Part shown: positions 1-64,000 of the stretch, piece by piece
How the letters are laid out: each line of letters begins with the position of its first letter
Position numbering within the stretch: position 1 is the stretch's first letter
Notes under the pieces: generated by a model
Databases searched by the model: none
The model's input: only the letters and a program-made list of their open reading frames with translations
What the model was told of the DNA's origin: nothing
Source of the DNA: Hemiscyllium ocellatum
Lineage: Eukaryota
NCBI RefSeq assembly: GCF_020745735.1
Contig: NC_083409.1
Span: forward strand, 19,612,341 to 19,676,340
DNA length: 64,000 nucleotides
Reading direction: 5' to 3'
Made by a program: the position numbers and the translations under genes

Positions 1-329
1 CCTGCTCCTGCTCCTAGTTCTTATGGTCCTCCACCCTCTCCCCCATCCCTCTTACTGCAACTTTGTGAACATTCTTGGAATGTTTGGACATTGAAGGCGC
101 TATGTGAATTCAAGATTGGTGTGGATTCAATGTGGGGACAGAATTGTGCACGGGCTGTGATAGCTCCTGCGGTTGAATATCCTGCTGGCAGGCTTCCGCC
201 TTCCATATACAGAATGGGGAAGTGGGGGAGGTCGGAATGTACTGCCGGGGTACACGGCGCTGTCCTCTAGCAATGTGGTTGACTCTCTAGTGCCCTCTGA
301 AATGGCCGAGCAAGGCTCTCAGTTGTGTC

Positions 330-1610
330 AATTATGACAATGTTTCAACAAAGAAATGAGACCGGACGGGCCACAGGCATCGATCTAGACACCGAAAAGA
401 CAATGACAGAAACAGCCCTGTCTACCCTGTTCCATCCTCCTTACTGACATCTGGGAGCTAGTGCCAAATTCAGGAGAGCTGTCTTACAGATGACTCAAGC
501 AACAGCCTGACACAGTCATACTCACAGAACCATACATTACAGACAATGCCCCAGACACCACCATCACTGTCCCTGCATGTGTCCTGTCCCACTAGAAAGG
601 AAGACCCAACAGAGCTGATGACACAGTGGTCTACAGTCAGGAGGGAGTTGCCCTGGGAAGTCTCAAAGTTGGCTCTGGACCCTGTGAAGACTCATGAAAC
701 TAAGTTAAAAATGGGCGAGGAAACCTCCTGGTGATTACAAGATATCTTGCTCCCTTGGCTGATGAATCAGTCTCTCCTGGATGTTGAACAACATTTGGAG
801 GAAGCACTGAGGGTGATGACAGCAGAGAGTGTACTCTGGGTGGGGGGTTTCAATGTCCACCACTGAGAGTGGCTCGGCAGCAGCATTACTGATCGAGCTG
901 GTTGGTTCCTCATGGATGTAGCTGAGGGACTGGCTCTGCAGCTGGAACCAAAAAGATGGAAAAAGATGCTTGACCCCATCCTCACCAATCTTGTGGCTGT
1001 AGATGCATCTATCCTTGACAGTATTGGTAAGAGTGACCATCAACACAGTCCTTGTGGAAACAAAGTCTGACCTTCACATTGAGAATCCCCTCCATTGTGT
1101 TGTGTGGTACTACCACCGTACTAAATAGGACAGACTCCGAACAAATATTGCAACTCAAGGCAAACTCGTAAATGAGGATGATTGCCAAAGATTGCACAAT
1201 GTTCAGCACTATTCTCAACTCCTCAGATACTGAAGCAGTCCACGTGCAAATGCAACAATATCTAGACAATATCCAGGTTTTGTCTGAGAAGTGACATTTC
1301 CCATTGGTGCCATGCAAATGCCAGCCAATCACCATCACCAATAAGAGACAATCTTAACATCGCCCCTTGACAATCAATGCTATTACCATCACTGAATCCC
1401 TACTATCAACATTCTTGAGGTGCCATTGACCAGAAACACAACTGGATTCACCAAAGAAACACAGTGGTTACAAGAGCAAGTTAGAGGCTAGGAATACTGC
1501 ATCGAATAACTCCCCTCCTGATCCCCGCAAAGCCTGTCAACCAAGTCAGGAGTGTGAGCAAATACTCCCCACTTGCCTGGACAGGTGCAGCTGCAACAAC
1601 ATTCATAGAT
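330..1610 (+). mobile_element. Decayed non-LTR retrotransposon (L2/CR1 superclade) with APE endonuclease remnant and 3' ORF2 fragments
   Basis: Broken frames give APE motifs: VILTEPYI (~515), VGGFNVHH (~840, GDFN-like), LDPILTN (~970) and SDH (~1032). Related pieces recur at 2200-2430, 21780-22285, 38880-39280 and 47640-47940. Confidence 0.75.
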
Positions 1611-1950
1611 TGATAGTGTCACAGAGTCATACAGCACAGAAACAAACCCTTCAGCCAAACTTCTACATGCTGACCAGGTTTTCTGAAGTGAACTCATCTT
1701 ATTTGCCTGCATTTCACACATATCCCTTGAAACCTTTCCTATCTATGTCTATTGTATCCTATGTCTTTCTTATCGACTCAAAAAGCTTGATACCATCCAG
1801 AGCAAAGCAAACTCCTTGATTGTCATCACATTCTCAAAGTTTTCAAACTCACCGTCACTAATGCTCCATAGCAGCAGTGTGTATTATCGATAAGAAGCAC
1901 TGCAGAAATTCATCACTGATCTTCAGATAGCACCTTCCAAACCCATGGAC

Positions 1951-2105
1951 AAAAATAGAAAGTGCTGAAAAAGCTCAGCAGGTCAGGCAGCATCTGTGAA
2001 GAGAAATCAGAATTAACATTTCGGGTTGAGCATGAAATATTAACTCTGATTTCTCTTCACAGATGCTGCCAGACCTGCTGAGCTTTTTCAGCACTTTCTA
2101 TTTTT
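1951..2105. repeat. Near-perfect inverted repeat (about 65-bp arms, about 20-bp loop) made of Penelope-like terminal sequence
   Basis: aaaaatagaaagtgctgaaaaagctcagcaggtcaggcagcatctgtgaagagaaatcag is mirrored by ctgatttctcttcacagatgctgccagacctgctgagctttttcagcactttctattttt. The arm resembles the Penelope 3' ends at 42090-42140 and 60010-60050. Confidence 0.85.
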
Positions 2106-2199
2106 ATCTCGGATTTACAGCATCTGCAGTTCTTTTGGTTTCCCTCCAAACCCACGTTCACTTCCGTTTAGAACAAGAGCAGCAGATACATGGGAACAC

Positions 2200-2430
2200 T
2201 GTGAGCTGCAAGTTCCGCTCGAAAAAGCTTAGCATCCGGACTTGGAAATATGTCGCTGATCCCTCAGCCTTGCTGGGTTAAAATGCTGGCATTGTGGGTC
2301 AACTTACAGCTTGTGGACGACAACAATTCAAGATGGCAGCTTCCCACCACCTTCTCCAGGGCAACTAGGGACAGGGTAAAAAATGTTGGCCCAGCCGGTG
2401 AAGCCCACTTCCCACAAGTGAATATGCAAA
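2200..2430 (+). mobile_element. L2-like LINE 3' tail
   Basis: Matches the tail motif (ccaccaccttctc..gggcaa.tagggatggg) also seen at 35010-35050, 47640-47940 and 53040-53070. Confidence 0.65.
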
Positions 2431-2695
2431 ACCAAATGAAGTGTCCCTCAGGAAGGGAGAGGGAATGTTCAGGATCCTGAACTCCATTTCCCAGCCCAGG
2501 CAGTTTGTCTCCCAATGAATGAATGAGATGCCAATTTGAAGCCCAGGTTCAGGGCAGTCTCACTCTGTGGACATGAGGTCTATAAGAAGGAATTGGAGAT
2601 TGAGCTATAAAGGAAAGATTTGCTGGGTTACGGGGAGAGAGGGGGGAGCAGTGGGACTAACTGGATCATTCAAAGGCATGATGGGCTGAATGGCC

Positions 2696-3066
2696 TCCTC
2701 CTGTGCTGTCAGTTTCCAGGGAGTGCAGACAGTTCACAGTTTTCTCCCGTCTCAGTAACAAACGTCCAGCTGCTCTGAGCTCCTTCTTTCACTTCCTCTG
2801 TTGGTGAAGTTTCAACCTTGTGATCTGACAGCCTTTGCAGTTATTTTTTACACTGGGGCTTTCTGTTGTGGTCAGAATCTCTAATAATAAGTGCCCAATC
2901 AGTGACAATCACAGCAGCTAAGAGCTGTCAGGACTGAGGAGCCAGGCTCACTGGGAAACACATTGGGAAGATCAAAGCCATCCCCTTCAGCTCCTGGTAC
3001 AAGCTCCATCCCTCTCCCTGAGCACTGTCTGCTGCTCAACCAGACTCTTTACAACTTTGGCCTCAT
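2696..3066. repeat. Segmental duplication, copy 1; inverted partner at 21240-21610
   Basis: The reverse complement of 21240-21610 aligns with few mismatches, across both unique sequence and an adjoining L2 fragment. Confidence 0.9.
2767..2890 (-). promoter_or_regulatory. Candidate B-cell enhancer module, copy 1: E-box CAGCTG (2767-2772), Ets-IRF composite GAGGAAGTGAAA (minus strand, 2787-2798), MEF2-type CTAATAATAA (2881-2890)
   Basis: Motifs read directly from the sequence; all three are conserved in the second copy. Function is inferred. Confidence 0.45.
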
Positions 3067-3654
3067 CTTTGGGGCTGATTTGAGGCCCACATCCTCCACA
3101 TCACAATTATCAGCCACTGAAAATCTCAACCATGTTTTTGTGACCATTCCAATATTATCTAGGCCCACATCACAGCCACTGCCTTCCGTAAACATCAGCT
3201 CATCCCAAACTCTGCTGTCTATGTTCAAACTCACTCCAAGTCCACTCCATACCCCTGCCCACACCTCCCCATCACACCATAACCACCACAATCCTCACTG
3301 ACTGACATAAGCTCCTGGTCCAGGAGCACCTCGATTTTCAAATCTCATCCTTGTTCTCAATCTGCTCCCTGTTCTTCCACCCTCCCTATCTCTGTGACCT
3401 CCTCCAAGCTGCCTCACTCAGTGTGATCAATAATCTTGGATATATGGCTCTCTGTTTCTTCATCCAAATCATTGAGAATTATCGTGAAAAGCTGAGGTCC
3501 CAGCACAGATCCCTGGGAATACCACTACTCACATCTGGCTCAATGGAACACACACACGTTATCCTTCCTCTCTGTCTCCTAGACAGACCCATTCCTGACC
3601 CAAGGTAAATGCATTTCTCAAATTCCATCTAATTCCATGATTTGGAGATGCCAG

Positions 3655-3770
3655 TGTTGGACTGTCGTGTAAATGTTAAAAATCACAGAACACCAGGTTC
3701 TAATGCAACAGGTTTGTTTGGAAGCATTAGCGTTTGGAGCGCTGCTCCTTCATCAGATGGTTGTGGAGTG
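3655..3770 (-). mobile_element. Short Penelope-like terminal repeat with a decayed hammerhead motif
   Basis: Minus strand reads cat-CTGATGA-A-GGAGC-agc-GCTCC-aaac-gcta-atg. The same repeat family occurs at 34425-34600, 51618-51695 and 54910-54990. Confidence 0.6.
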
Positions 3771-4194
3771 TAAGATCTGAATCAATGTTTCTTTTGTGGA
3801 ACATTCTTAAATGTCTTTTGGAATTCCCTATAGACAATAGCCATCGACATTCCTTATATCCCACACTAGTGATCTCCTAAGAAAGTGTAACCCGGTTAGT
3901 TAAGATGTCTGAACCTTTGTCAATCCATGCTGATTCTCTCAGACCAGTTCATATTTGTCCGTTATTCTGTCTCTAAAAACAGACTCAATCACTTCCTGAC
4001 AACAGACATTCAATGGAGATGTTCATTGTAATTGAGGCTCGTAAACAGCTAGCACTGACACGAGGGGCTGAACAGCCTCCTCCTGTGCTGGCACCTTCTC
4101 TGTCTCCTGGACGGAAATATTTTACAGATTAAAAACTAAAGACCAGCAGCAAATTTTAAAATATAAATTAAAAACTCCTCAAATAATTTCCACA

Positions 4195-4520
4195 TACAGG
4201 GCCAGGCGATGTGTAGTAATTGTACGATGGGGAAGCTGGTGGAGCCCATTGTAGCTCAGAGTGACCACATCTACAGCAAGTGTTGGTTGCTCAAAGCACT
4301 CCAGCTCAGAGTTGATGAGCTGGAATCTGAGCTTCAAACACTGTGACACATCAGGGAGGGGGAGAGTTACCTGGACATTGTGTTTGGGGAGACAGTCACA
4401 CCTTGTAGGTTAAATACTTCAAATTATGGCCAGTGGTCAGGAACAGGCGGGTGTGACCAAAGATAAACAGGTCAATGCAGCCTGGACAGCCTTACAGGTG
4501 CCTCAGCTCCTTGTCCAACA
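4195..4520 (+). mobile_element. CR1 LINE ORF1 N-terminal fragment
   Basis: Translates as MCSNC...CWLLKALQLRVDELESELQTL (Cys motif plus coiled coil), homologous to the minus-strand ORF at 29182-29508. Confidence 0.65.
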
Positions 4521-4689
4521 GGAATGAGATACTTGCTCCCTGTGTCAATGAGGAAAAGGATTGTCGGGAGAATGGGCAAATGTAGTTTGAGGATTTTGGT
4601 GATAGTGACCATAACTCTGGAAATTTCAAAGTCATTATATAAAAAGATCAAGATAGAGCAGAAATTATAATGTCTAAACTGGGGAAAAA

Positions 4690-4845
4690 GTAGGGATGTG
4701 TAGGTTAGGTGCATTAGCCATGGGAGATGCTGATTTACAGGGATAAGGTAGGGAGACAAGTCTGGGTGGGATGCTCTTCAGAATGTTGGTGTGGACTCAT
4801 TGGTCTGAATGGCCTGTTTCACACTGTATGGATTCTATGATTCGA
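4690..4845 (+). mobile_element. HE1-type SINE, 3' part
   Basis: Similar to the 3' half of the SINE at 14947-15246. Confidence 0.6.
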
Positions 4846-5149
4846 TGACTCCTACGGGCAGTCATTGCTGGCTTGGCCAGAGATGTCCATTTCCTATGAA
4901 TGAACGAAGGAAACCACTGAACCATGGTCCAGGAGGCCACTCAGACTGGGGGAGCACAAAGAAAAGAGGGGTCTTGATAATGAGGAAACTGATAGCATCC
5001 TTTATGAGCAGGATTGAGAGCCCCACATGGTGTGTTGCCTGTCTGGTTTCAAGGTAAGTGCATCTCGAGCCGGCTTTTAAATATAACAGACTTGGGGGGC
5101 GGGGAGGTGGGAGGAGGTGGGGTGCGGGGTTGAGGATCCAGTTGTTGTT

Positions 5150-7545
5150 GTATGTGTTGGGACCAACAACATCAGCAAAAATCGGCAAAAGCTCCTATTT
5201 GGACAATATCAGGAAAGCTATCAGAAGGATATTGATTAGACAGATGGAGAGAAATAAGAAAGAGGTGAAGACAGCATCAGTGCTGAGGAACAGATTCCAG
5301 TGAATGGACCAAATAAGAGTTCTATATACGAATGCACTGAGTGTAAGGAATAAATACAATAATCTGCAGGAACAAATTCAAATTAAGGATTGTGGTATCG
5401 GATCAATTACTGAGCCATATTTGCAGAATCATTCAGATTGGGAACGATATCTATCGGGTTAGAAGGTTCACAGGATGGATATAGGGAAATGGCAGAAGAG
5501 GTGGAGCAGCTTTATTGATGAGGGAAAAAATGGCTTCAATGGTGAGGGAGGTCATAATGAGGAGAAAACACTCAGTGGGACTGAGGAGCAGGAAAGGATC
5601 GAAAACTGTAGTAGATGTTGGATACAGACCCCCCTGACAGCAGCTCTGAGGTGCTGGATTATATAAATGGAGGAATTAGACAAGTGTGTAGCAAAGCCAG
5701 TGTATGATTAATGGTGAAGTTTAACTTTAACTGAGATTGGGAGACAGACAAGCCCTCTGTCAGAAAGGTAGTGAATTGCTGCTGTGTGTCCAGAATAGTT
5801 TCCAACAGCAATAGGTCCTGGATACAACAAGGGTACAAGCAATATTGGAATTAGTAATGAATAATGAGCCAGATTTAGTTCGTAACTACTTGTGCATGAA
5901 TATTTATCAAATAGTGATCATAACATGATCTAGTTCAGTGTCGCATTTGAAAGTAAAAAGCATGAATCAGCTGCTAGAATTTGAGTTTAAGGTAAGGCCG
6001 ACTTTAACGAGATGAGACAGAGACTGTCCACAGTAAACTGGGAAAATCTGCTCATGGGTAAAACAACTGAACAACATTGGGGAATATTTAAAGGAACATT
6101 CAACACAAAGCAAAGCCAGTTTATACCTGAGAGGGAAAAGCGAACAAACAACAATGGTCAATTAGAGAGATAAGGGAAAGAATAAAATGTTTAAAAAAAA
6201 AGGCATACAGAAAAGCAAAAAATAAGGACAGATTCCGCTGAATGGGAAGGATACAAAAGGGCCACATATCAGCTTCTAAGAGCTACCAAAGGTGATTCTG
6301 AAAGGAACCATGTAAGGGATAACAAAATCAATAAGGAGAAATGTTACAGTTCCATAAAAGGGAAGCTGGGAGGTCAGTAGCAATGTTGGCCATTAAAGAC
6401 TGAAAGTGACAATGGGAAAATGACAGACATGTTAAATAAATACTTTACCTCAAGATTTGCAGTAGAAAAGGAAGAGGACTTGCCTGAAGTCCCAAAGGAA
6501 TTAACAGAGGATCTGTGTCAGGGACTGATGAGATTCCCTGCAGTGTGCAAACATGCCTTTTGGCCCAACCAGTCCACACCGACCCCTCCGAAGTGTAACC
6601 CATCCAGGCCCATTTTCCCTCTGACTAATGCACCTAACACTATGGGCAATTTAGTATGGCCAATTCACCTGACCTGCACATCTTTGGATAGTAGGAGGAA
6701 ACCCGTGCAGACAATGTGCAAACTCCACACAGGCAGTTACCCAAGGCTGGAATTGAACCTGGGACTCTGGTGCTGTGAGGCAGCAGTGCTAACCACTGTG
6801 TCATCTGAATGAAGTTAATGTTAATATAACATGTGTAATAAGGAAAATAATGGAACTAAAGAGTGACAAATCCTCAGGACCTGAGGGTGATAAAGTAGAA
6901 ATAGACCACATTGCAGACGCCCTGACTATAATCTTTCAGAGTTACCTGGATTCAGGAGTCATACCTCTGAATTGGAAAATTGCAAATTTCACTTCACATT
7001 TAACAAGGATGTTAGAGAAAAGCCAGGGAATTACAGGTCACTGAGCCAGCGTTTGTGGTGTGGAAATTGTTGTAGTCTATAATCAAGGATGGGGGTAACT
7101 GAAGACCTTGAAAATGGTCAGTTAATCAGGGAGAATCAGCATGGATTCATGACAAGTTGGTCATGGTGAAAAAAACTCATTGAACATTTTTGAAGAGGAA
7201 ACAAAATTACTGGACACAGTAATGTCAATGGATGTTGTTTATAGGGACTTCCAGAAGGCATTTGATAAAATCCCATGTAAGAAACTGTCAACTCAGTTAG
7301 AAATCCACAGAATTGAGGCTAAAATACTGCCATAGCAAAATTTGTTGAGTGACAGGTGACAGAAAATAGGGATCATGGATAAGTGCTGAAATCAGCAGGA
7401 TGTGACCAGTGGTGTCCAATAGGAATGTGTGCGCACACCTCAATTATTTACATTATTTATTAATGCATTGGATAAAGGCATAGAAAGTATGATACTCTAG
7501 TTTGCTAATGACACAAAGTTAGGCAGCTTTGTAGGTAGTGTTCAT
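5150..7545 (+). mobile_element. Decayed CR1 LINE (ORF1 end, endonuclease, reverse transcriptase), interrupted by a SINE
   Basis: RT remnants include LKSDKSSGP, IIFQSYLDSGVIPLNWKIAN, MDVVYRDFQKAFDKIPC and FANDTKLG. Many stops and frameshifts. Confidence 0.85.
6540..6805 (-). mobile_element. HE1-type tRNA-derived SINE inserted in CR1
   Basis: The reverse complement carries the tRNA-like head (gtggttagcactgctgcctcacagc...ggttcaattcc) shared with 14947-15246. Confidence 0.85.
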
Positions 7546-7737
7546 AGAGTCAGAGAGTCAACATTCATCCAGTGCAATCTTTAACAGAGTATAATTTATC
7601 TTTGACATACAACTCCCTGACTCCATCTCTCTCTCTCACACTCTCTCTCCACACCCCTCTCTAACTCAGCTGCACAGATCTCAGTCTGAGTTCCATCCTT
7701 CTTTCTCTGTCCAAGCTCTATCCCCCTCTCTTTTAGT

Positions 7738-7738
<1 letters not shown>

Positions 7739-7775
<37 letters not shown>
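7739..7775. repeat. (CT)n microsatellite
   Basis: Uninterrupted ct repeat. Confidence 0.95.
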
Positions 7776-7777
<2 letters not shown>

Positions 7778-8329
7778 CCTGTGCTCCATCTCTTGCTCTC
7801 TAAGCTGTATCCCTCCCTCCATTTCAGCTGCTGGGAGTTCGATCTGAGCCAATGCCAGTGAATCCCATGGAGAATAATGACGGGATATTTGGAGTGTGAG
7901 TTTGATGATGTAAATGTGAACCATTGCAGCAAAGACATTACAGATGGTTTGTACGACAGCAAAGCCCAAACCAGAGCATTGTGTCAATCAACACAGAACT
8001 TAAAAAAGCTTCAATAAAAACAATTATTAATGTGACTCTCAGAGGTATCATTATTCTAGTTACAAATGGCTATTTCTCAGTGAAGGTCCATCCTGCTGAA
8101 TATTAGATACAGCTGGGCTTTGAAGAAATATTGGGCAGATGGAGTGTAATGTGGGGGAGTGTGACCTTGTTCACTTTCACAATAATCATTCAAATGTGCC
8201 TGGAGAGTTGTTAGGTCCACACAGCAAAACTTGCCATTGGGTATAATCCATTAAGTGTGATAAATACAGAAACTCGCTTAGTTCTAGTTGTCAGTGAGTT
8301 CTTGTCAACATTCTTTTAACAAATCAATT

Positions 8330-11165
8330 TTATACAAGAATGATATACAACAAACCCTCTCTATACAACCTTCTCAGCTGGGAATAGGGAATGAATCTGG
8401 TTTTGTGACGAGACCACATTCCTCGAGTCTACACAGAATTAAATTGAACAGTTTGGTTCAGGAGCCAATACTACAGGAGAACGCCAATTACTCTGATATG
8501 GTTCAATCAGCTGATTCTCCAACATGGAAGCCCTCTGTTCCATCGCCGGTTTCGGTTGGTTTTTGTTTTATTTTGTCTGAATTACCAAATTCATGTTATA
8601 TTTGATTCATGTGGTAGATCTAAGTGTATCAATACAAGTCCACAAGATAAAGGAGCAGAATTGGGCCATTTGGCCCATCATGTCTGATCATTTACAGTTG
8701 ATAATGTTTCTCAGCTCCAATCTCTTCCCTTTTCCCTGTAAATCTTGATCCCTTGACCAATCAAGAGCCAATCTATCTCTTTGTTAAATACACTCAATGA
8801 ATTGGCCTCCAAGGCCATCTGCAGTTCCACAGATTAATGACAATCTGGCTGAAGAAATTCCTTCTCAACCCAATTCGAAAGATCGTCTCTTCACTCTGAG
8901 TCTGTGCCCTCGGGTCTCCTACTCTCCAATTATTAGAAACATCTCCTCCATGTCCACTCTATCCAGGCCACCCTGTATTCTGTAAGTTTCAATGACATTC
9001 CCTCTCATCTTTCTAAACTCCATCAAGTACAGAACCAAAGTCCTCAAAGACTCCTCATACAAACACCTTTGTATTGTCTGAGCAGCCTCACTAAATCTAC
9101 CTGTTGATCTTTCTCCAGATTCAAAAATACAGCGTCTGAAGTCTCAAATATCTCTGAATTTGTTCATGTAATAACAGGAAGTTACTTTGGGAAGTGTCCA
9201 GGTCTTTTTTGATCTCAAGCTTTTTCTGATCCCCTCCTCTATTATACTCTCTACTTGACAAACCTGTACATGATGGGATGGTTCCTCAAAAACTGGGAGA
9301 GGAATTAAGGATGCTGGTTTTGTATTGAGGTTTACCTATAACTTGACAAGTAAGACACGCTTTATAAAACTGCACCACATCTTTAACCAATTGTGGCTCA
9401 GTAAAGTACCTGTTTCTGGATGCCTGTGTTTTCCAAATCCCCCTGTGAACTGCCATGGGAGTCTCATGTGCCCCTTGTACTATCTCCCTATGATAGCTGG
9501 GTGGGACCACTAGGCAATGTCTAACCGACCATTCTTCATCTGGGGGTCTATGAGGGGGTCTCCACTTCCTCATCAGCGCTCCATTCTGAACACAATAACA
9601 CTCTGAAATTCCTTCGGCCTCGACCTCAGTATGAGCTGACTGTGCTCATTTATTTCATTCAGGATCTGCTTTTTGGATCTGCTGCAATTAATGACATCAT
9701 ACCAACCACTCCACCTGGATTATCTTCACCCTTTCGGAAAGTTTCAGCGATCCTTTCACTTGCTGTGGTGTCACATCAACCCTTATTGATGGATTTTGTT
9801 TAACCATTGCCCTGGTTACCTCACACGAAGGAGAGAGACCAGGAACCTGTTCCTGTCATTGTTCTGTTTCTTGGCCCTCCTTTGGACATTCTGTAATTAT
9901 CGGGGAAGCTACTGCCTTTAGTCCTGACAAACCATTCCCCAGAAGGAAATCGACTCCTTCAACAGGGAATGTTTTCCCATTCCAACAATTACTTCTCCTG
10001 ATAACAAATCACATTCCAGTTGTACTGTATACAATGGAAGTGGAATATATTTTCCACCAATCCCATTGATTAATACCTTAGCTACCATTGAGCTCTCTGG
10101 AGGGAAAATCAACTCTTTCACCAGTAAAAGGGACTGTGTTGCTCCTGTATCTCTCAGTTTGGTTCTGGGTTTAGCTGAAGAAAAAGGCGTCACCATTCCT
10201 TTTGATAAAAGTCCTGTCCACCTCTCATCTACCTGACAACCTCCTTTACTAATGACAGAATTCACCTCCAGCCTTTTTGTTATAGTTACAGCTACAACCT
10301 GCTCTGTGGGATTATCTGTTTGGGTTGCCCTCTCTGACTCATTTTTACGAACTCCCATAAATCCCATGGGTTTACCTCACAACTTCTAACATTCCAAACA
10401 TACATGGCCCACCTTATTCCAAGAGAAAAATTTCAGCTTCTGATCATCACTTCCACCCTCACCAATTTCCTTCTTCATCTGAGGAGGAGTTCTTGGGCTG
10501 TTCCCTCCTGTCCATTCTCTCCCCTGGCTATCTACCTTCCTTAGACTCTCCCAATTTTTATTTTTCTCCCATTTCTGGGCCTGATGGGAAAAAGGTTTCT
10601 GGATCGGTCTCCCATCAGGTGACTTCCCCACCTCCTGATGCTGCTTGGCTTGTTGTGCTCTTCCTGCCTCCTGTTTGTCTACTTTGGATTCCAGCATCTG
10701 CAGGGTTTTGGTTTTAACAAAGTCTACAATCATTAGCCATTATAGCTGCTTGTCTTACTGTCGTTCCCCTTTGGTCATCTACATGAATTCTGATTCTAGA
10801 AGGGAAGGAAGTTCTTCTCAAAGGATAACTTCTCTGAGAGCATTGTAAGTATTCTCAGCTGTTAATGCCCTTATCCACCTGTCAACATTATTTTGTTAAA
10901 CTCTCTTAAACTCAGTAGAGATTTTTCCAGGCTGTTGTGTAAGTTCTGAAACATCTCTCTGTAATGTTTCTGGAGCCAACTCATATGTGCTTAGAATAGA
11001 CATTTTCACCTCCTCATGATTCCGAAAATATTCCTCTGACAGGGATGTAGAAACCTCTTGTGCTTCCCAAGTTCATTTTTGCATGGGCAAGGTCCAACCT
11101 GTTTTTCCCACCTCCCTGATGTTGCTATCTTCTGAAACAACATGAAAAATGCTTCCATATCCTTC
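8330..11165 (-). mobile_element. Decayed Gypsy LTR retrotransposon, Gmr1-type order: gag, protease, integrase, RT
   Basis: Gag remnant at ~10730-11160 (ILSTYELAPE, DRWIRAL). Degenerate zinc knuckle (KVGHVCLEC). Protease LRDTGATQSL (ORF 9918-10367). Integrase zinc-binding region AHETPMAVHRG...KACLTCQVIGKP (ORF 9286-9573). RT start MLENQLIEPYQSNWRSPVVLAPEP..FCVDSR at 8525 downward. Confidence 0.8.
8630..9060 (-). mobile_element. CR1 3' fragment inserted into the Gypsy remnant
   Basis: Same CR1 3' sequence as 30060-30480 (tcagaattcccttctc.../ctgaggctgtgccctc type motifs). Confidence 0.75.
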
Positions 11166-13670
11166 TCTTCATAGTCATAGAGTCATACAGCAAACAATCA
11201 GGCCCTTCTGTTTGTCGACATGTCGATGCCAATCAGTCATCACCAAACTCCATTTACCTGCACTTGGTCCATAGCCTTCCATGCACTGGCATTTTATGTG
11301 CTCATCTGGATGTTTCTTAAATGTTGTGAGAGGAGCTTCCTCCACCACCTTCTCAAACAGCACATTCCATATTTCTACCATCCTCTGGAGAAAACAAGTC
11401 CTCAAAACCCCTCTAAATCACTTTTTCATACGGTATGCTTATTGCCTCTGGTCATAGACATGTCTGACATGGGGAAAAGATTCTCACAATTGACTTTGTC
11501 TATGCCTTTCATATTTTTGTATACCTCAACCGGATTCCCCCCAGAGAAAACAAACCCAGTCTATCCAGTCTCTCCTCATAACGAAAATTTTCCATCCCAG
11601 GGAACATTCTGGTTAATCTCCTCTGCATCCTCTCCAGTCCAATCACGTTCTTCCAACAGTGTCACGACCAGAAATGTGCACAATATTCCAGACATGACCT
11701 AACCAGTGCTCTGTCAGGTAACAACACAAATTTCTACTTCCTATATTTTACACTCTGGCTAATGATGGCAATCATCCCATATGCCTTCTTCACCACCCTG
11801 TCTAGCTGTGCTGATACCTTCCAGGATTGATGGACTTGTACACCAAGGTCCCTTTGTTCCTCAGTACTCCCAAGGAACATAAGAACATAAGAACTAGGAG
11901 CAGGAGTAGTCCAAGTGTCCCTTCAACCCTGCTCTGCCATTCAATAAGATCATGGCTGATCTTTTCATGGACTCGGCTCCACATAAGACCATAAGACAAA
12001 GGAGTGGAAGTAAGGCCATTTGGTCCATCGAGTCCACTCCGCCATTCAATCATGGGTGATGGGCATTTATCGACAGTTACCTACACTCTCCCTGTAGCCC
12101 TTAATTCATTGCAAGATTTAGAATTTATCAATCTCTGCCTTGAAGACATTTAATATTTCAGATGCCACTGCGCTCTGTGGCAATGAATTCTTAAGGCCCA
12201 TCACTCTCTAGCTGAAAAGTCTCCTCAGTTCTGTTTTAAACTGACCCTCTCTAACTCTAAGGCTCTGCCCACGGGTCCTAGTACCCCCACCTAATGGAAA
12301 CAATTTCTCAGCATCCACCCTTTCTAAGCCATGCATTATCTTGTAAGTTTCTATTAGATCTCCCCTTCTACACTGGAATGAATACAATCCCAGGATTTTC
12401 AGCCGTTCATCATATATTAGGCTTACCATTCCAGGGATCATCCATGTGAATCTCCACTGGACACGGTCCAGTGTCAATATGTCCTTCCTGAGGTGTGGGA
12501 CTGGACTAAATGGGGCCTAACCAGAGCATTATAAAGTCTCAGTAGCACATCTCATTTTACATTCCAACCCTCTTGATATAAATTAGGAGAAAGTGAGGAC
12601 TGCAGATGCTGGAGATCAGAGCTGAAAAATGTGTTGCTGGAAAAGTGCAGCAGGTCAAGCAGCATCCAAGGAGCAGGAGAATTGGTGTTTCAGGCATAAG
12701 CCCTTCTTCATTCCTGCTCCGCTTTTCCAGCAAAACATTTTTCAGCTCTTGAGATAAATGACAACATTACATTTGCTTTCTTAACCACAGATTCAACCTG
12801 CAAGTTAACCTTTAGAGAATCCAGGACTAGCATTCCTAGATCACTTTGTATTTTGGCTTTATGAATTTTCTCACCGTCTAGAAAATTGTCCATGCCTGTA
12901 TTCTTTTTTCTAAAGTTGAAGACCTGGCATTTCCTCTCACTGTATCTCTTAATTCCTTTATTGCTAAAGAAAATCTGTCTTAGCTTTAAAACATTTACTG
13001 GAGTAGCATCAATTTCTTCATTGAGCAAGGAATTTCATAGATTTATGACCCTCTGGGTAAGAGGTTCCTTCTCAATTCAGTCCTAAATCTGCTCCCCCTA
13101 ATTTTGAGGTTCAACCCTCTTGTTTTAGTTCCACCTGCCAGTGGGAACATCCTCTCTCCTTCTGTCTTATCTATTTTCTTTATAATTTTATTTGTTTCTA
13201 TAAGATTCCCCTCATTCTCCTAAGTTCCAATGAATATATCCCAGTCTACACAGTCTCCCTTCATAAGCCAACCCCCTCCACCTCAGAATTAGCCTCGTGA
13301 ACTTTCTCTGCAGGCCTCTAGTGCTGGTATTGCCTTTTTCAAGTAAGGAGATCATTACTGCATGCAGTGCTCCAGGTGTGGTCTCACCAACACCCTGTAC
13401 AGCGGCAACATAACCTTCCTGCTTTTTAAAATCAATCTCTTTAGCAATGAAGGACAAAATTCCATTTGCCTTCCTAATTGCTTGTTGTACCTGTAGACCA
13501 ACCCTCTGTGATTCATGCATAAGGACACTCAAGGCACATGCCTTTCATTGTGTATATCCTTCCCTTATTAGGCCTCCCAAATCGATCACCTCAGAGGTGT
13601 CAGGATTAAATTACATCAGCCATTGCTCTGCCCAATTTACCAGCTGACCAATATCAGACTGTAGCCTGAG
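11165..13670 (-). mobile_element. Stack of nested 5'-truncated CR1 fragments
   Basis: C-terminal RT ORFs at 12208-12477 and 13212-13532 (LERVQRRFT-like, RRLRGDLIE). Several 3' tails (catagagtcata, cataagaacataag, cataagaccataag). Confidence 0.85.
12585..12725 (-). mobile_element. Penelope-like terminal fragment
   Basis: Same ctgctggaaaag..cagcaggtca.gcagcatcc.aggagcaggag motif as 13912-14006 and 48545-48640. Confidence 0.65.
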
Positions 13671-13679
13671 ACCCAGTAA

Positions 13680-14340
13680 TCCAAGATGGCAGCAGAGTAG
13701 GACACTTCAGACTGAGTTCATCTGCTCCGTCTGTTTCCTTTTCTTCTTTCTATTCCACTTCTCTTTTCCTTTACTTTTGTCCTTCTCCCTTATTTCTTCT
13801 CCCGGGCACGGACTCCCAGCCTCAGTCGCCTGGCCTCTGACCCAGTGCAGACCTAATGATGTGGCCTCTTGGCTTGGTTTGGCAGTGTCCTGGCCTGGCA
13901 GGGAGACCTTCCAGAGCTGAAAAATGTGTTGCTGGAAAAGCGCAGTAGATCAGACAGCATCCAAGGAGCAGGAGAGTCGGCATTTCGGGCATGAGCCCTT
14001 CTTCAGGGATACCTTCCAGCCCAATGGGGCAGACTCTTGGTCCAACATGATGGCCTCTCAGTTTGATGTGGTGGCCTCTCAGCCCAGCTAAGTTCTTAAG
14101 AAACGCTATAATACTTGAACTTCCAGCTTTATTTCTTCATTTTCTACTTAAAACTAAACAGATCTGCAACGTGTAACTTTGAACTTTATTCTTTCTTCCT
14201 ACCTTGTTCTTACGATTCTGTACTGAGGTCCTTGTACCTAAGATGGCACCTTGTGAGGTGGCGTTACATACTTTTCACTGTACTCCAATACTTTTGCACT
14301 CGAATACACGTGACAATAAACTAAAATAAAAATCAAATCA
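13680..14340 (+). mobile_element. Probable non-autonomous element with an L2-like 3' tail, interrupted by a Penelope-like fragment
   Basis: Starts aagatggcagcag and ends cttttcactgtac...acacgtgacaataaactaaaataaaaatcaaatcaa. Family assignment is tentative. Confidence 0.4.
13975..14010 (-). ncRNA. Minimal type-I hammerhead ribozyme motif, probably inactive
   Basis: Minus strand reads CTGAAGA-A-GGGC-tcat-GCCC-GAAA-tgcc-gact: core and stem II intact, but the cleavage triplet is GCC rather than NUH. Confidence 0.55.
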
Positions 14341-14559
14341 ATATCAATAACACCACCAATTTATGTGGCCTCTGAAAAACCTTCGATTTATACAATCACA
14401 GTCAATTTGTTAATGTACATTATAAACAGCAAGGGTCCCAGCCCCAATCCCTGTCTTACACCACTGGTCACAGGTTTCCAATCACAAAGACAACCCTCCA
14501 CCATCACTCTTTGCCTCATATTTGGATCCAATTTGCCAAAATGCCTTGGATCCAATGGG

Positions 14560-16510
14560 CTCTTACAATAACTCCAGGAAAGGCAAGAGAGGTAGGCAAG
14601 TAGTGCAGGAGTCTTCTGTGGCTATTCCCATTTCAAACAAGTATGCTGTTTTGGAAAATGTAGGGGGTGATGGAAACTCAGGGGTACTTAGCATGAGCAG
14701 CCAAGTTTCTGGTATTGACACTGGCTCTAATGTAATGGGAGGTATGTTGGGTTCCAAACAATCGACTGTGTTAGGGGACTCTCTAGCCCGAGGTACTGAC
14801 AGACATTTCTGTGACCAGCAGTGAAAAATCAGAATGGTGTTTTGCTTTCCTGGTGCCAGGATCAAGGATGTCCCCGTGAGGGTGCAGAATGTTCTTAAGG
14901 TGGAGAGGGACCAGCAGGAGGTCATTGTACACTTTGGAACCAACAACAGTGCTTAGCACTGCTGCCTCACAGCGCCAGAGACCTGGGTTCAATTCCCGAC
15001 TCAGGCGACTGACTGTGTGGAGTTTGTACGTTCTCCCCGTGTCTGCGTGGGTTTCCTCCGGGTGTTCCGGTTTCCTCCCACAGTTTAAAGATGTGCGGGT
15101 CAGGTGAATTGGCCATGCCAAATTGCCCGTAGTGTTAGGTAAGGGGTAAATGTAGGGGTATGGGTGGGTTGCGCTTCGGCGGGTCGGTGTGGACTTGTTG
15201 GGCCAAAGGGCCTGTTTCCACAATGTAAGTAATCTAATCTAATCTAAACATAGTAAGGGAAAAGGTTGAGATTCTGAAGGGATATTGCAGAGAGTTAGGC
15301 AGGAATTTAAAAAGGAGGTCCTCAAGAGTAGTCATATCTGAATTACTCCTGGTGCTATGAGCCAGTGAGGGCAGGAATAGGAGGATAGAGCAGATGAATG
15401 CATGGCTGAGGAGCTGGTGTATGGGAGAAGGATTCACATTTTTGGATCTTTGGAAGCTGTTTTGAGGTAGCAGTGACCTGTACAAAAAGGACAGATTGCA
15501 CCTAAATTGGAAGGGGACTAATATACTGGCAGGGAGATTTGCTAGAGCTGCTCGGGAGGATTTAACCTAGTAAGGTGGGCGGGTGGGACCCAGGGAGATA
15601 GTGAGGAAAGATTTCAACCTCAGATTGGTAAAGTTGAGAACAAAGACAAGTCAAACAGTCAGGGCAGGCGAGGACAAAGCAGAGAACAAGGTAAGACTGA
15701 TAAATTAAACTGCATTTATTTCAATGCAAGAGGCCTAACAGGGAAGGAAGATGAACATAGGGCGTGGTTAGGAACATGGGACTGGGATATCATAGCAATT
15801 ATAGAAATATGGCTCAGGGATGGACTGGACTGGCGGTTTAATGTTCTAGGATACAAATGCTACAGGAAGGACAGAAAGGGAGGCACAAGAGGAGGGAGAG
15901 TGGCATTTTTGATAAGGGATAGCATGACAGCTGTACTTAGAGAGGATATTCCCAGAAGTACATCTAGGGAAGTTATATGAATGGAACTGAGAAGAAAGAA
16001 GGGGATAATCACCCTGTTGGGATTATATTATAGCCCCCCTCCAGTAGTCAATGGGAAATTGAGAAATTTGTAAGGAGATTTCAGTTATCAGTAAGAATAA
16101 TGGGGTCGTTATAGTAGGGGATGTTAACCTTCCAAATATAGACCGGGACTGCCATTGTGTTAAGGGTTTAGATGGAGAGGAATTTGTTAAGTGCGTACAA
16201 GACAATTTTCTGATTCAGTATGTGGATGTACCTACTAGAGAAGGTGCAAAGTTCGACTACTCTTGGAAATAAGGCAGGGCAGGTGACTGAGGAGTCAGTG
16301 GAGGACCACTTTTGGTCAGCGACCATAATTCTATTCATTTTAAAATAGTGATGGAAAAGGATAGACCAGATCCAGAAGTTGAAGTTCTAAATTGGAGGAA
16401 GGCTAATTTTGCCAGTATCAGGCAAGAGCTCTGAAAAGCTGATTGGGGGCAGTTGCTCGCAGGTAAAGGGACAGCTGGAAAATGGGAAACCTTCAGAAAT
16501 GAGATAACTT
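14560..16510 (+). mobile_element. CR1 LINE: ORF1 SGNH-esterase region and ORF2 endonuclease, with a SINE insertion
   Basis: VLGDSLARGTDRHFC and VCCFPGARIKDV-like esterase motifs, followed by endonuclease motifs (YFNARGL, IVGDVNLP). Confidence 0.85.
14947..15246 (+). mobile_element. Young HE1-type SINE, slightly 5'-truncated
   Basis: tRNA-like head with B-box ggttcaattcc, retained CpGs, (taatc)n tail, flanked by aaca (14945-14948) and aaca (15247-15250). Confidence 0.9.
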
Positions 16511-16865
16511 AGAACATAGAACATAGAACAATACAGCACAGAACAGGCCCTTCGGCCCACGATGTTGTGCCGAACATCTATCCTAGATTAAGCACCCATC
16601 CATGTACCTATCAAATTGCCGCTTAAAGGTCACCAGTGATTCTGACTCTACCACTCCCACGGGCAGCGCATTCCATGCCCCCAAAACTCTCTGGGTAAAG
16701 AACACACCCCTGACATCTCCCCTATAACTTCCACCCTTCACCTTAAATTTATGTCCACTTGTAACACTCCATTGTACCCAGGGGAAAAGTTTCTGACTGT
16801 CTACTCTATCTATTCCTCTGATCATCTTATAAATCTCTATCAAGTCACCCCTCATCCTTCGCCGT
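16510..16865 (-). mobile_element. CR1 3' end
   Basis: ORF 16583-16960: RRRMRGDLIEIYKMIRGIDRVD...FFTQRVLGAWNALP. Confidence 0.85.
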
Positions 16866-19800
16866 GGATATGGTTTATTTGGACTTTGTAAGGAGAGTAG
16901 ATTGGCGGTTCTGTGGTCAAAAACAAGACTCACGAATAGCATGTTGCCTCCCAGTTGCACGGGTCAGGGATGTCTCAGATCAGCTGCAAGACATTCTGAA
17001 GGGGGAGGTGAACAGCTAGCTGTGATGGTTCATGTAGGCACCGATGATATCGGTAATAAATGGAATGAGGTCCTACAAACAGAATCTAGGGAGTTAGGAA
17101 CCACATTAAAATGTAGGATCTCAGAGGTAGTAATCTCAGGATTGCTCCCAGTGCCATGTGCTAGTCAGAGTCGAAATGAAAATATAGGCAGGATGAATGC
17201 GTGGCTTGAGAGATGGTGCAGGAGGGAGGGGTTCAGATTTTTGGGACATTGCGACTGGTTCCTGGGGAGGTGGGACAATTACAAATCGAGCCGTCTACAC
17301 CTGGGCAGGACTGGAACAAGTGTCCTGTGGGATGTGTTTGATCACACTCTTGGGGAGGGTTCAAAATAGTGTAGCAGAGGGATGGGAACCAAATGAGGAG
17401 GTTAGTGGGCAATAAGGAGGGAGTAACTAAAGCCTGTCAGGAACTAGATATTGAAGTCAGCGTGACTAAGGCTAAGAGTAGGTAGGGAGCAGATGATGAA
17501 TGCAAAGGGACAGATGATCTGAGGTGCATTTGTTTTAATGTGAGAAGTGTAGTAGGTAAGGCAGAGGAATTTAAGGCTTGGACTATTATCTGGGAGTATG
17601 ATGTTATTACTATTACTGAGACTTGGTTGAGGGAATGGCAAGATTGTTAACTAAATATCTCAGGATACAGATGTATCTGATGGGTTCGAGAGGGAGTTAA
17701 AATGGATGGAGGAGTTGCATTACAGGTCAGAGAGGATAGAGAGGATATCACACGTGTGCTGAAGGAGGGCACTATGGAGGACTCGAGCAGTGGGGCAATA
17801 TGGGCAGAGCTCAGAAACAGGAAGGGTGCAGTAACAATGTTGGTGCTATCCTACAAGCCTCCTAACAGTGAACGTGGGCTAGAGGTACAAGTATGTAATC
17901 AGATTATGGAAAGATGTAGGAGTAACAAGGTGGTGATGATGGAAGATTTTAATATTCCCAACATTGACTGGGATTCACTTCATGTTAGAAGTTAAGATGG
18001 AGCAGAATTTGTAAGGAGCATCCAGGAGGATTTTACAGAGTAATGTGGAAATAGTCTAACTCAGGAAGGGGCCATACTGGACTGGTGCTGGGAATGAGTC
18101 CGGCCAGGTGGTTGAAATTTCAGTCAGGGATTACTTTGGTAACACTGACCACAATTCCATAAGTTTTAGAATGCTCATGGACAAATATGAGAGTGGTCCT
18201 CAAGGAAGAGGGCTAAAGTGGAGGAAGGCCAACTATAGCAAAATTTGGCAGGAGCTGGGGAATGTGGATTGGGAGCAGCTGTTTAAAGGGAAATCCACAT
18301 TTGATATGTGGGAGGCTTTTAAAGAAAGGTTGACTAGAGTCAGGACAGACATGTCTCTGTGAAAATAAGGGATTGAAATGGCAGGATTAGGAAACGCTGG
18401 ATGACAGATGAAATTGTGAGACTAGCTAAGAGGAAAAAGGATGCATACGTAAGGTCTAGGTAGCTGAAAACAGACAAAGCTTTAGAAGAATATCGTGAAA
18501 GTAGAACCAATCTGAAGTGAGGAATTAAAAGGGCAAAAAGAGGTCACAAAATATCATTTACAAACAGGATTAAGGAAAATCCCAAATCCTTTTATTCATA
18601 TATAAGTAGCAAGAGGGTGACTAGAGAAAGGGTTGGTCCACTCAAGGACAAAGGAGGAATGTTATGTGTGGAGTCAGACAAAATGGATGAGATTCTTAAT
18701 GAGTGCTTTACATCGGTATTCACCAAGGAGAGGGAAATGACAGATGTTGAAGTTGGGGATAGGTGTTTGATTACTCAGGGTGAGGTCGGCTTACGGAGGG
18801 AGGAAGTGTTGGGTATTTTAAAAGGCATCAAGGTACACAAGTCCCCAGGCCGGGATGGGATCGATCCCAGCTTACTGAGGAAAGCAAGAGAGGAAATAGC
18901 TGGGATCCTTAATCGATATATTTGTAGCAACCTTGAACATGGATGAGGTCCCAGATGACTGGAGAATTGCTAATGTTTAAGAAGGGTAGCCAGGATAATC
19001 CAGGCAAATATCAACCAGTGAGCCTGATGTAGTGGTAGGGAAGCTGCTGGAGAAGATACTGAGGGATAAGATCTATTTACATTTGGAAGAAAATTGACTT
19101 ATCAGTTATAGGGAGCATGAAGTTGTGCAGGGAATGTCATGTCTTACCAACTTTATAGAATCTTTTGAAGAAGAGATGAAGTTGATTGATGAGGGAAGGG
19201 CTGTGGGTGTCATATACATGGATTTCAGGAATGCATTTGATAAAGTTCACCATGGTAGCCTGATGAAGAAATTAAAGTCACATGGGGTACAAAGTGTACT
19301 CACTAGATGGAGATAGAACAGGCTGGGCAACAGAAGACAGACAGTAGTAGTGGAAGGAGTTTCTCAAAATGGAGAACAGGAATCCGTGCTGGTACCACTC
19401 TTGCTTTGGAAAGACATCAATGATCTGGAGGAAGGTATAGGTGATCTGATTAGCAAGTTTCCAGATGACACTAATATTGGTGGAGTAGCAGATAGTGAAG
19501 GGGACTATCAGAGAATGTAGCAGAATATAGAATATAGACAGATTGGAGAGTTGGGCAGAGAAACGGACGGATGGAGTTCAAACCAGGCAAATGCGATCTG
19601 ATGAATTTTGGAAGATCCAAATCTGGAGTAAACTGTACGGTGAATGGAACACCCTGGGAAAATTGATGCCCAGAGAGACCTGGGTGTTCAGGTCCATTGT
19701 ACCCTGGAGGTGACAACACAGGTCGACAGAGTGGTCAAGAAGGCATATGGCATACCTTCCTTCACCAGACGTGGTATTCAGTACAAGAATTGAAAGGTCA

Positions 19801-20352
19801 TATTAGAATTATATCAGCCTTTGGCTTGGCCACATTTGGAATACTGCGTACAGTTCTGGTTGCCACATTACCAGAAAGATGTGGATGCTTTGGAGAGGGT
19901 GCAGAGGAGTTTCACCAGAATTGCCTGGTATGGAGGGCACTAGCTATGAAGAGAGGCTTAGTAGATTAGGATTATTCTCATTAGAAAGTCGAACATTGAG
20001 GGGGGACCTGATTGGGGTCTACAAAATCATGAGAGGTATAGACAGGATGGATAGCAAGAAGCTTTTTCCCAGAGTGGGGGACTCAATTGCTCTGGGTCAT
20101 GAGTTCAAAGTGAGAGTGGAAACATTGAAAGGAGATATGCGTGGAAAGTTCTTCACACAGAGAGTGATTGGTCCTGGAACACGTTGCCAGTGGAGGTGGT
20201 AGAGGCAGGCACAATAGCATCATTCAAGATATATCTAGATAGATACATGGATGGACAGAGAGCAAAGGGAGATAGACCCTTGTAAAATTGATGACAGATT
20301 TAGATGGAGGATATGGACCAGTGCAGGCTAGTAGGGCCGAAGGGCCAGTTCT
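16866..20352 (+). mobile_element. Long decayed CR1 LINE (ORF1 esterase end, endonuclease, RT, 3' tail)
   Basis: Collinear ORF remnants at 16902, 17702, 18108, 18617, 19125 (VIYMDFRNAFDKVHH) and 19879. Interrupted by multiple stops. Confidence 0.9.
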
Positions 20353-20399
20353 TGTGCTGTAATTTTCATTGCTCTTTGTTCTTTGAACTGAGGAAGCTC

Positions 20400-21240
20400 T
20401 AAGGAACAGAGTGATCTTGGGGTGCTTCTCCACTGATCCCTGAATATGGCAAGACAGGTTAACAGAGCAGTTATGAAGGCATAGGGGACACTTGCCTTTG
20501 TCATGTCAGGTATCGGTTTTAAAAGCAGGAGGATATGCTGCAGTTAAGTAGAACATTGGTGAGGCCACAGCTGGAGTACTGTGTGCAGTTCAGGTCACCA
20601 CACTGTAGGAAAGATGTGATTGCACTGGATGGGGCGCAGAGGGGAATCACCAGATGTTGTGTGGGATGGAAACTCTCAGTGATGAAGAGAAATTGGATCA
20701 GCTCGGGTTGTTTTCTTCAGAGCAGAGAAGGTGGAGGGGGACCTGATCGAGGTGTATACGGTTATGAGGGGAATGGACAGGGAGGAGAGAAAGCAGCTGT
20801 TCTCCTTCTTGGGAGGGTCAATAACAAGTTGGCTCACATTCAATGTCAAAGATAGGAGGTTTCAAGATGTTTTGAGGAAAGTGTTTTTTACCCAGAGGGT
20901 GGTGGGGGTCTGGAATGCACAGCCTGGGAAAGTAGTTGAGGTGGGAAACCTCACAAACTTTAAAAAGTACTTGGTGGTGAACAGTTGAAATATCATAACA
21001 TTCAAGCTATGGGCCACATGTTGGAAACTGGGATGGTATAGTTTTAGTGTAGTTTGGCTGGTACACAGTTAATGGGCTGAAGGGCCTCTTCTACACTGTG
21101 TGATTTTATGATTCTGTTGTGTGCAGTTTTGGTTTCCTTATCTGAGGAAGGATGTTCTGGCTGTGGAGGGAGGACAGCGAAGGTTTACCAGACTGATTCC
21201 TGGGAGGACAGCATTTAGATCTGATGAGAAACTGGATTGG
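20400..21240 (+). mobile_element. CR1 3' fragments
   Basis: ORFs 20535 and 20731: LVRPQLEYCVQF, GDLIEVY, FFTQRVVGVWN. Confidence 0.85.
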
Positions 21241-21610
21241 TGAGGCCAAGTTTGTAAAGAGTCTGGCTGAGCAGCAGACAGTGCTCAGGGAGAGGGATGG
21301 AGTTTGTACCAGGATCTGAAGGGGATGGCTTTGATCTTCCCAATGTGTTTCACAGTGAGCCTGGCTCCTCAGTCCTGACTGCTCTTAGCTGCTGTGATTG
21401 TCACTGATCGGACACTTATTATTAGTGATTCTGACCACAGTAGAAAGCCCCAGTGTAAAAAATAACTGCAAAGACTGTCAGATCGCAAGGTTGAAACTTC
21501 ACCAAAAGAGGAAGTGAAAGAAGGAGCTCGGAGCAGCTGGATGTTTGTTACTGAGACGGGAGAAAACTGTGAACTGTCTGCGCTGCCTGGAATCTGACAG
21601 CACAGGAGGC
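21240..21610. repeat. Segmental duplication, copy 2; inverted partner at 2696-3066
   Basis: Reverse-complement match to 2696-3066. Confidence 0.9.
21416..21539 (+). promoter_or_regulatory. Candidate B-cell enhancer module, copy 2: MEF2-type site (21416-21425), EICE GAGGAAGTGAAA (21508-21519), E-box CAGCTG (21534-21539)
   Basis: Motifs read directly. Lies about 5.2 kb upstream of the V leader ATG. GGAAnnGAAA is the PU.1-IRF4/8 composite consensus. Confidence 0.5.
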
Positions 21611-21779
21611 TGGTTCTGGGATTTTTCTTTTCAGAAACAGCACAGTGATGGAAAAAAGGACAGTCACTCTCTCACAAACACACACGCCTGCACTCGGAGA
21701 TCAGAAACAGAATCCAGCAGCAGCTCTGTCTCCAAGCTGTGGAACCTGCACAGAATTGTTCCCTCATTCAGTTTTTAAC

Positions 21780-22285
21780 TGGCAGGATAGACCAAGCAGG
21801 GGAGGCAACACAGTAGTGTGTACAGTCGGAAGGGAGTTGTCCTGGGAATCCTCACCATTAACTATGGAATCCATGAAGCCTCATGGCAGCAGATCAAACA
21901 TGGGGAAGGAAACCTCCTGCTGATTACCACATAGCACCGCCCTCCCCTCCAACCTCAACTGAGCAGTCAGTCCTCCTCCATGTTGACCAACACTTGGAGG
22001 GAGCACTGAGGGTGGGAAGGATGCAGGATATACTCTGAGTAAGGGACTTCAAAATCCACCATCAAGAGCTTCTCAGAAGCATCACTACTGAGCAAGTTGG
22101 TCAAGTTCCACCTGATTCAGCTGCTAGACTGGACCTGGGGCAGGTGGTGAGGGAACCAACATGAGGGAAAACCATACTCACCATCACCCTCACCAATCTG
22201 CCTGCTGCTGGTGTATATGTCTATGACAGTATCAGTAAGGGTGACCACCGCACAGTCCGTGTGGAGACAAAATCCCATCTTCACA
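21780..22285 (+). mobile_element. L2-like LINE endonuclease fragment, same family as 330-1610
   Basis: Shares agggagttg.cctggga..., gagggagcactgagggtg and agtgaccacc motifs with 640-1060. Confidence 0.75.
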
Positions 22286-23199
22286 TTGAGATTGCCTTGC
22301 ATTTTGTTGGGCAAGAGATATGGGATGTCAGGAAGAACTTTTTTTAGCAGCAATTGGTAATGACTTGGAAATTAGTGCCCATTCAGGTGAGGCAGGTGAA
22401 GACACTCAGTGATTGCAATGGCAGATTGGATGGGCTCTTGATGGAAATAAACCTGCAAGGCCCTGGATGTCGAGTAGGGGAGGGGGTGGGACTGACTGGA
22501 TTGCTCCATGAAATGACAGCATTTACACACTTAGTCTCACCTTTACACAAAGACAGGGAGAAACAGACAAACCAGTTCACAGAAGTGTTTTCTCAAGCAA
22601 AACACTCTTGAACCAACTCAGAGAACACACCAGTCTAGATTTACTAGAATAAATCAGCAAATCAATGGCAAGGGAACAGCGACCCAAAAGTGTTGGAACT
22701 GAACAGTATATTCAATATCACAAACAACGAGAGAGGGAGGGATGAAGGGCAGGAAGGTAGAGAGGGTACTCTTAGGGTCTGAAGGCTCTGCTGTCAATGG
22801 TGGGATGGAGGAAGCAACAATGGGCAGGAGACCAGAGACAGAAGGTGGAAGGGGGAGGGAGGGAATGTGAGTCTACAGCAGGACACAGAGTGAGGGGGGA
22901 GGGAGGCCATGGAGGCAATTGGCTGGCAGTGAGGTCAGATTCTGGAACAACTGTAGTTGTGAGACAGGGAAGGGATCGCTCCACATCAGACAAGTTGGGG
23001 TTTATGGAATGTGGCTTCAGGAAGCTGGGAGAGGACATTGAAATCATAGAGTCAGGAGGTGGGATGAGCAGGAATTGGGGTTTCTGTGGTCAAGAGACTG
23101 AGGTAATGCAGAGACAAACAATGTTGTGCAGATTGAAATAAGGGACCTGGGTAATGGACAGGATGTGGGGTTCACAGCTCAGATACTGGACAGTCCGGT

Positions 23200-24780
23200 G
23201 GGAAGGAGGCCCATGTTTACTGTTTATTGGTCCTATGGGAAGGTGCCCCATGTTTACATCATCATAGAGTCATAGAGGTTTACAGCGTGGGATCAGGCCC
23301 TTCAGCTCAACTCATCCATGCCGACCAAGTTCCCAAAACTGAACTAGTCCCATCTGCATGCGTTTGGCCCAATCCTCTCTAAATCCTTCCTATCCATGTT
23401 CCTGTAAAAATGTCCTTGAAATCTAGTAATTGCACTCCCCTCTACCATTTCCTCTGGCGGCTCATTGCACATACACACCATCCTCTGTGTGAAAAAATTG
23501 TCTCTCAGGCCCCTTCTAATTCTTTCCCCTCTCAACTTAAACATATTCCTTCTCATACTGGACTCTCCTACCCTGGGGAAAAAAAAACTTTGGCTATTCA
23601 CCTTATCTATGGCCCTAATGATTCTATAAACCTGTCTAAGGTCACCCCTCAATCTCCTGCATTCACTGGAAAAATCTCTCGGACTATCCATCCTCGCCTT
23701 GTAATTCAAACTCACCAACCTTGGTAACATCCCTGTTAACCTTTCTTTTATCCAAACCAGTGTAATAACTTCCTTCCTATAGCAGGGTAAATAGGAATGT
23801 ACACAGTGTCCAAATGTAGCCTTACCAATGCCTTGTACAGCTGTAACATGATGTCCCAGCTCCTGTACTCCCTGCTTTGACCAGTGAAGGTGAGCGTGCC
23901 AAATGCCTTCTTCACCATCCTGTCTACCTGTGACACCACTTCCAAGGAACTATGCACCTGTACCCCTCAGTCTCTCTGTTCAACAACACTCCCCATGGCT
24001 CTACCATTAATTATGTAATTCCTGCCCTGGTTTGTCTTACCAAAATGCAACTCCTTGCATTTATTGAAATTAAGCTCCATCTGGATTTGTTGACCCACTG
24101 ACCCAGTTGATGAAGATGACATTGCATTCTTAGATAATCTTCTTACCTGACCACGATGCCAACAATTTTAATGTCAGCCACAAACTTACTGACCATTCCT
24201 GCTATTTTCTCATACAAATTGTTCATGTAAATGATGAACAACAGTGGATCCAGGATCGATTCTTGTGGCAGATGGCTGGTCACTGGCCTCCAGTCTGAAG
24301 ATCAACCCTCTCTCACCAGCCTCTGCCTCCTACCATCAGGCCCATTTTATATCCAATTGGTTAGCTCTACCTGGATCCTCTGTGATATAATCTTACTAAG
24401 CAGTCTACAATGGGGAACCTTGTCTAAGGCCTTGCTAAAGTCCATGTCGATGATATGTACTGATCTATCTTAAGCTATCTATTTCTTCAAAAACTCAACT
24501 ATCCACTTGTCACCATTAGAAGGACAAGTGAATAGGAGGCCCACATTTACTGGTCTTCTTGGAGTATCCAGTCAGAAGGAGGTCCATGTTTACTGGTTTC
24601 CTTTGGAGAGTCCATAACGAAGGAGGCCAACATTTATTGGAGGCTCAAGCAGGAACAATGCCCATGTTTACTGGTCTCTATTGGGAGCTTCAGTGGGAAG
24701 GAGGCCCATGTCTCTCCATGGGGCACTCTCGTGAACTGACGTCCATGTTTACTGGACTCTGTTGGAGAGTCCAGTGCAGC
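23200..24780 (+). repeat. Degenerate 42-44-bp minisatellite (core ggaggcccatgtttactgg) split by a CR1 insertion
   Basis: Core motif recurs at ~23207, ~23245, ~24536, ~24578, ~24622, ~24660, ~24700 and ~24742. Confidence 0.7.
23262..24510 (-). mobile_element. 5'-truncated CR1 LINE
   Basis: ORFs 23344-23730 and 23748-23957 (RRLRGDLRQVY, LQLYKALVRLHL); catagagtcatag tail at the left end. Confidence 0.85.
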
Positions 24781-24949
24781 GTGAACACCATGGTGGGTGT
24801 GGGGTTCAGTTCCTTTCTGTTGTAACTGTGTGATGGTCCAACCCTCATCCCAGTAAAACACACTGACTCAGAGACTGATCGTGGAAGGGGAAGGACAGGG
24901 GAAGGGATTGGAACATGCTGTGAATGGACAGGATGGGTCAGTGGGTCAG

Positions 24950-25249
24950 AGCCTGTGCTGTCCCTCCAGCTCACACTGATGGCCTGAGGATCTCCTCTCT
25001 CTGCTGGGCCTTCATGGAATGAGGTTTGTGTCCAAACCAGTCCCCAGTGAGAATAGGGCAACAGCACAGAACTGCCCTTCATTTAACAAGAATCTGTCCA
25101 TCTTCCTGAGAGATACCAAAACCTGGTCAATGTGGAAATGGACCTTTACTCCAGGAGAAGACATGCTTCTGGGGTCAAGGGTTAACATCCATTAGTGGGG
25201 CAGAGCAGGGAGAGATTTATCCTGAATTCAACTGTCACCACCTGGGACA
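24950..25249 (-). pseudogene. Possible decayed Ig-superfamily exon (VSQVVTVEFRINLSLLCP...VFSW)
   Basis: Strong minus-strand acceptor (pyrimidine tract then cacag at 25250-25254). The peptide resembles LQNVTAEVGTSLSL at ~36800. Contains stops and frameshifts. Confidence 0.35.
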
Positions 25250-25579
25250 CTGTGAGAAAGAGAGAGAAGTGAGACAGAGAGAGAGAAATAGAGGCCGAGT
25301 GTGATGCGGAGAACGAGGGAGAAACAGAGGGAGAAATAGAGAGGGGTAGATAACATTTGGAGGCTTTCAATTGAAGTGAGAGATGGAGCGAGTGACGAAG
25401 ACAGTGAGAGATGGAGAAAGATTATGAGACGGAGTGAGGAAGCGTGAGTGAGTTGGAGAGAGTGGCTATGAGACAGAGTGAGAGAGAGGGAATATGAGAG
25501 AGATTAACAGTGGGGAGAGAGATAGATGTAGAGAGATCAAAGTAGCAGATGTGAGACAGAAAGGGGAAAAGAGAGAGAG

Positions 25580-26470
25580 AGAGAGAAAGGTCCTGATCAC
25601 CACATTCTGGGAAGGATGTGATTGTACTTGAGAGGGGGCAGAGGAGATTTCCCAGGATGCTGCCTGGGATGGAGGGTCAGCTATGAGGAAAGACTGGAAA
25701 GGTTGGGGCTGTTTTCCTTGGAGCATTGAAGGTTGAGAGGGACCTGATAGAGAGGTATAAGATAATTGTTGGCAGTGATATGTTGCATAGGAAGGCACTT
25801 TATACAAGAGTAAAGGACTCAATAACCAGGGACAGAGATTGAAGGTAACACAGACATGGACACATTGAAACTTGGAGCAGGAGCAGGCCATTCGGCCCTT
25901 TGAATCTTATGTGTCATTCAGTATGATCATGGCTGATCCTCTCTCTCAATGCTGTGCTGCTGCTTTCTCCCCATTTCCTTCATGCTGTTAAAACGCAAAA
26001 CAACTCTTTTCTTTCTTGAATATATTCAGTTCCTTGTCCTCCACAGCTGTTTGTGGTAGAGAATTCATCAGGTTGACCATTCTCTGAGTGAAGAAATGTT
26101 TCCTCATCTCAGTCCTAAATGGTTGGCCCTGTATCCCCCTGAGCCTGTGTCCCCTCGTTCCAGACTCCCCAACCAGGGGAAACCTCCTCCCTGCCCAGCC
26201 CTGTTACAATTTTATGTGTTTCAATCAGATCCCCTCTCATCCTTCTAAACTCGAGTGAATCCAGGCCCAGTTGAGTTGCAGAGTGAGAGGAGAATTGAGG
26301 AGAAATGTTTTCACAAAGAGTGTGGTGGGAATCTGGAACTCACTGCCTGAAAGGCTGGTTGAGTCACAAACTCTCGTGACATTGGAGCAATATTTAGATA
26401 TTCCCTTGTATTGCTGTAGCCCTCAGGGTAATGGGCCATGAGCTGGAGGATGGGATTAGTGTCATCACAT
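25580..26470. mobile_element. Three short CR1 3' fragments in mixed orientation
   Basis: C-terminal RT and tail motifs (aggttgagagggacctgataga; gagcaggagcaggccattcggccc; gtggtgggaatctggaactcactgcc). Confidence 0.7.
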
Positions 26471-26560
26471 CTTTGTTTACCAGCACAGATACAATGGGAC
26501 AAATGGCCTCATTCAGTGCTGTTCACATCAATCACTGTCTGAGACAAAGAGAGAGAGAGA

Positions 26561-26658
26561 AGAGGAAGTTTGAGGGGTTGACGTGGCTCTCTCTGCCTGA
26601 TGCCATTTACATACTGAGGAACACCCAGTCAGACTCTCACAAACTGCAGCTTTATAAA
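26561..26658 (+). promoter_or_regulatory. V-kappa promoter: PU box AGAGGAAGT (26561), variant octamer ATTTACAT (26605-26612), TATAAA (26653-26658)
   Basis: The octamer-TATA-ATG order and spacing match Ig light-chain promoters. The octamer has one mismatch to ATTTGCAT. Confidence 0.7.
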
Positions 26659-26718
26659 GCAGAACCAAGTGAAGGGAGAGTTTATCAGGAACCAGGCACA
26701 GGGACAGGAGCACACACC

Positions 26719-26767
26719 ATGATTTCACACATCCAGCTGATCTGGCCCCTGGCATTCTGTGTTGCAG
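26719..26767 (+). CDS. IGKV: Ig kappa V leader exon (MISHIQLIWPLAFCVA-G)
   Basis: ATG, hydrophobic leader, and a phase-1 GT donor at 26768 that matches the acceptor at 26953. Confidence 0.92.
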
Positions 26768-26953
26768 GTACAAATCTCTCTCCTTCCACCTTGAATCTTT
26801 AGCTGCTCTCCATTTCACTCTAATTCCACTGACTTGTGACTGAAGGGAAAATGCTGAAAGCAGAGGAATGCTCAGTGTCTCCAACAATCTCTCATTTGAC
26901 AGGCTCTTTCTGTGACAGTTCTGACTTCACCGTGTTTCTCTCTGACCCCTCAG

Positions 26954-27252
26954 GTATCAATGGGGACATCATCATGACTCAGTCTCCCCCGGTGCTGTCA
27001 GTGGGACTGGGCCAGACCGCAAAACTCACCTGTACGGCCAGTCAATCTGTTAGCAATGAGCTTTCCTGGTACCAGCAGCGAGAAGGTCAGAAACCCTCTC
27101 TCCTGATCTATTATGCAACAAATCGATTCACAGGAGTCTCCGATCGATTCACTGGTAGTGGATCAGGGACCAGTTTCACCCTGACAATCAGCAACATTCA
27201 GAATGAGGATGTCGCTGACTATTACTGTTTGCAGGATTACAGCTCCCCTCAA
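26954..27252 (+). CDS. IGKV: Ig light-chain V exon, kappa/type III (NS4-like), open frame: [27 protein letters not shown]...[10 protein letters not shown]...[16 protein letters not shown]
   Basis: AG acceptor, both conserved Cys, WYQQ and DYYC motifs, no stops, immediately followed by an RSS. Confidence 0.97.
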
Positions 27253-27280
27253 CACAGTGACACAGAGCCATACAAAAACC
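27253..27280 (+). other. 12-bp-spacer recombination signal sequence (CACAGTG-12-ACAAAAACC)
   Basis: Perfect consensus heptamer 27253-27259 and nonamer 27272-27280. Confidence 0.98.
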
Positions 27281-27688
27281 TGAAAGCACACAGAATCACC
27301 TCCTGTACTGACACATCCACGGTTATATAAAATGCATAATAATGGACACACAGTCCCACCGCCTGAACTGTCATATCCCACAGTTAGTTCTAAATGAAAC
27401 TGAACAAATTACCCCATGCTAGGATTGTCACTGTCCACGACACACTCCAGTCCCTGTGGTGTCTCAATGCTCACTAAAGGCCGCAAGTTTCCCTCTTACA
27501 CTCCATGGCCACATGTGAAGAGCAGCTGCAAGATTTAACAACAAAAAATAAAGTGCACAACCCAGAGGCAGAGACAGAAAGACACATGAATGAGGGAAAG
27601 ACTGATAGGGGCAAAAAGAGGGTGAGAGTGATCGACAGACTGGGAGACAGGGAGAGGGTGAGAGTGACAGAGGGAAGCAGAGAGCTGA

Positions 27689-27727
27689 GGTTTTTGTACA
27701 GCCTCTGCACTGGGAGCTCTCACTGTG
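27689..27727 (-). other. 23-bp-spacer recombination signal sequence (GGTTTTTGT-23-CACTGTG on +)
   Basis: Perfect consensus nonamer 27689-27697 and heptamer 27721-27727. The V12/J23 pairing is the kappa pattern. Confidence 0.98.
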
Positions 27728-27762
27728 GCTTACGTTCGGTAAAGGAACCAAGCTCAGACTGA
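27728..27762 (+). CDS. IGKJ: Ig kappa J segment (LTFGKGTKLRL)
   Basis: FGxGT motif and a GTAAGT phase-1 donor at 27763. Confidence 0.97.
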
Positions 27763-27973
27763 GTAAGTAAAACTCAATCCTCTGTTACTAACCCTTTCAA
27801 TACTGAAACTTTCTAAATCGCAAATGCTGAATTGCTGCAGGTGTTAGTGAGGAGCTGCAGTGAATGAAATGGTTGATTGAGGAGCACTGTGTCTAACAGG
27901 GTGTCCAGCTGTATTTCAGTAGTCCTATTGCCCCCTTTAAGCAGCAAGATATAAGTCAGTAAGTTTTACTCAC

Positions 27974-28182
27974 TGTGTGGAGGAGCTCTGTCCATTTGCA
28001 GCCTGTGGTCCCATTCCTGCAGCATGGAGTGAAATCAGTGAGTAGCCTCCTGCCAGTCTCAGTGTGACGGACTCGGGCAGAGTTTGATGTGAGCTCTGGC
28101 TCCCTGTCCCAGTCTCTGATCTCACTGACCTCAGCAGCAGCAGCAGCAGCAGCAGCAGCACAGTGAGACACCGAGCTCCCAC
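27974..28182 (-). pseudogene. Possible decayed exon encoding a signal-peptide-like stretch and an Ig-like start (RCLTVLLLLLLLLLRSVRSETGTGSQSSHQTLPESVTLRL)
   Basis: Minus-strand GTGAGT donor at 27973-27968. Similar to 36940-37127 at DNA and peptide level. No in-frame ATG. Confidence 0.35.
28132..28158. repeat. (CAG)9 trinucleotide repeat
   Basis: Nine perfect CAG units; they encode poly-Leu on the minus strand. Confidence 0.95.
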
Positions 28183-28229
28183 CTCCCCCAGCTTTAACTC
28201 TGCTCAATCACACAATCACAGAGATGTTA

Positions 28230-28670
28230 CAGTGCACACAGAGGCCGTTCCGCCCATCCTGTCTGGACCGGCTCTCCGAATGAGCAATTGACTGGTGTCA
28301 TTCTCCTGCCTTCTCCCTGTCACCCTGCACATTGTTCCTTTTCAAATAACAGTCTCATTCCCTTCGGAATGTTTCAATTGAAGCTGCCTCCACCACACTC
28401 TCAGGCAGTGCATTCCACACCTTAACCACCCACTGGCTGAAAATGTTTCTCACTCATCTCACTTTTGCTTCTTTTACAAATTATTTTCAATCCATGGCCT
28501 CTCCTTCTCAATTCTTTCTCAGGTGGGAACATTTTCTCCTTGTTTACTCTGTTCAGACCCCTCCTGATTTTGAATTTCTCGATCAAATCTCCTCTCTGCC
28601 TTCTCTTCTCTGAGGAAATCAGTCCCAACTTCTTCAGTCTATCTTCATAACTAACGTTCCTCATCCTCGA
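28230..28670 (-). mobile_element. CR1 3' fragment
   Basis: ORF 28422-28664: SYEDRLKKLGL...RRQRGDLIE. Confidence 0.85.
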
Positions 28671-28849
28671 TGGGTCAGATAGTCCATTCCTGTTCCTATT
28701 TCTAATGTTCTTATTATCTTATCTCAGTCCCAGGTCTGTTCAGGAGGAACCCATCTGTCTGTACATGTCCATCTGCCCCAAAGCCAGTCCCAATGTTAAA
28801 ATAATCTAAAGCCCTTCCTCCTGGACTGTCTTTTCAGTTCCACCGTCGC

Positions 28850-29600
28850 CTGTGCTATCCTCCTCTTTCTATTCTCACCTGCGTGGGGTACTGGGGATAA
28901 TCTTGGAGATTCCTACTTTTGAGCTCCTGCTGCTAATTCCCTCTGGAACTCCCAAAATTCCGACTGCATGACTACATCTCTTTTCTCCCTTTGTCACTGG
29001 GACCGATGTGGACCACAACTGCTGCCTGTTCCCCCTCTCCCCTCAGGGTGCTCTGCAGTCGCTCAGTGACATCCTTCACCCTGGCACCAGGGAGACAACT
29101 CACCATCCTGGATTCCCATCTGCAGCTGCAGAAACACCTATCGATGCCCTCACTCTCGAATCTCCTCTCACTATCGTTCTTTCAGTCTTCCTTGTGCCCC
29201 CCTGTACAGCTGAACCCCCCCGTGATGCCATGGACTTGGCTTTGGCTGCACTCCCGAGATGAACCATCATTCTCATCAGGATTCCAAACTGAATCCTGGT
29301 TGGAGAGTGGGATGCACTCAGGGGATTCCTGTACTAGTTGCCTGATCCTTTTGGACTGTCTGCTGCTCCCCCATTCCCTCTCTCCCTGCATACTCTGAAG
29401 CTGCAGAGTGACCACATCTAGAAACGTGCTCTCCACGGAGCTCTCAGCCTCACGGACGCTCCGCACTGACACCAGCTGCTGCTCAAGCTCCAAAACCCGG
29501 AGCTCCAACTGCTGTCACTGACCACACTTCCTGTACTCATGGTAATGCAGGAAGCAGGACAAGCAGTTCCCTCATGCAACCTGATGCACACTCTCACCAC
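28850..29600 (-). mobile_element. CR1 ORF1 fragment
   Basis: ORF 29182-29508: ELRVLELEQQLVSVRSVREAES coiled coil, with CR1 ORF1-like flanks. Confidence 0.75.
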
Positions 29601-29679
29601 TCCCTGATTATCTTTTGTCAAAGTACTTATGAGAAACAGTAACAGCAGGGCTCACAATCCAGTACTTTCAATGTCCATA

Positions 29680-30010
29680 GAATCACATAATTCCTACAGT
29701 ATGGAAACAGGCCATTTGGTCCAACAAGTCCACACTGACCCTCTGAACAGTAACCCACCCAGACCCACTCCTCTACCTTTTTAACCTACATTTACTCCTG
29801 ACTAATGTATCTAACCTACACTATGGGCAATTTAGCATGGCCAATTCACCGAACCTGCACAGCTTTGGACTGTGGGAGGAAACCAGAGTACCCGGAGGAA
29901 ACCCACGCAGGCACAGGGAGAACATGCAAACTCCACACAGTCGTCCGAGGCTAGAATCAAACCTGGGTCCATAGCGCTGTGAGGCAGCAGGGCTAACCAC
30001 GAAGTGACCG
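29680..30010 (-). mobile_element. HE1-type SINE
   Basis: Reverse complement of the SINE at 14947-15246. Confidence 0.85.
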
Positions 30011-30059
30011 TACTTTCAGTTTTCCAGGGTTTCAAGGAACCTCTACATAAACCCAAAAT

Positions 30060-31650
30060 ACTTAAGATATAGGAGCAGAATTGGGCCAGTCAGAAGAGAG
30101 TCTGCTCTGCCATTTGATCTTGTGTGATGTGTTTCTCAGCCCCATTCTCCTTTTAACTTTTGATCTCCTTACTGATCAAGAACCTATCTGTCTCTGTTTT
30201 AAATACTCTCAACACCGGGGCCTCCATAGACCTCTGTGACAATGAATTCCGCAGATTCACCACCCTGTGGCTGAAGAAATGCCTCCTTATCTCAGTTCTG
30301 ACAGATCATTCTTCATTCTGAGGCTTTGCCTTCGGGCCCGAGTTTCTTCTATTCATGGAAACACCTTCTCCATGTTCTCCAGGCCTCTCAATATTCTGTA
30401 GTTTCAATAAGATTCCCCCATCATCTTTCTAACCTCAATTTCATACAGATCCAGAATCCTCAACCACTCTTTATATGACACCCCCTTTATTCCCAGGATC
30501 ATTCTTATTCTTTCTCTCTTTTTCCTCTGGACCCTCTCCAATGACATCCTTCCTTAATAAGGAGACCAAAATTCCAAATGTGGTCTGATTACAGACTTAT
30601 ACAAACTCAGCAGTACACCTCTGATGTTAAAGTTAATGTTAACATTGTAACTGCCTTTCAAACTGCCAATGGTGAACCTGCACGTTAACCTTCAGAGAAA
30701 CCTGAGCAAGGACTCCCAATTCTCTTTGTGCTTCAGATTTCTGAAATCTTTCCTCACTTAGAAAACAGTCTGTGCCTCTATTCTTCCCACCAAAGTATCT
30801 AGCCTCATAAGTCCCCGCATTGTACTCCACCTGCCACTTCTTTGCACATTCTCCCAGCCTGACCAAGTCCTTCTGCAATCTCCCCCATTTTCTCAACTCC
30901 ACTTGACTTTTCACCAATTTTTGCGTCATCTACAAACTTATCAACAAAACTTGGTGAATGATAGGGCCTTAAGGAATATAGTGGAACAGAGGGAGCTTAG
31001 AATTCAGGTAAGCAGTTCTCTGAAGATGGAGTCACAGGTAGATAGAGCAGAGAGCTTTTTCTGCAGTACCCTTCATCAGTCAGGGCATTAACTACAGACG
31101 TTGGGAAGTAATGTTGCAGTTATACAGGACATTGGTGAAGCCACACTTGGAATATTGTGTTCAGTTTTGGTCACTTTGTTACAGGAAGGATGTTATTAAA
31201 CTGGAAAGAGTGCAGAGGAAATTTGCAAGGTTGTTGCCAGGATTCAATGGTTTCGGTTAAAGGGAGAGTACTTTTTTCTTTAGAGTGTAGGAGACTAAGG
31301 GAGGACCTCAAAAGATCATGACAGGCATGGATAGGGTGACTTCACTCACTCTTTTCCCCAAGGTTTGCGAATATGAGCTAGAGCGCATCAGTTTAAGGTT
31401 AGAGGGGAAAGAATAAACGGGAACCTGAGGGGCAACCTTTTTATACATAGGATTGTTCGTATATGGAATGAGCTGCCAGTGGAAGTGGTTGAGGTGGGTA
31501 CATTAATAACATTTAAAAGGCGTTTGGACAAATACAGCAAAGGAAAGGATTCAGAAGGATATGGGCCAAGTGCAGGATTAGTGTAAATGGACATTTTGGT
31601 TGGCATGGACCAGTTTGGTCCAAATGGCCTGTCTCCATGCTGTAGGACTC
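30060..31650. mobile_element. Two CR1 3' fragments in divergent orientation (30060-30900 minus; 30950-31650 plus)
   Basis: RT C-terminal ORF remnants (30639-30929) and 3' tails. Confidence 0.8.
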
Positions 31651-31658
31651 TGTGACAT

Positions 31659-32100
31659 TGTTATGGACCAGGCCAGACCCTTCGAAACATTTTAAGAATG
31701 CAGCCCAGACCTTACCTTTTCGAATTGTGTTCAGCAAACGTAACCTGGATAGTCCAGGAATGATACAACTGGCCAAACCACTCAGCTTGAAGGAAAAGAG
31801 AATTTATTTACACACAATCAAAAGAAAGCAGAATGTAGAATAACTTAACTGTTTGAAAACCCAACTGACAAGAAAATGCAACTTGACAAAGAGCTGTTCC
31901 AATTTGCTGCAACATCCTTGGTAAAAAGGTAAATATAAACACAGGGGTTCTTACAGGAGAGGAATTTCAGACAGTGAGTCCACTGGAAAATGTTGAATTG
32001 GGGAACCTTTCTCACCAGCAGCTTTCTTTATCCAGGAGCTTCCTACCGACTGTTTGTCAAAAACAGCAAACTGGAAGAACTGGCCACTCTCCTTTTATTG
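31659..32100. mobile_element. Possible solo LTR fragment
   Basis: Begins TGTTATGGACCAGGCCAGACC, a TG-initial LTR-like end. No second copy in the window. Confidence 0.3.
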
Positions 32101-32129
32101 GACAAGTATCTAAAATAAAACCTCAAAGT

Positions 32130-32880
32130 TAATTGCATTACCGGTACATCTGACTCCAGATTCCCTGTCACAAACTGCAGGGTGAATTCTGTCATATTAC
32201 GGTCAATGCCCCCAAGGGATTCCTTCACCCTAAGTTCCCTAATCAGGTCTGCTTCAATACACATCACCCAATCCAGAATTGCCTGTTCCATAGTGATCTC
32301 TACCACAAGCTGCTCCAAAAATCATCTCGTAGACATTTCATTAATTCCTTTCCTTGAGATCCCCAAACAATTTAATTTTCCAGTCTACCTGCATATTGAA
32401 GTCCCTCATGACCATTGTAGCAGGGCCTTCTCTATCACTTGATTTAGTTTCTTCCTCATATCCTGACTGCTGCTGGGGGGTCCTGTGCTAAGTTCTCATC
32501 ATGCTTTTTCTCCCTTACAACTCCTCACCTCTACCCACACAGATTAAATGCATTCCAACTCTAAATCCCTTCTTGTGATTGATCTCATTTCATTTCTTAC
32601 CAAGAAGGTAACCCCACCCCCATCTGCCCATCAGCATGTCCTGTCAATCGGATGTGCATCCTTGAGTATTTCATTCCCAGCCCTCAACCCCTTACAGCCA
32701 GGTCTCTGTGATACTCAAAGCATCATACCTGCCAATTCCAATCTGCGCTACAAGCTCATTTACCTCATTTCGGATACTCCCTGCATTCAGGTACGACACC
32801 CTCAGACCTGCATTGACTGCCCTCCTTTTCATAGTTGTTCCCTTATGCACTGTGCCTAAAATTAATTTTCTGACCCTTTC
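32130..32880 (-). mobile_element. CR1 endonuclease fragment
   Basis: ORF 32692-32883: SYLNAGSIRNEVNELVAQI...LSITETWL; ORF 32043-32318: AILDWVMC. Confidence 0.85.
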
Positions 32881-33229
32881 CATAATCTATGTCCGATTAA
32901 TTATTCTGGAAATTTTACTAACCTCTCCTGAGCCCTGCGTCACTTTAATGATTTTAAAGTCCTTGGGAACTCAAATTATCTCAATTTATGGCATCACACT
33001 GTCTATCTTATTCTAAATGATGCATGCGTCATCATACAAAGACTTTTTAAGTTATTTCTATTGTCAAGTTTCCCTGCACTTCTGTATTGCCTTGTTACAA
33101 TAGGACATTCACAAATTCTGACCCTTCCTCTTATTTTCTGGTAACAATCAAACCCATCACTAACCACGACTCCCACCTTCTGTGCCTTTCATTTTCTCAC
33201 ATTCTGTGCAACTGAACCCATTTGCTTTC

Positions 33230-33665
33230 TCTTTGGGTTGACTTCAGGTCAATATTTATCCCTGAAACATCACTGAACATGCTTCGTAATCTCATTTTTG
33301 TTTGTGTAATATTGCTGTGTACAAATTATGTTTTCTGCATTACAACAGTGACCAGTGTCCAGACAAGTCCCTCACTCTCTGTAAATGCTTTGGGAGAGCC
33401 TGACATACAAGTCTCTCTTTTGATGCACTGGGAGCCTTTCAGATATCAGAGATGCCATTCCATGGCTCTATTAGACAGACAGCAGGACGGTGTCTCCTGG
33501 TGTCCTGGTCAATATTGATTCCCTAATGAGCATCACTAAAAATCGGATCCTCGCCTCATTGTCACCCAGCTCTCTGGGATCTTGCTGAGCACAGTCTGAT
33601 GGAAAGAGCCACTGCGACATCCTGAGGTGGAGGCAGGTGCAACATAAATGCAAGTCTTTCTTTGA
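33230..33665 (+). mobile_element. Two tandem old SINE 3' halves (Deu-domain/SacSINE1-like)
   Basis: Both contain gtcaatatt.at.ccct..catcact.aa and end in ..caagtct.tcttt. The same tail occurs at 60-115, 48100-48230 and 60660-60780. Confidence 0.55.
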
Positions 33666-33899
33666 GGTTGGAGTCTCCTGAACCTGACCCTTGCCCATTG
33701 GATGCACGCTTCCATCTTCCAGGGAATATGGGATCATTAAGAGCAGTGTCACTGTCTGATCCCAAGACACTGAGACTCTTTGCAGCCTCACCTTTGACCT
33801 TAACCCAGCGCTGATCTGGAAGATTTGAAACAAAATCTAGAACCTTCTACATGGACACCCAACGTGACTCCTTCCTGAAGTGTGCTGATCCAACTCTGC

Positions 33900-34420
33900 T
33901 CCAATGTTGTTGGATAAACTTATCCCGAGCTGTGAGTGATCGGAGGTTTGCTAAAGAGGTGTCGAACTCCACCCCACATACCAGCTCTTGCTCCATAGCT
34001 CTGGAGGCTTTGGTGTTTCAAGTGAATATCCAAGTGTTTTTTTCAATGTGATGAGGGTTTCTGCCGCTCTCATCCTTTCAGCTAGTGAGGTCCTGATCCC
34101 ACCAGCCACTGGGTGAAAACAATTACTCTTCAACTCCCCTCTAACCCTGCCCCCAATTCATTTCAATCTCTCTCCATGGTTATTGCCCTCTCTGCCAATG
34201 GAAATCCTACCCACTTTATCCAGACCTCTCATCATTTTACACACCATCGATCAAATCTCCCCTCAGCCTCCTGTGTTCCAAAGAAACCAGTCCCAGCCAA
34301 ACCAATCATTCCTCAAAGCTAATACTCCTAATTTCTGACAAAATCCTCCACTGTCCCCATCTCTAGGGGGACCAGAACTGCACACAGTTCTCTCACAGTG
34401 CTCTAACTGGGCTTTATTTG
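33900..34420 (-). mobile_element. CR1 3' fragment
   Basis: aattgttttcacccagtggctggtgggatc and related tail motifs on the minus strand. Confidence 0.65.
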
Positions 34421-34424
34421 AGGT

Positions 34425-34600
34425 CAGAAGTCACACAACACCAGGTTATAGTCCAACAGGCTTATTTCAAATCACAAGATTTCAGAGCACTGTTCCTTCA
34501 GCACTGAAGTCGCTTCACCTGAAGATGGAGCAGCATTTCAAAAGCTTGTGATTTTAAATAAACCTGTTGAACTGTAACATGGTGTCATGTGACTCCTGCA
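34425..34600. repeat. Imperfect inverted repeat of two Penelope-like terminal units, head to head
   Basis: cacacaacaccaggttatagtccaacagg.ttattt is mirrored by aaataaacctgttgaactgtaacatggtgtcatgtg, with decayed CTGAnGA cores in the centre. Confidence 0.65.
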
Positions 34601-35223
34601 CATGTCCACCCCTGTCGGACACCAGAGCCTCCACATCATATCGATAGTTTCACATCTTTGCTGAGACTCTCTCTTTGGGAGTGTCACTCTTACTCTTTTG
34701 GGAAAAGATTCTGAATGATCTCTGTCTCTGTCTCATCCTTGGAGGCCTCCCACTGCCCTGTCACTGATCTCCCATCACGTCGATGGTTCCAGTACTCTTT
34801 TATCAAATTACCACACAGTTTGGTAAAATGAGTTGTTCCCAAATAAAAACTTTTACACTTGCTCCATGGTTCTCCATTTCCATCCCTATTCTCAATCTCA
34901 CTGAGTTCTGATCACTGTCACTAAAATGCTCCCACATTGATAGCCCTTCCAGCTGCCCACATTCATTCCTTAAATGGTGGTCCAGGACTGTCCCTTCTCT
35001 TTCTGCTGCGTCACCATCACCTTCTCAAGGACAATTAGGGATGGGCAGCGACTGGCTCAGCCAGTGCCGTACACGTCCCAAAAAGCAATTTTTAAAATGC
35101 CAGTGCTTTTGTCAGGTCTGCTAGGTACTGGATACAAATGTTCAAATGTTTTACCAGTTAATGTTCAGAGAGTTTATGTACCTTCAAAAGGCAGGGATTA
35201 AAATTGTTTCTCTTGTCTTTCAG

Positions 35224-35543
35224 GCCGTGACAACTCTCAGCCCAAGCTGACCCTGCTGCCCCCCTCCCCAGAGCAGGTCAATGTCAAGGGCACTGCCACC
35301 CTGGTGTGCCTTGCCAATCACTTCTATCCCGATGAGCTGGAGGTGCAGTGGAAGAAGGATGGTGCAGTCATTTCGGACGGGGTTCAGACCAGCAACTACC
35401 TGCGAGCTTCGGACAGCACCTACAGTGTCAGCAGCCTGCTGACCCTCTCTGGGCCTGACTGGGAGTCCAACGCTCACTACCTCACCCACGTGACCCTCCC
35501 CTCTCCCCTCAGCAAGAGCATCAGGAGATCAGAATGTGTGTAG
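35224..35543 (+). pseudogene. IGKC: Ig kappa constant exon C1: open frame, but a 9-nt in-frame deletion removes the second Ig-domain Cys (ESNAHYLTHV versus ESNARFSCALTHV)
   Basis: Phase-1 acceptor at 35223. (S)RDNSQPKLTLLPPSPEQ...LVCLANHFYP...QWKKDG...SECV*. Direct comparison with C2. Confidence 0.9.
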
Positions 35544-36057
35544 AGTGTTCAAGACAGTCCACAGAGGAGACACAACTTTAAATAGGACAGGGCTGAGCTG
35601 GCAGGTCAAAGGTCATTGTCAGCACTGAATTTCAACTCTCTTCCTTCACAGGACTGGCTCAGAGACACTTCTGACCTTCAGGGGTTAAGGCAGGTCATTG
35701 GGATAGTGTAGAGAAAACTTTACTCTTTATCTAGCCCCATGCCTTCCCTGACCTGGATGTGTTTGATGGGGACAGTATTAACTTGCGATGTCAAGTATAA
35801 CCTCTAGAAGATCCTAAAGACTGTCAGCTGTGCAAAAACAATGTGAACCTCAAAAGTCTCTGCTTCAGTAAAACAGACCTTCTTTCTGCTCAGCCACCAG
35901 TTCCAATTTAAGGTTTTGTCACTGTTTAAAGGGACAGGATTCTCATGTTATTGAGAAAATCTCCTCAAGCTCTATTGTGGCTGTGAATTTGTGCAGCTTC
36001 CTCTGTCTGGGCTGTTAATTGCTGACTGTTTTTTGTCAATGTCAATCTGGAAAAGGG

Positions 36058-36063
36058 AATAAA
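36058..36063 (+). terminator. Polyadenylation signal for C1
   Basis: AATAAA about 515 nt after the stop, followed by a GT-rich element; conserved at 54050. Confidence 0.65.
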
Positions 36064-36255
36064 GATGAAGAAGATTCAGTCTCTGACTCTGTGTGCTTTG
36101 GGAATGGCCAGAGCTGAGTCCTCAGGGATAGGTGTACGAAGTGAAAAGCTCCACCCCACCCCCAGGTATGGAGCAGGAAGGGGAGAATAGAGGGGGCAAT
36201 GGGGAACACAATAATCTGATGGGAATTCCCCTGAACACCAACACATCCTTTCAGC

Positions 36256-36691
36256 ACAGCAAGATCCCGAGCCAAGCAGTTCAGTTCACATTTTATTGAT
36301 CAATTTGACCAGCAGGATCTTACTACCTCGAATAACAATACCATAGGGTTTGCAAAGTAAATATTCCATACAACATTTGATTGGTATTTGGAGAGAATGT
36401 GCAAAATCCACATAGACATTCGCCTGAGGTGAGGATCGAACCTAGGTCCCTGGTACTATGAGGTAGCAGTGCTAGCCACTGAGCCACCATACTGACTGGA
36501 TCCATCCCTGATACAAAATATTCTGATCACAATTCCCCCTCCACACCAACCCATCCATCAGGTACAGCAAGATCCTGAGCCAAGCAAATCAGATCAGGGT
36601 CACTGGGGACACTCTATTGATCAATATGATCAGCAGAATCTTGGAACTCAGAATAACAATTCCACAGGGTTTGGGTAATAAATATTCCATA
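36256..36691. repeat. Local diverged tandem duplication (36256-36370 and 36564-36691), separated by a SINE fragment
   Basis: Shared acagcaagatcc.gagccaagca, tattgatcaat.tga.cagcag.atctt and aatattccata. Confidence 0.8.
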
Positions 36692-37127
36692 AATTAGACC
36701 TGGGTTTTCTTTACTCTTCAAATGAGATGGAATTGCCCTGTGTGTCCATGGAGTCAGATTGAGAATGTTCAGTCTGGGAGTCATGGCTGGGGGGACAGTC
36801 AATGATAAACTGGTTCCAACTTCAGCTGTCACATTCTGTAGCCCCTGGGCCATCTCAGTGACAACCAGCCAGAGCTCAGGGTGGATTCCAGAGCAGCTCA
36901 TTGTCCTGACTGTTGTGTTCCTCAGTCCACATGTGGCTCCAGCAATCTCACTCCATGGTTCTCGTATCAGTGGGAACCATGGGGCTGAAATCATATCCAA
37001 ACGGAATCTCACACAGCGGGGAGGCTGCTGGTGGATCAGAAACCCCTTGGATTCAGTCCCAGATTCCACCGTGGCTCTTTCATCAAACACAGCATTAGCA
37101 CACTGACACCACATTCAGAGGGCAATC
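36614..37127 (-). pseudogene. Possible decayed Ig-superfamily-like gene, paralogous to 27974-28182 and 24950-25249
   Basis: 166-aa ORF containing ESGTESKGFLIHQQPPRCVRFRL and GLQNVTAEVGTSLSL. Acceptor at 37128-37130; upstream TATAAAA at 37432-37438. Confidence 0.35.
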
Positions 37128-38879
37128 CTGAGATGGGGCAAGTTTGGTTCTTGATTCCAATGTGAGGAAATGGGGGCTGGGTGTGAAATGTCTAGTCTGA
37201 AACTGGTGGGGGTACTTTATAATGAAGAATAGAAACTGATTTCAGGATAAAGTCAGGTGTTGATGGGAGTGAGGAATATCTCAGTGATCTGTCTCCAGAA
37301 TCCACAGACAACACACATCCTTCTGTCAGACACTGAAGTCTGAGAAAGCAGCTCATCGACATCCAATTTTTCTCCAACCTTCCCAGAAAAGGTGAAATAT
37401 TCTCTGTCTGAGTGATTCCCTGGGCAGGGCATTTTATAAAGGGCTGTGGGAAGGGAACTGTTGACTCTCAATGACAAAGCCAATGGAAGGATGTGGAGCT
37501 GACACTGTGAAACGTAAGGGCGCAGAAGATGACACCAGAAGCAATTCAATGTTGTCACTCTCTCCTTTGGTAATAATTGGTTTTCCCTCATAATGTATTC
37601 GATCCACCTGTCTTTCTTGCTTTGCTTCTTTTGACTTGAGTCTGTGGGGACTTCCATCAAAACCCAAACTCCTCACACTCATCCTGGCCCCTGAAGAGAT
37701 TGGTTAGAGAAGACTGGATTACAACAAGTGTCACAGGTATTTCATATCTTACCACATTGAATCAAACCATTGAGCCCATTAATGTTCAAAACAGATTCCA
37801 GCATTAAAGTCACATTTGTTGGTTATAAAAGTAACGTATTTCTCAGGCTGAAAGAAGGAAGCTTCAGACTGAGAAATGATCTAACTTTACCCAGATCCTG
37901 AGCATTGGCAAGTGGAACTAGATTGCGTTGGGATATCTGTTCAGCGTGGACGAGTTGGACCGAAGGTTCTGTCTCCGTGCTGTACATCTCTATGACTCTA
38001 ATAGCACAACAGAACAAAGTGATACCAATTAGCACCAGTATAAATACAGGGCAGCCTATATCCTGCAGTTGGCACTCAGTGCAGCTGGCACAGAGGGGGA
38101 TGCTGGGAAGTTTGGTCAATGTGGGAGTTCGGTGAACTGACTGTCACTTCAGCTGATGGGAGCATGCACATGCACTTGGATTGAAAATAGCAAAATAATA
38201 AACAAGGGGACAGGAGTCTGTTGACCAGATCAGCTGGGAAGAGCTTTGTGTAAGGAACCATATAAATAGTATGCTTAGGAAACCTCAAATAGGGAAATCC
38301 AAGAAATGAAAAGCACTGAAACATTGATCCAGAGACTGAGGACAATGACTAGTTTAATGAAAGAATTGATTTCTTTCATTTGTAAGTGGGATCAGCATTT
38401 GTTCATTAAACTGAAATGATTCAGGGTAAATATATCTGTAGTGTCTGTATAAAACTACAGCAACTCCCACTCAGGGGGTCTGGATTGGAAGCTGAGTTGT
38501 AAGAATCCTGATACATCAGGGAGGGGCAGCGATACCTGGAGACTTTGTTCCAGGTGGAAGGTGTAAGCCTCAGGACTGGGCAGTCCAATTCCATGTTAGT
38601 AAGGGGCAGGAGGGTATGACCCAAGAGGGGGTCAGATAAGGGTTTGGAGAATACAGGAAAACCCTCACTCTTCGAAACTCCAGTGAGAACAAGGCCAGCC
38701 TTTCCAATACTTCCTCACCACACAGCCCCCTCATACCATGGATCAGTCGGGTAAGACTCCTCTGAAACACATCCAATGGATTTATATTCTTTCTGCAATT
38801 AGGAAACCAAAAGTTCATACAAACCCTGAGACGTCCAGGATGAACTGAAACATCACATTCGCACTTTCAGATCCCTAAT

Positions 38880-39280
38880 CACACCTGCTCTTACTTTTCA
38901 CCAGCCTTGTTACTGTCCATCTCTCATTGTCATGTACACAGTGGCGCGGAGCTGCTTTCTTGAACCGCTGCAGTCTGTGTGCTGTAGGTAGACCCACAAT
39001 GTGCGGAGGAAGGGAATTCCAGGATTCTGACCCAGTAACAATGTAGGAACAGTGATATATTTCCATATCAGTATACTGAATGGCTTGGAGGGGAACGTGC
39101 AAAGAGCGGTGTTCCTGTGTATCTGCTACCATGTCCTTCTTGATGGACTTGGTCATGGGTTTGGAAGGTGCTGTCTCAGGATCTTTGCTGAACCTCTGCA
39201 ATGTATCTTGTAGATAGTGCACACAGCTGTTACTGAGGGTCAGTGTGGAGGCAATGGATATATGTCGATGTAGTACCAAC
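38880..39280 (-). mobile_element. L2-like LINE 3' fragment
   Basis: ORF 38875-39306: GSESWNSLP...HRLQRFKKAA. Confidence 0.75.
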
Positions 39281-40649
39281 CAAGCCGGCTGAAATTTGAT
39301 AAACAAGATTTAAATAAAACAAAATAACATAAAACAGTTTGAAATTAAACAAAATCATCAAAAACTGTGGTGTCTTTTTAATAAACATCACTGAATCCAA
39401 AACATTATTCCCTCCTCTCTCTAAAGCAGCTGCACCTGTTCCCTTTTTCCAGCATCTTGTTTTATTTGAGATTTGCAGTATTTTACTCTTGTATCTGTTT
39501 TAATGCCATTGGTTACAAGAGAAGTATTGGTCAGCACACTGGGGAGATTTTCCCTGAGATGGTCACAAAGCCCTTATATTCACATTGACCTGAGAGGGCA
39601 GTGGTTTAATCGATCATCCAGCAGATGGCATCTTTACCTTTGCCAGCCTCAGGATAGTGCTCCAGTGTCTGGAGTGGGGCTTGAAACCTGCAGGTTCAGG
39701 TGACGGTGTTACCACTGAGCCCATCTATTCTTTCCTGGGATGTGGGTGTCACTGGCAAGACCAGCATTTGTTCTCCATCCCTAACTGCCCTGAAACTGAG
39801 TGGCTTGCTCGGCCTTTCAAATGGCAGGTAAGGGTCAGCCACATTGCTGGAGTCCTGGCAGAGTCAGACATCTACAACAGGTCTACAAGAACAAGGCCTT
39901 TCGGCCCAATGAGCCAAAGCCAGTCAAACAAACACCTCACTATTCTAATTCCCTGTTCCAGCACTTGGCCCGTAGTCCTGTGTGCCTTGGCATCAAAGCT
40001 GCACATCGAAATACTTCAATGTTATGGGAGTGCTTCTGCCTCAATTATCCTTACAGAAAGCAAGTTACAAATGACCACCACCTTCTGCATGAAAGTGTGT
40101 TTTCTCATATTCCCTCTTAATCTTCTGCTATTTTCCTTAAATCTACGCCCCAGGACATTGATCATTAAATAAGTCCACATCATCAAGTCACCCTTTTATT
40201 TACACATCAACCATCCTTGACTGTATTGTCTCATATAAAGTTAGGCACCAGAGGTGCAGGGTCCCTAACACTCAACCTGTTTGATGTCAGTAAGTCATCT
40301 CCCTGTTATATCCTTTGTAAAGATTTGAGCTTTTCTTGTGAAACTCCTTTGAGATTTTTTAATGGCACAGAGTCTTCCACACACTCCCATCTCTCTTGAT
40401 GCTCACCCTTGTCTGGTTAATTCTTCCATTTCCTTCTCTTCTTTCAGTTCATTCCATTTCAGTAAAGTCTGTGATATTTCCACGGAGGATGTGTACTTGA
40501 AACCGCCAGACAGAAGCTCCTGTGAAGAAGCACTACAATAGAAGGAAGGCTGATATTTGCAGGAAGCCTGGACTGTGCCCTTGTGAACCTTTTCCAAACA
40601 TTTCCATGTGATCTGTCAGCTTCCTTCAACTCTTCCCATTTCCTCCAAA

Positions 40650-42140
40650 TCCAGTAGGTGGCCATGGGTCCCAGCTATGTCTGCTTGTTGTCGGCTACAT
40701 CAAACAACACCTCACCAGTACATGCACAGGCACCGTTCCCCAAATCTTCCACCATTACATCAGTGACTGCATCAGTGCTGCATCCACCACCCAGGCTGAA
40801 CTGGAGCAGTTCATCGAATTTGCTAACAACTTCCAACCTGCCCTTAAATTCACGTAGTCTATCTTGGACAAATCCTTCTCCTTTCTTGACCGCCCCATTT
40901 CCATCTCCGCTGACAGTCTCGGAACAGACATTTACTGTAAACCCACAGACTCACACAACTACCTGGACAACACCTTCTCCCAACCAGTATCCTGCAAGAA
41001 GACCATCCCATTTTCCCAATTCTTCCATCTCCGTCACATCTGCTCGAACGAGGAGATGCTCCACTCCCAAGTGTCCCAGATGTCCACCTGTTTTTAACGA
41101 TGTACTTTTCCCACCTCTGCCATCCAGAAAGCCTTCCACCGCACCTCCTCCATTCTCTGCTCTCCAAATCTAAACACCCCCCTCCAAAATTCAATAAAGA
41201 CAGGGTTCCCTTTGTCTTCAACTTACACCCCACCAATCTCCGCATCCAACGTATCATCCTCAAACAATTCTGCCAACTCCAGCTAGACCCCCACCACCAA
41301 GAACATCTTACCCTCCCCACCCCTCTCTGCCTTCCACAAGGACTGTTCCCTTTGCCAATCCTTGGTTTTCACCACACTTCACACCTACCCCCTCCTTCCC
41401 CAACAAAACCCTGGTACCTTCCCCTGCAACCGTAAAAGTTGCAAAACCTGCCGACACACCACCCCTGTCATTTCCATCCAGGGCCCCAGTCCTTCCAGGT
41501 CAGACAGAGGTTCACCTGCCTCTTCTCCAACCTAGTTTATTGTATCCGGTGCACCCGTTGTGGTCTTCTCTGCATCGGTGAGACCAAACATAAACTAAGG
41601 GCATGTTTTGCTGAGCATCTCAGCCAGGCTCACAAAGGCTGACCTGGCCTCCCAGTCACTGCCTATTTCAATTCCCCTTCCTATTGCCTCTCAGACATGA
41701 CCATCCTCTGCCTTCTCCATTGCCACAAGCAATCGGACTGCAAATTGGAGGAACAAATAATTATCTTTTGCCCGGGGTAGCTTAGAACCCAGAGGAATCA
41801 ACATTGAGTTCTCCAATTTCAAAAAGCTTCCCTTTCCCAACTTTCAACTCCCTTTCCTGTCCCCCTCCTTCATTCTATTCCACTTACAGACCCTCCCTTC
41901 CAGCCACCAAATGGATTCATTCCTCCCATCAACCAACCACTTCAAACCCTCTACCTGTGTTCATCACTCAATACCTTCCACTCCACCATTCCCCCCACCC
42001 ACCCAAACAACTGATCCCACCTTGATTTGCAGCTCCCCCTACCCCCACCTGCAGTTCTGAAGAAGGGTTATACCCGAAATGTTGACTTCTCCACCTCCAG
42101 ATTCTGCCTCGCTTGCTGTGTTCTTCCAGCCTCCTGCAAG
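40650..42140 (+). mobile_element. 5'-truncated Penelope-like element (RT C-terminus, GIY-YIG endonuclease, terminal repeat)
   Basis: MAMGPSYVC, YCKPTDSHNYL and NLVYCIRCTRCGLLCIGETKHKLRACFAEH (ORF 41439-41642). Confidence 0.9.
42053..42087 (+). ncRNA. Minimal type-I hammerhead ribozyme motif in the Penelope terminal repeat
   Basis: agtt-CTGAAGA-A-GGGT-tat-ACCC-GAAA-tgtt-gact: core intact, stem II 4 bp, stem I 4 bp, GUU triplet. Confidence 0.6.
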
Positions 42141-44893
42141 CCTCCATCCCAGCCTGATAACCATCTCGGACACTGGAAGGAAATGCCCAGGGCGCACGTT
42201 AACATGGTGAAAAAGCCTTTCAGCTGAAGCTTCAGTGTTTGCCTTCAGTGTGGATTTTCAGTTACTGATTTACTCCCCTGTTATGTGACAGGAAGAAAGA
42301 ACACTTGTTGGTGCAGTGTTTTTTCAATCGTCCCAAGATATTTAAAGCTGCCTGCACAGTGCAATCACCTTCACAAGACAAAATGCTGAGGTCCCAAAAT
42401 CAGCAAACGAATGACGAGACAAATCTGTTTTGGTGGCATTAGATGAATATTGAGCAGGATACCCGAGGGAATCTCTTTTAGAATGGGATCTTGTCGAGCC
42501 CCCTGAGGTGGAGGGATTGGGGTCTGGGTGGTGCTGGGGAACATCCCATACATAACATGGTGCCAGAATTCACTGCAGTCTCAACCTGGATTCTGTGTTC
42601 TCATTTCTGAGGTGGCTTTCAATCCGATGACCATTTTGACTATGAGGCAGGAACATTGCCCATGGAGTCACCATCAGTAACAATGTAAACTGTGTGGCTC
42701 TGAAAGCCTGAGTCTGCATCTCAGCTCGGGAGGATATCATCTCATTCATCAAATCTGTTTCTGCCCCTCTGCAGGCTGACCAGGCTGCCGGTGCCTTTCC
42801 AACACTCCCAGGTTTTCCCATGTGCCACAGCTCATTCTGCTGAGGGATAGTTTACTTGGAGTCGAAAAGTGTGGTGCTGGAAAAGCACAGCAGGTCAGGC
42901 AGTTGTGCTCAGGCCGAGGACATGACCTTGCCCCTCTGTCAGATCCTCTTCGAGACACTCATGGCTCACCACCGCCCTCTCCAGGACAGTTAGGGAAGGG
43001 CAACAGCAAGGATGGAGATGGGGACGCGGAGCTGCAAGTGCTACTCTGCAGTTTGGTGACCCACTTTGATAGCTGTTTGTTCGATCTTTGAGTGTAATTC
43101 ATTTTTTTTGCTGATCCCAGTGTCAATCCAAAGGACACTCCACCTTTCAGTCTGACAAACCAGGGTCACCCATGTCATGGCTCTATATCTGGCTGAGAGT
43201 CCAGTCTTTCAAAGAGATGAATTCAAGCCTCACCAATTTGATCATTTTAATTTTACATCATTTCTCTTGATTTCTCTTGGAATGGGCGGGCGTTGCCTTT
43301 CCCCAATTGTCCTGGAGAGGGCGGTGGTGAGCCATGTAATATCTGGAAAGGAAGGCGTTGGAATTTGTACAAAAAAAGACATGAAATTCAATGTGATGTT
43401 CACAAATGTTCTTTCATTGAGGGAGCCTGGTCTGTGACTCCTGCCCCACTGTGACATGATCCATTTTTAATGACCCCATGATCTGGCTCAGCAAAGAACT
43501 TAATCCAAGCAACTGGGGGTGGGCAATAATTATGAAGCTCACCAATGATGAAGCAGAAATAATAATGAGAAGGAATAATGCAGCTCCTTGCTGTCTGCCT
43601 TTTAGCCTCTGAGCCAGCACACTCTCACCATTCTGGGTTTCTAATCCTCTAACATTAATTCATTAGAGTGTGGGAATACATGAAGAGGTTTTATTTTGAA
43701 CTGTAAGGTCTCTTTTCTCCGTGACTCTCTCCTTTTCAACCCCCTACAATCCTGTCACCAGATGCTTGTGCTGACAGCCTTGTTGTGCAGAGTGAAAGCT
43801 CTCGGTGTTCTCTGAGGCCTCACTGCCTTGTGTCTGTCTCCACTGCAACATAAGGCAAATGACGTGTTTCTGAAACCCTGTTGAACTTAAATGCCAGCAA
43901 AGAAAATGACTGCAACAAGAGTTGAGTTGGTCTTGTTAAAGAAAATAATTTTAACTTTTGTCATTTTTGTCAGTGAGTAACAAAGGAAAGCTGGGGGTCG
44001 AGGATTGCTGCAGCCTCTGTCAGAACATAGGGCCCAGGAGCAGGACCAGGCCTTTTGGGAGCTGCTGCGCCAATGGAGAAGATCACTGCTCATCGGGTTA
44101 TGGTCTCACCTGTACTTTCTGCTTCCCCACCCCCTCCCATTATCCTTAATTGCCTTGTTCATCAAAAAATCCCTCTACTGTAACCATGTACCAACTCCAT
44201 GAGTGAACCTCCATTCCCATGTAGAGAAGAGGATTCCACAGACTGTCAACCATCAGCAAGAAAACTCCTCCTTCCCTTTAAACGGGAGACTGCTTCGTGT
44301 TAAACTGGCCCCCAGTTTTCATCTGCCCTATAACAGGATCCACCCTCTCAGTATCCAGCCTGTGATGTCACCTTGAGATCAAAATCTGTTAATGAGAGAG
44401 AACAGGTTACATCAGTGAGACTTTTCCCCAGACACGATGAACAGTGTTGATGTAAATTGCTTTCTCCAGTCCCAGAGTCTAGAACAAGAGGGTTGTTAAA
44501 ATTGTAATTCAGACAATTTCAGGAAAAATTCCATCTGACAGAGTGATGGAAATCTGGAACCCTCAATCCAAAATAAAAAGTTGTTGAGATTGAGTTTCAA
44601 TGTTCATTTTCTCAGGGCAGTACAGTTTACAGGACAAAGGGAGAATGTATTCCAGGTCAGCCATGGCCTGATTAACTGGGGAACTAGGTCAAAGCAACTG
44701 ATTGGTCATTCCCACTGGAATCCACTGGAATGACTACTGGTGTGTTTGTGGCTAATAAAAGGAGTCATTACCCATAGTCTTCAGGAGCTGTGCAAGTCCT
44801 CCATAGTAACTAGAAAGCAGCTGTTTCACTGTGCCCGAACAATACAAAGTCAGAGGACAGAGGTTCTAGCCCAACTGATTAATTTGAAATTTA

Positions 44894-44899
<6 letters not shown>

Positions 44900-44937
<38 letters not shown>
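44900..44937. repeat. (GA)n microsatellite
   Basis: Uninterrupted ag repeat. Confidence 0.95.
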
Positions 44938-44939
<2 letters not shown>

Positions 44940-45042
44940 TTAGGTAAGGGGTAAAACGTATGGGTGGGTTGCGCTTCGGCGGATCGGTGTGGACTTGTTG
45001 GGCCGAAGGGCCTGTTTCCACACTGTAAGTAATCTAATCTAA
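44938..45042 (+). mobile_element. Young HE1-type SINE, 3' third
   Basis: Nearly identical to 15132-15246. Absent from the right arm of the duplication. Confidence 0.9.
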
Positions 45043-45479
45043 AAAAATGAACTTTTGGGTAACTTTTGATGGTCCTCACAGTGTGCTATTTTATTCATGA
45101 TGTGATACACGGAGACTATGTCAGCGTTGGGTGGCAAAAAGTTTATTTCCTCCTTTAGCCCCTTTCCAAAACTCTCTCTCCATCTTGCTTTAATCCTTAT
45201 TGACTCTTCTACAATCGCCTCTATTTCCTCACTCCTTTCCAGTCCCAAAGGAACATATGGACAGACGTCATGACCCCACTCTGCCTTAAGTTTCATGTGT
45301 AGTGTGTTGGAACTTGGGCCCCTGCCTCAGGCCCAGGTGTAGGGGCCTGTTCAACAATCTGCACATTGTCCTATGTCTCTTTCTGAGTGAACTGGATCAA
45401 GTTGCAGTAACGATCTGGCAACAAGGTGTCTTGTCTAATATGTTCCCAGCACTGGGTACAGAACTGGCTGTGTCAGAGG

Positions 45480-46560
45480 CGATAGAGGTTAGTGATGGAA
45501 GGATGGATTTCAGAATGGAGGACTGTGTCTTGTGGGGTTTCACAGGGATCAATGATGGGACCTTTGCTGTTCATGGTCTCCATTAGTGATTTGAATGAAA
45601 ACATGGCTAGTCTAATTGATGAGTTTGTGGATGCCACAAAGATTGCTGGAGTTGCAGTTAATGATCAGATTATTAGAGGATACAGCAGGACATAGATCAA
45701 TTGGATGCATGGATAGAAAATGGCATATGACATTTAATCCAGATAAACGTGAAATGATGTATTTTGAAAGATGAAATACAGGCGGCAGAATACCTGCACA
45801 GTGAATGGCAGAATCCATTGGAGTATTGAAATGCAGAGGGATCTGGATGTACATGTTCACAGATCACTGATGGTGGCAGCACCTAAGGTAGTTAAAAAGG
45901 CCAATGGCAGGCTTGGCTACATTGGGAGGAGCAGTGAGGATTGGGATAGACAAGTTATACCGCAGCTTTACTGAGCTTTAGTTTGGCCACAATTGGAATA
46001 TTTGCATAGAGTTCTGGTCACCACATGACCAGAAGGATGTGGATGTTTTGGAGAGGGTACAGAAAAGATTTACCATGAATGCTATCTGATATGGAGGGTT
46101 TTAGTGATGAAGGAAGGTTGGATAGACTGGATTTTTTTTCGTTGGAATGTAGAAGGTTAAAGGGCAATCTTATAGAAGTTTATGAAATTGTGAATGGCAT
46201 GGAGAGAGTGGGAAATATGAGAGTTTTTCCCAGGGGAGAGGGGTCAGTTACAGTGGACACAGGTTCAAGGTGTGTGTGTGTGGGGGTGGGGGGGGGGTGG
46301 GGTGGGGATTTAAAACAGATGTGTGAGGTAAATATTTCACACAAACGGTGGTGAGGGGCTGGAACACGCTGCCAGTGGAGGTGGTGGAAGCAGACACAAT
46401 AGCAGCTTTCAAGAAATACCTGGATGAACACATGGATAGGAAGAGAACAGAGGGATATGAACCCTGTAGGTGAATACAGTTTCAGTGAGGAAGCACAAAA
46501 TGTGTCAGCACAGGCTTGAAGGGCCGAAGGGCCTGTTCCTGTGCTGTAATGTTCCTTGTT
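45480..46560 (+). mobile_element. 5'-truncated CR1, duplicated with the inverted arm (partner 49920-51030, minus)
   Basis: RT C-terminal ORFs at 45492, 45771 and 46079; same flanks as the partner copy. Confidence 0.85.
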
Positions 46561-47639
46561 CTTTGATCCCTGCTGTTGAATTGGATTCTCGGGAGCCAGC
46601 TCCGTATGAAGAGCCTGTTCTCATTCTTTTGTTGGAGTTCAAGGGCAGTCGCTGTTTCCTTGCTACGTCACTGATCAAACCAACAATGCGGGAAGACTCA
46701 TGATGGAGTGGGTGGTTGTTTGATTTCTCACTTGTGTTAATACAGTTTTAAATGTGTCAGTATACTTTCCCCTCTCCCTATGGAGGGGGTCACTGCCAGT
46801 GTCCCCACCCCACCTTTTCACTCTTATAGTGATAGCATTTTAAGCATTCCATCTGTCAGAGAATGCTGTCATTCCCCCCCCAACCCACACAACTCCCCCA
46901 ACTCCACCTCCCCCCCCCCACCCCCCCCCCACAAATCTCTCGGGCACTGGGTGGGGGGTGAATGGAATTTTAACCTTTATTGCTGCCGGTTGGAATTTAA
47001 AAATAGAGAAACCTTGTACCAATTCTAATGGGTGTGAATGAGCCTGCACGTGCAGTGCTGTGTGCAGTTTTGGTCCCTGTATTTAAGAAAGGATGGACTG
47101 GCATTGGAAGCATCCTCCTGCTCCAATTTCTCACAGCAGAACTGGTTTGGAGCCTGCTTGTAGTATCAGCCTCCAGCCTCTGGATGGTGCCTTGCCCAGC
47201 CTCCCAATTCCTCTCCCCAGTCTCCTGCTGCAGCAGGTGGGGGAGGTGATATAATGGACCACTCGGTTATCCTCAATCCCTCACCCCATCTCCCAAACTC
47301 TCCAACCGAGCCTTCCCCCTCATGGCTCGCAGCTGTGCCTTCAGTCTCCCAGGCCCTCAGCACGGGGATTTCCTCCACAAACCCCTCTCACTTCTTAGAA
47401 CAAACTCTTTGTCTCCTTTTGGTCATCAACACAAACACCATATCTCCCCACCTTTTGAACGGTTACTATATTAAAGATGCTATATTAATACAAGTTGTTG
47501 TGATTGATATTACTGACCAGGAGTTATTTATTGACAGGTTTCACCGATATAACAGGAAAGGGAATGACCACGGCTGTAATGAAGTAATCATTTCCAGCCA
47601 ACTGTACCACTGACACCAGCTCATCAAACGTCCTTAAAA

Positions 47640-47940
47640 TAGCTCCTTCCAAACCCATGACTGCTTTGGTCTGGAACGACAAGGGCAGCAGATATATGGG
47701 AACACCAAATCCCTGGAAGTTCCATGCAAGCCACTCACCGTCTTGACTTTGAACTGTTCCTTCACTGCCACTGGGTCAAAATCCTGTAACTTTCCCTCTA
47801 AGAGCTTCATGAGTCTATCTCCAGCACATGGATGCAACGCTTCAAGAAAGCAACTCAGCACCAACTTCACCAGGGCACCTAGGGATAGGTAATAAATGCT
47901 GGCCCATTCAGTGAACCCCACATCCCATGAAGGAATTTTA
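47640..47940 (+). mobile_element. L2-like LINE 3' tail
   Basis: gggtcaaaatcctg.aact..ccct and gcttcaagaa.gca.ctca.cacca.ctt motifs shared with 38880-39280. Confidence 0.75.
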
Positions 47941-48544
47941 AGAAGCCCATTTCCTTTGACATCTTCCTTCCACCCAGCCTAATACTCAGGCCTCATTGGC
48001 TGCTTGGGTTTCACTTGCCATTCCATCCTATTCTCCACTCCGTGTCCTATCCCTGAGATCCTTGTCAATCGTTCGCTGTTATCGTGGGAGCCTGCTGAGA
48101 GGAAATGGGCTATCACAGTTCCCACATTACAACAATGACTAGACTTTGGAAGTATACATTAGCTGTGAAACATCTTTGAACATCCTGAGCCCATGAACGG
48201 TGTAACAGAAATGCAATTCTCTCTCCTTTTTGTTTCCTCTCCATGCCTTCCCATCTGTCTCCCCACAACATCCCTCTCTTGTTTAAAATCTAGAATGACT
48301 TATGAATCTCTGGGAGAACTTAATCTGTGGCAATATTGAGACTAACAACAACCACCTCCTTGGTGGGCTTTGAGTGTGAAGGTCAATAACACTCTCACTG
48401 GGACTTGATCTTGGTTGTCTCCAGTCAGTCAGTGTTATTGTTCTGGGGCTAGACATTACTGACCAACCTTAGGCCCTGTAACCTGATTGAGATGACAGAT
48501 GACCTGCACTGGGCTTTAACACACTGTTACCACAGCACAGAGTG

Positions 48545-49525
48545 AAATTGTGTAGTGCTGGAAAAGCACGGCCAGTCAGGCGGTATCCCTGGGCAGGAGA
48601 GTCGATGTTTTGAGCATAAGCTCTTCATCAGGAATGGGGAGGAGGGATTGAGGAGTTGGAGAGATAAATGGGAGGGAATTGGGGCTGGGGGGAAGGTCGT
48701 GAAGATTGCAATAGGTACGTGGAGGTGAGGGGTGACAGTAATAAGTCAGAGTGAAGGGTGGAATGGATAGGTGGGAAGGAAGATGGACAGGTAGGACAGT
48801 TCAAGAGGGTGGTGCGGAGTTGGAAGGTTGGATCTGGGATAAGCTAGGGGAGTGGAGATGAGGAAACAAGTAACATCAACATTCAGAGTATTGAGAACAG
48901 GAGTTGGGAGGTCATGTTGCGGCTGTACAGGGCATTAGTGAGGCTGAGGGGTGACCTTAAAGAGGTTTACAAAATTAAGAGGGGCATAGATAGAATAAAT
49001 AGACAATGTCTTTTCCCTGGGGTCGGGGTGTCCAGAACTAGAGGGCATAGGTTTAGGGTGAGAGGGGAAAGATATAAAAGAGACCTAAGGGGCAACTTTT
49101 TCATGCAGAGGGTGGTACGTGTATGGAATGAGCTGCCAGAGGATGTGGTGGAGGCTGGTACAATTGCAACGTTTAAGAGGTATTTGGATGAGGATATGAA
49201 TAAGAAGGGTTTGGAGGGATATGGGCCGGGTGCTGGCAGGTGGGACTAGGTTGGGTTGGGATATCTGGTCGGCATGGACGGGTTGGACTAAAGGGATTGT
49301 TTCCATGCTGTACATCTCTATGACTCTATGACTCTATAACATTGATTCCGTGTCATTGGAGGGTCTCAAGGTGGAAGATGTGGTGTTCTTCCTCCAGTAG
49401 TTAGATGGCTTCAATTTGGCGGTGGAGGGGGCCTAGGGACTTGCATATCCTTAGCAGGTGGGAGGGGGAGTTGAAATGGTCGGCCACAGGGTGGTAGGAT
49501 TGTTTAGTGCGTGTGTCCTGAAGAT
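48545..49525 (-). mobile_element. Penelope-like 3' fragment (minus), split by a plus-strand CR1 3' end (48890-49335)
   Basis: Terminal repeat with decayed hammerhead (CTGATGA-A-GAGC-ttat-GCTC-aaaa, 48600-48635). CR1 ORF 48914-49249. Confidence 0.75.
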
Positions 49526-49599
49526 ATCATCTTCCAATCCTCCAATGAAGATGCACTGTCCTCACCAAAACATGTTGGCAAATCTCTTCATAACATGTA

Positions 49600-52500
49600 A
49601 AGGGAGAGAAACATTGAAAACTGTATTATCATGAGTGAGAGTCCATTTAAAACAAGGACTATGATGTTAAATGTTCCCAGCCATAAACAACACTGGTGTA
49701 TTGATGTCATTATCTTATTAAACAATATTAAAACCTCAGCCAAACATTTTCCTGCAGACAGTGTATTTAAAATATCAAGAGGCTTTCCCCATTGTTGGTT
49801 TGATCAGTGACGTAGCAAGGAAGCAGCAGCTGCCCCATAAACTCCAACAAAAGAATGAGAACAGGCTCTTCATACAGAGCTGGCTCCCGAGAATCCAATT
49901 CAACAGCAGGGACCAAAGGACAAGGAACAATACAGCACAGGAACAGGCCCTTCAGCCTTCCAAGCCTGTGCTGATATATTTTGCCCTTCTATACTGAAAC
50001 TGTCTTCATCGACAGAATTCATATCCCTCTATTCCCTTCCTATTCATGCATTAGTGCAGGTATTTCTTGAATACTTCTATTGTGTCTGCTTCCACCCCCT
50101 CCTCTGGCTGTGTGTTCCAGGTACTCAACTTCCTTTGTGTGAAATACTTGGTTTGTACATCTCTGTACAATTAATTGCTCCAAACCCCTGCACCTTGCAT
50201 ATCCTTGAACCTGTGTCCCCTAGTATTTGACCCCTTCACCCTGGGAAAAAGCCTCATATTTTCCACTCTGCCTATCCCATTCACAACTCTGTAAACTTCT
50301 ATCAGGACGCACCTCATTTTCCTGCATCCCAGTGAAAACAAACTCAGTCTCTCCAATCTTTCTTCAGAACTACAATCCCCCCATACCAGACAATATCCTG
50401 GTAAACAGTTTCTGAACCGTCTTCAAAACATCCACATCCTTCTTTTTGGACTGTATGCAGTTCTATGCAACCAGAACAGTGTGCCATATTCCAAGTATGG
50501 CCGAACTAAAGTTCTATAAAGCTGCAGCATGACTTGTCTATCCTTACACTCAATGCCTCTTCCAATGAAGGCAAGCAGGCCATAAGCCTTTTTTACTGCC
50601 TTACCTCCCTGTGCTGGTACCTTCAGTGATTTGTGAATATGCACACCCAGATCCCTCTGCATATCAATACCCCAAAGGATCCTGCCATTCACTGTATAAT
50701 TCCCACCTGTACATCACCTTTCAAAATGCATCACCTCACATTTGTCTGGATTAAACTACCTCTGCCATTTTTCTGTCCAAGCATCCACCTGATCTCTATC
50801 CTGCCATATCCTAGATAATCCTTCTCATTATCTGCAATTCTACCAATCTTTGTATCAATTGTAAACTTACTAATTAGACCAGCTACACATTCCTCCAAAT
50901 CATTTATGTAGACCATATACAGCAGAGTTCCTTGTGGAACCCCACAAGTCACAGCCCTCCATTCTGAAAACCATCCTCCCATCACTGCCCTCTGAGTCCT
51001 CTGACTCAGCCAGTTCTGTATCCAATGCTGGGAACATTTTTGACAAGACACCTTGTTGCCAGCTCATTACAGCAACTTGATCCAGTTCACTCAGATAGAG
51101 ACAAAGGACAATATGTAGACTGTTGAACAGGCCCCTTCACCTGGGCCTGAGGCAGGAGCCCAATATCCAACACACTGGCCTCACTTCACACCAACCTTCA
51201 CAAAGTGCGGGGTCATGAACACCGGCCAACGATCCCTCTGGGACCGGGACAGAGTGAGGGAACAGGGACAATTGTAGAAGAGTCAATAAGGAGTAAAGCA
51301 GGATGGAGAGGGTGTGTTAGGAAGTGTTTAATGGAAGAAACATACTTTGTGATACCCAATACTAACATTGTCTCCGTGTATCACAGAATGAAAAAAAAGC
51401 ACTTGTTTTGAAGACAATCAAAAGTCACACCAATGTACTTCTTTTTGATATATCATAGCATGCAGAGCATTTTCATTGTGGTGCAATAAGTATCCTGGTC
51501 CTAAAGCTGTTCTCTCTCTTGCCTTGTTTCTGCAGATGGAGCCAATTAGATCCTCGCAGAGCCCCAGTTTATTTGTAGTGTTCAGTAATGTGGGGATACC
51601 GATGGTGGACTGGGGAACACCTGATGAAGGAGCAGCACTTCAGAAGCTTGTGATTTCAAATGAACCTGTTGGGCTAGAACCTGGTGTTGTGTGCCTTCAG
51701 ACTTTATATTGTTCAGGCACAGTGAAACAGCTGCTTTCTAGTAACAATAGTGAATGTGCACTTCAACTGAGGACGATGAGTAATGACTCCTTCCATTATC
51801 CGAGAATAAACCCATAGGCATTCCGGGGGATTCCAGTGTGAATGACCTGTCAGGTGCTTCCCAGATATTTCCCAGGGAAGGTTAACAAGCAAGGATGGAG
51901 ACGGGAGCGCGAAGCCTCAAGTGCTGTTCTGTGCAGTTTGGGGGCACGCTTTGATAGCCAGTTGTTAGATCTTTTGAGTGTAATTCATTTTTTGCTGAGC
52001 CCAGTGTCAATCCGAAGGACACACCACCTTGCAGTCTGACAAACCAGGGTCACCCGTGTCATGGTTCTGTTTCTGACCGAGGCTCCAGTCTTTCAAAGAG
52101 ATGAATTCAAGCCTCACCAATTTGATAATTTGAATTATAGGTCATTTATTTTGATTTCTCCTGGGATGGGGTGGGTGTTGCCCTTCCCTAACTGTCCTGG
52201 AGAGGGCGGTGGTGAGCCATGAGTTTCTCGAAGAGGATCTGACAGAGGGACAAGGTCATGTCCTCGGCCTGAGCACAACTGCCTGACCTGCTGTGCTTTT
52301 CCAGCGCCACACTTTTCGACTCCGAGCACAACTATCCATCAGCAGAATGAGCTGTGACACAAGAGGAAACGTGGGAGTGTTGGAAAGGCACCGGCAGCCT
52401 GGTCAGCCTGCAGAGGGACAGAAACAGATTTGATGAATGAGCTGATATCCTCCCGAGCTGAGATGCAGACTCAGGCTTTCAGAGCCACACAGTTTACATT

Positions 52501-53050
52501 GTTACTGACCGTGGCTCCATGGGCAATGCTCCTGGCCCATAGTCAAAATGGTCATCGGATTGAAAGCCACCTCAGAAATGAGAGCACAGAATCCAGGCTG
52601 AGACCGGGGTGCACTGCTGAAAGTTGCACGGTCTCTGGCTCCATCATTTGAGGCTCCACCACCATCACACCTCAACCACCCCCACCCCAACCTGAGGGGG
52701 CTCGACAAGATCCCATTCTGAAGAGATTCCCTCGGGGGCCCTGCTCAAAATTCAACTCGTCCCACCAAAACAGAGTTGTCTTGTCATTTGTTTCCTGTCT
52801 GTGGGACCTTACCATCTTGTCCGTGAACGTGACTGCTCTACGCTCACAGCTTTGAATATCCTGACAAACTAAAAAAAACTGCATCAACAAGAGTTCTCTC
52901 TCCATTATCATGTAAAAGGGGAGCAATGAGCAAGTGATAATGCACGTTGAGCGCAGACACTGAAGCTTCAGCTGAAAGGCTTTTTACACCATGTTAACCT
53001 GCTCCCTGGGCAATTCCTTCCAATATCCGAGGTGGTTATCAGGCTGGGAT
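49600..53050. repeat. Right arm of the inverted segmental duplication; ends about 190 bp before C2
   Basis: See left arm. ORFs 42570-42821 (minus) and 52430-52651 (plus) are near-identical. Confidence 0.9.
49920..51030 (-). mobile_element. 5'-truncated CR1, orthologous to 45480-46560
   Basis: ORFs 50423-50692 and 50731-51051. Absent at the homologous site 62401-62430. Confidence 0.85.
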
Positions 53051-53239
53051 GGGCAATAAATGCTGGAGCTGGCAGTGACTCTGATATCCCAAGATGCAAT
53101 TTGAACAATACCTGTCCTTTCATCGGGTTTATTCTGTATTGACTACAAATGTTCAATAAGATTGTATTGCCAGTGAATATACTGAGAGTCAAAATCCATT
53201 TGTTTGGCAGGGATTAAAATTGTTTCTTTTGTCTTTCAG

Positions 53240-53553
53240 GCCATGACAACTCTCAGCCCAAGCTGACCCTGCTGCCCCCCTCCCCGGAGCAGGTCAATGC
53301 CAAGGGCACTGCCACCCTGGTGTGCCTTGCCAATCACTTCTATCCCGATGAGCTGGAGGTGCAGTGGAAGAAGGATGGTGCAGTCATTTCGGACAGGGTT
53401 CAGACCATTTCGGACAGCACCTACAGTGTCAGCAGCCTGCTGACCCTCTCTGGGTCTGACTGGGAGTCCAACGCTCGCTTCTCCTGTGCCCTCACCCATG
53501 TGACCCTCCCCTCTCCCCTCAGCAAGAGCATCTGGAGATCAGAATGTGTGTAG
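53240..53553 (+). CDS. IGKC: Ig kappa constant exon C2: open frame, both domain Cys and the terminal Cys retained, 15-nt in-frame deletion (VQTISDS versus VQTSNYLRASDS)
   Basis: Phase-1 acceptor at 53239. (S)HDNSQPKLTLLPP...LVCLANHFYP...RFSCALTHV...SECV*. Confidence 0.88.
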
Positions 53554-54049
53554 AGTGTTTGAGACAGTCCACAGAGGAGACACAACTTTAAATAGAACAG
53601 GGCTGAGCTGGCAGGACAAAGGTCATTGTCAGCACTGAATTTCAACTCTCTTCCTTCTCAGGACTGGCTCAGAGATACGTCTGAGGTTTGGATGTTGAAG
53701 TAGGTCACTGCGACAGTGTCGAGAGACTTTACGCTATGTCAAAGCTCATGCTGTCCTTGTCCGGGGAGTGTTTGATGGGGAAGTGTTGATTGTATGAAGA
53801 CTGTCAGCTGTACAAAATAATGTGAACCTCAGAAGTCTCTGCTTCAGTAAACCAGATCGTCTTCCTGCTTAGCTGTCAGTTCCAATTTAGGGTTTTGTCA
53901 CTGTTTAAAGGAACAGAATTTTCATGTTATTGAGCAAATCTCCACAAGTGTTTTCCTTATGCTCCAATGTGGCTGTGATTTTGAGCAGCTTCCTCTGTCT
54001 GGGCTGTTAATTGCAGGCTTTTTTCTGTCAATGTGAATGTGGAAAAGCG

Positions 54050-54055
54050 AATAAA
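54050..54055 (+). terminator. Polyadenylation signal for C2
   Basis: AATAAA at the position homologous to 36058, with a GT-rich downstream element. Confidence 0.65.
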
Positions 54056-54410
54056 GATGAAGATTCAGTCTCTGTCTCTGTGCGCTTTGGAAATAGATGA
54101 CCTTCCCCACCCCACACCCCCACCCCAGTTGATTGGCTGCATTTCATCAGGTCATTGTCAAGATTGGCTGGTTGGCCTGCCAATCAATTACAATCATCTA
54201 TCATTAATCATTTTCAAATGATCCCTTTGGTCAGGAATTTATGTAGATTACAAGATTCCAAAAAGAACAGAAACTGAAAGTTGTTAGGACTCAATAAGTA
54301 CAATCCGACACATTCCCTCCAGGCCCAGCTGATGGGATTGCACTGTGCAATCTTTGCGGCGTGTTGGGTAGCCCCGAAACAATCTTCAGTCATTCACAGA
54401 CATTGTCGGC

Positions 54411-54763
54411 TGTGTCTCTCACAGTGTGAATGTTTTACTTTATGCTGCCTGTAGGCGTCTCTCTCAGTGTGTGTGTTACTCTATGCTGCCTGTAGGCGTC
54501 TCTCTCAGTGTGAGTGTGTTACTCTATGCTGCCTGTAGGTGTCTCTCTCAGTGTGAGTGTGTTACTCTATGCTGCCTGTAGGCGTCTCTCTCAGTGTGAG
54601 TGTGTTACTCTATGCTGCCTGTAGGTGTCTCTCTCAGTGTGAGTGTGTTACTCTATGCTGCCTGTAGGTGTCTCTCTCAGTGCGAGTGTGTTACTCTGTG
54701 CTGCCTGTAGGTGTCTCTCTCAGTGTGAGTGTGTTACTCTGTGCTGCCTGTAGGTGTCTCTCT
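54411..54763 (+). repeat. 43-bp minisatellite, about 8 copies (tatgctgcctgtaggygtctctctcagtgtgagtgtgttactc)
   Basis: Unit starts at 54441, 54482, 54525, 54568, 54611, 54654, 54697 and 54740; very homogeneous. Confidence 0.95.
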
Positions 54764-55619
54764 GAGGTCTGTGTCTCCGAGCGATGGCTTGAGAATGGGC
54801 TTTGTGCTGGGGATTGAAGATGAGACTTTATTCTTCTCAAATCATGAATGAAAAACAGCTCAGCTGATTCAGTCTGAGAGGCAGTTCATTCAGATGGCAA
54901 AAGTTAAAAAGCACACAATACCAGGTTTGAGTCAAACAGGTTTATTTGGAAGTAGAAGGACTCGGTGCGCTGTTCCTTCATCAGGTAGCTGGAGGGGCAG
55001 GATCACAGGACAGAGTTTATAGTAAATTCAGATGACAGCTGAGAGTGTATTCTCGGTAAGGGAGGGATTTCAGAGGCAGTGGGCACTGTGCTCCCTAATG
55101 TGTTGCCCAATTACAAGGGGATTTTCTGGATACAGGCTCAGAGCAGTAGTGGCTGCCTGCCCAGCCAATGCTGGCTCACCACAGTTGTATTTCAGTTGTC
55201 AATTAGCCCGAAATTGGGAGCAGCAATATTACCTTCCAGGGAGGGGGGCTGTCTGAGGGAGGGAAGTTGAATTCTTACAGCCCCAAGAGAGGTTGCGGTG
55301 GATTAATGACAGGTATGACCACCATGAAGGTGCCAAGTTCTCTCCTCCTGTCCCAGCTGTGATGCCCCTCAGGTTAAAAACGTGACTGTGCTCCTTTAGG
55401 ATGATGACCATGTTCCTGGGTGAGGTAGGGAAGGAAGGTCAGCCTCTCCCAAAGGCAGCACAAGCTGGATCAAAGGGGCATCAAGAGTAAGCATGGGGAG
55501 ATTGAGGGTGACAGAAGGAGGGGGTGGGTTGGCAGGTTGTTATTCAGAGTCAGATCCCAGAGTATCAGTCCTTCTGACACTCCCCTTTATTTTAGAACCT
55601 CTGACACTCCTGTTTATTT

Positions 55620-56700
55620 TTTTTCTATTACCTCACAGTACCGCCTAACTGCGGTCGTGCTTATTTTTTCCCCAGCACCCGTGTGTGTGTGTGCAGGTGT
55701 GAGACACAGTGAGAGACACAAGGTGTATGAATCTTTATTCAGTTTCCACCACCAGGAAGAAAGGAAACACCCAAGTGGCCTGTGACAAGCAGTGGCCTTC
55801 GCATCAAAGGGCAATGCTGTGTGATCAAACAGTGCAGGGGAGGGCAGGGATTAAATTAAAATAGATTTGAAGGGGGAGATAATACACTCCACTCCCTGCG
55901 GCATCCACCTCTCCCTGAACAACTCCAGGGTGTTGGTGGAGACCGCATGCTCCTTCTTCAAGGACACCCGGGCTCTAACGTAACCACGGAAGAGGGGCAG
56001 GCAGTCGGCACAAATGACCCCCTCCATGGCCCACTGCCTGGACCTGTTTATGGCCAGTTTGGCCAGGCCCAGGAGCAAACCCACGAGGAGGTCTTCAGAC
56101 CTGCCCTCCCTCCTCCGTACCGGGTGCCCGAAGATCAGGAGCGTGGGACTGAAGTGCAACCAAAAGCAGAGGAGGAGGTTTTTAAGAAAATCAAAAAGGG
56201 AGTGCAAATGCCCGCACCCAATATACACATGGTTCACGGTCTCCACAGCTCCACAGAACAAGCAGTTGGGCCGGGAGTCTGTGAACCACCGCAATCAGCA
56301 GTTGCAGAGGACCGCTGCGTGCAACACCCTCCACCCCAGATCCCCAAGAGAAAGGGGGAGGACTCCTACGTAGAAAGCCCTCCACTGGGGATCTCCACCG
56401 CCTGGTGGCAAATGGGCACGCCAAGGCGTGTCCGGACGGTGGATAAGGGAAAAGAGATGGACAGTGTGCAGCAGCAGTCGATACAGGGCCCGCCTTTTTA
56501 ATCCTTAAAAGGGACTAAATTAAAATTCCGGAGGTGGCTCAGGTTGTGGAGCACAGGCTCCCGCGGAAAGTACGGAACCTTGGGGCCAGTGTGAAATTCC
56601 GTCCGGGCTGGGGGGAGCACGGACGGGATCCCTCTGCACACCTGAGCATCCTCCAACTAGTGCACTACGTCGGGTCCAAGCACCGCCGTTTGACAGTCCC
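55620..56700 (-). mobile_element. 5'-truncated Tx1-clade LINE (ORF2 C-terminal zinc-binding region and 3' end)
   Basis: ORF 55851-56294: CLFCGAVETVNHVYIGC...LLLGLAKLAINRSR. Minus-strand AATAAA at 55734-55739, then a (CA)-rich tail. CpG-rich, so likely young. Confidence 0.8.
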
Positions 56701-56934
56701 CTTTTCATCTGTCAGCCAAGACTCCCTGATTGGACAAGGTTAACTGTCCCTGTCAGGGAACTCATATTATATATAAAAGAATAAAACATTTATTGAACAA
56801 GGATCTCAAGAGCTAAATGGCACTAGACAAAATGAATGGTTTGAAAGGTTTCATTATGAACACCGCAAATGAGATTTGGTGAAGAACATTTTCACTCAGC
56901 GGGTGGTGGGAATCTGGAATGGACTGTCATAGAA

Positions 56935-57232
56935 TCCCTGCTGTGAGGAAACAAGTTATTTGGCCCAACAAGTCCACACTGACCCTTGGAAGAGTAACCC
57001 ACCCAAGACCCAATCCCCATCCCATTACTCTACTTTTCCCCTGACTAATGAATCTAACCTACCCATCCCTGCCCACTATGGGCAATTTAGCACAGCCAAT
57101 TCACCTAACCTGCACGTCTTTAGATTGTGGGAGGAAACCAGAGCACTCAGAGGAAACCTACACAGACATGGGGAGAATGTGCAAACTCCACACAGACATT
57201 TGCCTGAGGCTGGAATCGAACCCGAGTCAAAA
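56935..57232 (-). mobile_element. HE1-type SINE
   Basis: Reverse complement of the SINE body seen at 14947-15246. Confidence 0.8.
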
Positions 57233-60060
57233 CATTCGGACCTGCCTTGACTTCGCTCCAGCTTTTGCAAAAACCCCTGGCCCTACCCACTCTGCAACCA
57301 AGCCTCCGACTTCATTTCCCGAGTCACTCTGAGTCCAACTGCCTACCTGCAGCCAGCCAGCACACTCACTCACCCTCCTCACCCATACACCCCCACATTG
57401 CACCCTATCCCTCCACTTCTCCCTCTTCACCTCATCCCCACCTTCCCACTCCCCCACCTCACTCCACAACCCACCTCCGCCCCAATCTCCTTTCTCTCCC
57501 ACACCCATTCCCCAGTGCTACATCACAATCAACCCTCACCCACCACATGCCATCACCTTTCCCCCCTTCCCTCCTTCAGCCACCTTGGGCCCTACCCAAA
57601 AACCTCACCCCCGAGCCTTGCCCCATTTTTACAATCCCTCCCCACCCCCCCAACCTCAAACTCTCTGAGGCCAAAAGGTCCATCCTCAGGAAAGGGCTCA
57701 CAGTCATCCCTGCCTGACCCCCATCTCAACGAAACCCGCACCCACCATGACATGGAGCTCTTCTTCCGCCGCCTCTACCTCCGTGTCTTCTTCTTTAACA
57801 AAAACTACCAACCTCCCTCTGAGGACCCCTCCTCCCACCTCCAACCTTCCTCCTCCATTTGGCCAACCCCCCATCCCCCACCACCAGCTGTGCACAGATC
57901 CTCGACCTCTTCAGTGCTGACCACTGACGTGACATCAGCCGCCTCAATTTCTCCACCTCCCCCACCCCCGTCACCTTCTCCAACCACCTCCCCCTCTGAT
58001 TGAGGACTCCATTCTCTCCGCACCGACCCCTGGTTCACTATCAAACCCATAGACAAAGGTGAGGTGGTGATAGTCTGGAGAACAGACCTAAATGTCACAG
58101 AGACTGAACGCCAATTCTCCAACACCATGCCTTACTTCTCCCCTGCCCATGACCCCGCTGTGACCCATCAGGCCAAAATCACTTGCCTCATTGTCTCCAG
58201 TGACCTCCCCTCCATTGCCTCCAATCTCATATACCCCCAGCCCCACAATGCCCAGTTCTATCTGCTCCTCAAGATCCACAAGTCCAACTACCCTGCCTGA
58301 CCCATTGTCTCAGCATGCTCCTGCTCCACCGAACTCCTCTCATCCTACCTCAACTCTCCTCCTTGGTTCAGGCACTTACTTCACACCTACATCCATTACA
58401 CCAACCACACCCTCCATCTCTTCAGTAATGTCCAGATCCCCAGCCCTGAGCACTTTATCTCCACTATGGATGTGCAGACCTTATATATATCCATACCCGA
58501 TAAGGATGGCCTCCAGACCATCCACCTTTTCCTCTGCAACAGACCTATCCAGTCCCCCTCCGCCAATGCCCTCCTCCGCCTTGCTGAACTAGTCCTCACC
58601 CCCAACAATGTTTACTTTAACTCCTCCCATTTCCTCCAAATCCAGGGGTTGGCCATGGGCACCCAGTTAGGCCCCAGCTACGCCTGCTTCTTTATCGACT
58701 ATGTTGTACAGTCCCTCTTCAGTATCTACACAGGCACTGTGCACCAACTCTTTTGCTATTACATCAATGACTGCATCAGTGCAGTGACCTGCACCCAGGC
58801 TGAACTGGAGCAGTTCATCGACTTTGCCCACAACTTCCACCCCGTCCTCAAATTCCCTTGGTCCATCTCGGACATCTCCCTCCCCTTTTTTGACCTCTCT
58901 ATTTCCAATTCTGGTGATAATCTACAGACAGAAGTTTACTACATACCCACAGACTCCCATATTTTACTAGACTACACCTCCTCCCACCCAGTATCCTGTA
59001 AGAACTCCATCTCATTCTCCAAATTCCTCTGCCTCTGCCCCATCTGCTCGGATGAGGAGATATTCCACTGATCACAGATGTCCAACTGTTACAAACAATG
59101 TGTTTTTCCTCCTTCTGCCATCCACTGCACCACATCTATTTCCTGTTCCACTGCTCTAAACCCACCCCCCTCTAAATACAATAAAGGCAGAATCCCTATT
59201 GTCGTCACCTATCACCCACCAATCTCTGAATCCAATGCATCATTCTTAAACACTTCCATCAACTTTAACTAGACCACACCACCAAATACCTCTTCCTCTC
59301 CCCACCCCTGGCTGCCTTCCACAAGGACCATTTCCTTCGATAATTCTTGATCTGTGCCACTCGCACTGCAACCATCTCCAACCCCTCGGTACCTTCCCCT
59401 GAAACCTGAAAACATGCAAAGCCTGCTGGTACACCAATCCGTCCCCTCCATCCAGGGGTGACAGAGGTTCACCTGCTTCTCCTCCAACCTAGATTACTGC
59501 ATCAGGTGATCCCCATGTGGTCTTCTCTACATCGGGAAGAGCAAACGTAAACTGAGGAACATTTCACCAAACATCTCAGCCGGACCCACAGTGGCCGAGC
59601 AGTCCTACCAGTCATCACACATTTTAATTCCCCTTCCCACTCCATTTTTGACATGACCATCATTGGCGTCCTCCATTGCCACAATGAACCAAACCACATA
59701 TTGGAGCAACAACATCTCATCTTCCTTCTGGCAGCATATAGACCAGATGACTCAACACTGAGTTCTCCAATTTCAAATAACCTCCCTTCCCATCCCCTGA
59801 CTCCCTTGCCAGCACCTCTCCCTCCCTTCCACTACTCCCTTACACCTACCAGATTCATTCCTCTCACTGACCAACCAGATCATACCCTCCACCTGTCATC
59901 ACCTATTCCCACTTCATCATCCTGTCCCCCACCACCTCTTTATCTGCAGCTCCCCCTAAACCCACCCCATTCCTGAAGAAGGGTTACACCCGAAACATCA
60001 GCTTCTCCACCGCCTGATGCTGCCTGACCTGCTGTATTCTTCCAGCCTCCTGCCTGTCAT
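57232..60060 (+). mobile_element. Long decayed Penelope-like element (N-terminal region, RT, GIY-YIG, terminal repeat with hammerhead motif at 59969-60003)
   Basis: ORF 58466-59071: MDVQTLY..IP, GLAMGTQLGPSYAC, YYINDCI. GIY-YIG remnant NLDYCIR*SPCGLLYIGKSK at ~59485-59545. Confidence 0.9.
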
Positions 60061-60069
60061 TGAATGCAA

Positions 60070-60500
60070 CCAGCAGGAAAGGGTTAGACAATCAAGGGTG
60101 AGGCTCACAAACAAATGGGAATGGTACGTGCTACAGACAGATGCATTCAGACAGTCAATCACAAAAAGAAGACCAAACTGGAAATGAAACACTAATCCAC
60201 AGTGGATGGAATTTAATATCAGAAAGTGTGAGACCATGAACATGGGTCAGAATAATCTAAAGGCCGACTATTATTTAAATAGTGAGAGATTCCAACAAAA
60301 TGCAGTACAGAGTGATCGGGGTAGTAATGTGCATGAAACACTGAAAGTTAGTGCAGGTACAGCGAGTAATTGAGAAGGCGAATGGAATTTTCAACTTTAT
60401 TGCTGGGGGTTGCAATTTAAAAGTAGAGAAGTCTTGTTAAAACTGTACGGGATGTTAGTGAGGCTGCATCTGGGGTATTGTGTGAAATTTTGCTCTCTGC
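60070..60500 (+). mobile_element. CR1 fragment
   Basis: ORF 60410: FKSREVLLKLYGMLVRLHLGYC. Confidence 0.75.
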
Positions 60501-60559
60501 ATTTAAGAAAGAATGGACAGCCGTTGGAGTCGTCCTCCAACTCCTATTTCCCATACCCT

Positions 60560-62980
60560 TATGTGCTCCAATGTCCTTCCCTCACAGCGGAGCTGGTTTG
60601 TCTCTGCCTTCAGTAGCAGCCTCCAGTCTCTGGGTGGTGCTACCAAAAGATCTGCATTGCCCAGGCTGTCACAGTTCCCACATCACAATAATGTCTGGTT
60701 TTTGGAAGGATTCCATTGGCTGTAAAATATTTTCGAACATCCTAAGTTCAAGAGTGGTATAACAAAAATATAATTCTCTCTCCTTTTATATTTTATCTCT
60801 ATGCCTTCCCACCTGTCTCCTGACAACATCACAGACTTGTGTAAAATCTAGAATGAATCATGAATCTCTGGGAGAACTTACTCTGTGACAACACGAGGAT
60901 TAATGACCACCTCCTCAGTGGGCTTTGAGGGTGAAGGTCAATAGCACTCTCACTGGGACTTGATCTGAGTTGTCTCCAGTTAGTCAGTGTTATTGTTCTG
61001 GGTCCAGACAGTACTGACCAACCCTGTGTTCTGATTGAGATGAAGGGTGAGCTGTACTGGGATTTCACACGTGGCTTACACACACGTAGTGAAGCAGGGA
61101 TTACCCATTTCATGAGAGTAAATGGAACTATCAAAATGGGTGGATGTGACACCCCCAAACTCTCGCTAAGATAGTGGGGACAGAAATAGTAATATTCTCA
61201 GACAGAAAGGATGATAGAAATGGTACCCCACAGACAGACGTGGGACAGGAAAAGGGACGTTCCCAAAAGACAGGGGACAGAAACTGTCTGTTCCCTACTT
61301 TCTTGTTGTAACATATGTCTTTGGGAAATTGGTTTGGTTTATACTTTCGCAGTGTATTTAGGTTTGATGAGGTGATTGGGAACAATGATTCCAATTCTAT
61401 ATTTCCTGTCACAGCAGATCCACTGAAGATCATCCTTTCATTTGGAGGTTGCCCAGGTTTCTGTCCAGGCTGATACAGCATGATCTACCAGTGCTGCTCC
61501 TACTGGGCTAAACGATCACACACCAGGGAATCTGACAGCACTTTCTCTTTGTGCTGGCAAAGGGAGACATTTGCTTTTACTGCAATGGTGGCCAGAGAAA
61601 TGAGTCAGTGGATGTATTTCTAGCTGAGCACAATGTTCTGATGTTCATGATGGGATTAACCTCGACAGTTCCCATTTGCCTTTACATCAACAGTGGAACA
61701 GGAAGTCACCACGCAGTGGTCTCCTGGCTCACACTGAGAAACCAAGTTGATGGTATAACTGCAGAGAGAAAGGCAATGGCTTGGACTCACCAAACAACCA
61801 GAGGCTTCAGCCAACAACTAGATTACAGACAAATGGCGTGTTGTGTAATCTCTCAGTATCTCAGGGAACAAACACAACTGCTGAGCTGCAAAACCGAACA
61901 GGATATTTTTATGAAAATCAGCATTCTAAAAATGAACCCCAAACACAATATGTATAAAACCTGGGTACAATCTAATTTCAGAGACTACAGCATTTTCTTT
62001 GAATTTTCTGGACAATAATGAGAGGGGAATTCAGCCACCCACTCCATCACACGGTGTTGAAGTTGCACTGTCCTCAGCATAACACGGTTCAAAGCCTTTT
62101 AATAACACGAAAGGGGAGAGGAACATTACAAACTGTATTACCACAAGTGAGGATCCATTAACAACTAAGGCCATGATGTTGAATGCTCCCAACCATAAAC
62201 AACACTGATGCATTCCCATCATTAGTTTGTTCAGTGATGTTAAAAGTCTGCCTAACACTTTCATGAAGACAGAGTATTTTAAATCTCAAGAGGCATCGAT
62301 TTATTTTTCAGTACCATAGCAAGGAAGCAGCAGTTGACATATAAACTCTAACACGCTAATGATAACAGGCATTTTGTACAGAGCTGGCTCCTGAGAGAAA
62401 ACAATCAACAGCAGAGATCTGTCCAGTGTTGGGAACACTTTAGACAAGACAGTTTGTTGCTTGCAAGTTACTGCAGCTTGAAAATTCCAGTACAGTCAGA
62501 AAGAGAAAAAGGACAATGTGCAGATTGTTGAACAGGTCCCTACACCTGGGCCTGAGGCAGGAGCCCAAGCTCCAACACACTGGCCTCACTTCACACCAAC
62601 CTTCACACACTGCGGGGTCATGAACTCCGGCCATCAATCCCTCTGGGACAGGAATGGAGTGAGGGAACAAGGACAATTGTAGAAGAGTCAATAAAGAGTA
62701 AAGCAAGATGGAGAGGGTGTGTTGGAAAGGGGTTTGAGGAGGAAATATACTTTGTGCCTCTCGATACTGATATTGTCCATTTGTATCACAGAAAGAACAA
62801 AACAGCACACTGTGAAGACAATCACAAGTTACACCAAAGTACTTTTCTTATCACAGGGGACATTTTCATTGTGGTATGATAAGTACCCTGCTTCTGAAGC
62901 TGGACACACTCTCTGCATCTTTGCAGTTTATTTTTTACTGATCAGGGACAGTGAAGCAGCTGCCCTCTAGTGGCAAGAGA
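60560..62980 (+). repeat. Third, more diverged copy of the pre-C duplicated block (direct relative to 47150-51750)
   Basis: 60570-60640 ~ 47150-47210; 60740-61060 ~ 48180-48520; 62050-62410 ~ 49540-49910; 62420-62980 ~ 51020-51750. Confidence 0.85.
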
Positions 62981-64000
62981 GCGCTTGCCCTGCTGCTGAG
63001 GATTATGGGTAAAGTCACGTTCCATTTGCGCCCACACAAACCAGCAGCCACTTCAGCTGCTTTATTGAAAATCACAAGCTTTCAAGGGGCTGTTCTTTCA
63101 ACAGTGGAACTAGACTTAATACATCAGTTGAGGCCAAACCAACTTGTCATATAGCTGAGCACATCTTCCTGGCTTTTAGAGACACACAATTATGCGAATT
63201 AGGGACAGATGAAGGAGATTCATCCTCTTGATCCTGTTCCACATGGCGGATCTGATTATTCCACATTCTTGCCTAACTCGGATAGATTACTGATAAGCAA
63301 GGGATGAAAGGCTGTCTAATTCTTCATTACAAGTATTCAGAGATTTCTGTAGACCTTTTGAACAAGAGTTTCAAAGACCTATGACTGTACGCAAGACAAA
63401 GAATTCTGCTTTTCTCATTCTTAAATGAGGGAATTTATTTTAGTTTTGTATTACCCCCGAAAACGTAACATTTTTTTCACATCCAGACTGTATTCTATGC
63501 TAATGTTGATATGGCATCTGCTTTATCAGCTGCTCTCACATGAAAACTGCTTCCTGTGCTGACACCTTCAGTGACTAATGCACATAAGCATCCAGGCCCT
63601 ACTGCCCCTACAGCTACCCATATTTGTATCCTTTAGTTTGATTTGTCTCACCACATTTTCCTTCCAAAATAAATCACTGACATCTCTTTCCATTAAATTG
63701 TATCTGCAATCATCTGCTCATTCCATTATCTTACCTACATCCTTTTTGAAGTTCGACACTATCTTCTTCATAAGCCGCAATACTTCAAAGTTTTATATCA
63801 TCAGAAAACTTTGAAATTATGCCTTGTACACTCAGGTTAACATAGATTTATTGTTAACATTTATTTTAAATAAATTATCATCTGTTTTGACCAAATTCCC
63901 CAGTCAGTTCGGCCGTGGCTAACCAGGAACACATTCCCCCTTAGTTCTGTAAACCTTACTGTCCTGAGCAAACGAACATCGAACCCCGGCCTTGACAGCT

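What the first reader, a model, noticed from the sequence alone, without database searches (positions are those of the whole stretch)
21416..21539. Candidate shark Ig-kappa enhancer: PU.1-IRF composite, E-box and MEF2 site, conserved in two copies
GAGGAAGTGAAA fits the EICE consensus (GGAAnnGAAA) used by PU.1-IRF4 in mammalian kappa 3' and lambda enhancers. It sits 15 bp from CAGCTG (E2A-type) and about 85 bp from a YTAWWWWTAR MEF2 site. All three motifs are intact in both inverted copies, which lie in rare unique sequence within a repeat-dense region. Light-chain enhancers are poorly characterised in cartilaginous fish. Function is inferred only.
Basis: partly seen in the sequence, partly recalled or inferred. 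Interest (0 to 1): 0.7.

Follow-up and report, generated by a model that had tools for sequence, protein, structure and literature searches.

The report
Conserved upstream module of shark kappa genes
A roughly 160-base non-coding core, about 5 kb upstream of a shark antibody kappa light-chain gene, recurs upstream of other kappa gene clusters and is kept better than neutral DNA; it carries PU.1/IRF and E-box sites, so it is a credible but untested candidate for a B-cell enhancer.

Summary
GAGGAAGTGAAA (21508-21519), CAGCTG (21534-21539) and TTATTATTAG (21416-21425) are present and intact in both copies of a 369-nt inverted repeat (21241-21609 and 2697-3065, 95% identical).

The block is not a generic repeat, but it is not unique either. 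It belongs to the kappa cluster unit. Copy 2 lies 5.2 kb upstream of a V-J-C kappa cluster. The same block lies 4.7-6.5 kb upstream of V in two Chiloscyllium punctatum clusters that I fetched. Its summed contig depth in genomic runs matches the V exon, not the LINE fragments.

Against an old paralogous cluster, only the core 21414-21570 stands out: 87% identity versus 74% in 3,625 syntenic non-coding sites (p about 1e-4), level with the V promoter.

Across five copies the E-box is kept in 5, the PU.1/IRF composite in 4, and the MEF2-like site only in the three near-identical copies.

There is no evidence for a structured RNA, a coding exon or specific transcription.

A lymphoid enhancer is the best reading (about 0.5). 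Gene conversion or hitch-hiking with chance motifs remains possible. Activity is untested. This scan had already noted the same module at eight or more other kappa clusters of this genome.

The parts
21241..21609 (+). Block copy 2: a 369-nt unit of the kappa cluster repeat. Its EICE is 5.2 kb upstream of the V leader ATG.
   Evidence: Inverted repeat I1 and BLAST. 94.6% identical to C. punctatum L001:3268-3615, and 77% and 73% identical to L003:4935-5296 and L003:876-1365.
21414..21570 (+). Conserved core of the block, the part with long-term conservation.
   Evidence: 87.0% identity (134/154) to L003a, against 74.4% in 3,625 syntenic non-coding sites (Fisher p=1.3e-4). The 5' part of the block is 70.8% identical, i.e. 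neutral-like.
21508..21519 (+). ETS-IRF composite element GAGGAAGTGAAA. GGAAGTGAAA is at 21510-21519, after an A-rich 5' flank.
   Evidence: Kept in 4 of 5 copies; L003b reads GGAAATGAAG. It shares GGAAGTGAAA with the mouse lambda-B PU.1 site (PMC4872103). The consensus GGAAnnGAAA is given in PMC13757776.
21534..21539 (.). E-box CAGCTG (CASSTG class), 14 nt after the EICE.
   Evidence: Invariant in 5 of 5 copies.
21416..21425 (.). MEF2-pattern match TTATTATTAG.
   Evidence: It fits the consensus only in the three copies that are 94% or more identical, and is broken in L003a and L003b. It is the weakest of the three motifs.
21434..21451 (.). RUNX-type ACCACA (21434-21439) and a kB-like 9/10 match (reverse complement GGGGCTTTCT, 21442-21451).
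   Evidence: Read. Both are kept in 4 of 5 copies. Consensus matching is from my own knowledge; binding is not tested.
2697..3065 (-). Block copy 1, inverted, with the EICE at 2787-2798, the E-box at 2767-2772 and the MEF2-like site at 2881-2890. Its own V would lie beyond the window start.
   Evidence: Its flanks (2436-3637) are collinear with L001:2451-4164. The block is 95.1% identical, against 80-86% in the flanks (p=8e-11).
26605..26768 (+). V-kappa promoter (octamer variant ATTTACAT at 26605-26612, TATAAA at 26653-26658) and leader exon (26719-26768).
   Evidence: The leader-to-V splice joint 26764>26951 is seen in RNA contigs of run X34.
26955..27281 (+). V-kappa exon (to 27253) and its 12-spacer RSS (CACAGTG at 27254-27260, ACAAAAACC at 27273-27281).
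   Evidence: 90% identical to a C. punctatum V protein.
27690..27765 (+). J-kappa with its 23-spacer RSS (GGTTTTTGT ... CACTGTG) and J coding sequence (..TFGKGTKLRLS).
35224..35543 (+). C-kappa exon of the cluster. The frame is open, but the F-strand cysteine is missing.
   Evidence: It reads ..NAHYLTHV.., against ..NAHFSCALTHV.. in P0046, P0044 and P0053.

Best explanation
The 369-nt block is part of the repeating unit of shark Ig-kappa (NS4 / type III) V-J-C clusters, a few kb upstream of V and in the same orientation as V.

Its roughly 157-nt core (21414-21570) is most likely a lymphoid cis-regulatory module, an enhancer. A PU.1/Spi-B-type ETS factor would recruit an IRF4/8-type partner on GAGGAAGTGAAA. 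An E protein would bind CAGCTG 14 nt away, and RUNX- and kB-like sites lie 5' of them. Together they would open the cluster for V-J joining and for transcription in B cells, and perhaps for hypermutation.

Shown here: the position, the recurrence at other clusters and in other sharks, and conservation above the neutral level. Inferred: which factors bind, and any enhancer activity.

The sharp 369-nt boundaries and the 95% identity among a subset of copies probably reflect TE insertion breakpoints, gene conversion or both, rather than the limits of the functional element.
For: 1. Linkage. Copy 2 is 5.2 kb upstream of a complete V (12-RSS), J (23-RSS), C cluster. The same block lies upstream of V in C. 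punctatum L001 (3268-3615, V at 10001) and L003 (4935-5296, VJ at 10001), with the intervening pieces syntenic. A second, inverted block in L003 mirrors the window's head-to-head pair.

2. Not a dispersed TE. In run X5 the summed contig depth of the block is 9.8-12.6k. That compares with 7.4-8.5k for the V exon, 1.2-3k for adjacent intervening DNA and 100-425k for LINE pieces. Run X25 shows the same ranking.

3. Constraint.
- The core is 87.0% identical to the old paralogue, against 74.4% at neutral syntenic sites (p=1.3e-4) and 85% for the promoter.
- Copy 1 versus L001 is 95.1% in the block, against 80-86% in both flanks (p=8e-11).
- The block's 31-mers are held as well by organisms B and C as by A (0.44-0.63), whereas for the surrounding 6 kb their share falls to about 0.6 of A's.
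- Contigs 94% identical to the block occur in organisms D and E.

4. Motifs. The E-box is kept in 5 of 5 copies, the EICE in 4 of 5 and RUNX in 4 of 5.

5. Literature.
- The EICE/E-box/MEF2/NF-kB set defines bird and mammal light-chain enhancers, and mutating it kills their activity (PMC3972084).
- PU.1-family genes exist in a skate (Anderson 2001, as listed in PMC5192425).
Against: - No functional data of any kind.
- The core is not uniquely conserved. The promoter, the leader intron, an intron island at 27922-28120 and a 3'-of-C island score the same.
- Against the second divergent copy, L003b, the excess is weak (80.9% versus 75.5%, p=0.09), and that copy has lost the IRF half-site, the RUNX site and the MEF2-like site.
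- Only five copies were compared, three of them nearly identical, so there is no power at the level of single motifs.
- RNA/DNA depth ratios of the block in two Ig-rich RNA runs equal those of other non-exonic cluster DNA, so there is no sign of enhancer RNA.
- Known Ig light-chain enhancers lie in the J-C intron or 3' of C, not upstream of V.
- The neighbouring C exon lacks its conserved cysteine, so this particular cluster may be defective.
Confidence: 0.5

Rival explanations
1. Neutral passenger. The block is just a piece of the duplicated kappa cluster unit. Its high identity comes from recent duplication or gene conversion between clusters, and its transcription-factor motifs are chance matches without function.
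For: - The whole 369 nt is about 95% identical among three copies, yet its 5' half is only 71% identical (neutral) to the old paralogue. That is the pattern expected of a conversion tract.
- The leader intron and the segment 24876-25159 are equally similar between the window and L001 (97% and 93%).
- Motif triples of this kind are expected many times in a genome of several gigabases (one search gives the per-window rates).
- The MEF2 site is not conserved.
Against: - The core keeps 87%, against 74% neutral, in a paralogue old enough for the rest of the block to have drifted (p=1.3e-4).
- The E-box is invariant and the EICE is kept in 4 of 5 copies.
- Contigs 94% identical to the block are found in further shark species.
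Confidence: 0.27
2. A conserved cis-element with a different job. Possibilities are a boundary or insulator between head-to-head clusters, a silencer, a promoter of sterile (germline) transcripts, or an element that mainly targets somatic hypermutation rather than transcription.
For: - The blocks sit as mirror-image pairs between divergently oriented clusters, in the window and in L003.
- Ig enhancer-like sequences with E-box, MEF2, NF-kB and PU.1-IRF sites target hypermutation with little effect on transcription (PMC3972084).
- The block appears in RNA-run contigs at low depth.
Against: - I saw no convincing CTCF-type motif by eye.
- The RNA depth is no higher than expected from copy number.
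- No splice joint from the block to the V leader appears among the listed joints.
- The motif set is that of lymphoid activating enhancers.
Confidence: 0.17
3. A generic dispersed repeat: a TE, SINE, MITE or solo LTR that happens to lie near kappa genes.
For: - It is a discrete 369-nt unit with sharp boundaries and unrelated flanks within the window.
- It is multi-copy in the genome.
- Its 3' end abuts a common shark TE in copy 1, L001 and L003a.
Against: - Its depth is 10-40 times lower than the LINE pieces and equal to the V exon.
- It holds a constant position and orientation relative to V in three clusters, with syntenic flanks.
- I saw no target-site duplications, terminal repeats or tRNA-like head (my reading).
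- There are only two copies in a repeat-dense 64 kb.
Confidence: 0.03
4. A gene product: a structured non-coding RNA or a small coding exon.
For: A 95-codon stop-free frame crosses the core on the minus strand in copy 2. Contigs covering the block occur in RNA runs.
Against: - No Rfam match at E<=1.
- RNAalifold gives a positive covariation term (a penalty), with 1 compensatory pair among 51.
- Frame-breaking 1-nt and 8-nt indels occur among the copies.
- The frame has no protein homologue.
Confidence: 0.03

Closest known systems
Mammalian Ig-lambda enhancers (E-lambda 2-4 / 3-1, human Ig-lambda enhancer) and the chicken Ig-lambda enhancer cIgLE
   Same: - A composite PU.1-IRF site. The shark element contains GGAAGTGAAA, the same ten bases as the mouse lambda-B site (PMC4872103).
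- An E-box downstream of it. Mammalian lambda enhancers have an extra E-box about 50 bp downstream of the PU.1 site.
- MEF2- and kB-like matches upstream, in the same 5'-to-3' order (PMC3972084).
- Compact size, about 150-200 bp.
   Different: - It lies upstream of V rather than 3' of C.
- There is one per V-J-C mini-locus instead of one per locus.
- The MEF2 and kB matches are imperfect or not conserved among the shark copies.
- Sequence homology to the bird and mammal enhancers was not tested, and activity is unknown.
Mouse/human Ig-kappa 3' enhancer (3'E-kappa)
   Same: It belongs to the kappa isotype. An EICE bound by PU.1/IRF4 with a neighbouring E-box is its functional core (PMC13757776; PMC3972084 Fig. 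S5 legend).
   Different: - Its position is 3' of C-kappa.
- I recall an EICE-to-E-box spacing of about 15 nt in 3'E-kappa, similar to the 14 nt here. I could not verify this because the source paper was not held.
- No alignment was possible.
Conserved non-coding islands of the same shark clusters (V promoter, J-proximal intron island 27922-28120, 3'-of-C island 35838-35962)
   Same: They show the same level of conservation between old paralogous clusters, 85-88% in 100-nt windows. The intron island also has CAGCTG and TGTGGT.
   Different: Those islands occupy the positions where bony-vertebrate kappa enhancers are found. Only the upstream core carries a full EICE.

Membership tests
Ig light-chain enhancer of the EICE / E-box class | ETS-IRF composite element GGAAnnGAAA | tested here: met
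   GGAAGTGAAA at 21510-21519 and in copy 1. Kept in 4 of 5 copies.
Ig light-chain enhancer of the EICE / E-box class | E-protein E-box (CASSTG) close to the EICE | tested here: met
   CAGCTG at 21534-21539, 14 nt from the EICE, invariant in 5 of 5 copies.
Ig light-chain enhancer of the EICE / E-box class | MEF2 and NF-kB sites (lambda-type enhancers) | tested here: inconclusive
   The MEF2 pattern is met only in the three near-identical copies. The kB-like site is a 9/10 match, kept in 4 of 5 copies.
Ig light-chain enhancer of the EICE / E-box class | Physical linkage to a light-chain gene | tested here: met
   The EICE lies 4.8-6.5 kb upstream of the V leader in the window cluster, L001 and L003.
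Ig light-chain enhancer of the EICE / E-box class | Location in the J-C intron or 3' of C | tested here: not met
   The block is upstream of V. No EICE lies within 1 kb 3' of either C exon.
Ig light-chain enhancer of the EICE / E-box class | Conservation above the neutral rate | tested here: met
   Core 87.0% versus 74.4% (p=1.3e-4), and block 95.1% versus flanks 80-86% (p=8e-11). The signal is weak against L003b (p=0.09).
Ig light-chain enhancer of the EICE / E-box class | B-cell-specific enhancer activity, open chromatin and factor occupancy | not testable with these tools
   No ATAC or ChIP run could be reached. RNA contigs show no specific transcription.
Dispersed transposable element | Copy number and distribution independent of host genes | tested here: not met
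   Its depth equals the V exon and is 10-40 times below the LINE pieces. Its position is syntenic in three clusters.
Dispersed transposable element | Terminal repeats, target-site duplications, or a pol III / tRNA head | tested here: not met
   None seen at the boundaries in the five aligned copies. No Rfam or tRNA-like hit.
Structured non-coding RNA | Conserved secondary structure with covariation, or an Rfam match | tested here: not met
   no match; covariation term +1.92, with 1 of 51 pairs compensatory.

The most novel reading that the evidence does not exclude
Each shark kappa mini-locus carries its own upstream PU.1/IRF-plus-E-protein enhancer. This would be the first antibody-gene enhancer defined in cartilaginous fish. 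It would show that the EICE/E-box logic of light-chain control predates the split of cartilaginous and bony vertebrates, and it would offer a handle on how one cluster among dozens is chosen for rearrangement, expression and hypermutation.
Probability: 0.4. Interest if true: 0.75.

Novelty: new variant of a known kind. Interest (0 to 1): 0.55.

Why it matters
How sharks activate one of many independent V-J-C mini-loci is an open question in comparative immunology. So is whether the enhancer grammar of mammalian and avian light-chain genes is ancestral.

A 2016 review of fish immunoglobulins does not mention a single enhancer, and states that promoters appear only with V segments (PMC5192425).

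A compact, cluster-linked, conserved module with a PU.1/IRF composite and an E-box gives a concrete 160-bp target for ATAC-seq, ChIP and reporter tests. Comparing clusters with intact and decayed cores would be a natural experiment on cluster choice.

This window adds one head-to-head pair, and it shows that only the core, not the whole block or the MEF2 site, is kept over long times.

Tried and rejected
- Generic repeat / TE was my first guess (60%). I rejected it after the read depths and the synteny in C. punctatum.
- Longer inverted duplication in the window: none was found. There is no collinear homology beyond the 369 nt.
- The joint 21604>25862 in run X5 looked like evidence that the block sits next to 25862 in other clusters. 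It is only the common TE that follows the block in copy 1, L001 and L003a.
- Rfam gave no hit, and RNAalifold gave no covariation.
- Searching the stop-free minus-strand frame as a 'protein', to fish out more copies from public assemblies, gave nothing.
- An exact-pattern scan of metagenome contigs gave nothing.
The cross-order test could therefore not be run.
- The 1992 3'E-kappa paper was not held, and the 1996 Spi-B text gave no passage. The claimed identity of spacing with 3'E-kappa rests on my memory only.
- The second C exon at 53.2 kb has no V, J or block nearby, so it gives no test of 'conserved beside other clusters'.
- Both sequencing-run searches and the single read-laying run were used before I knew the block was cluster-linked, so no ATAC-type run was sought.

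Full report
**1. What is there**

- GAGGAAGTGAAA at 21508-21519.
- CAGCTG at 21534-21539, with 14 nt between it and the composite site.
- TTATTATTAG, which fits YTAWWWWTAR, at 21416-21425.

They lie inside a 369-nt block, 21241-21609. The only other copy in the window is inverted, at 2697-3065, and is 95% identical with 20 differences, 5 of them at CpG. It has the same three motifs.

No further collinear homology joins the two copies. Both are bordered by LINE and other TE fragments.

**2. Chance**

The window holds 6 EICE-pattern, 50 CAGCTG and 6 MEF2-pattern matches. The triple occurs only in the block copies, and in none of 300 simulated windows.

This is still weak evidence. The two copies are one event. 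At 95% identity, a 28-base motif set stays intact about one time in four by chance. Many motif types could have been chosen in a genome of several gigabases. The case has to rest on position and conservation.

**3. Context**

The window carries a complete kappa (NS4 / type III) cluster:

| Feature | Coordinates |
|---|---|
| Octamer variant and TATA | 26605-26658 |
| Leader | 26719-26768 |
| V exon | 26955-27253 |
| 12-spacer RSS | to 27281 |
| 23-spacer RSS and J | 27690-27765 |
| C exon | about 35224-35543 |

The EICE is 5.2 kb upstream of the leader ATG. The best V matches are Chiloscyllium punctatum (90%) and Hemiscyllium ocellatum (86%) kappa chains, so the window comes from an orectolobiform shark.

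**4. Generic repeat or cluster part?**

Laying contigs of two genomic runs at 80% likeness gave these summed depths in run X5:

| Region | Summed depth in X5 |
|---|---|
| Block | 9.8-12.6k |
| V exon | 7.4-8.5k |
| Intervening low-copy DNA | 1.2-3k |
| LINE pieces | 100-425k |

Run X25 ranks the regions the same way. At 21582, 17 contigs of X5 carry an A, and the depth there is 8,276. At 21625, just past the block, the depth is 119 in 3 contigs. The tool warns that summed depth is not a copy number, so I use only the ranking. The block is multi-copy at about the level of the V-kappa family, and far below TEs.

**5. Other clusters**

Through V-kappa proteins I fetched four C. punctatum contigs of assembly GCA_003427335.1.

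- L001 has the block at 3268-3615, 94.6% identical, with the EICE about 6.5 kb upstream of V.
- L003 has a block at 4935-5296 (77%), 4.7-5 kb upstream of a germline-joined VJ gene.
- L003 also has an inverted block at 876-1365 (73%). Its homology runs on through window 21610-22526.

The pieces between block and V are syntenic with the window, including old LINE fragments. Copy 1 of the window, with its flanks (2436-3637), is collinear with L001:2451-4164.

The block is therefore part of the duplicated cluster unit, in a fixed orientation relative to V. Mirror-image pairs of blocks between divergent clusters occur in both the window (18.2 kb apart, stuffed with retroelements) and L003 (3.6 kb apart).

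Earlier notes of this scan report the same module about 5 kb upstream of V at eight or more other kappa clusters of this genome. I treated them as leads, and they agree with what I found.

**6. Conservation**

Window cluster against the old paralogue L003a:

| Segment | Identity |
|---|---|
| Core 21414-21570 | 87.0% (134/154) |
| 5' part of the block | 70.8% |
| 3' tip of the block | 74.4% |
| 3,625 syntenic non-coding sites | 74.4% |
| V promoter | 85.2% |

The core exceeds the neutral sites with Fisher p=1.3e-4. Against L003b the excess is weak: 80.9% in the core versus 75.5% in the adjoining 895 aligned sites (p=0.09).

Copy 1 against L001 shows 95.1% in the block, against 79.7% upstream and 86.1% downstream (p=8e-11).

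In 100-nt windows across the whole cluster, the core (0.85) ranks with four other islands:
- the promoter;
- the leader intron;
- an island 200-350 nt downstream of J (27922-28120);
- an island 3' of C (35838-35962).

All are below the C exon (0.86-0.93).

Across species:
- The block's 31-mers are held as fully by organisms B and C as by A (0.44-0.63). For the surrounding 6 kb, B and C hold only about 0.6 of A's share.
- Contigs 94% identical to the block occur in Ig-rich RNA-type runs of organisms D and E.

My reading is that long-term constraint is confined to the roughly 157-nt core. The 95% identity and the sharp edges of the full 369 nt in a subset of copies are better explained by conversion tracts and TE insertion breakpoints.

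**7. Motifs across five copies (alignment A1)**

| Motif | Copies that keep it |
|---|---|
| CAGCTG | 5 of 5 |
| EICE | 4 of 5 (L003b reads GGAAATGAAG, which keeps the ETS core) |
| ACCACA (RUNX type) | 4 of 5 |
| kB-like (9/10 match) | 4 of 5 |
| MEF2 pattern | the 3 near-identical copies only |

Further invariant runs have no assignment: AACTGCAAA, and GTTTNTTACTGAGA followed by GAGAAAANTGTGAA. With three of the five sequences nearly identical, there is no statistical power for single motifs.

**8. Alternatives tested**

- Structured RNA: no Rfam hit and no covariation.
- Coding exon: indels break the frame, and the frame has no protein homologue.
- Specific transcription: in runs X20 and X34 the V exon reaches 10^5. 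The block reaches only 10-126. That gives an RNA/DNA ratio (about 0.01 for X34 over X5) like that of the promoter-upstream region and the LINE pieces (0.016-0.023). There is therefore no evidence for enhancer RNA or an upstream exon.

**9. Comparison with known systems**

- The shark site shares GGAAGTGAAA with the mouse lambda-B site (PMC4872103).
- Chicken, mouse and human lambda enhancers share E-box, NF-kB, MEF2 and PU.1-IRF4 sites, which are needed for activity. Mammals have an extra E-box downstream of the PU.1 site (PMC3972084).
- The shark core has the same kinds of site in a similar order. It lies upstream of V, occurs once per mini-locus, and has poorly kept MEF2 and kB matches.
- PU.1-family factors exist in cartilaginous fish (Anderson 2001, cited in PMC5192425).
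- That review of fish immunoglobulins mentions no enhancer at all.

**10. Verdict**

The 'generic repeat' refutation fails. 'Unique sequence' and the MEF2 site do not hold up.

The best explanation is a cluster-linked lymphoid enhancer core (about 0.5). The rivals are:
- a neutral or converted passenger (about 0.27);
- another regulatory role (about 0.17);
- a TE or a gene product (about 0.03 each).

It is a new variant of a known kind, it is of real interest to comparative immunology, and it is functionally untested. The same module had already been found by this scan on other DNA of this genome.

Runs of N in L004 were left as they are.

Noticed in passing
window 35224-35543: The C-kappa exon of the cluster keeps an open frame but lacks three residues, including the F-strand cysteine. 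It reads ..NAHYLTHV.., where C. punctatum, Hemiscyllium and nurse-shark kappa chains read ..NAHFSCALTHV... The cluster next to block copy 2 may therefore be defective. This agrees with scan note s1-233928.
   Followed up: partly
window 53163-53560: A second C-kappa exon, 82-91% identical to the first over 35076-36105. It has a 7-residue deletion (..VQT-------ISDSTY..) but keeps the cysteine. No V, J or upstream block was found for it in the window, so it is an orphan or decayed cluster.
   Followed up: partly
window 27910-28120 (L003:10716-10920, L001:11370-11590): A conserved island 150-350 nt downstream of J, 85-87% identical to an old paralogue against a 72% median. It has CAGCTG and TGTGGT and lies where the mammalian kappa intronic enhancer lies. 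It is a second candidate regulatory element. A (CAG)n microsatellite follows it.
   Followed up: partly
window 35838-35962: A conserved non-coding island about 300-400 nt 3' of the C exon, 85-88% identical to L003. No EICE pattern lies there.
   Followed up: no
L003:10534-10538: In this C. punctatum cluster the homology to the window's V end (27252) runs straight into the homology to J (27729). This is a germline-joined VJ kappa gene.
   Followed up: no
window 3066-21240; L003:1366-4934: Blocks occur as mirror-image pairs between divergently oriented clusters. In the window the 18.2-kb spacer is filled with LINE reverse-transcriptase and retrovirus-like ORFs (for example 9286-10733 and 16583-20855). 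In L003 the spacer is 3.6 kb.
   Followed up: partly
window 2600-2696; 25862-26270; L001:3621-3696; L003:5297-5514: A very common shark TE, starting ..GGAGCAGGCCATTCGGCCC.., abuts the 3' end of the block in copy 1, L001 and L003a. Copy 2 and L003b have other, mutually homologous DNA at that point (21610-22526). This TE explains the contig joint 21604>25862 in run X5.
   Followed up: yes
window 26764-26951: RNA contigs of run X34 (organism E) show the leader-to-V splice (it skips 186 nt, GT..AG). V-exon depth in X20 and X34 is 10^5-10^6, so both are Ig-rich, lymphoid-type samples from related sharks.
   Followed up: no
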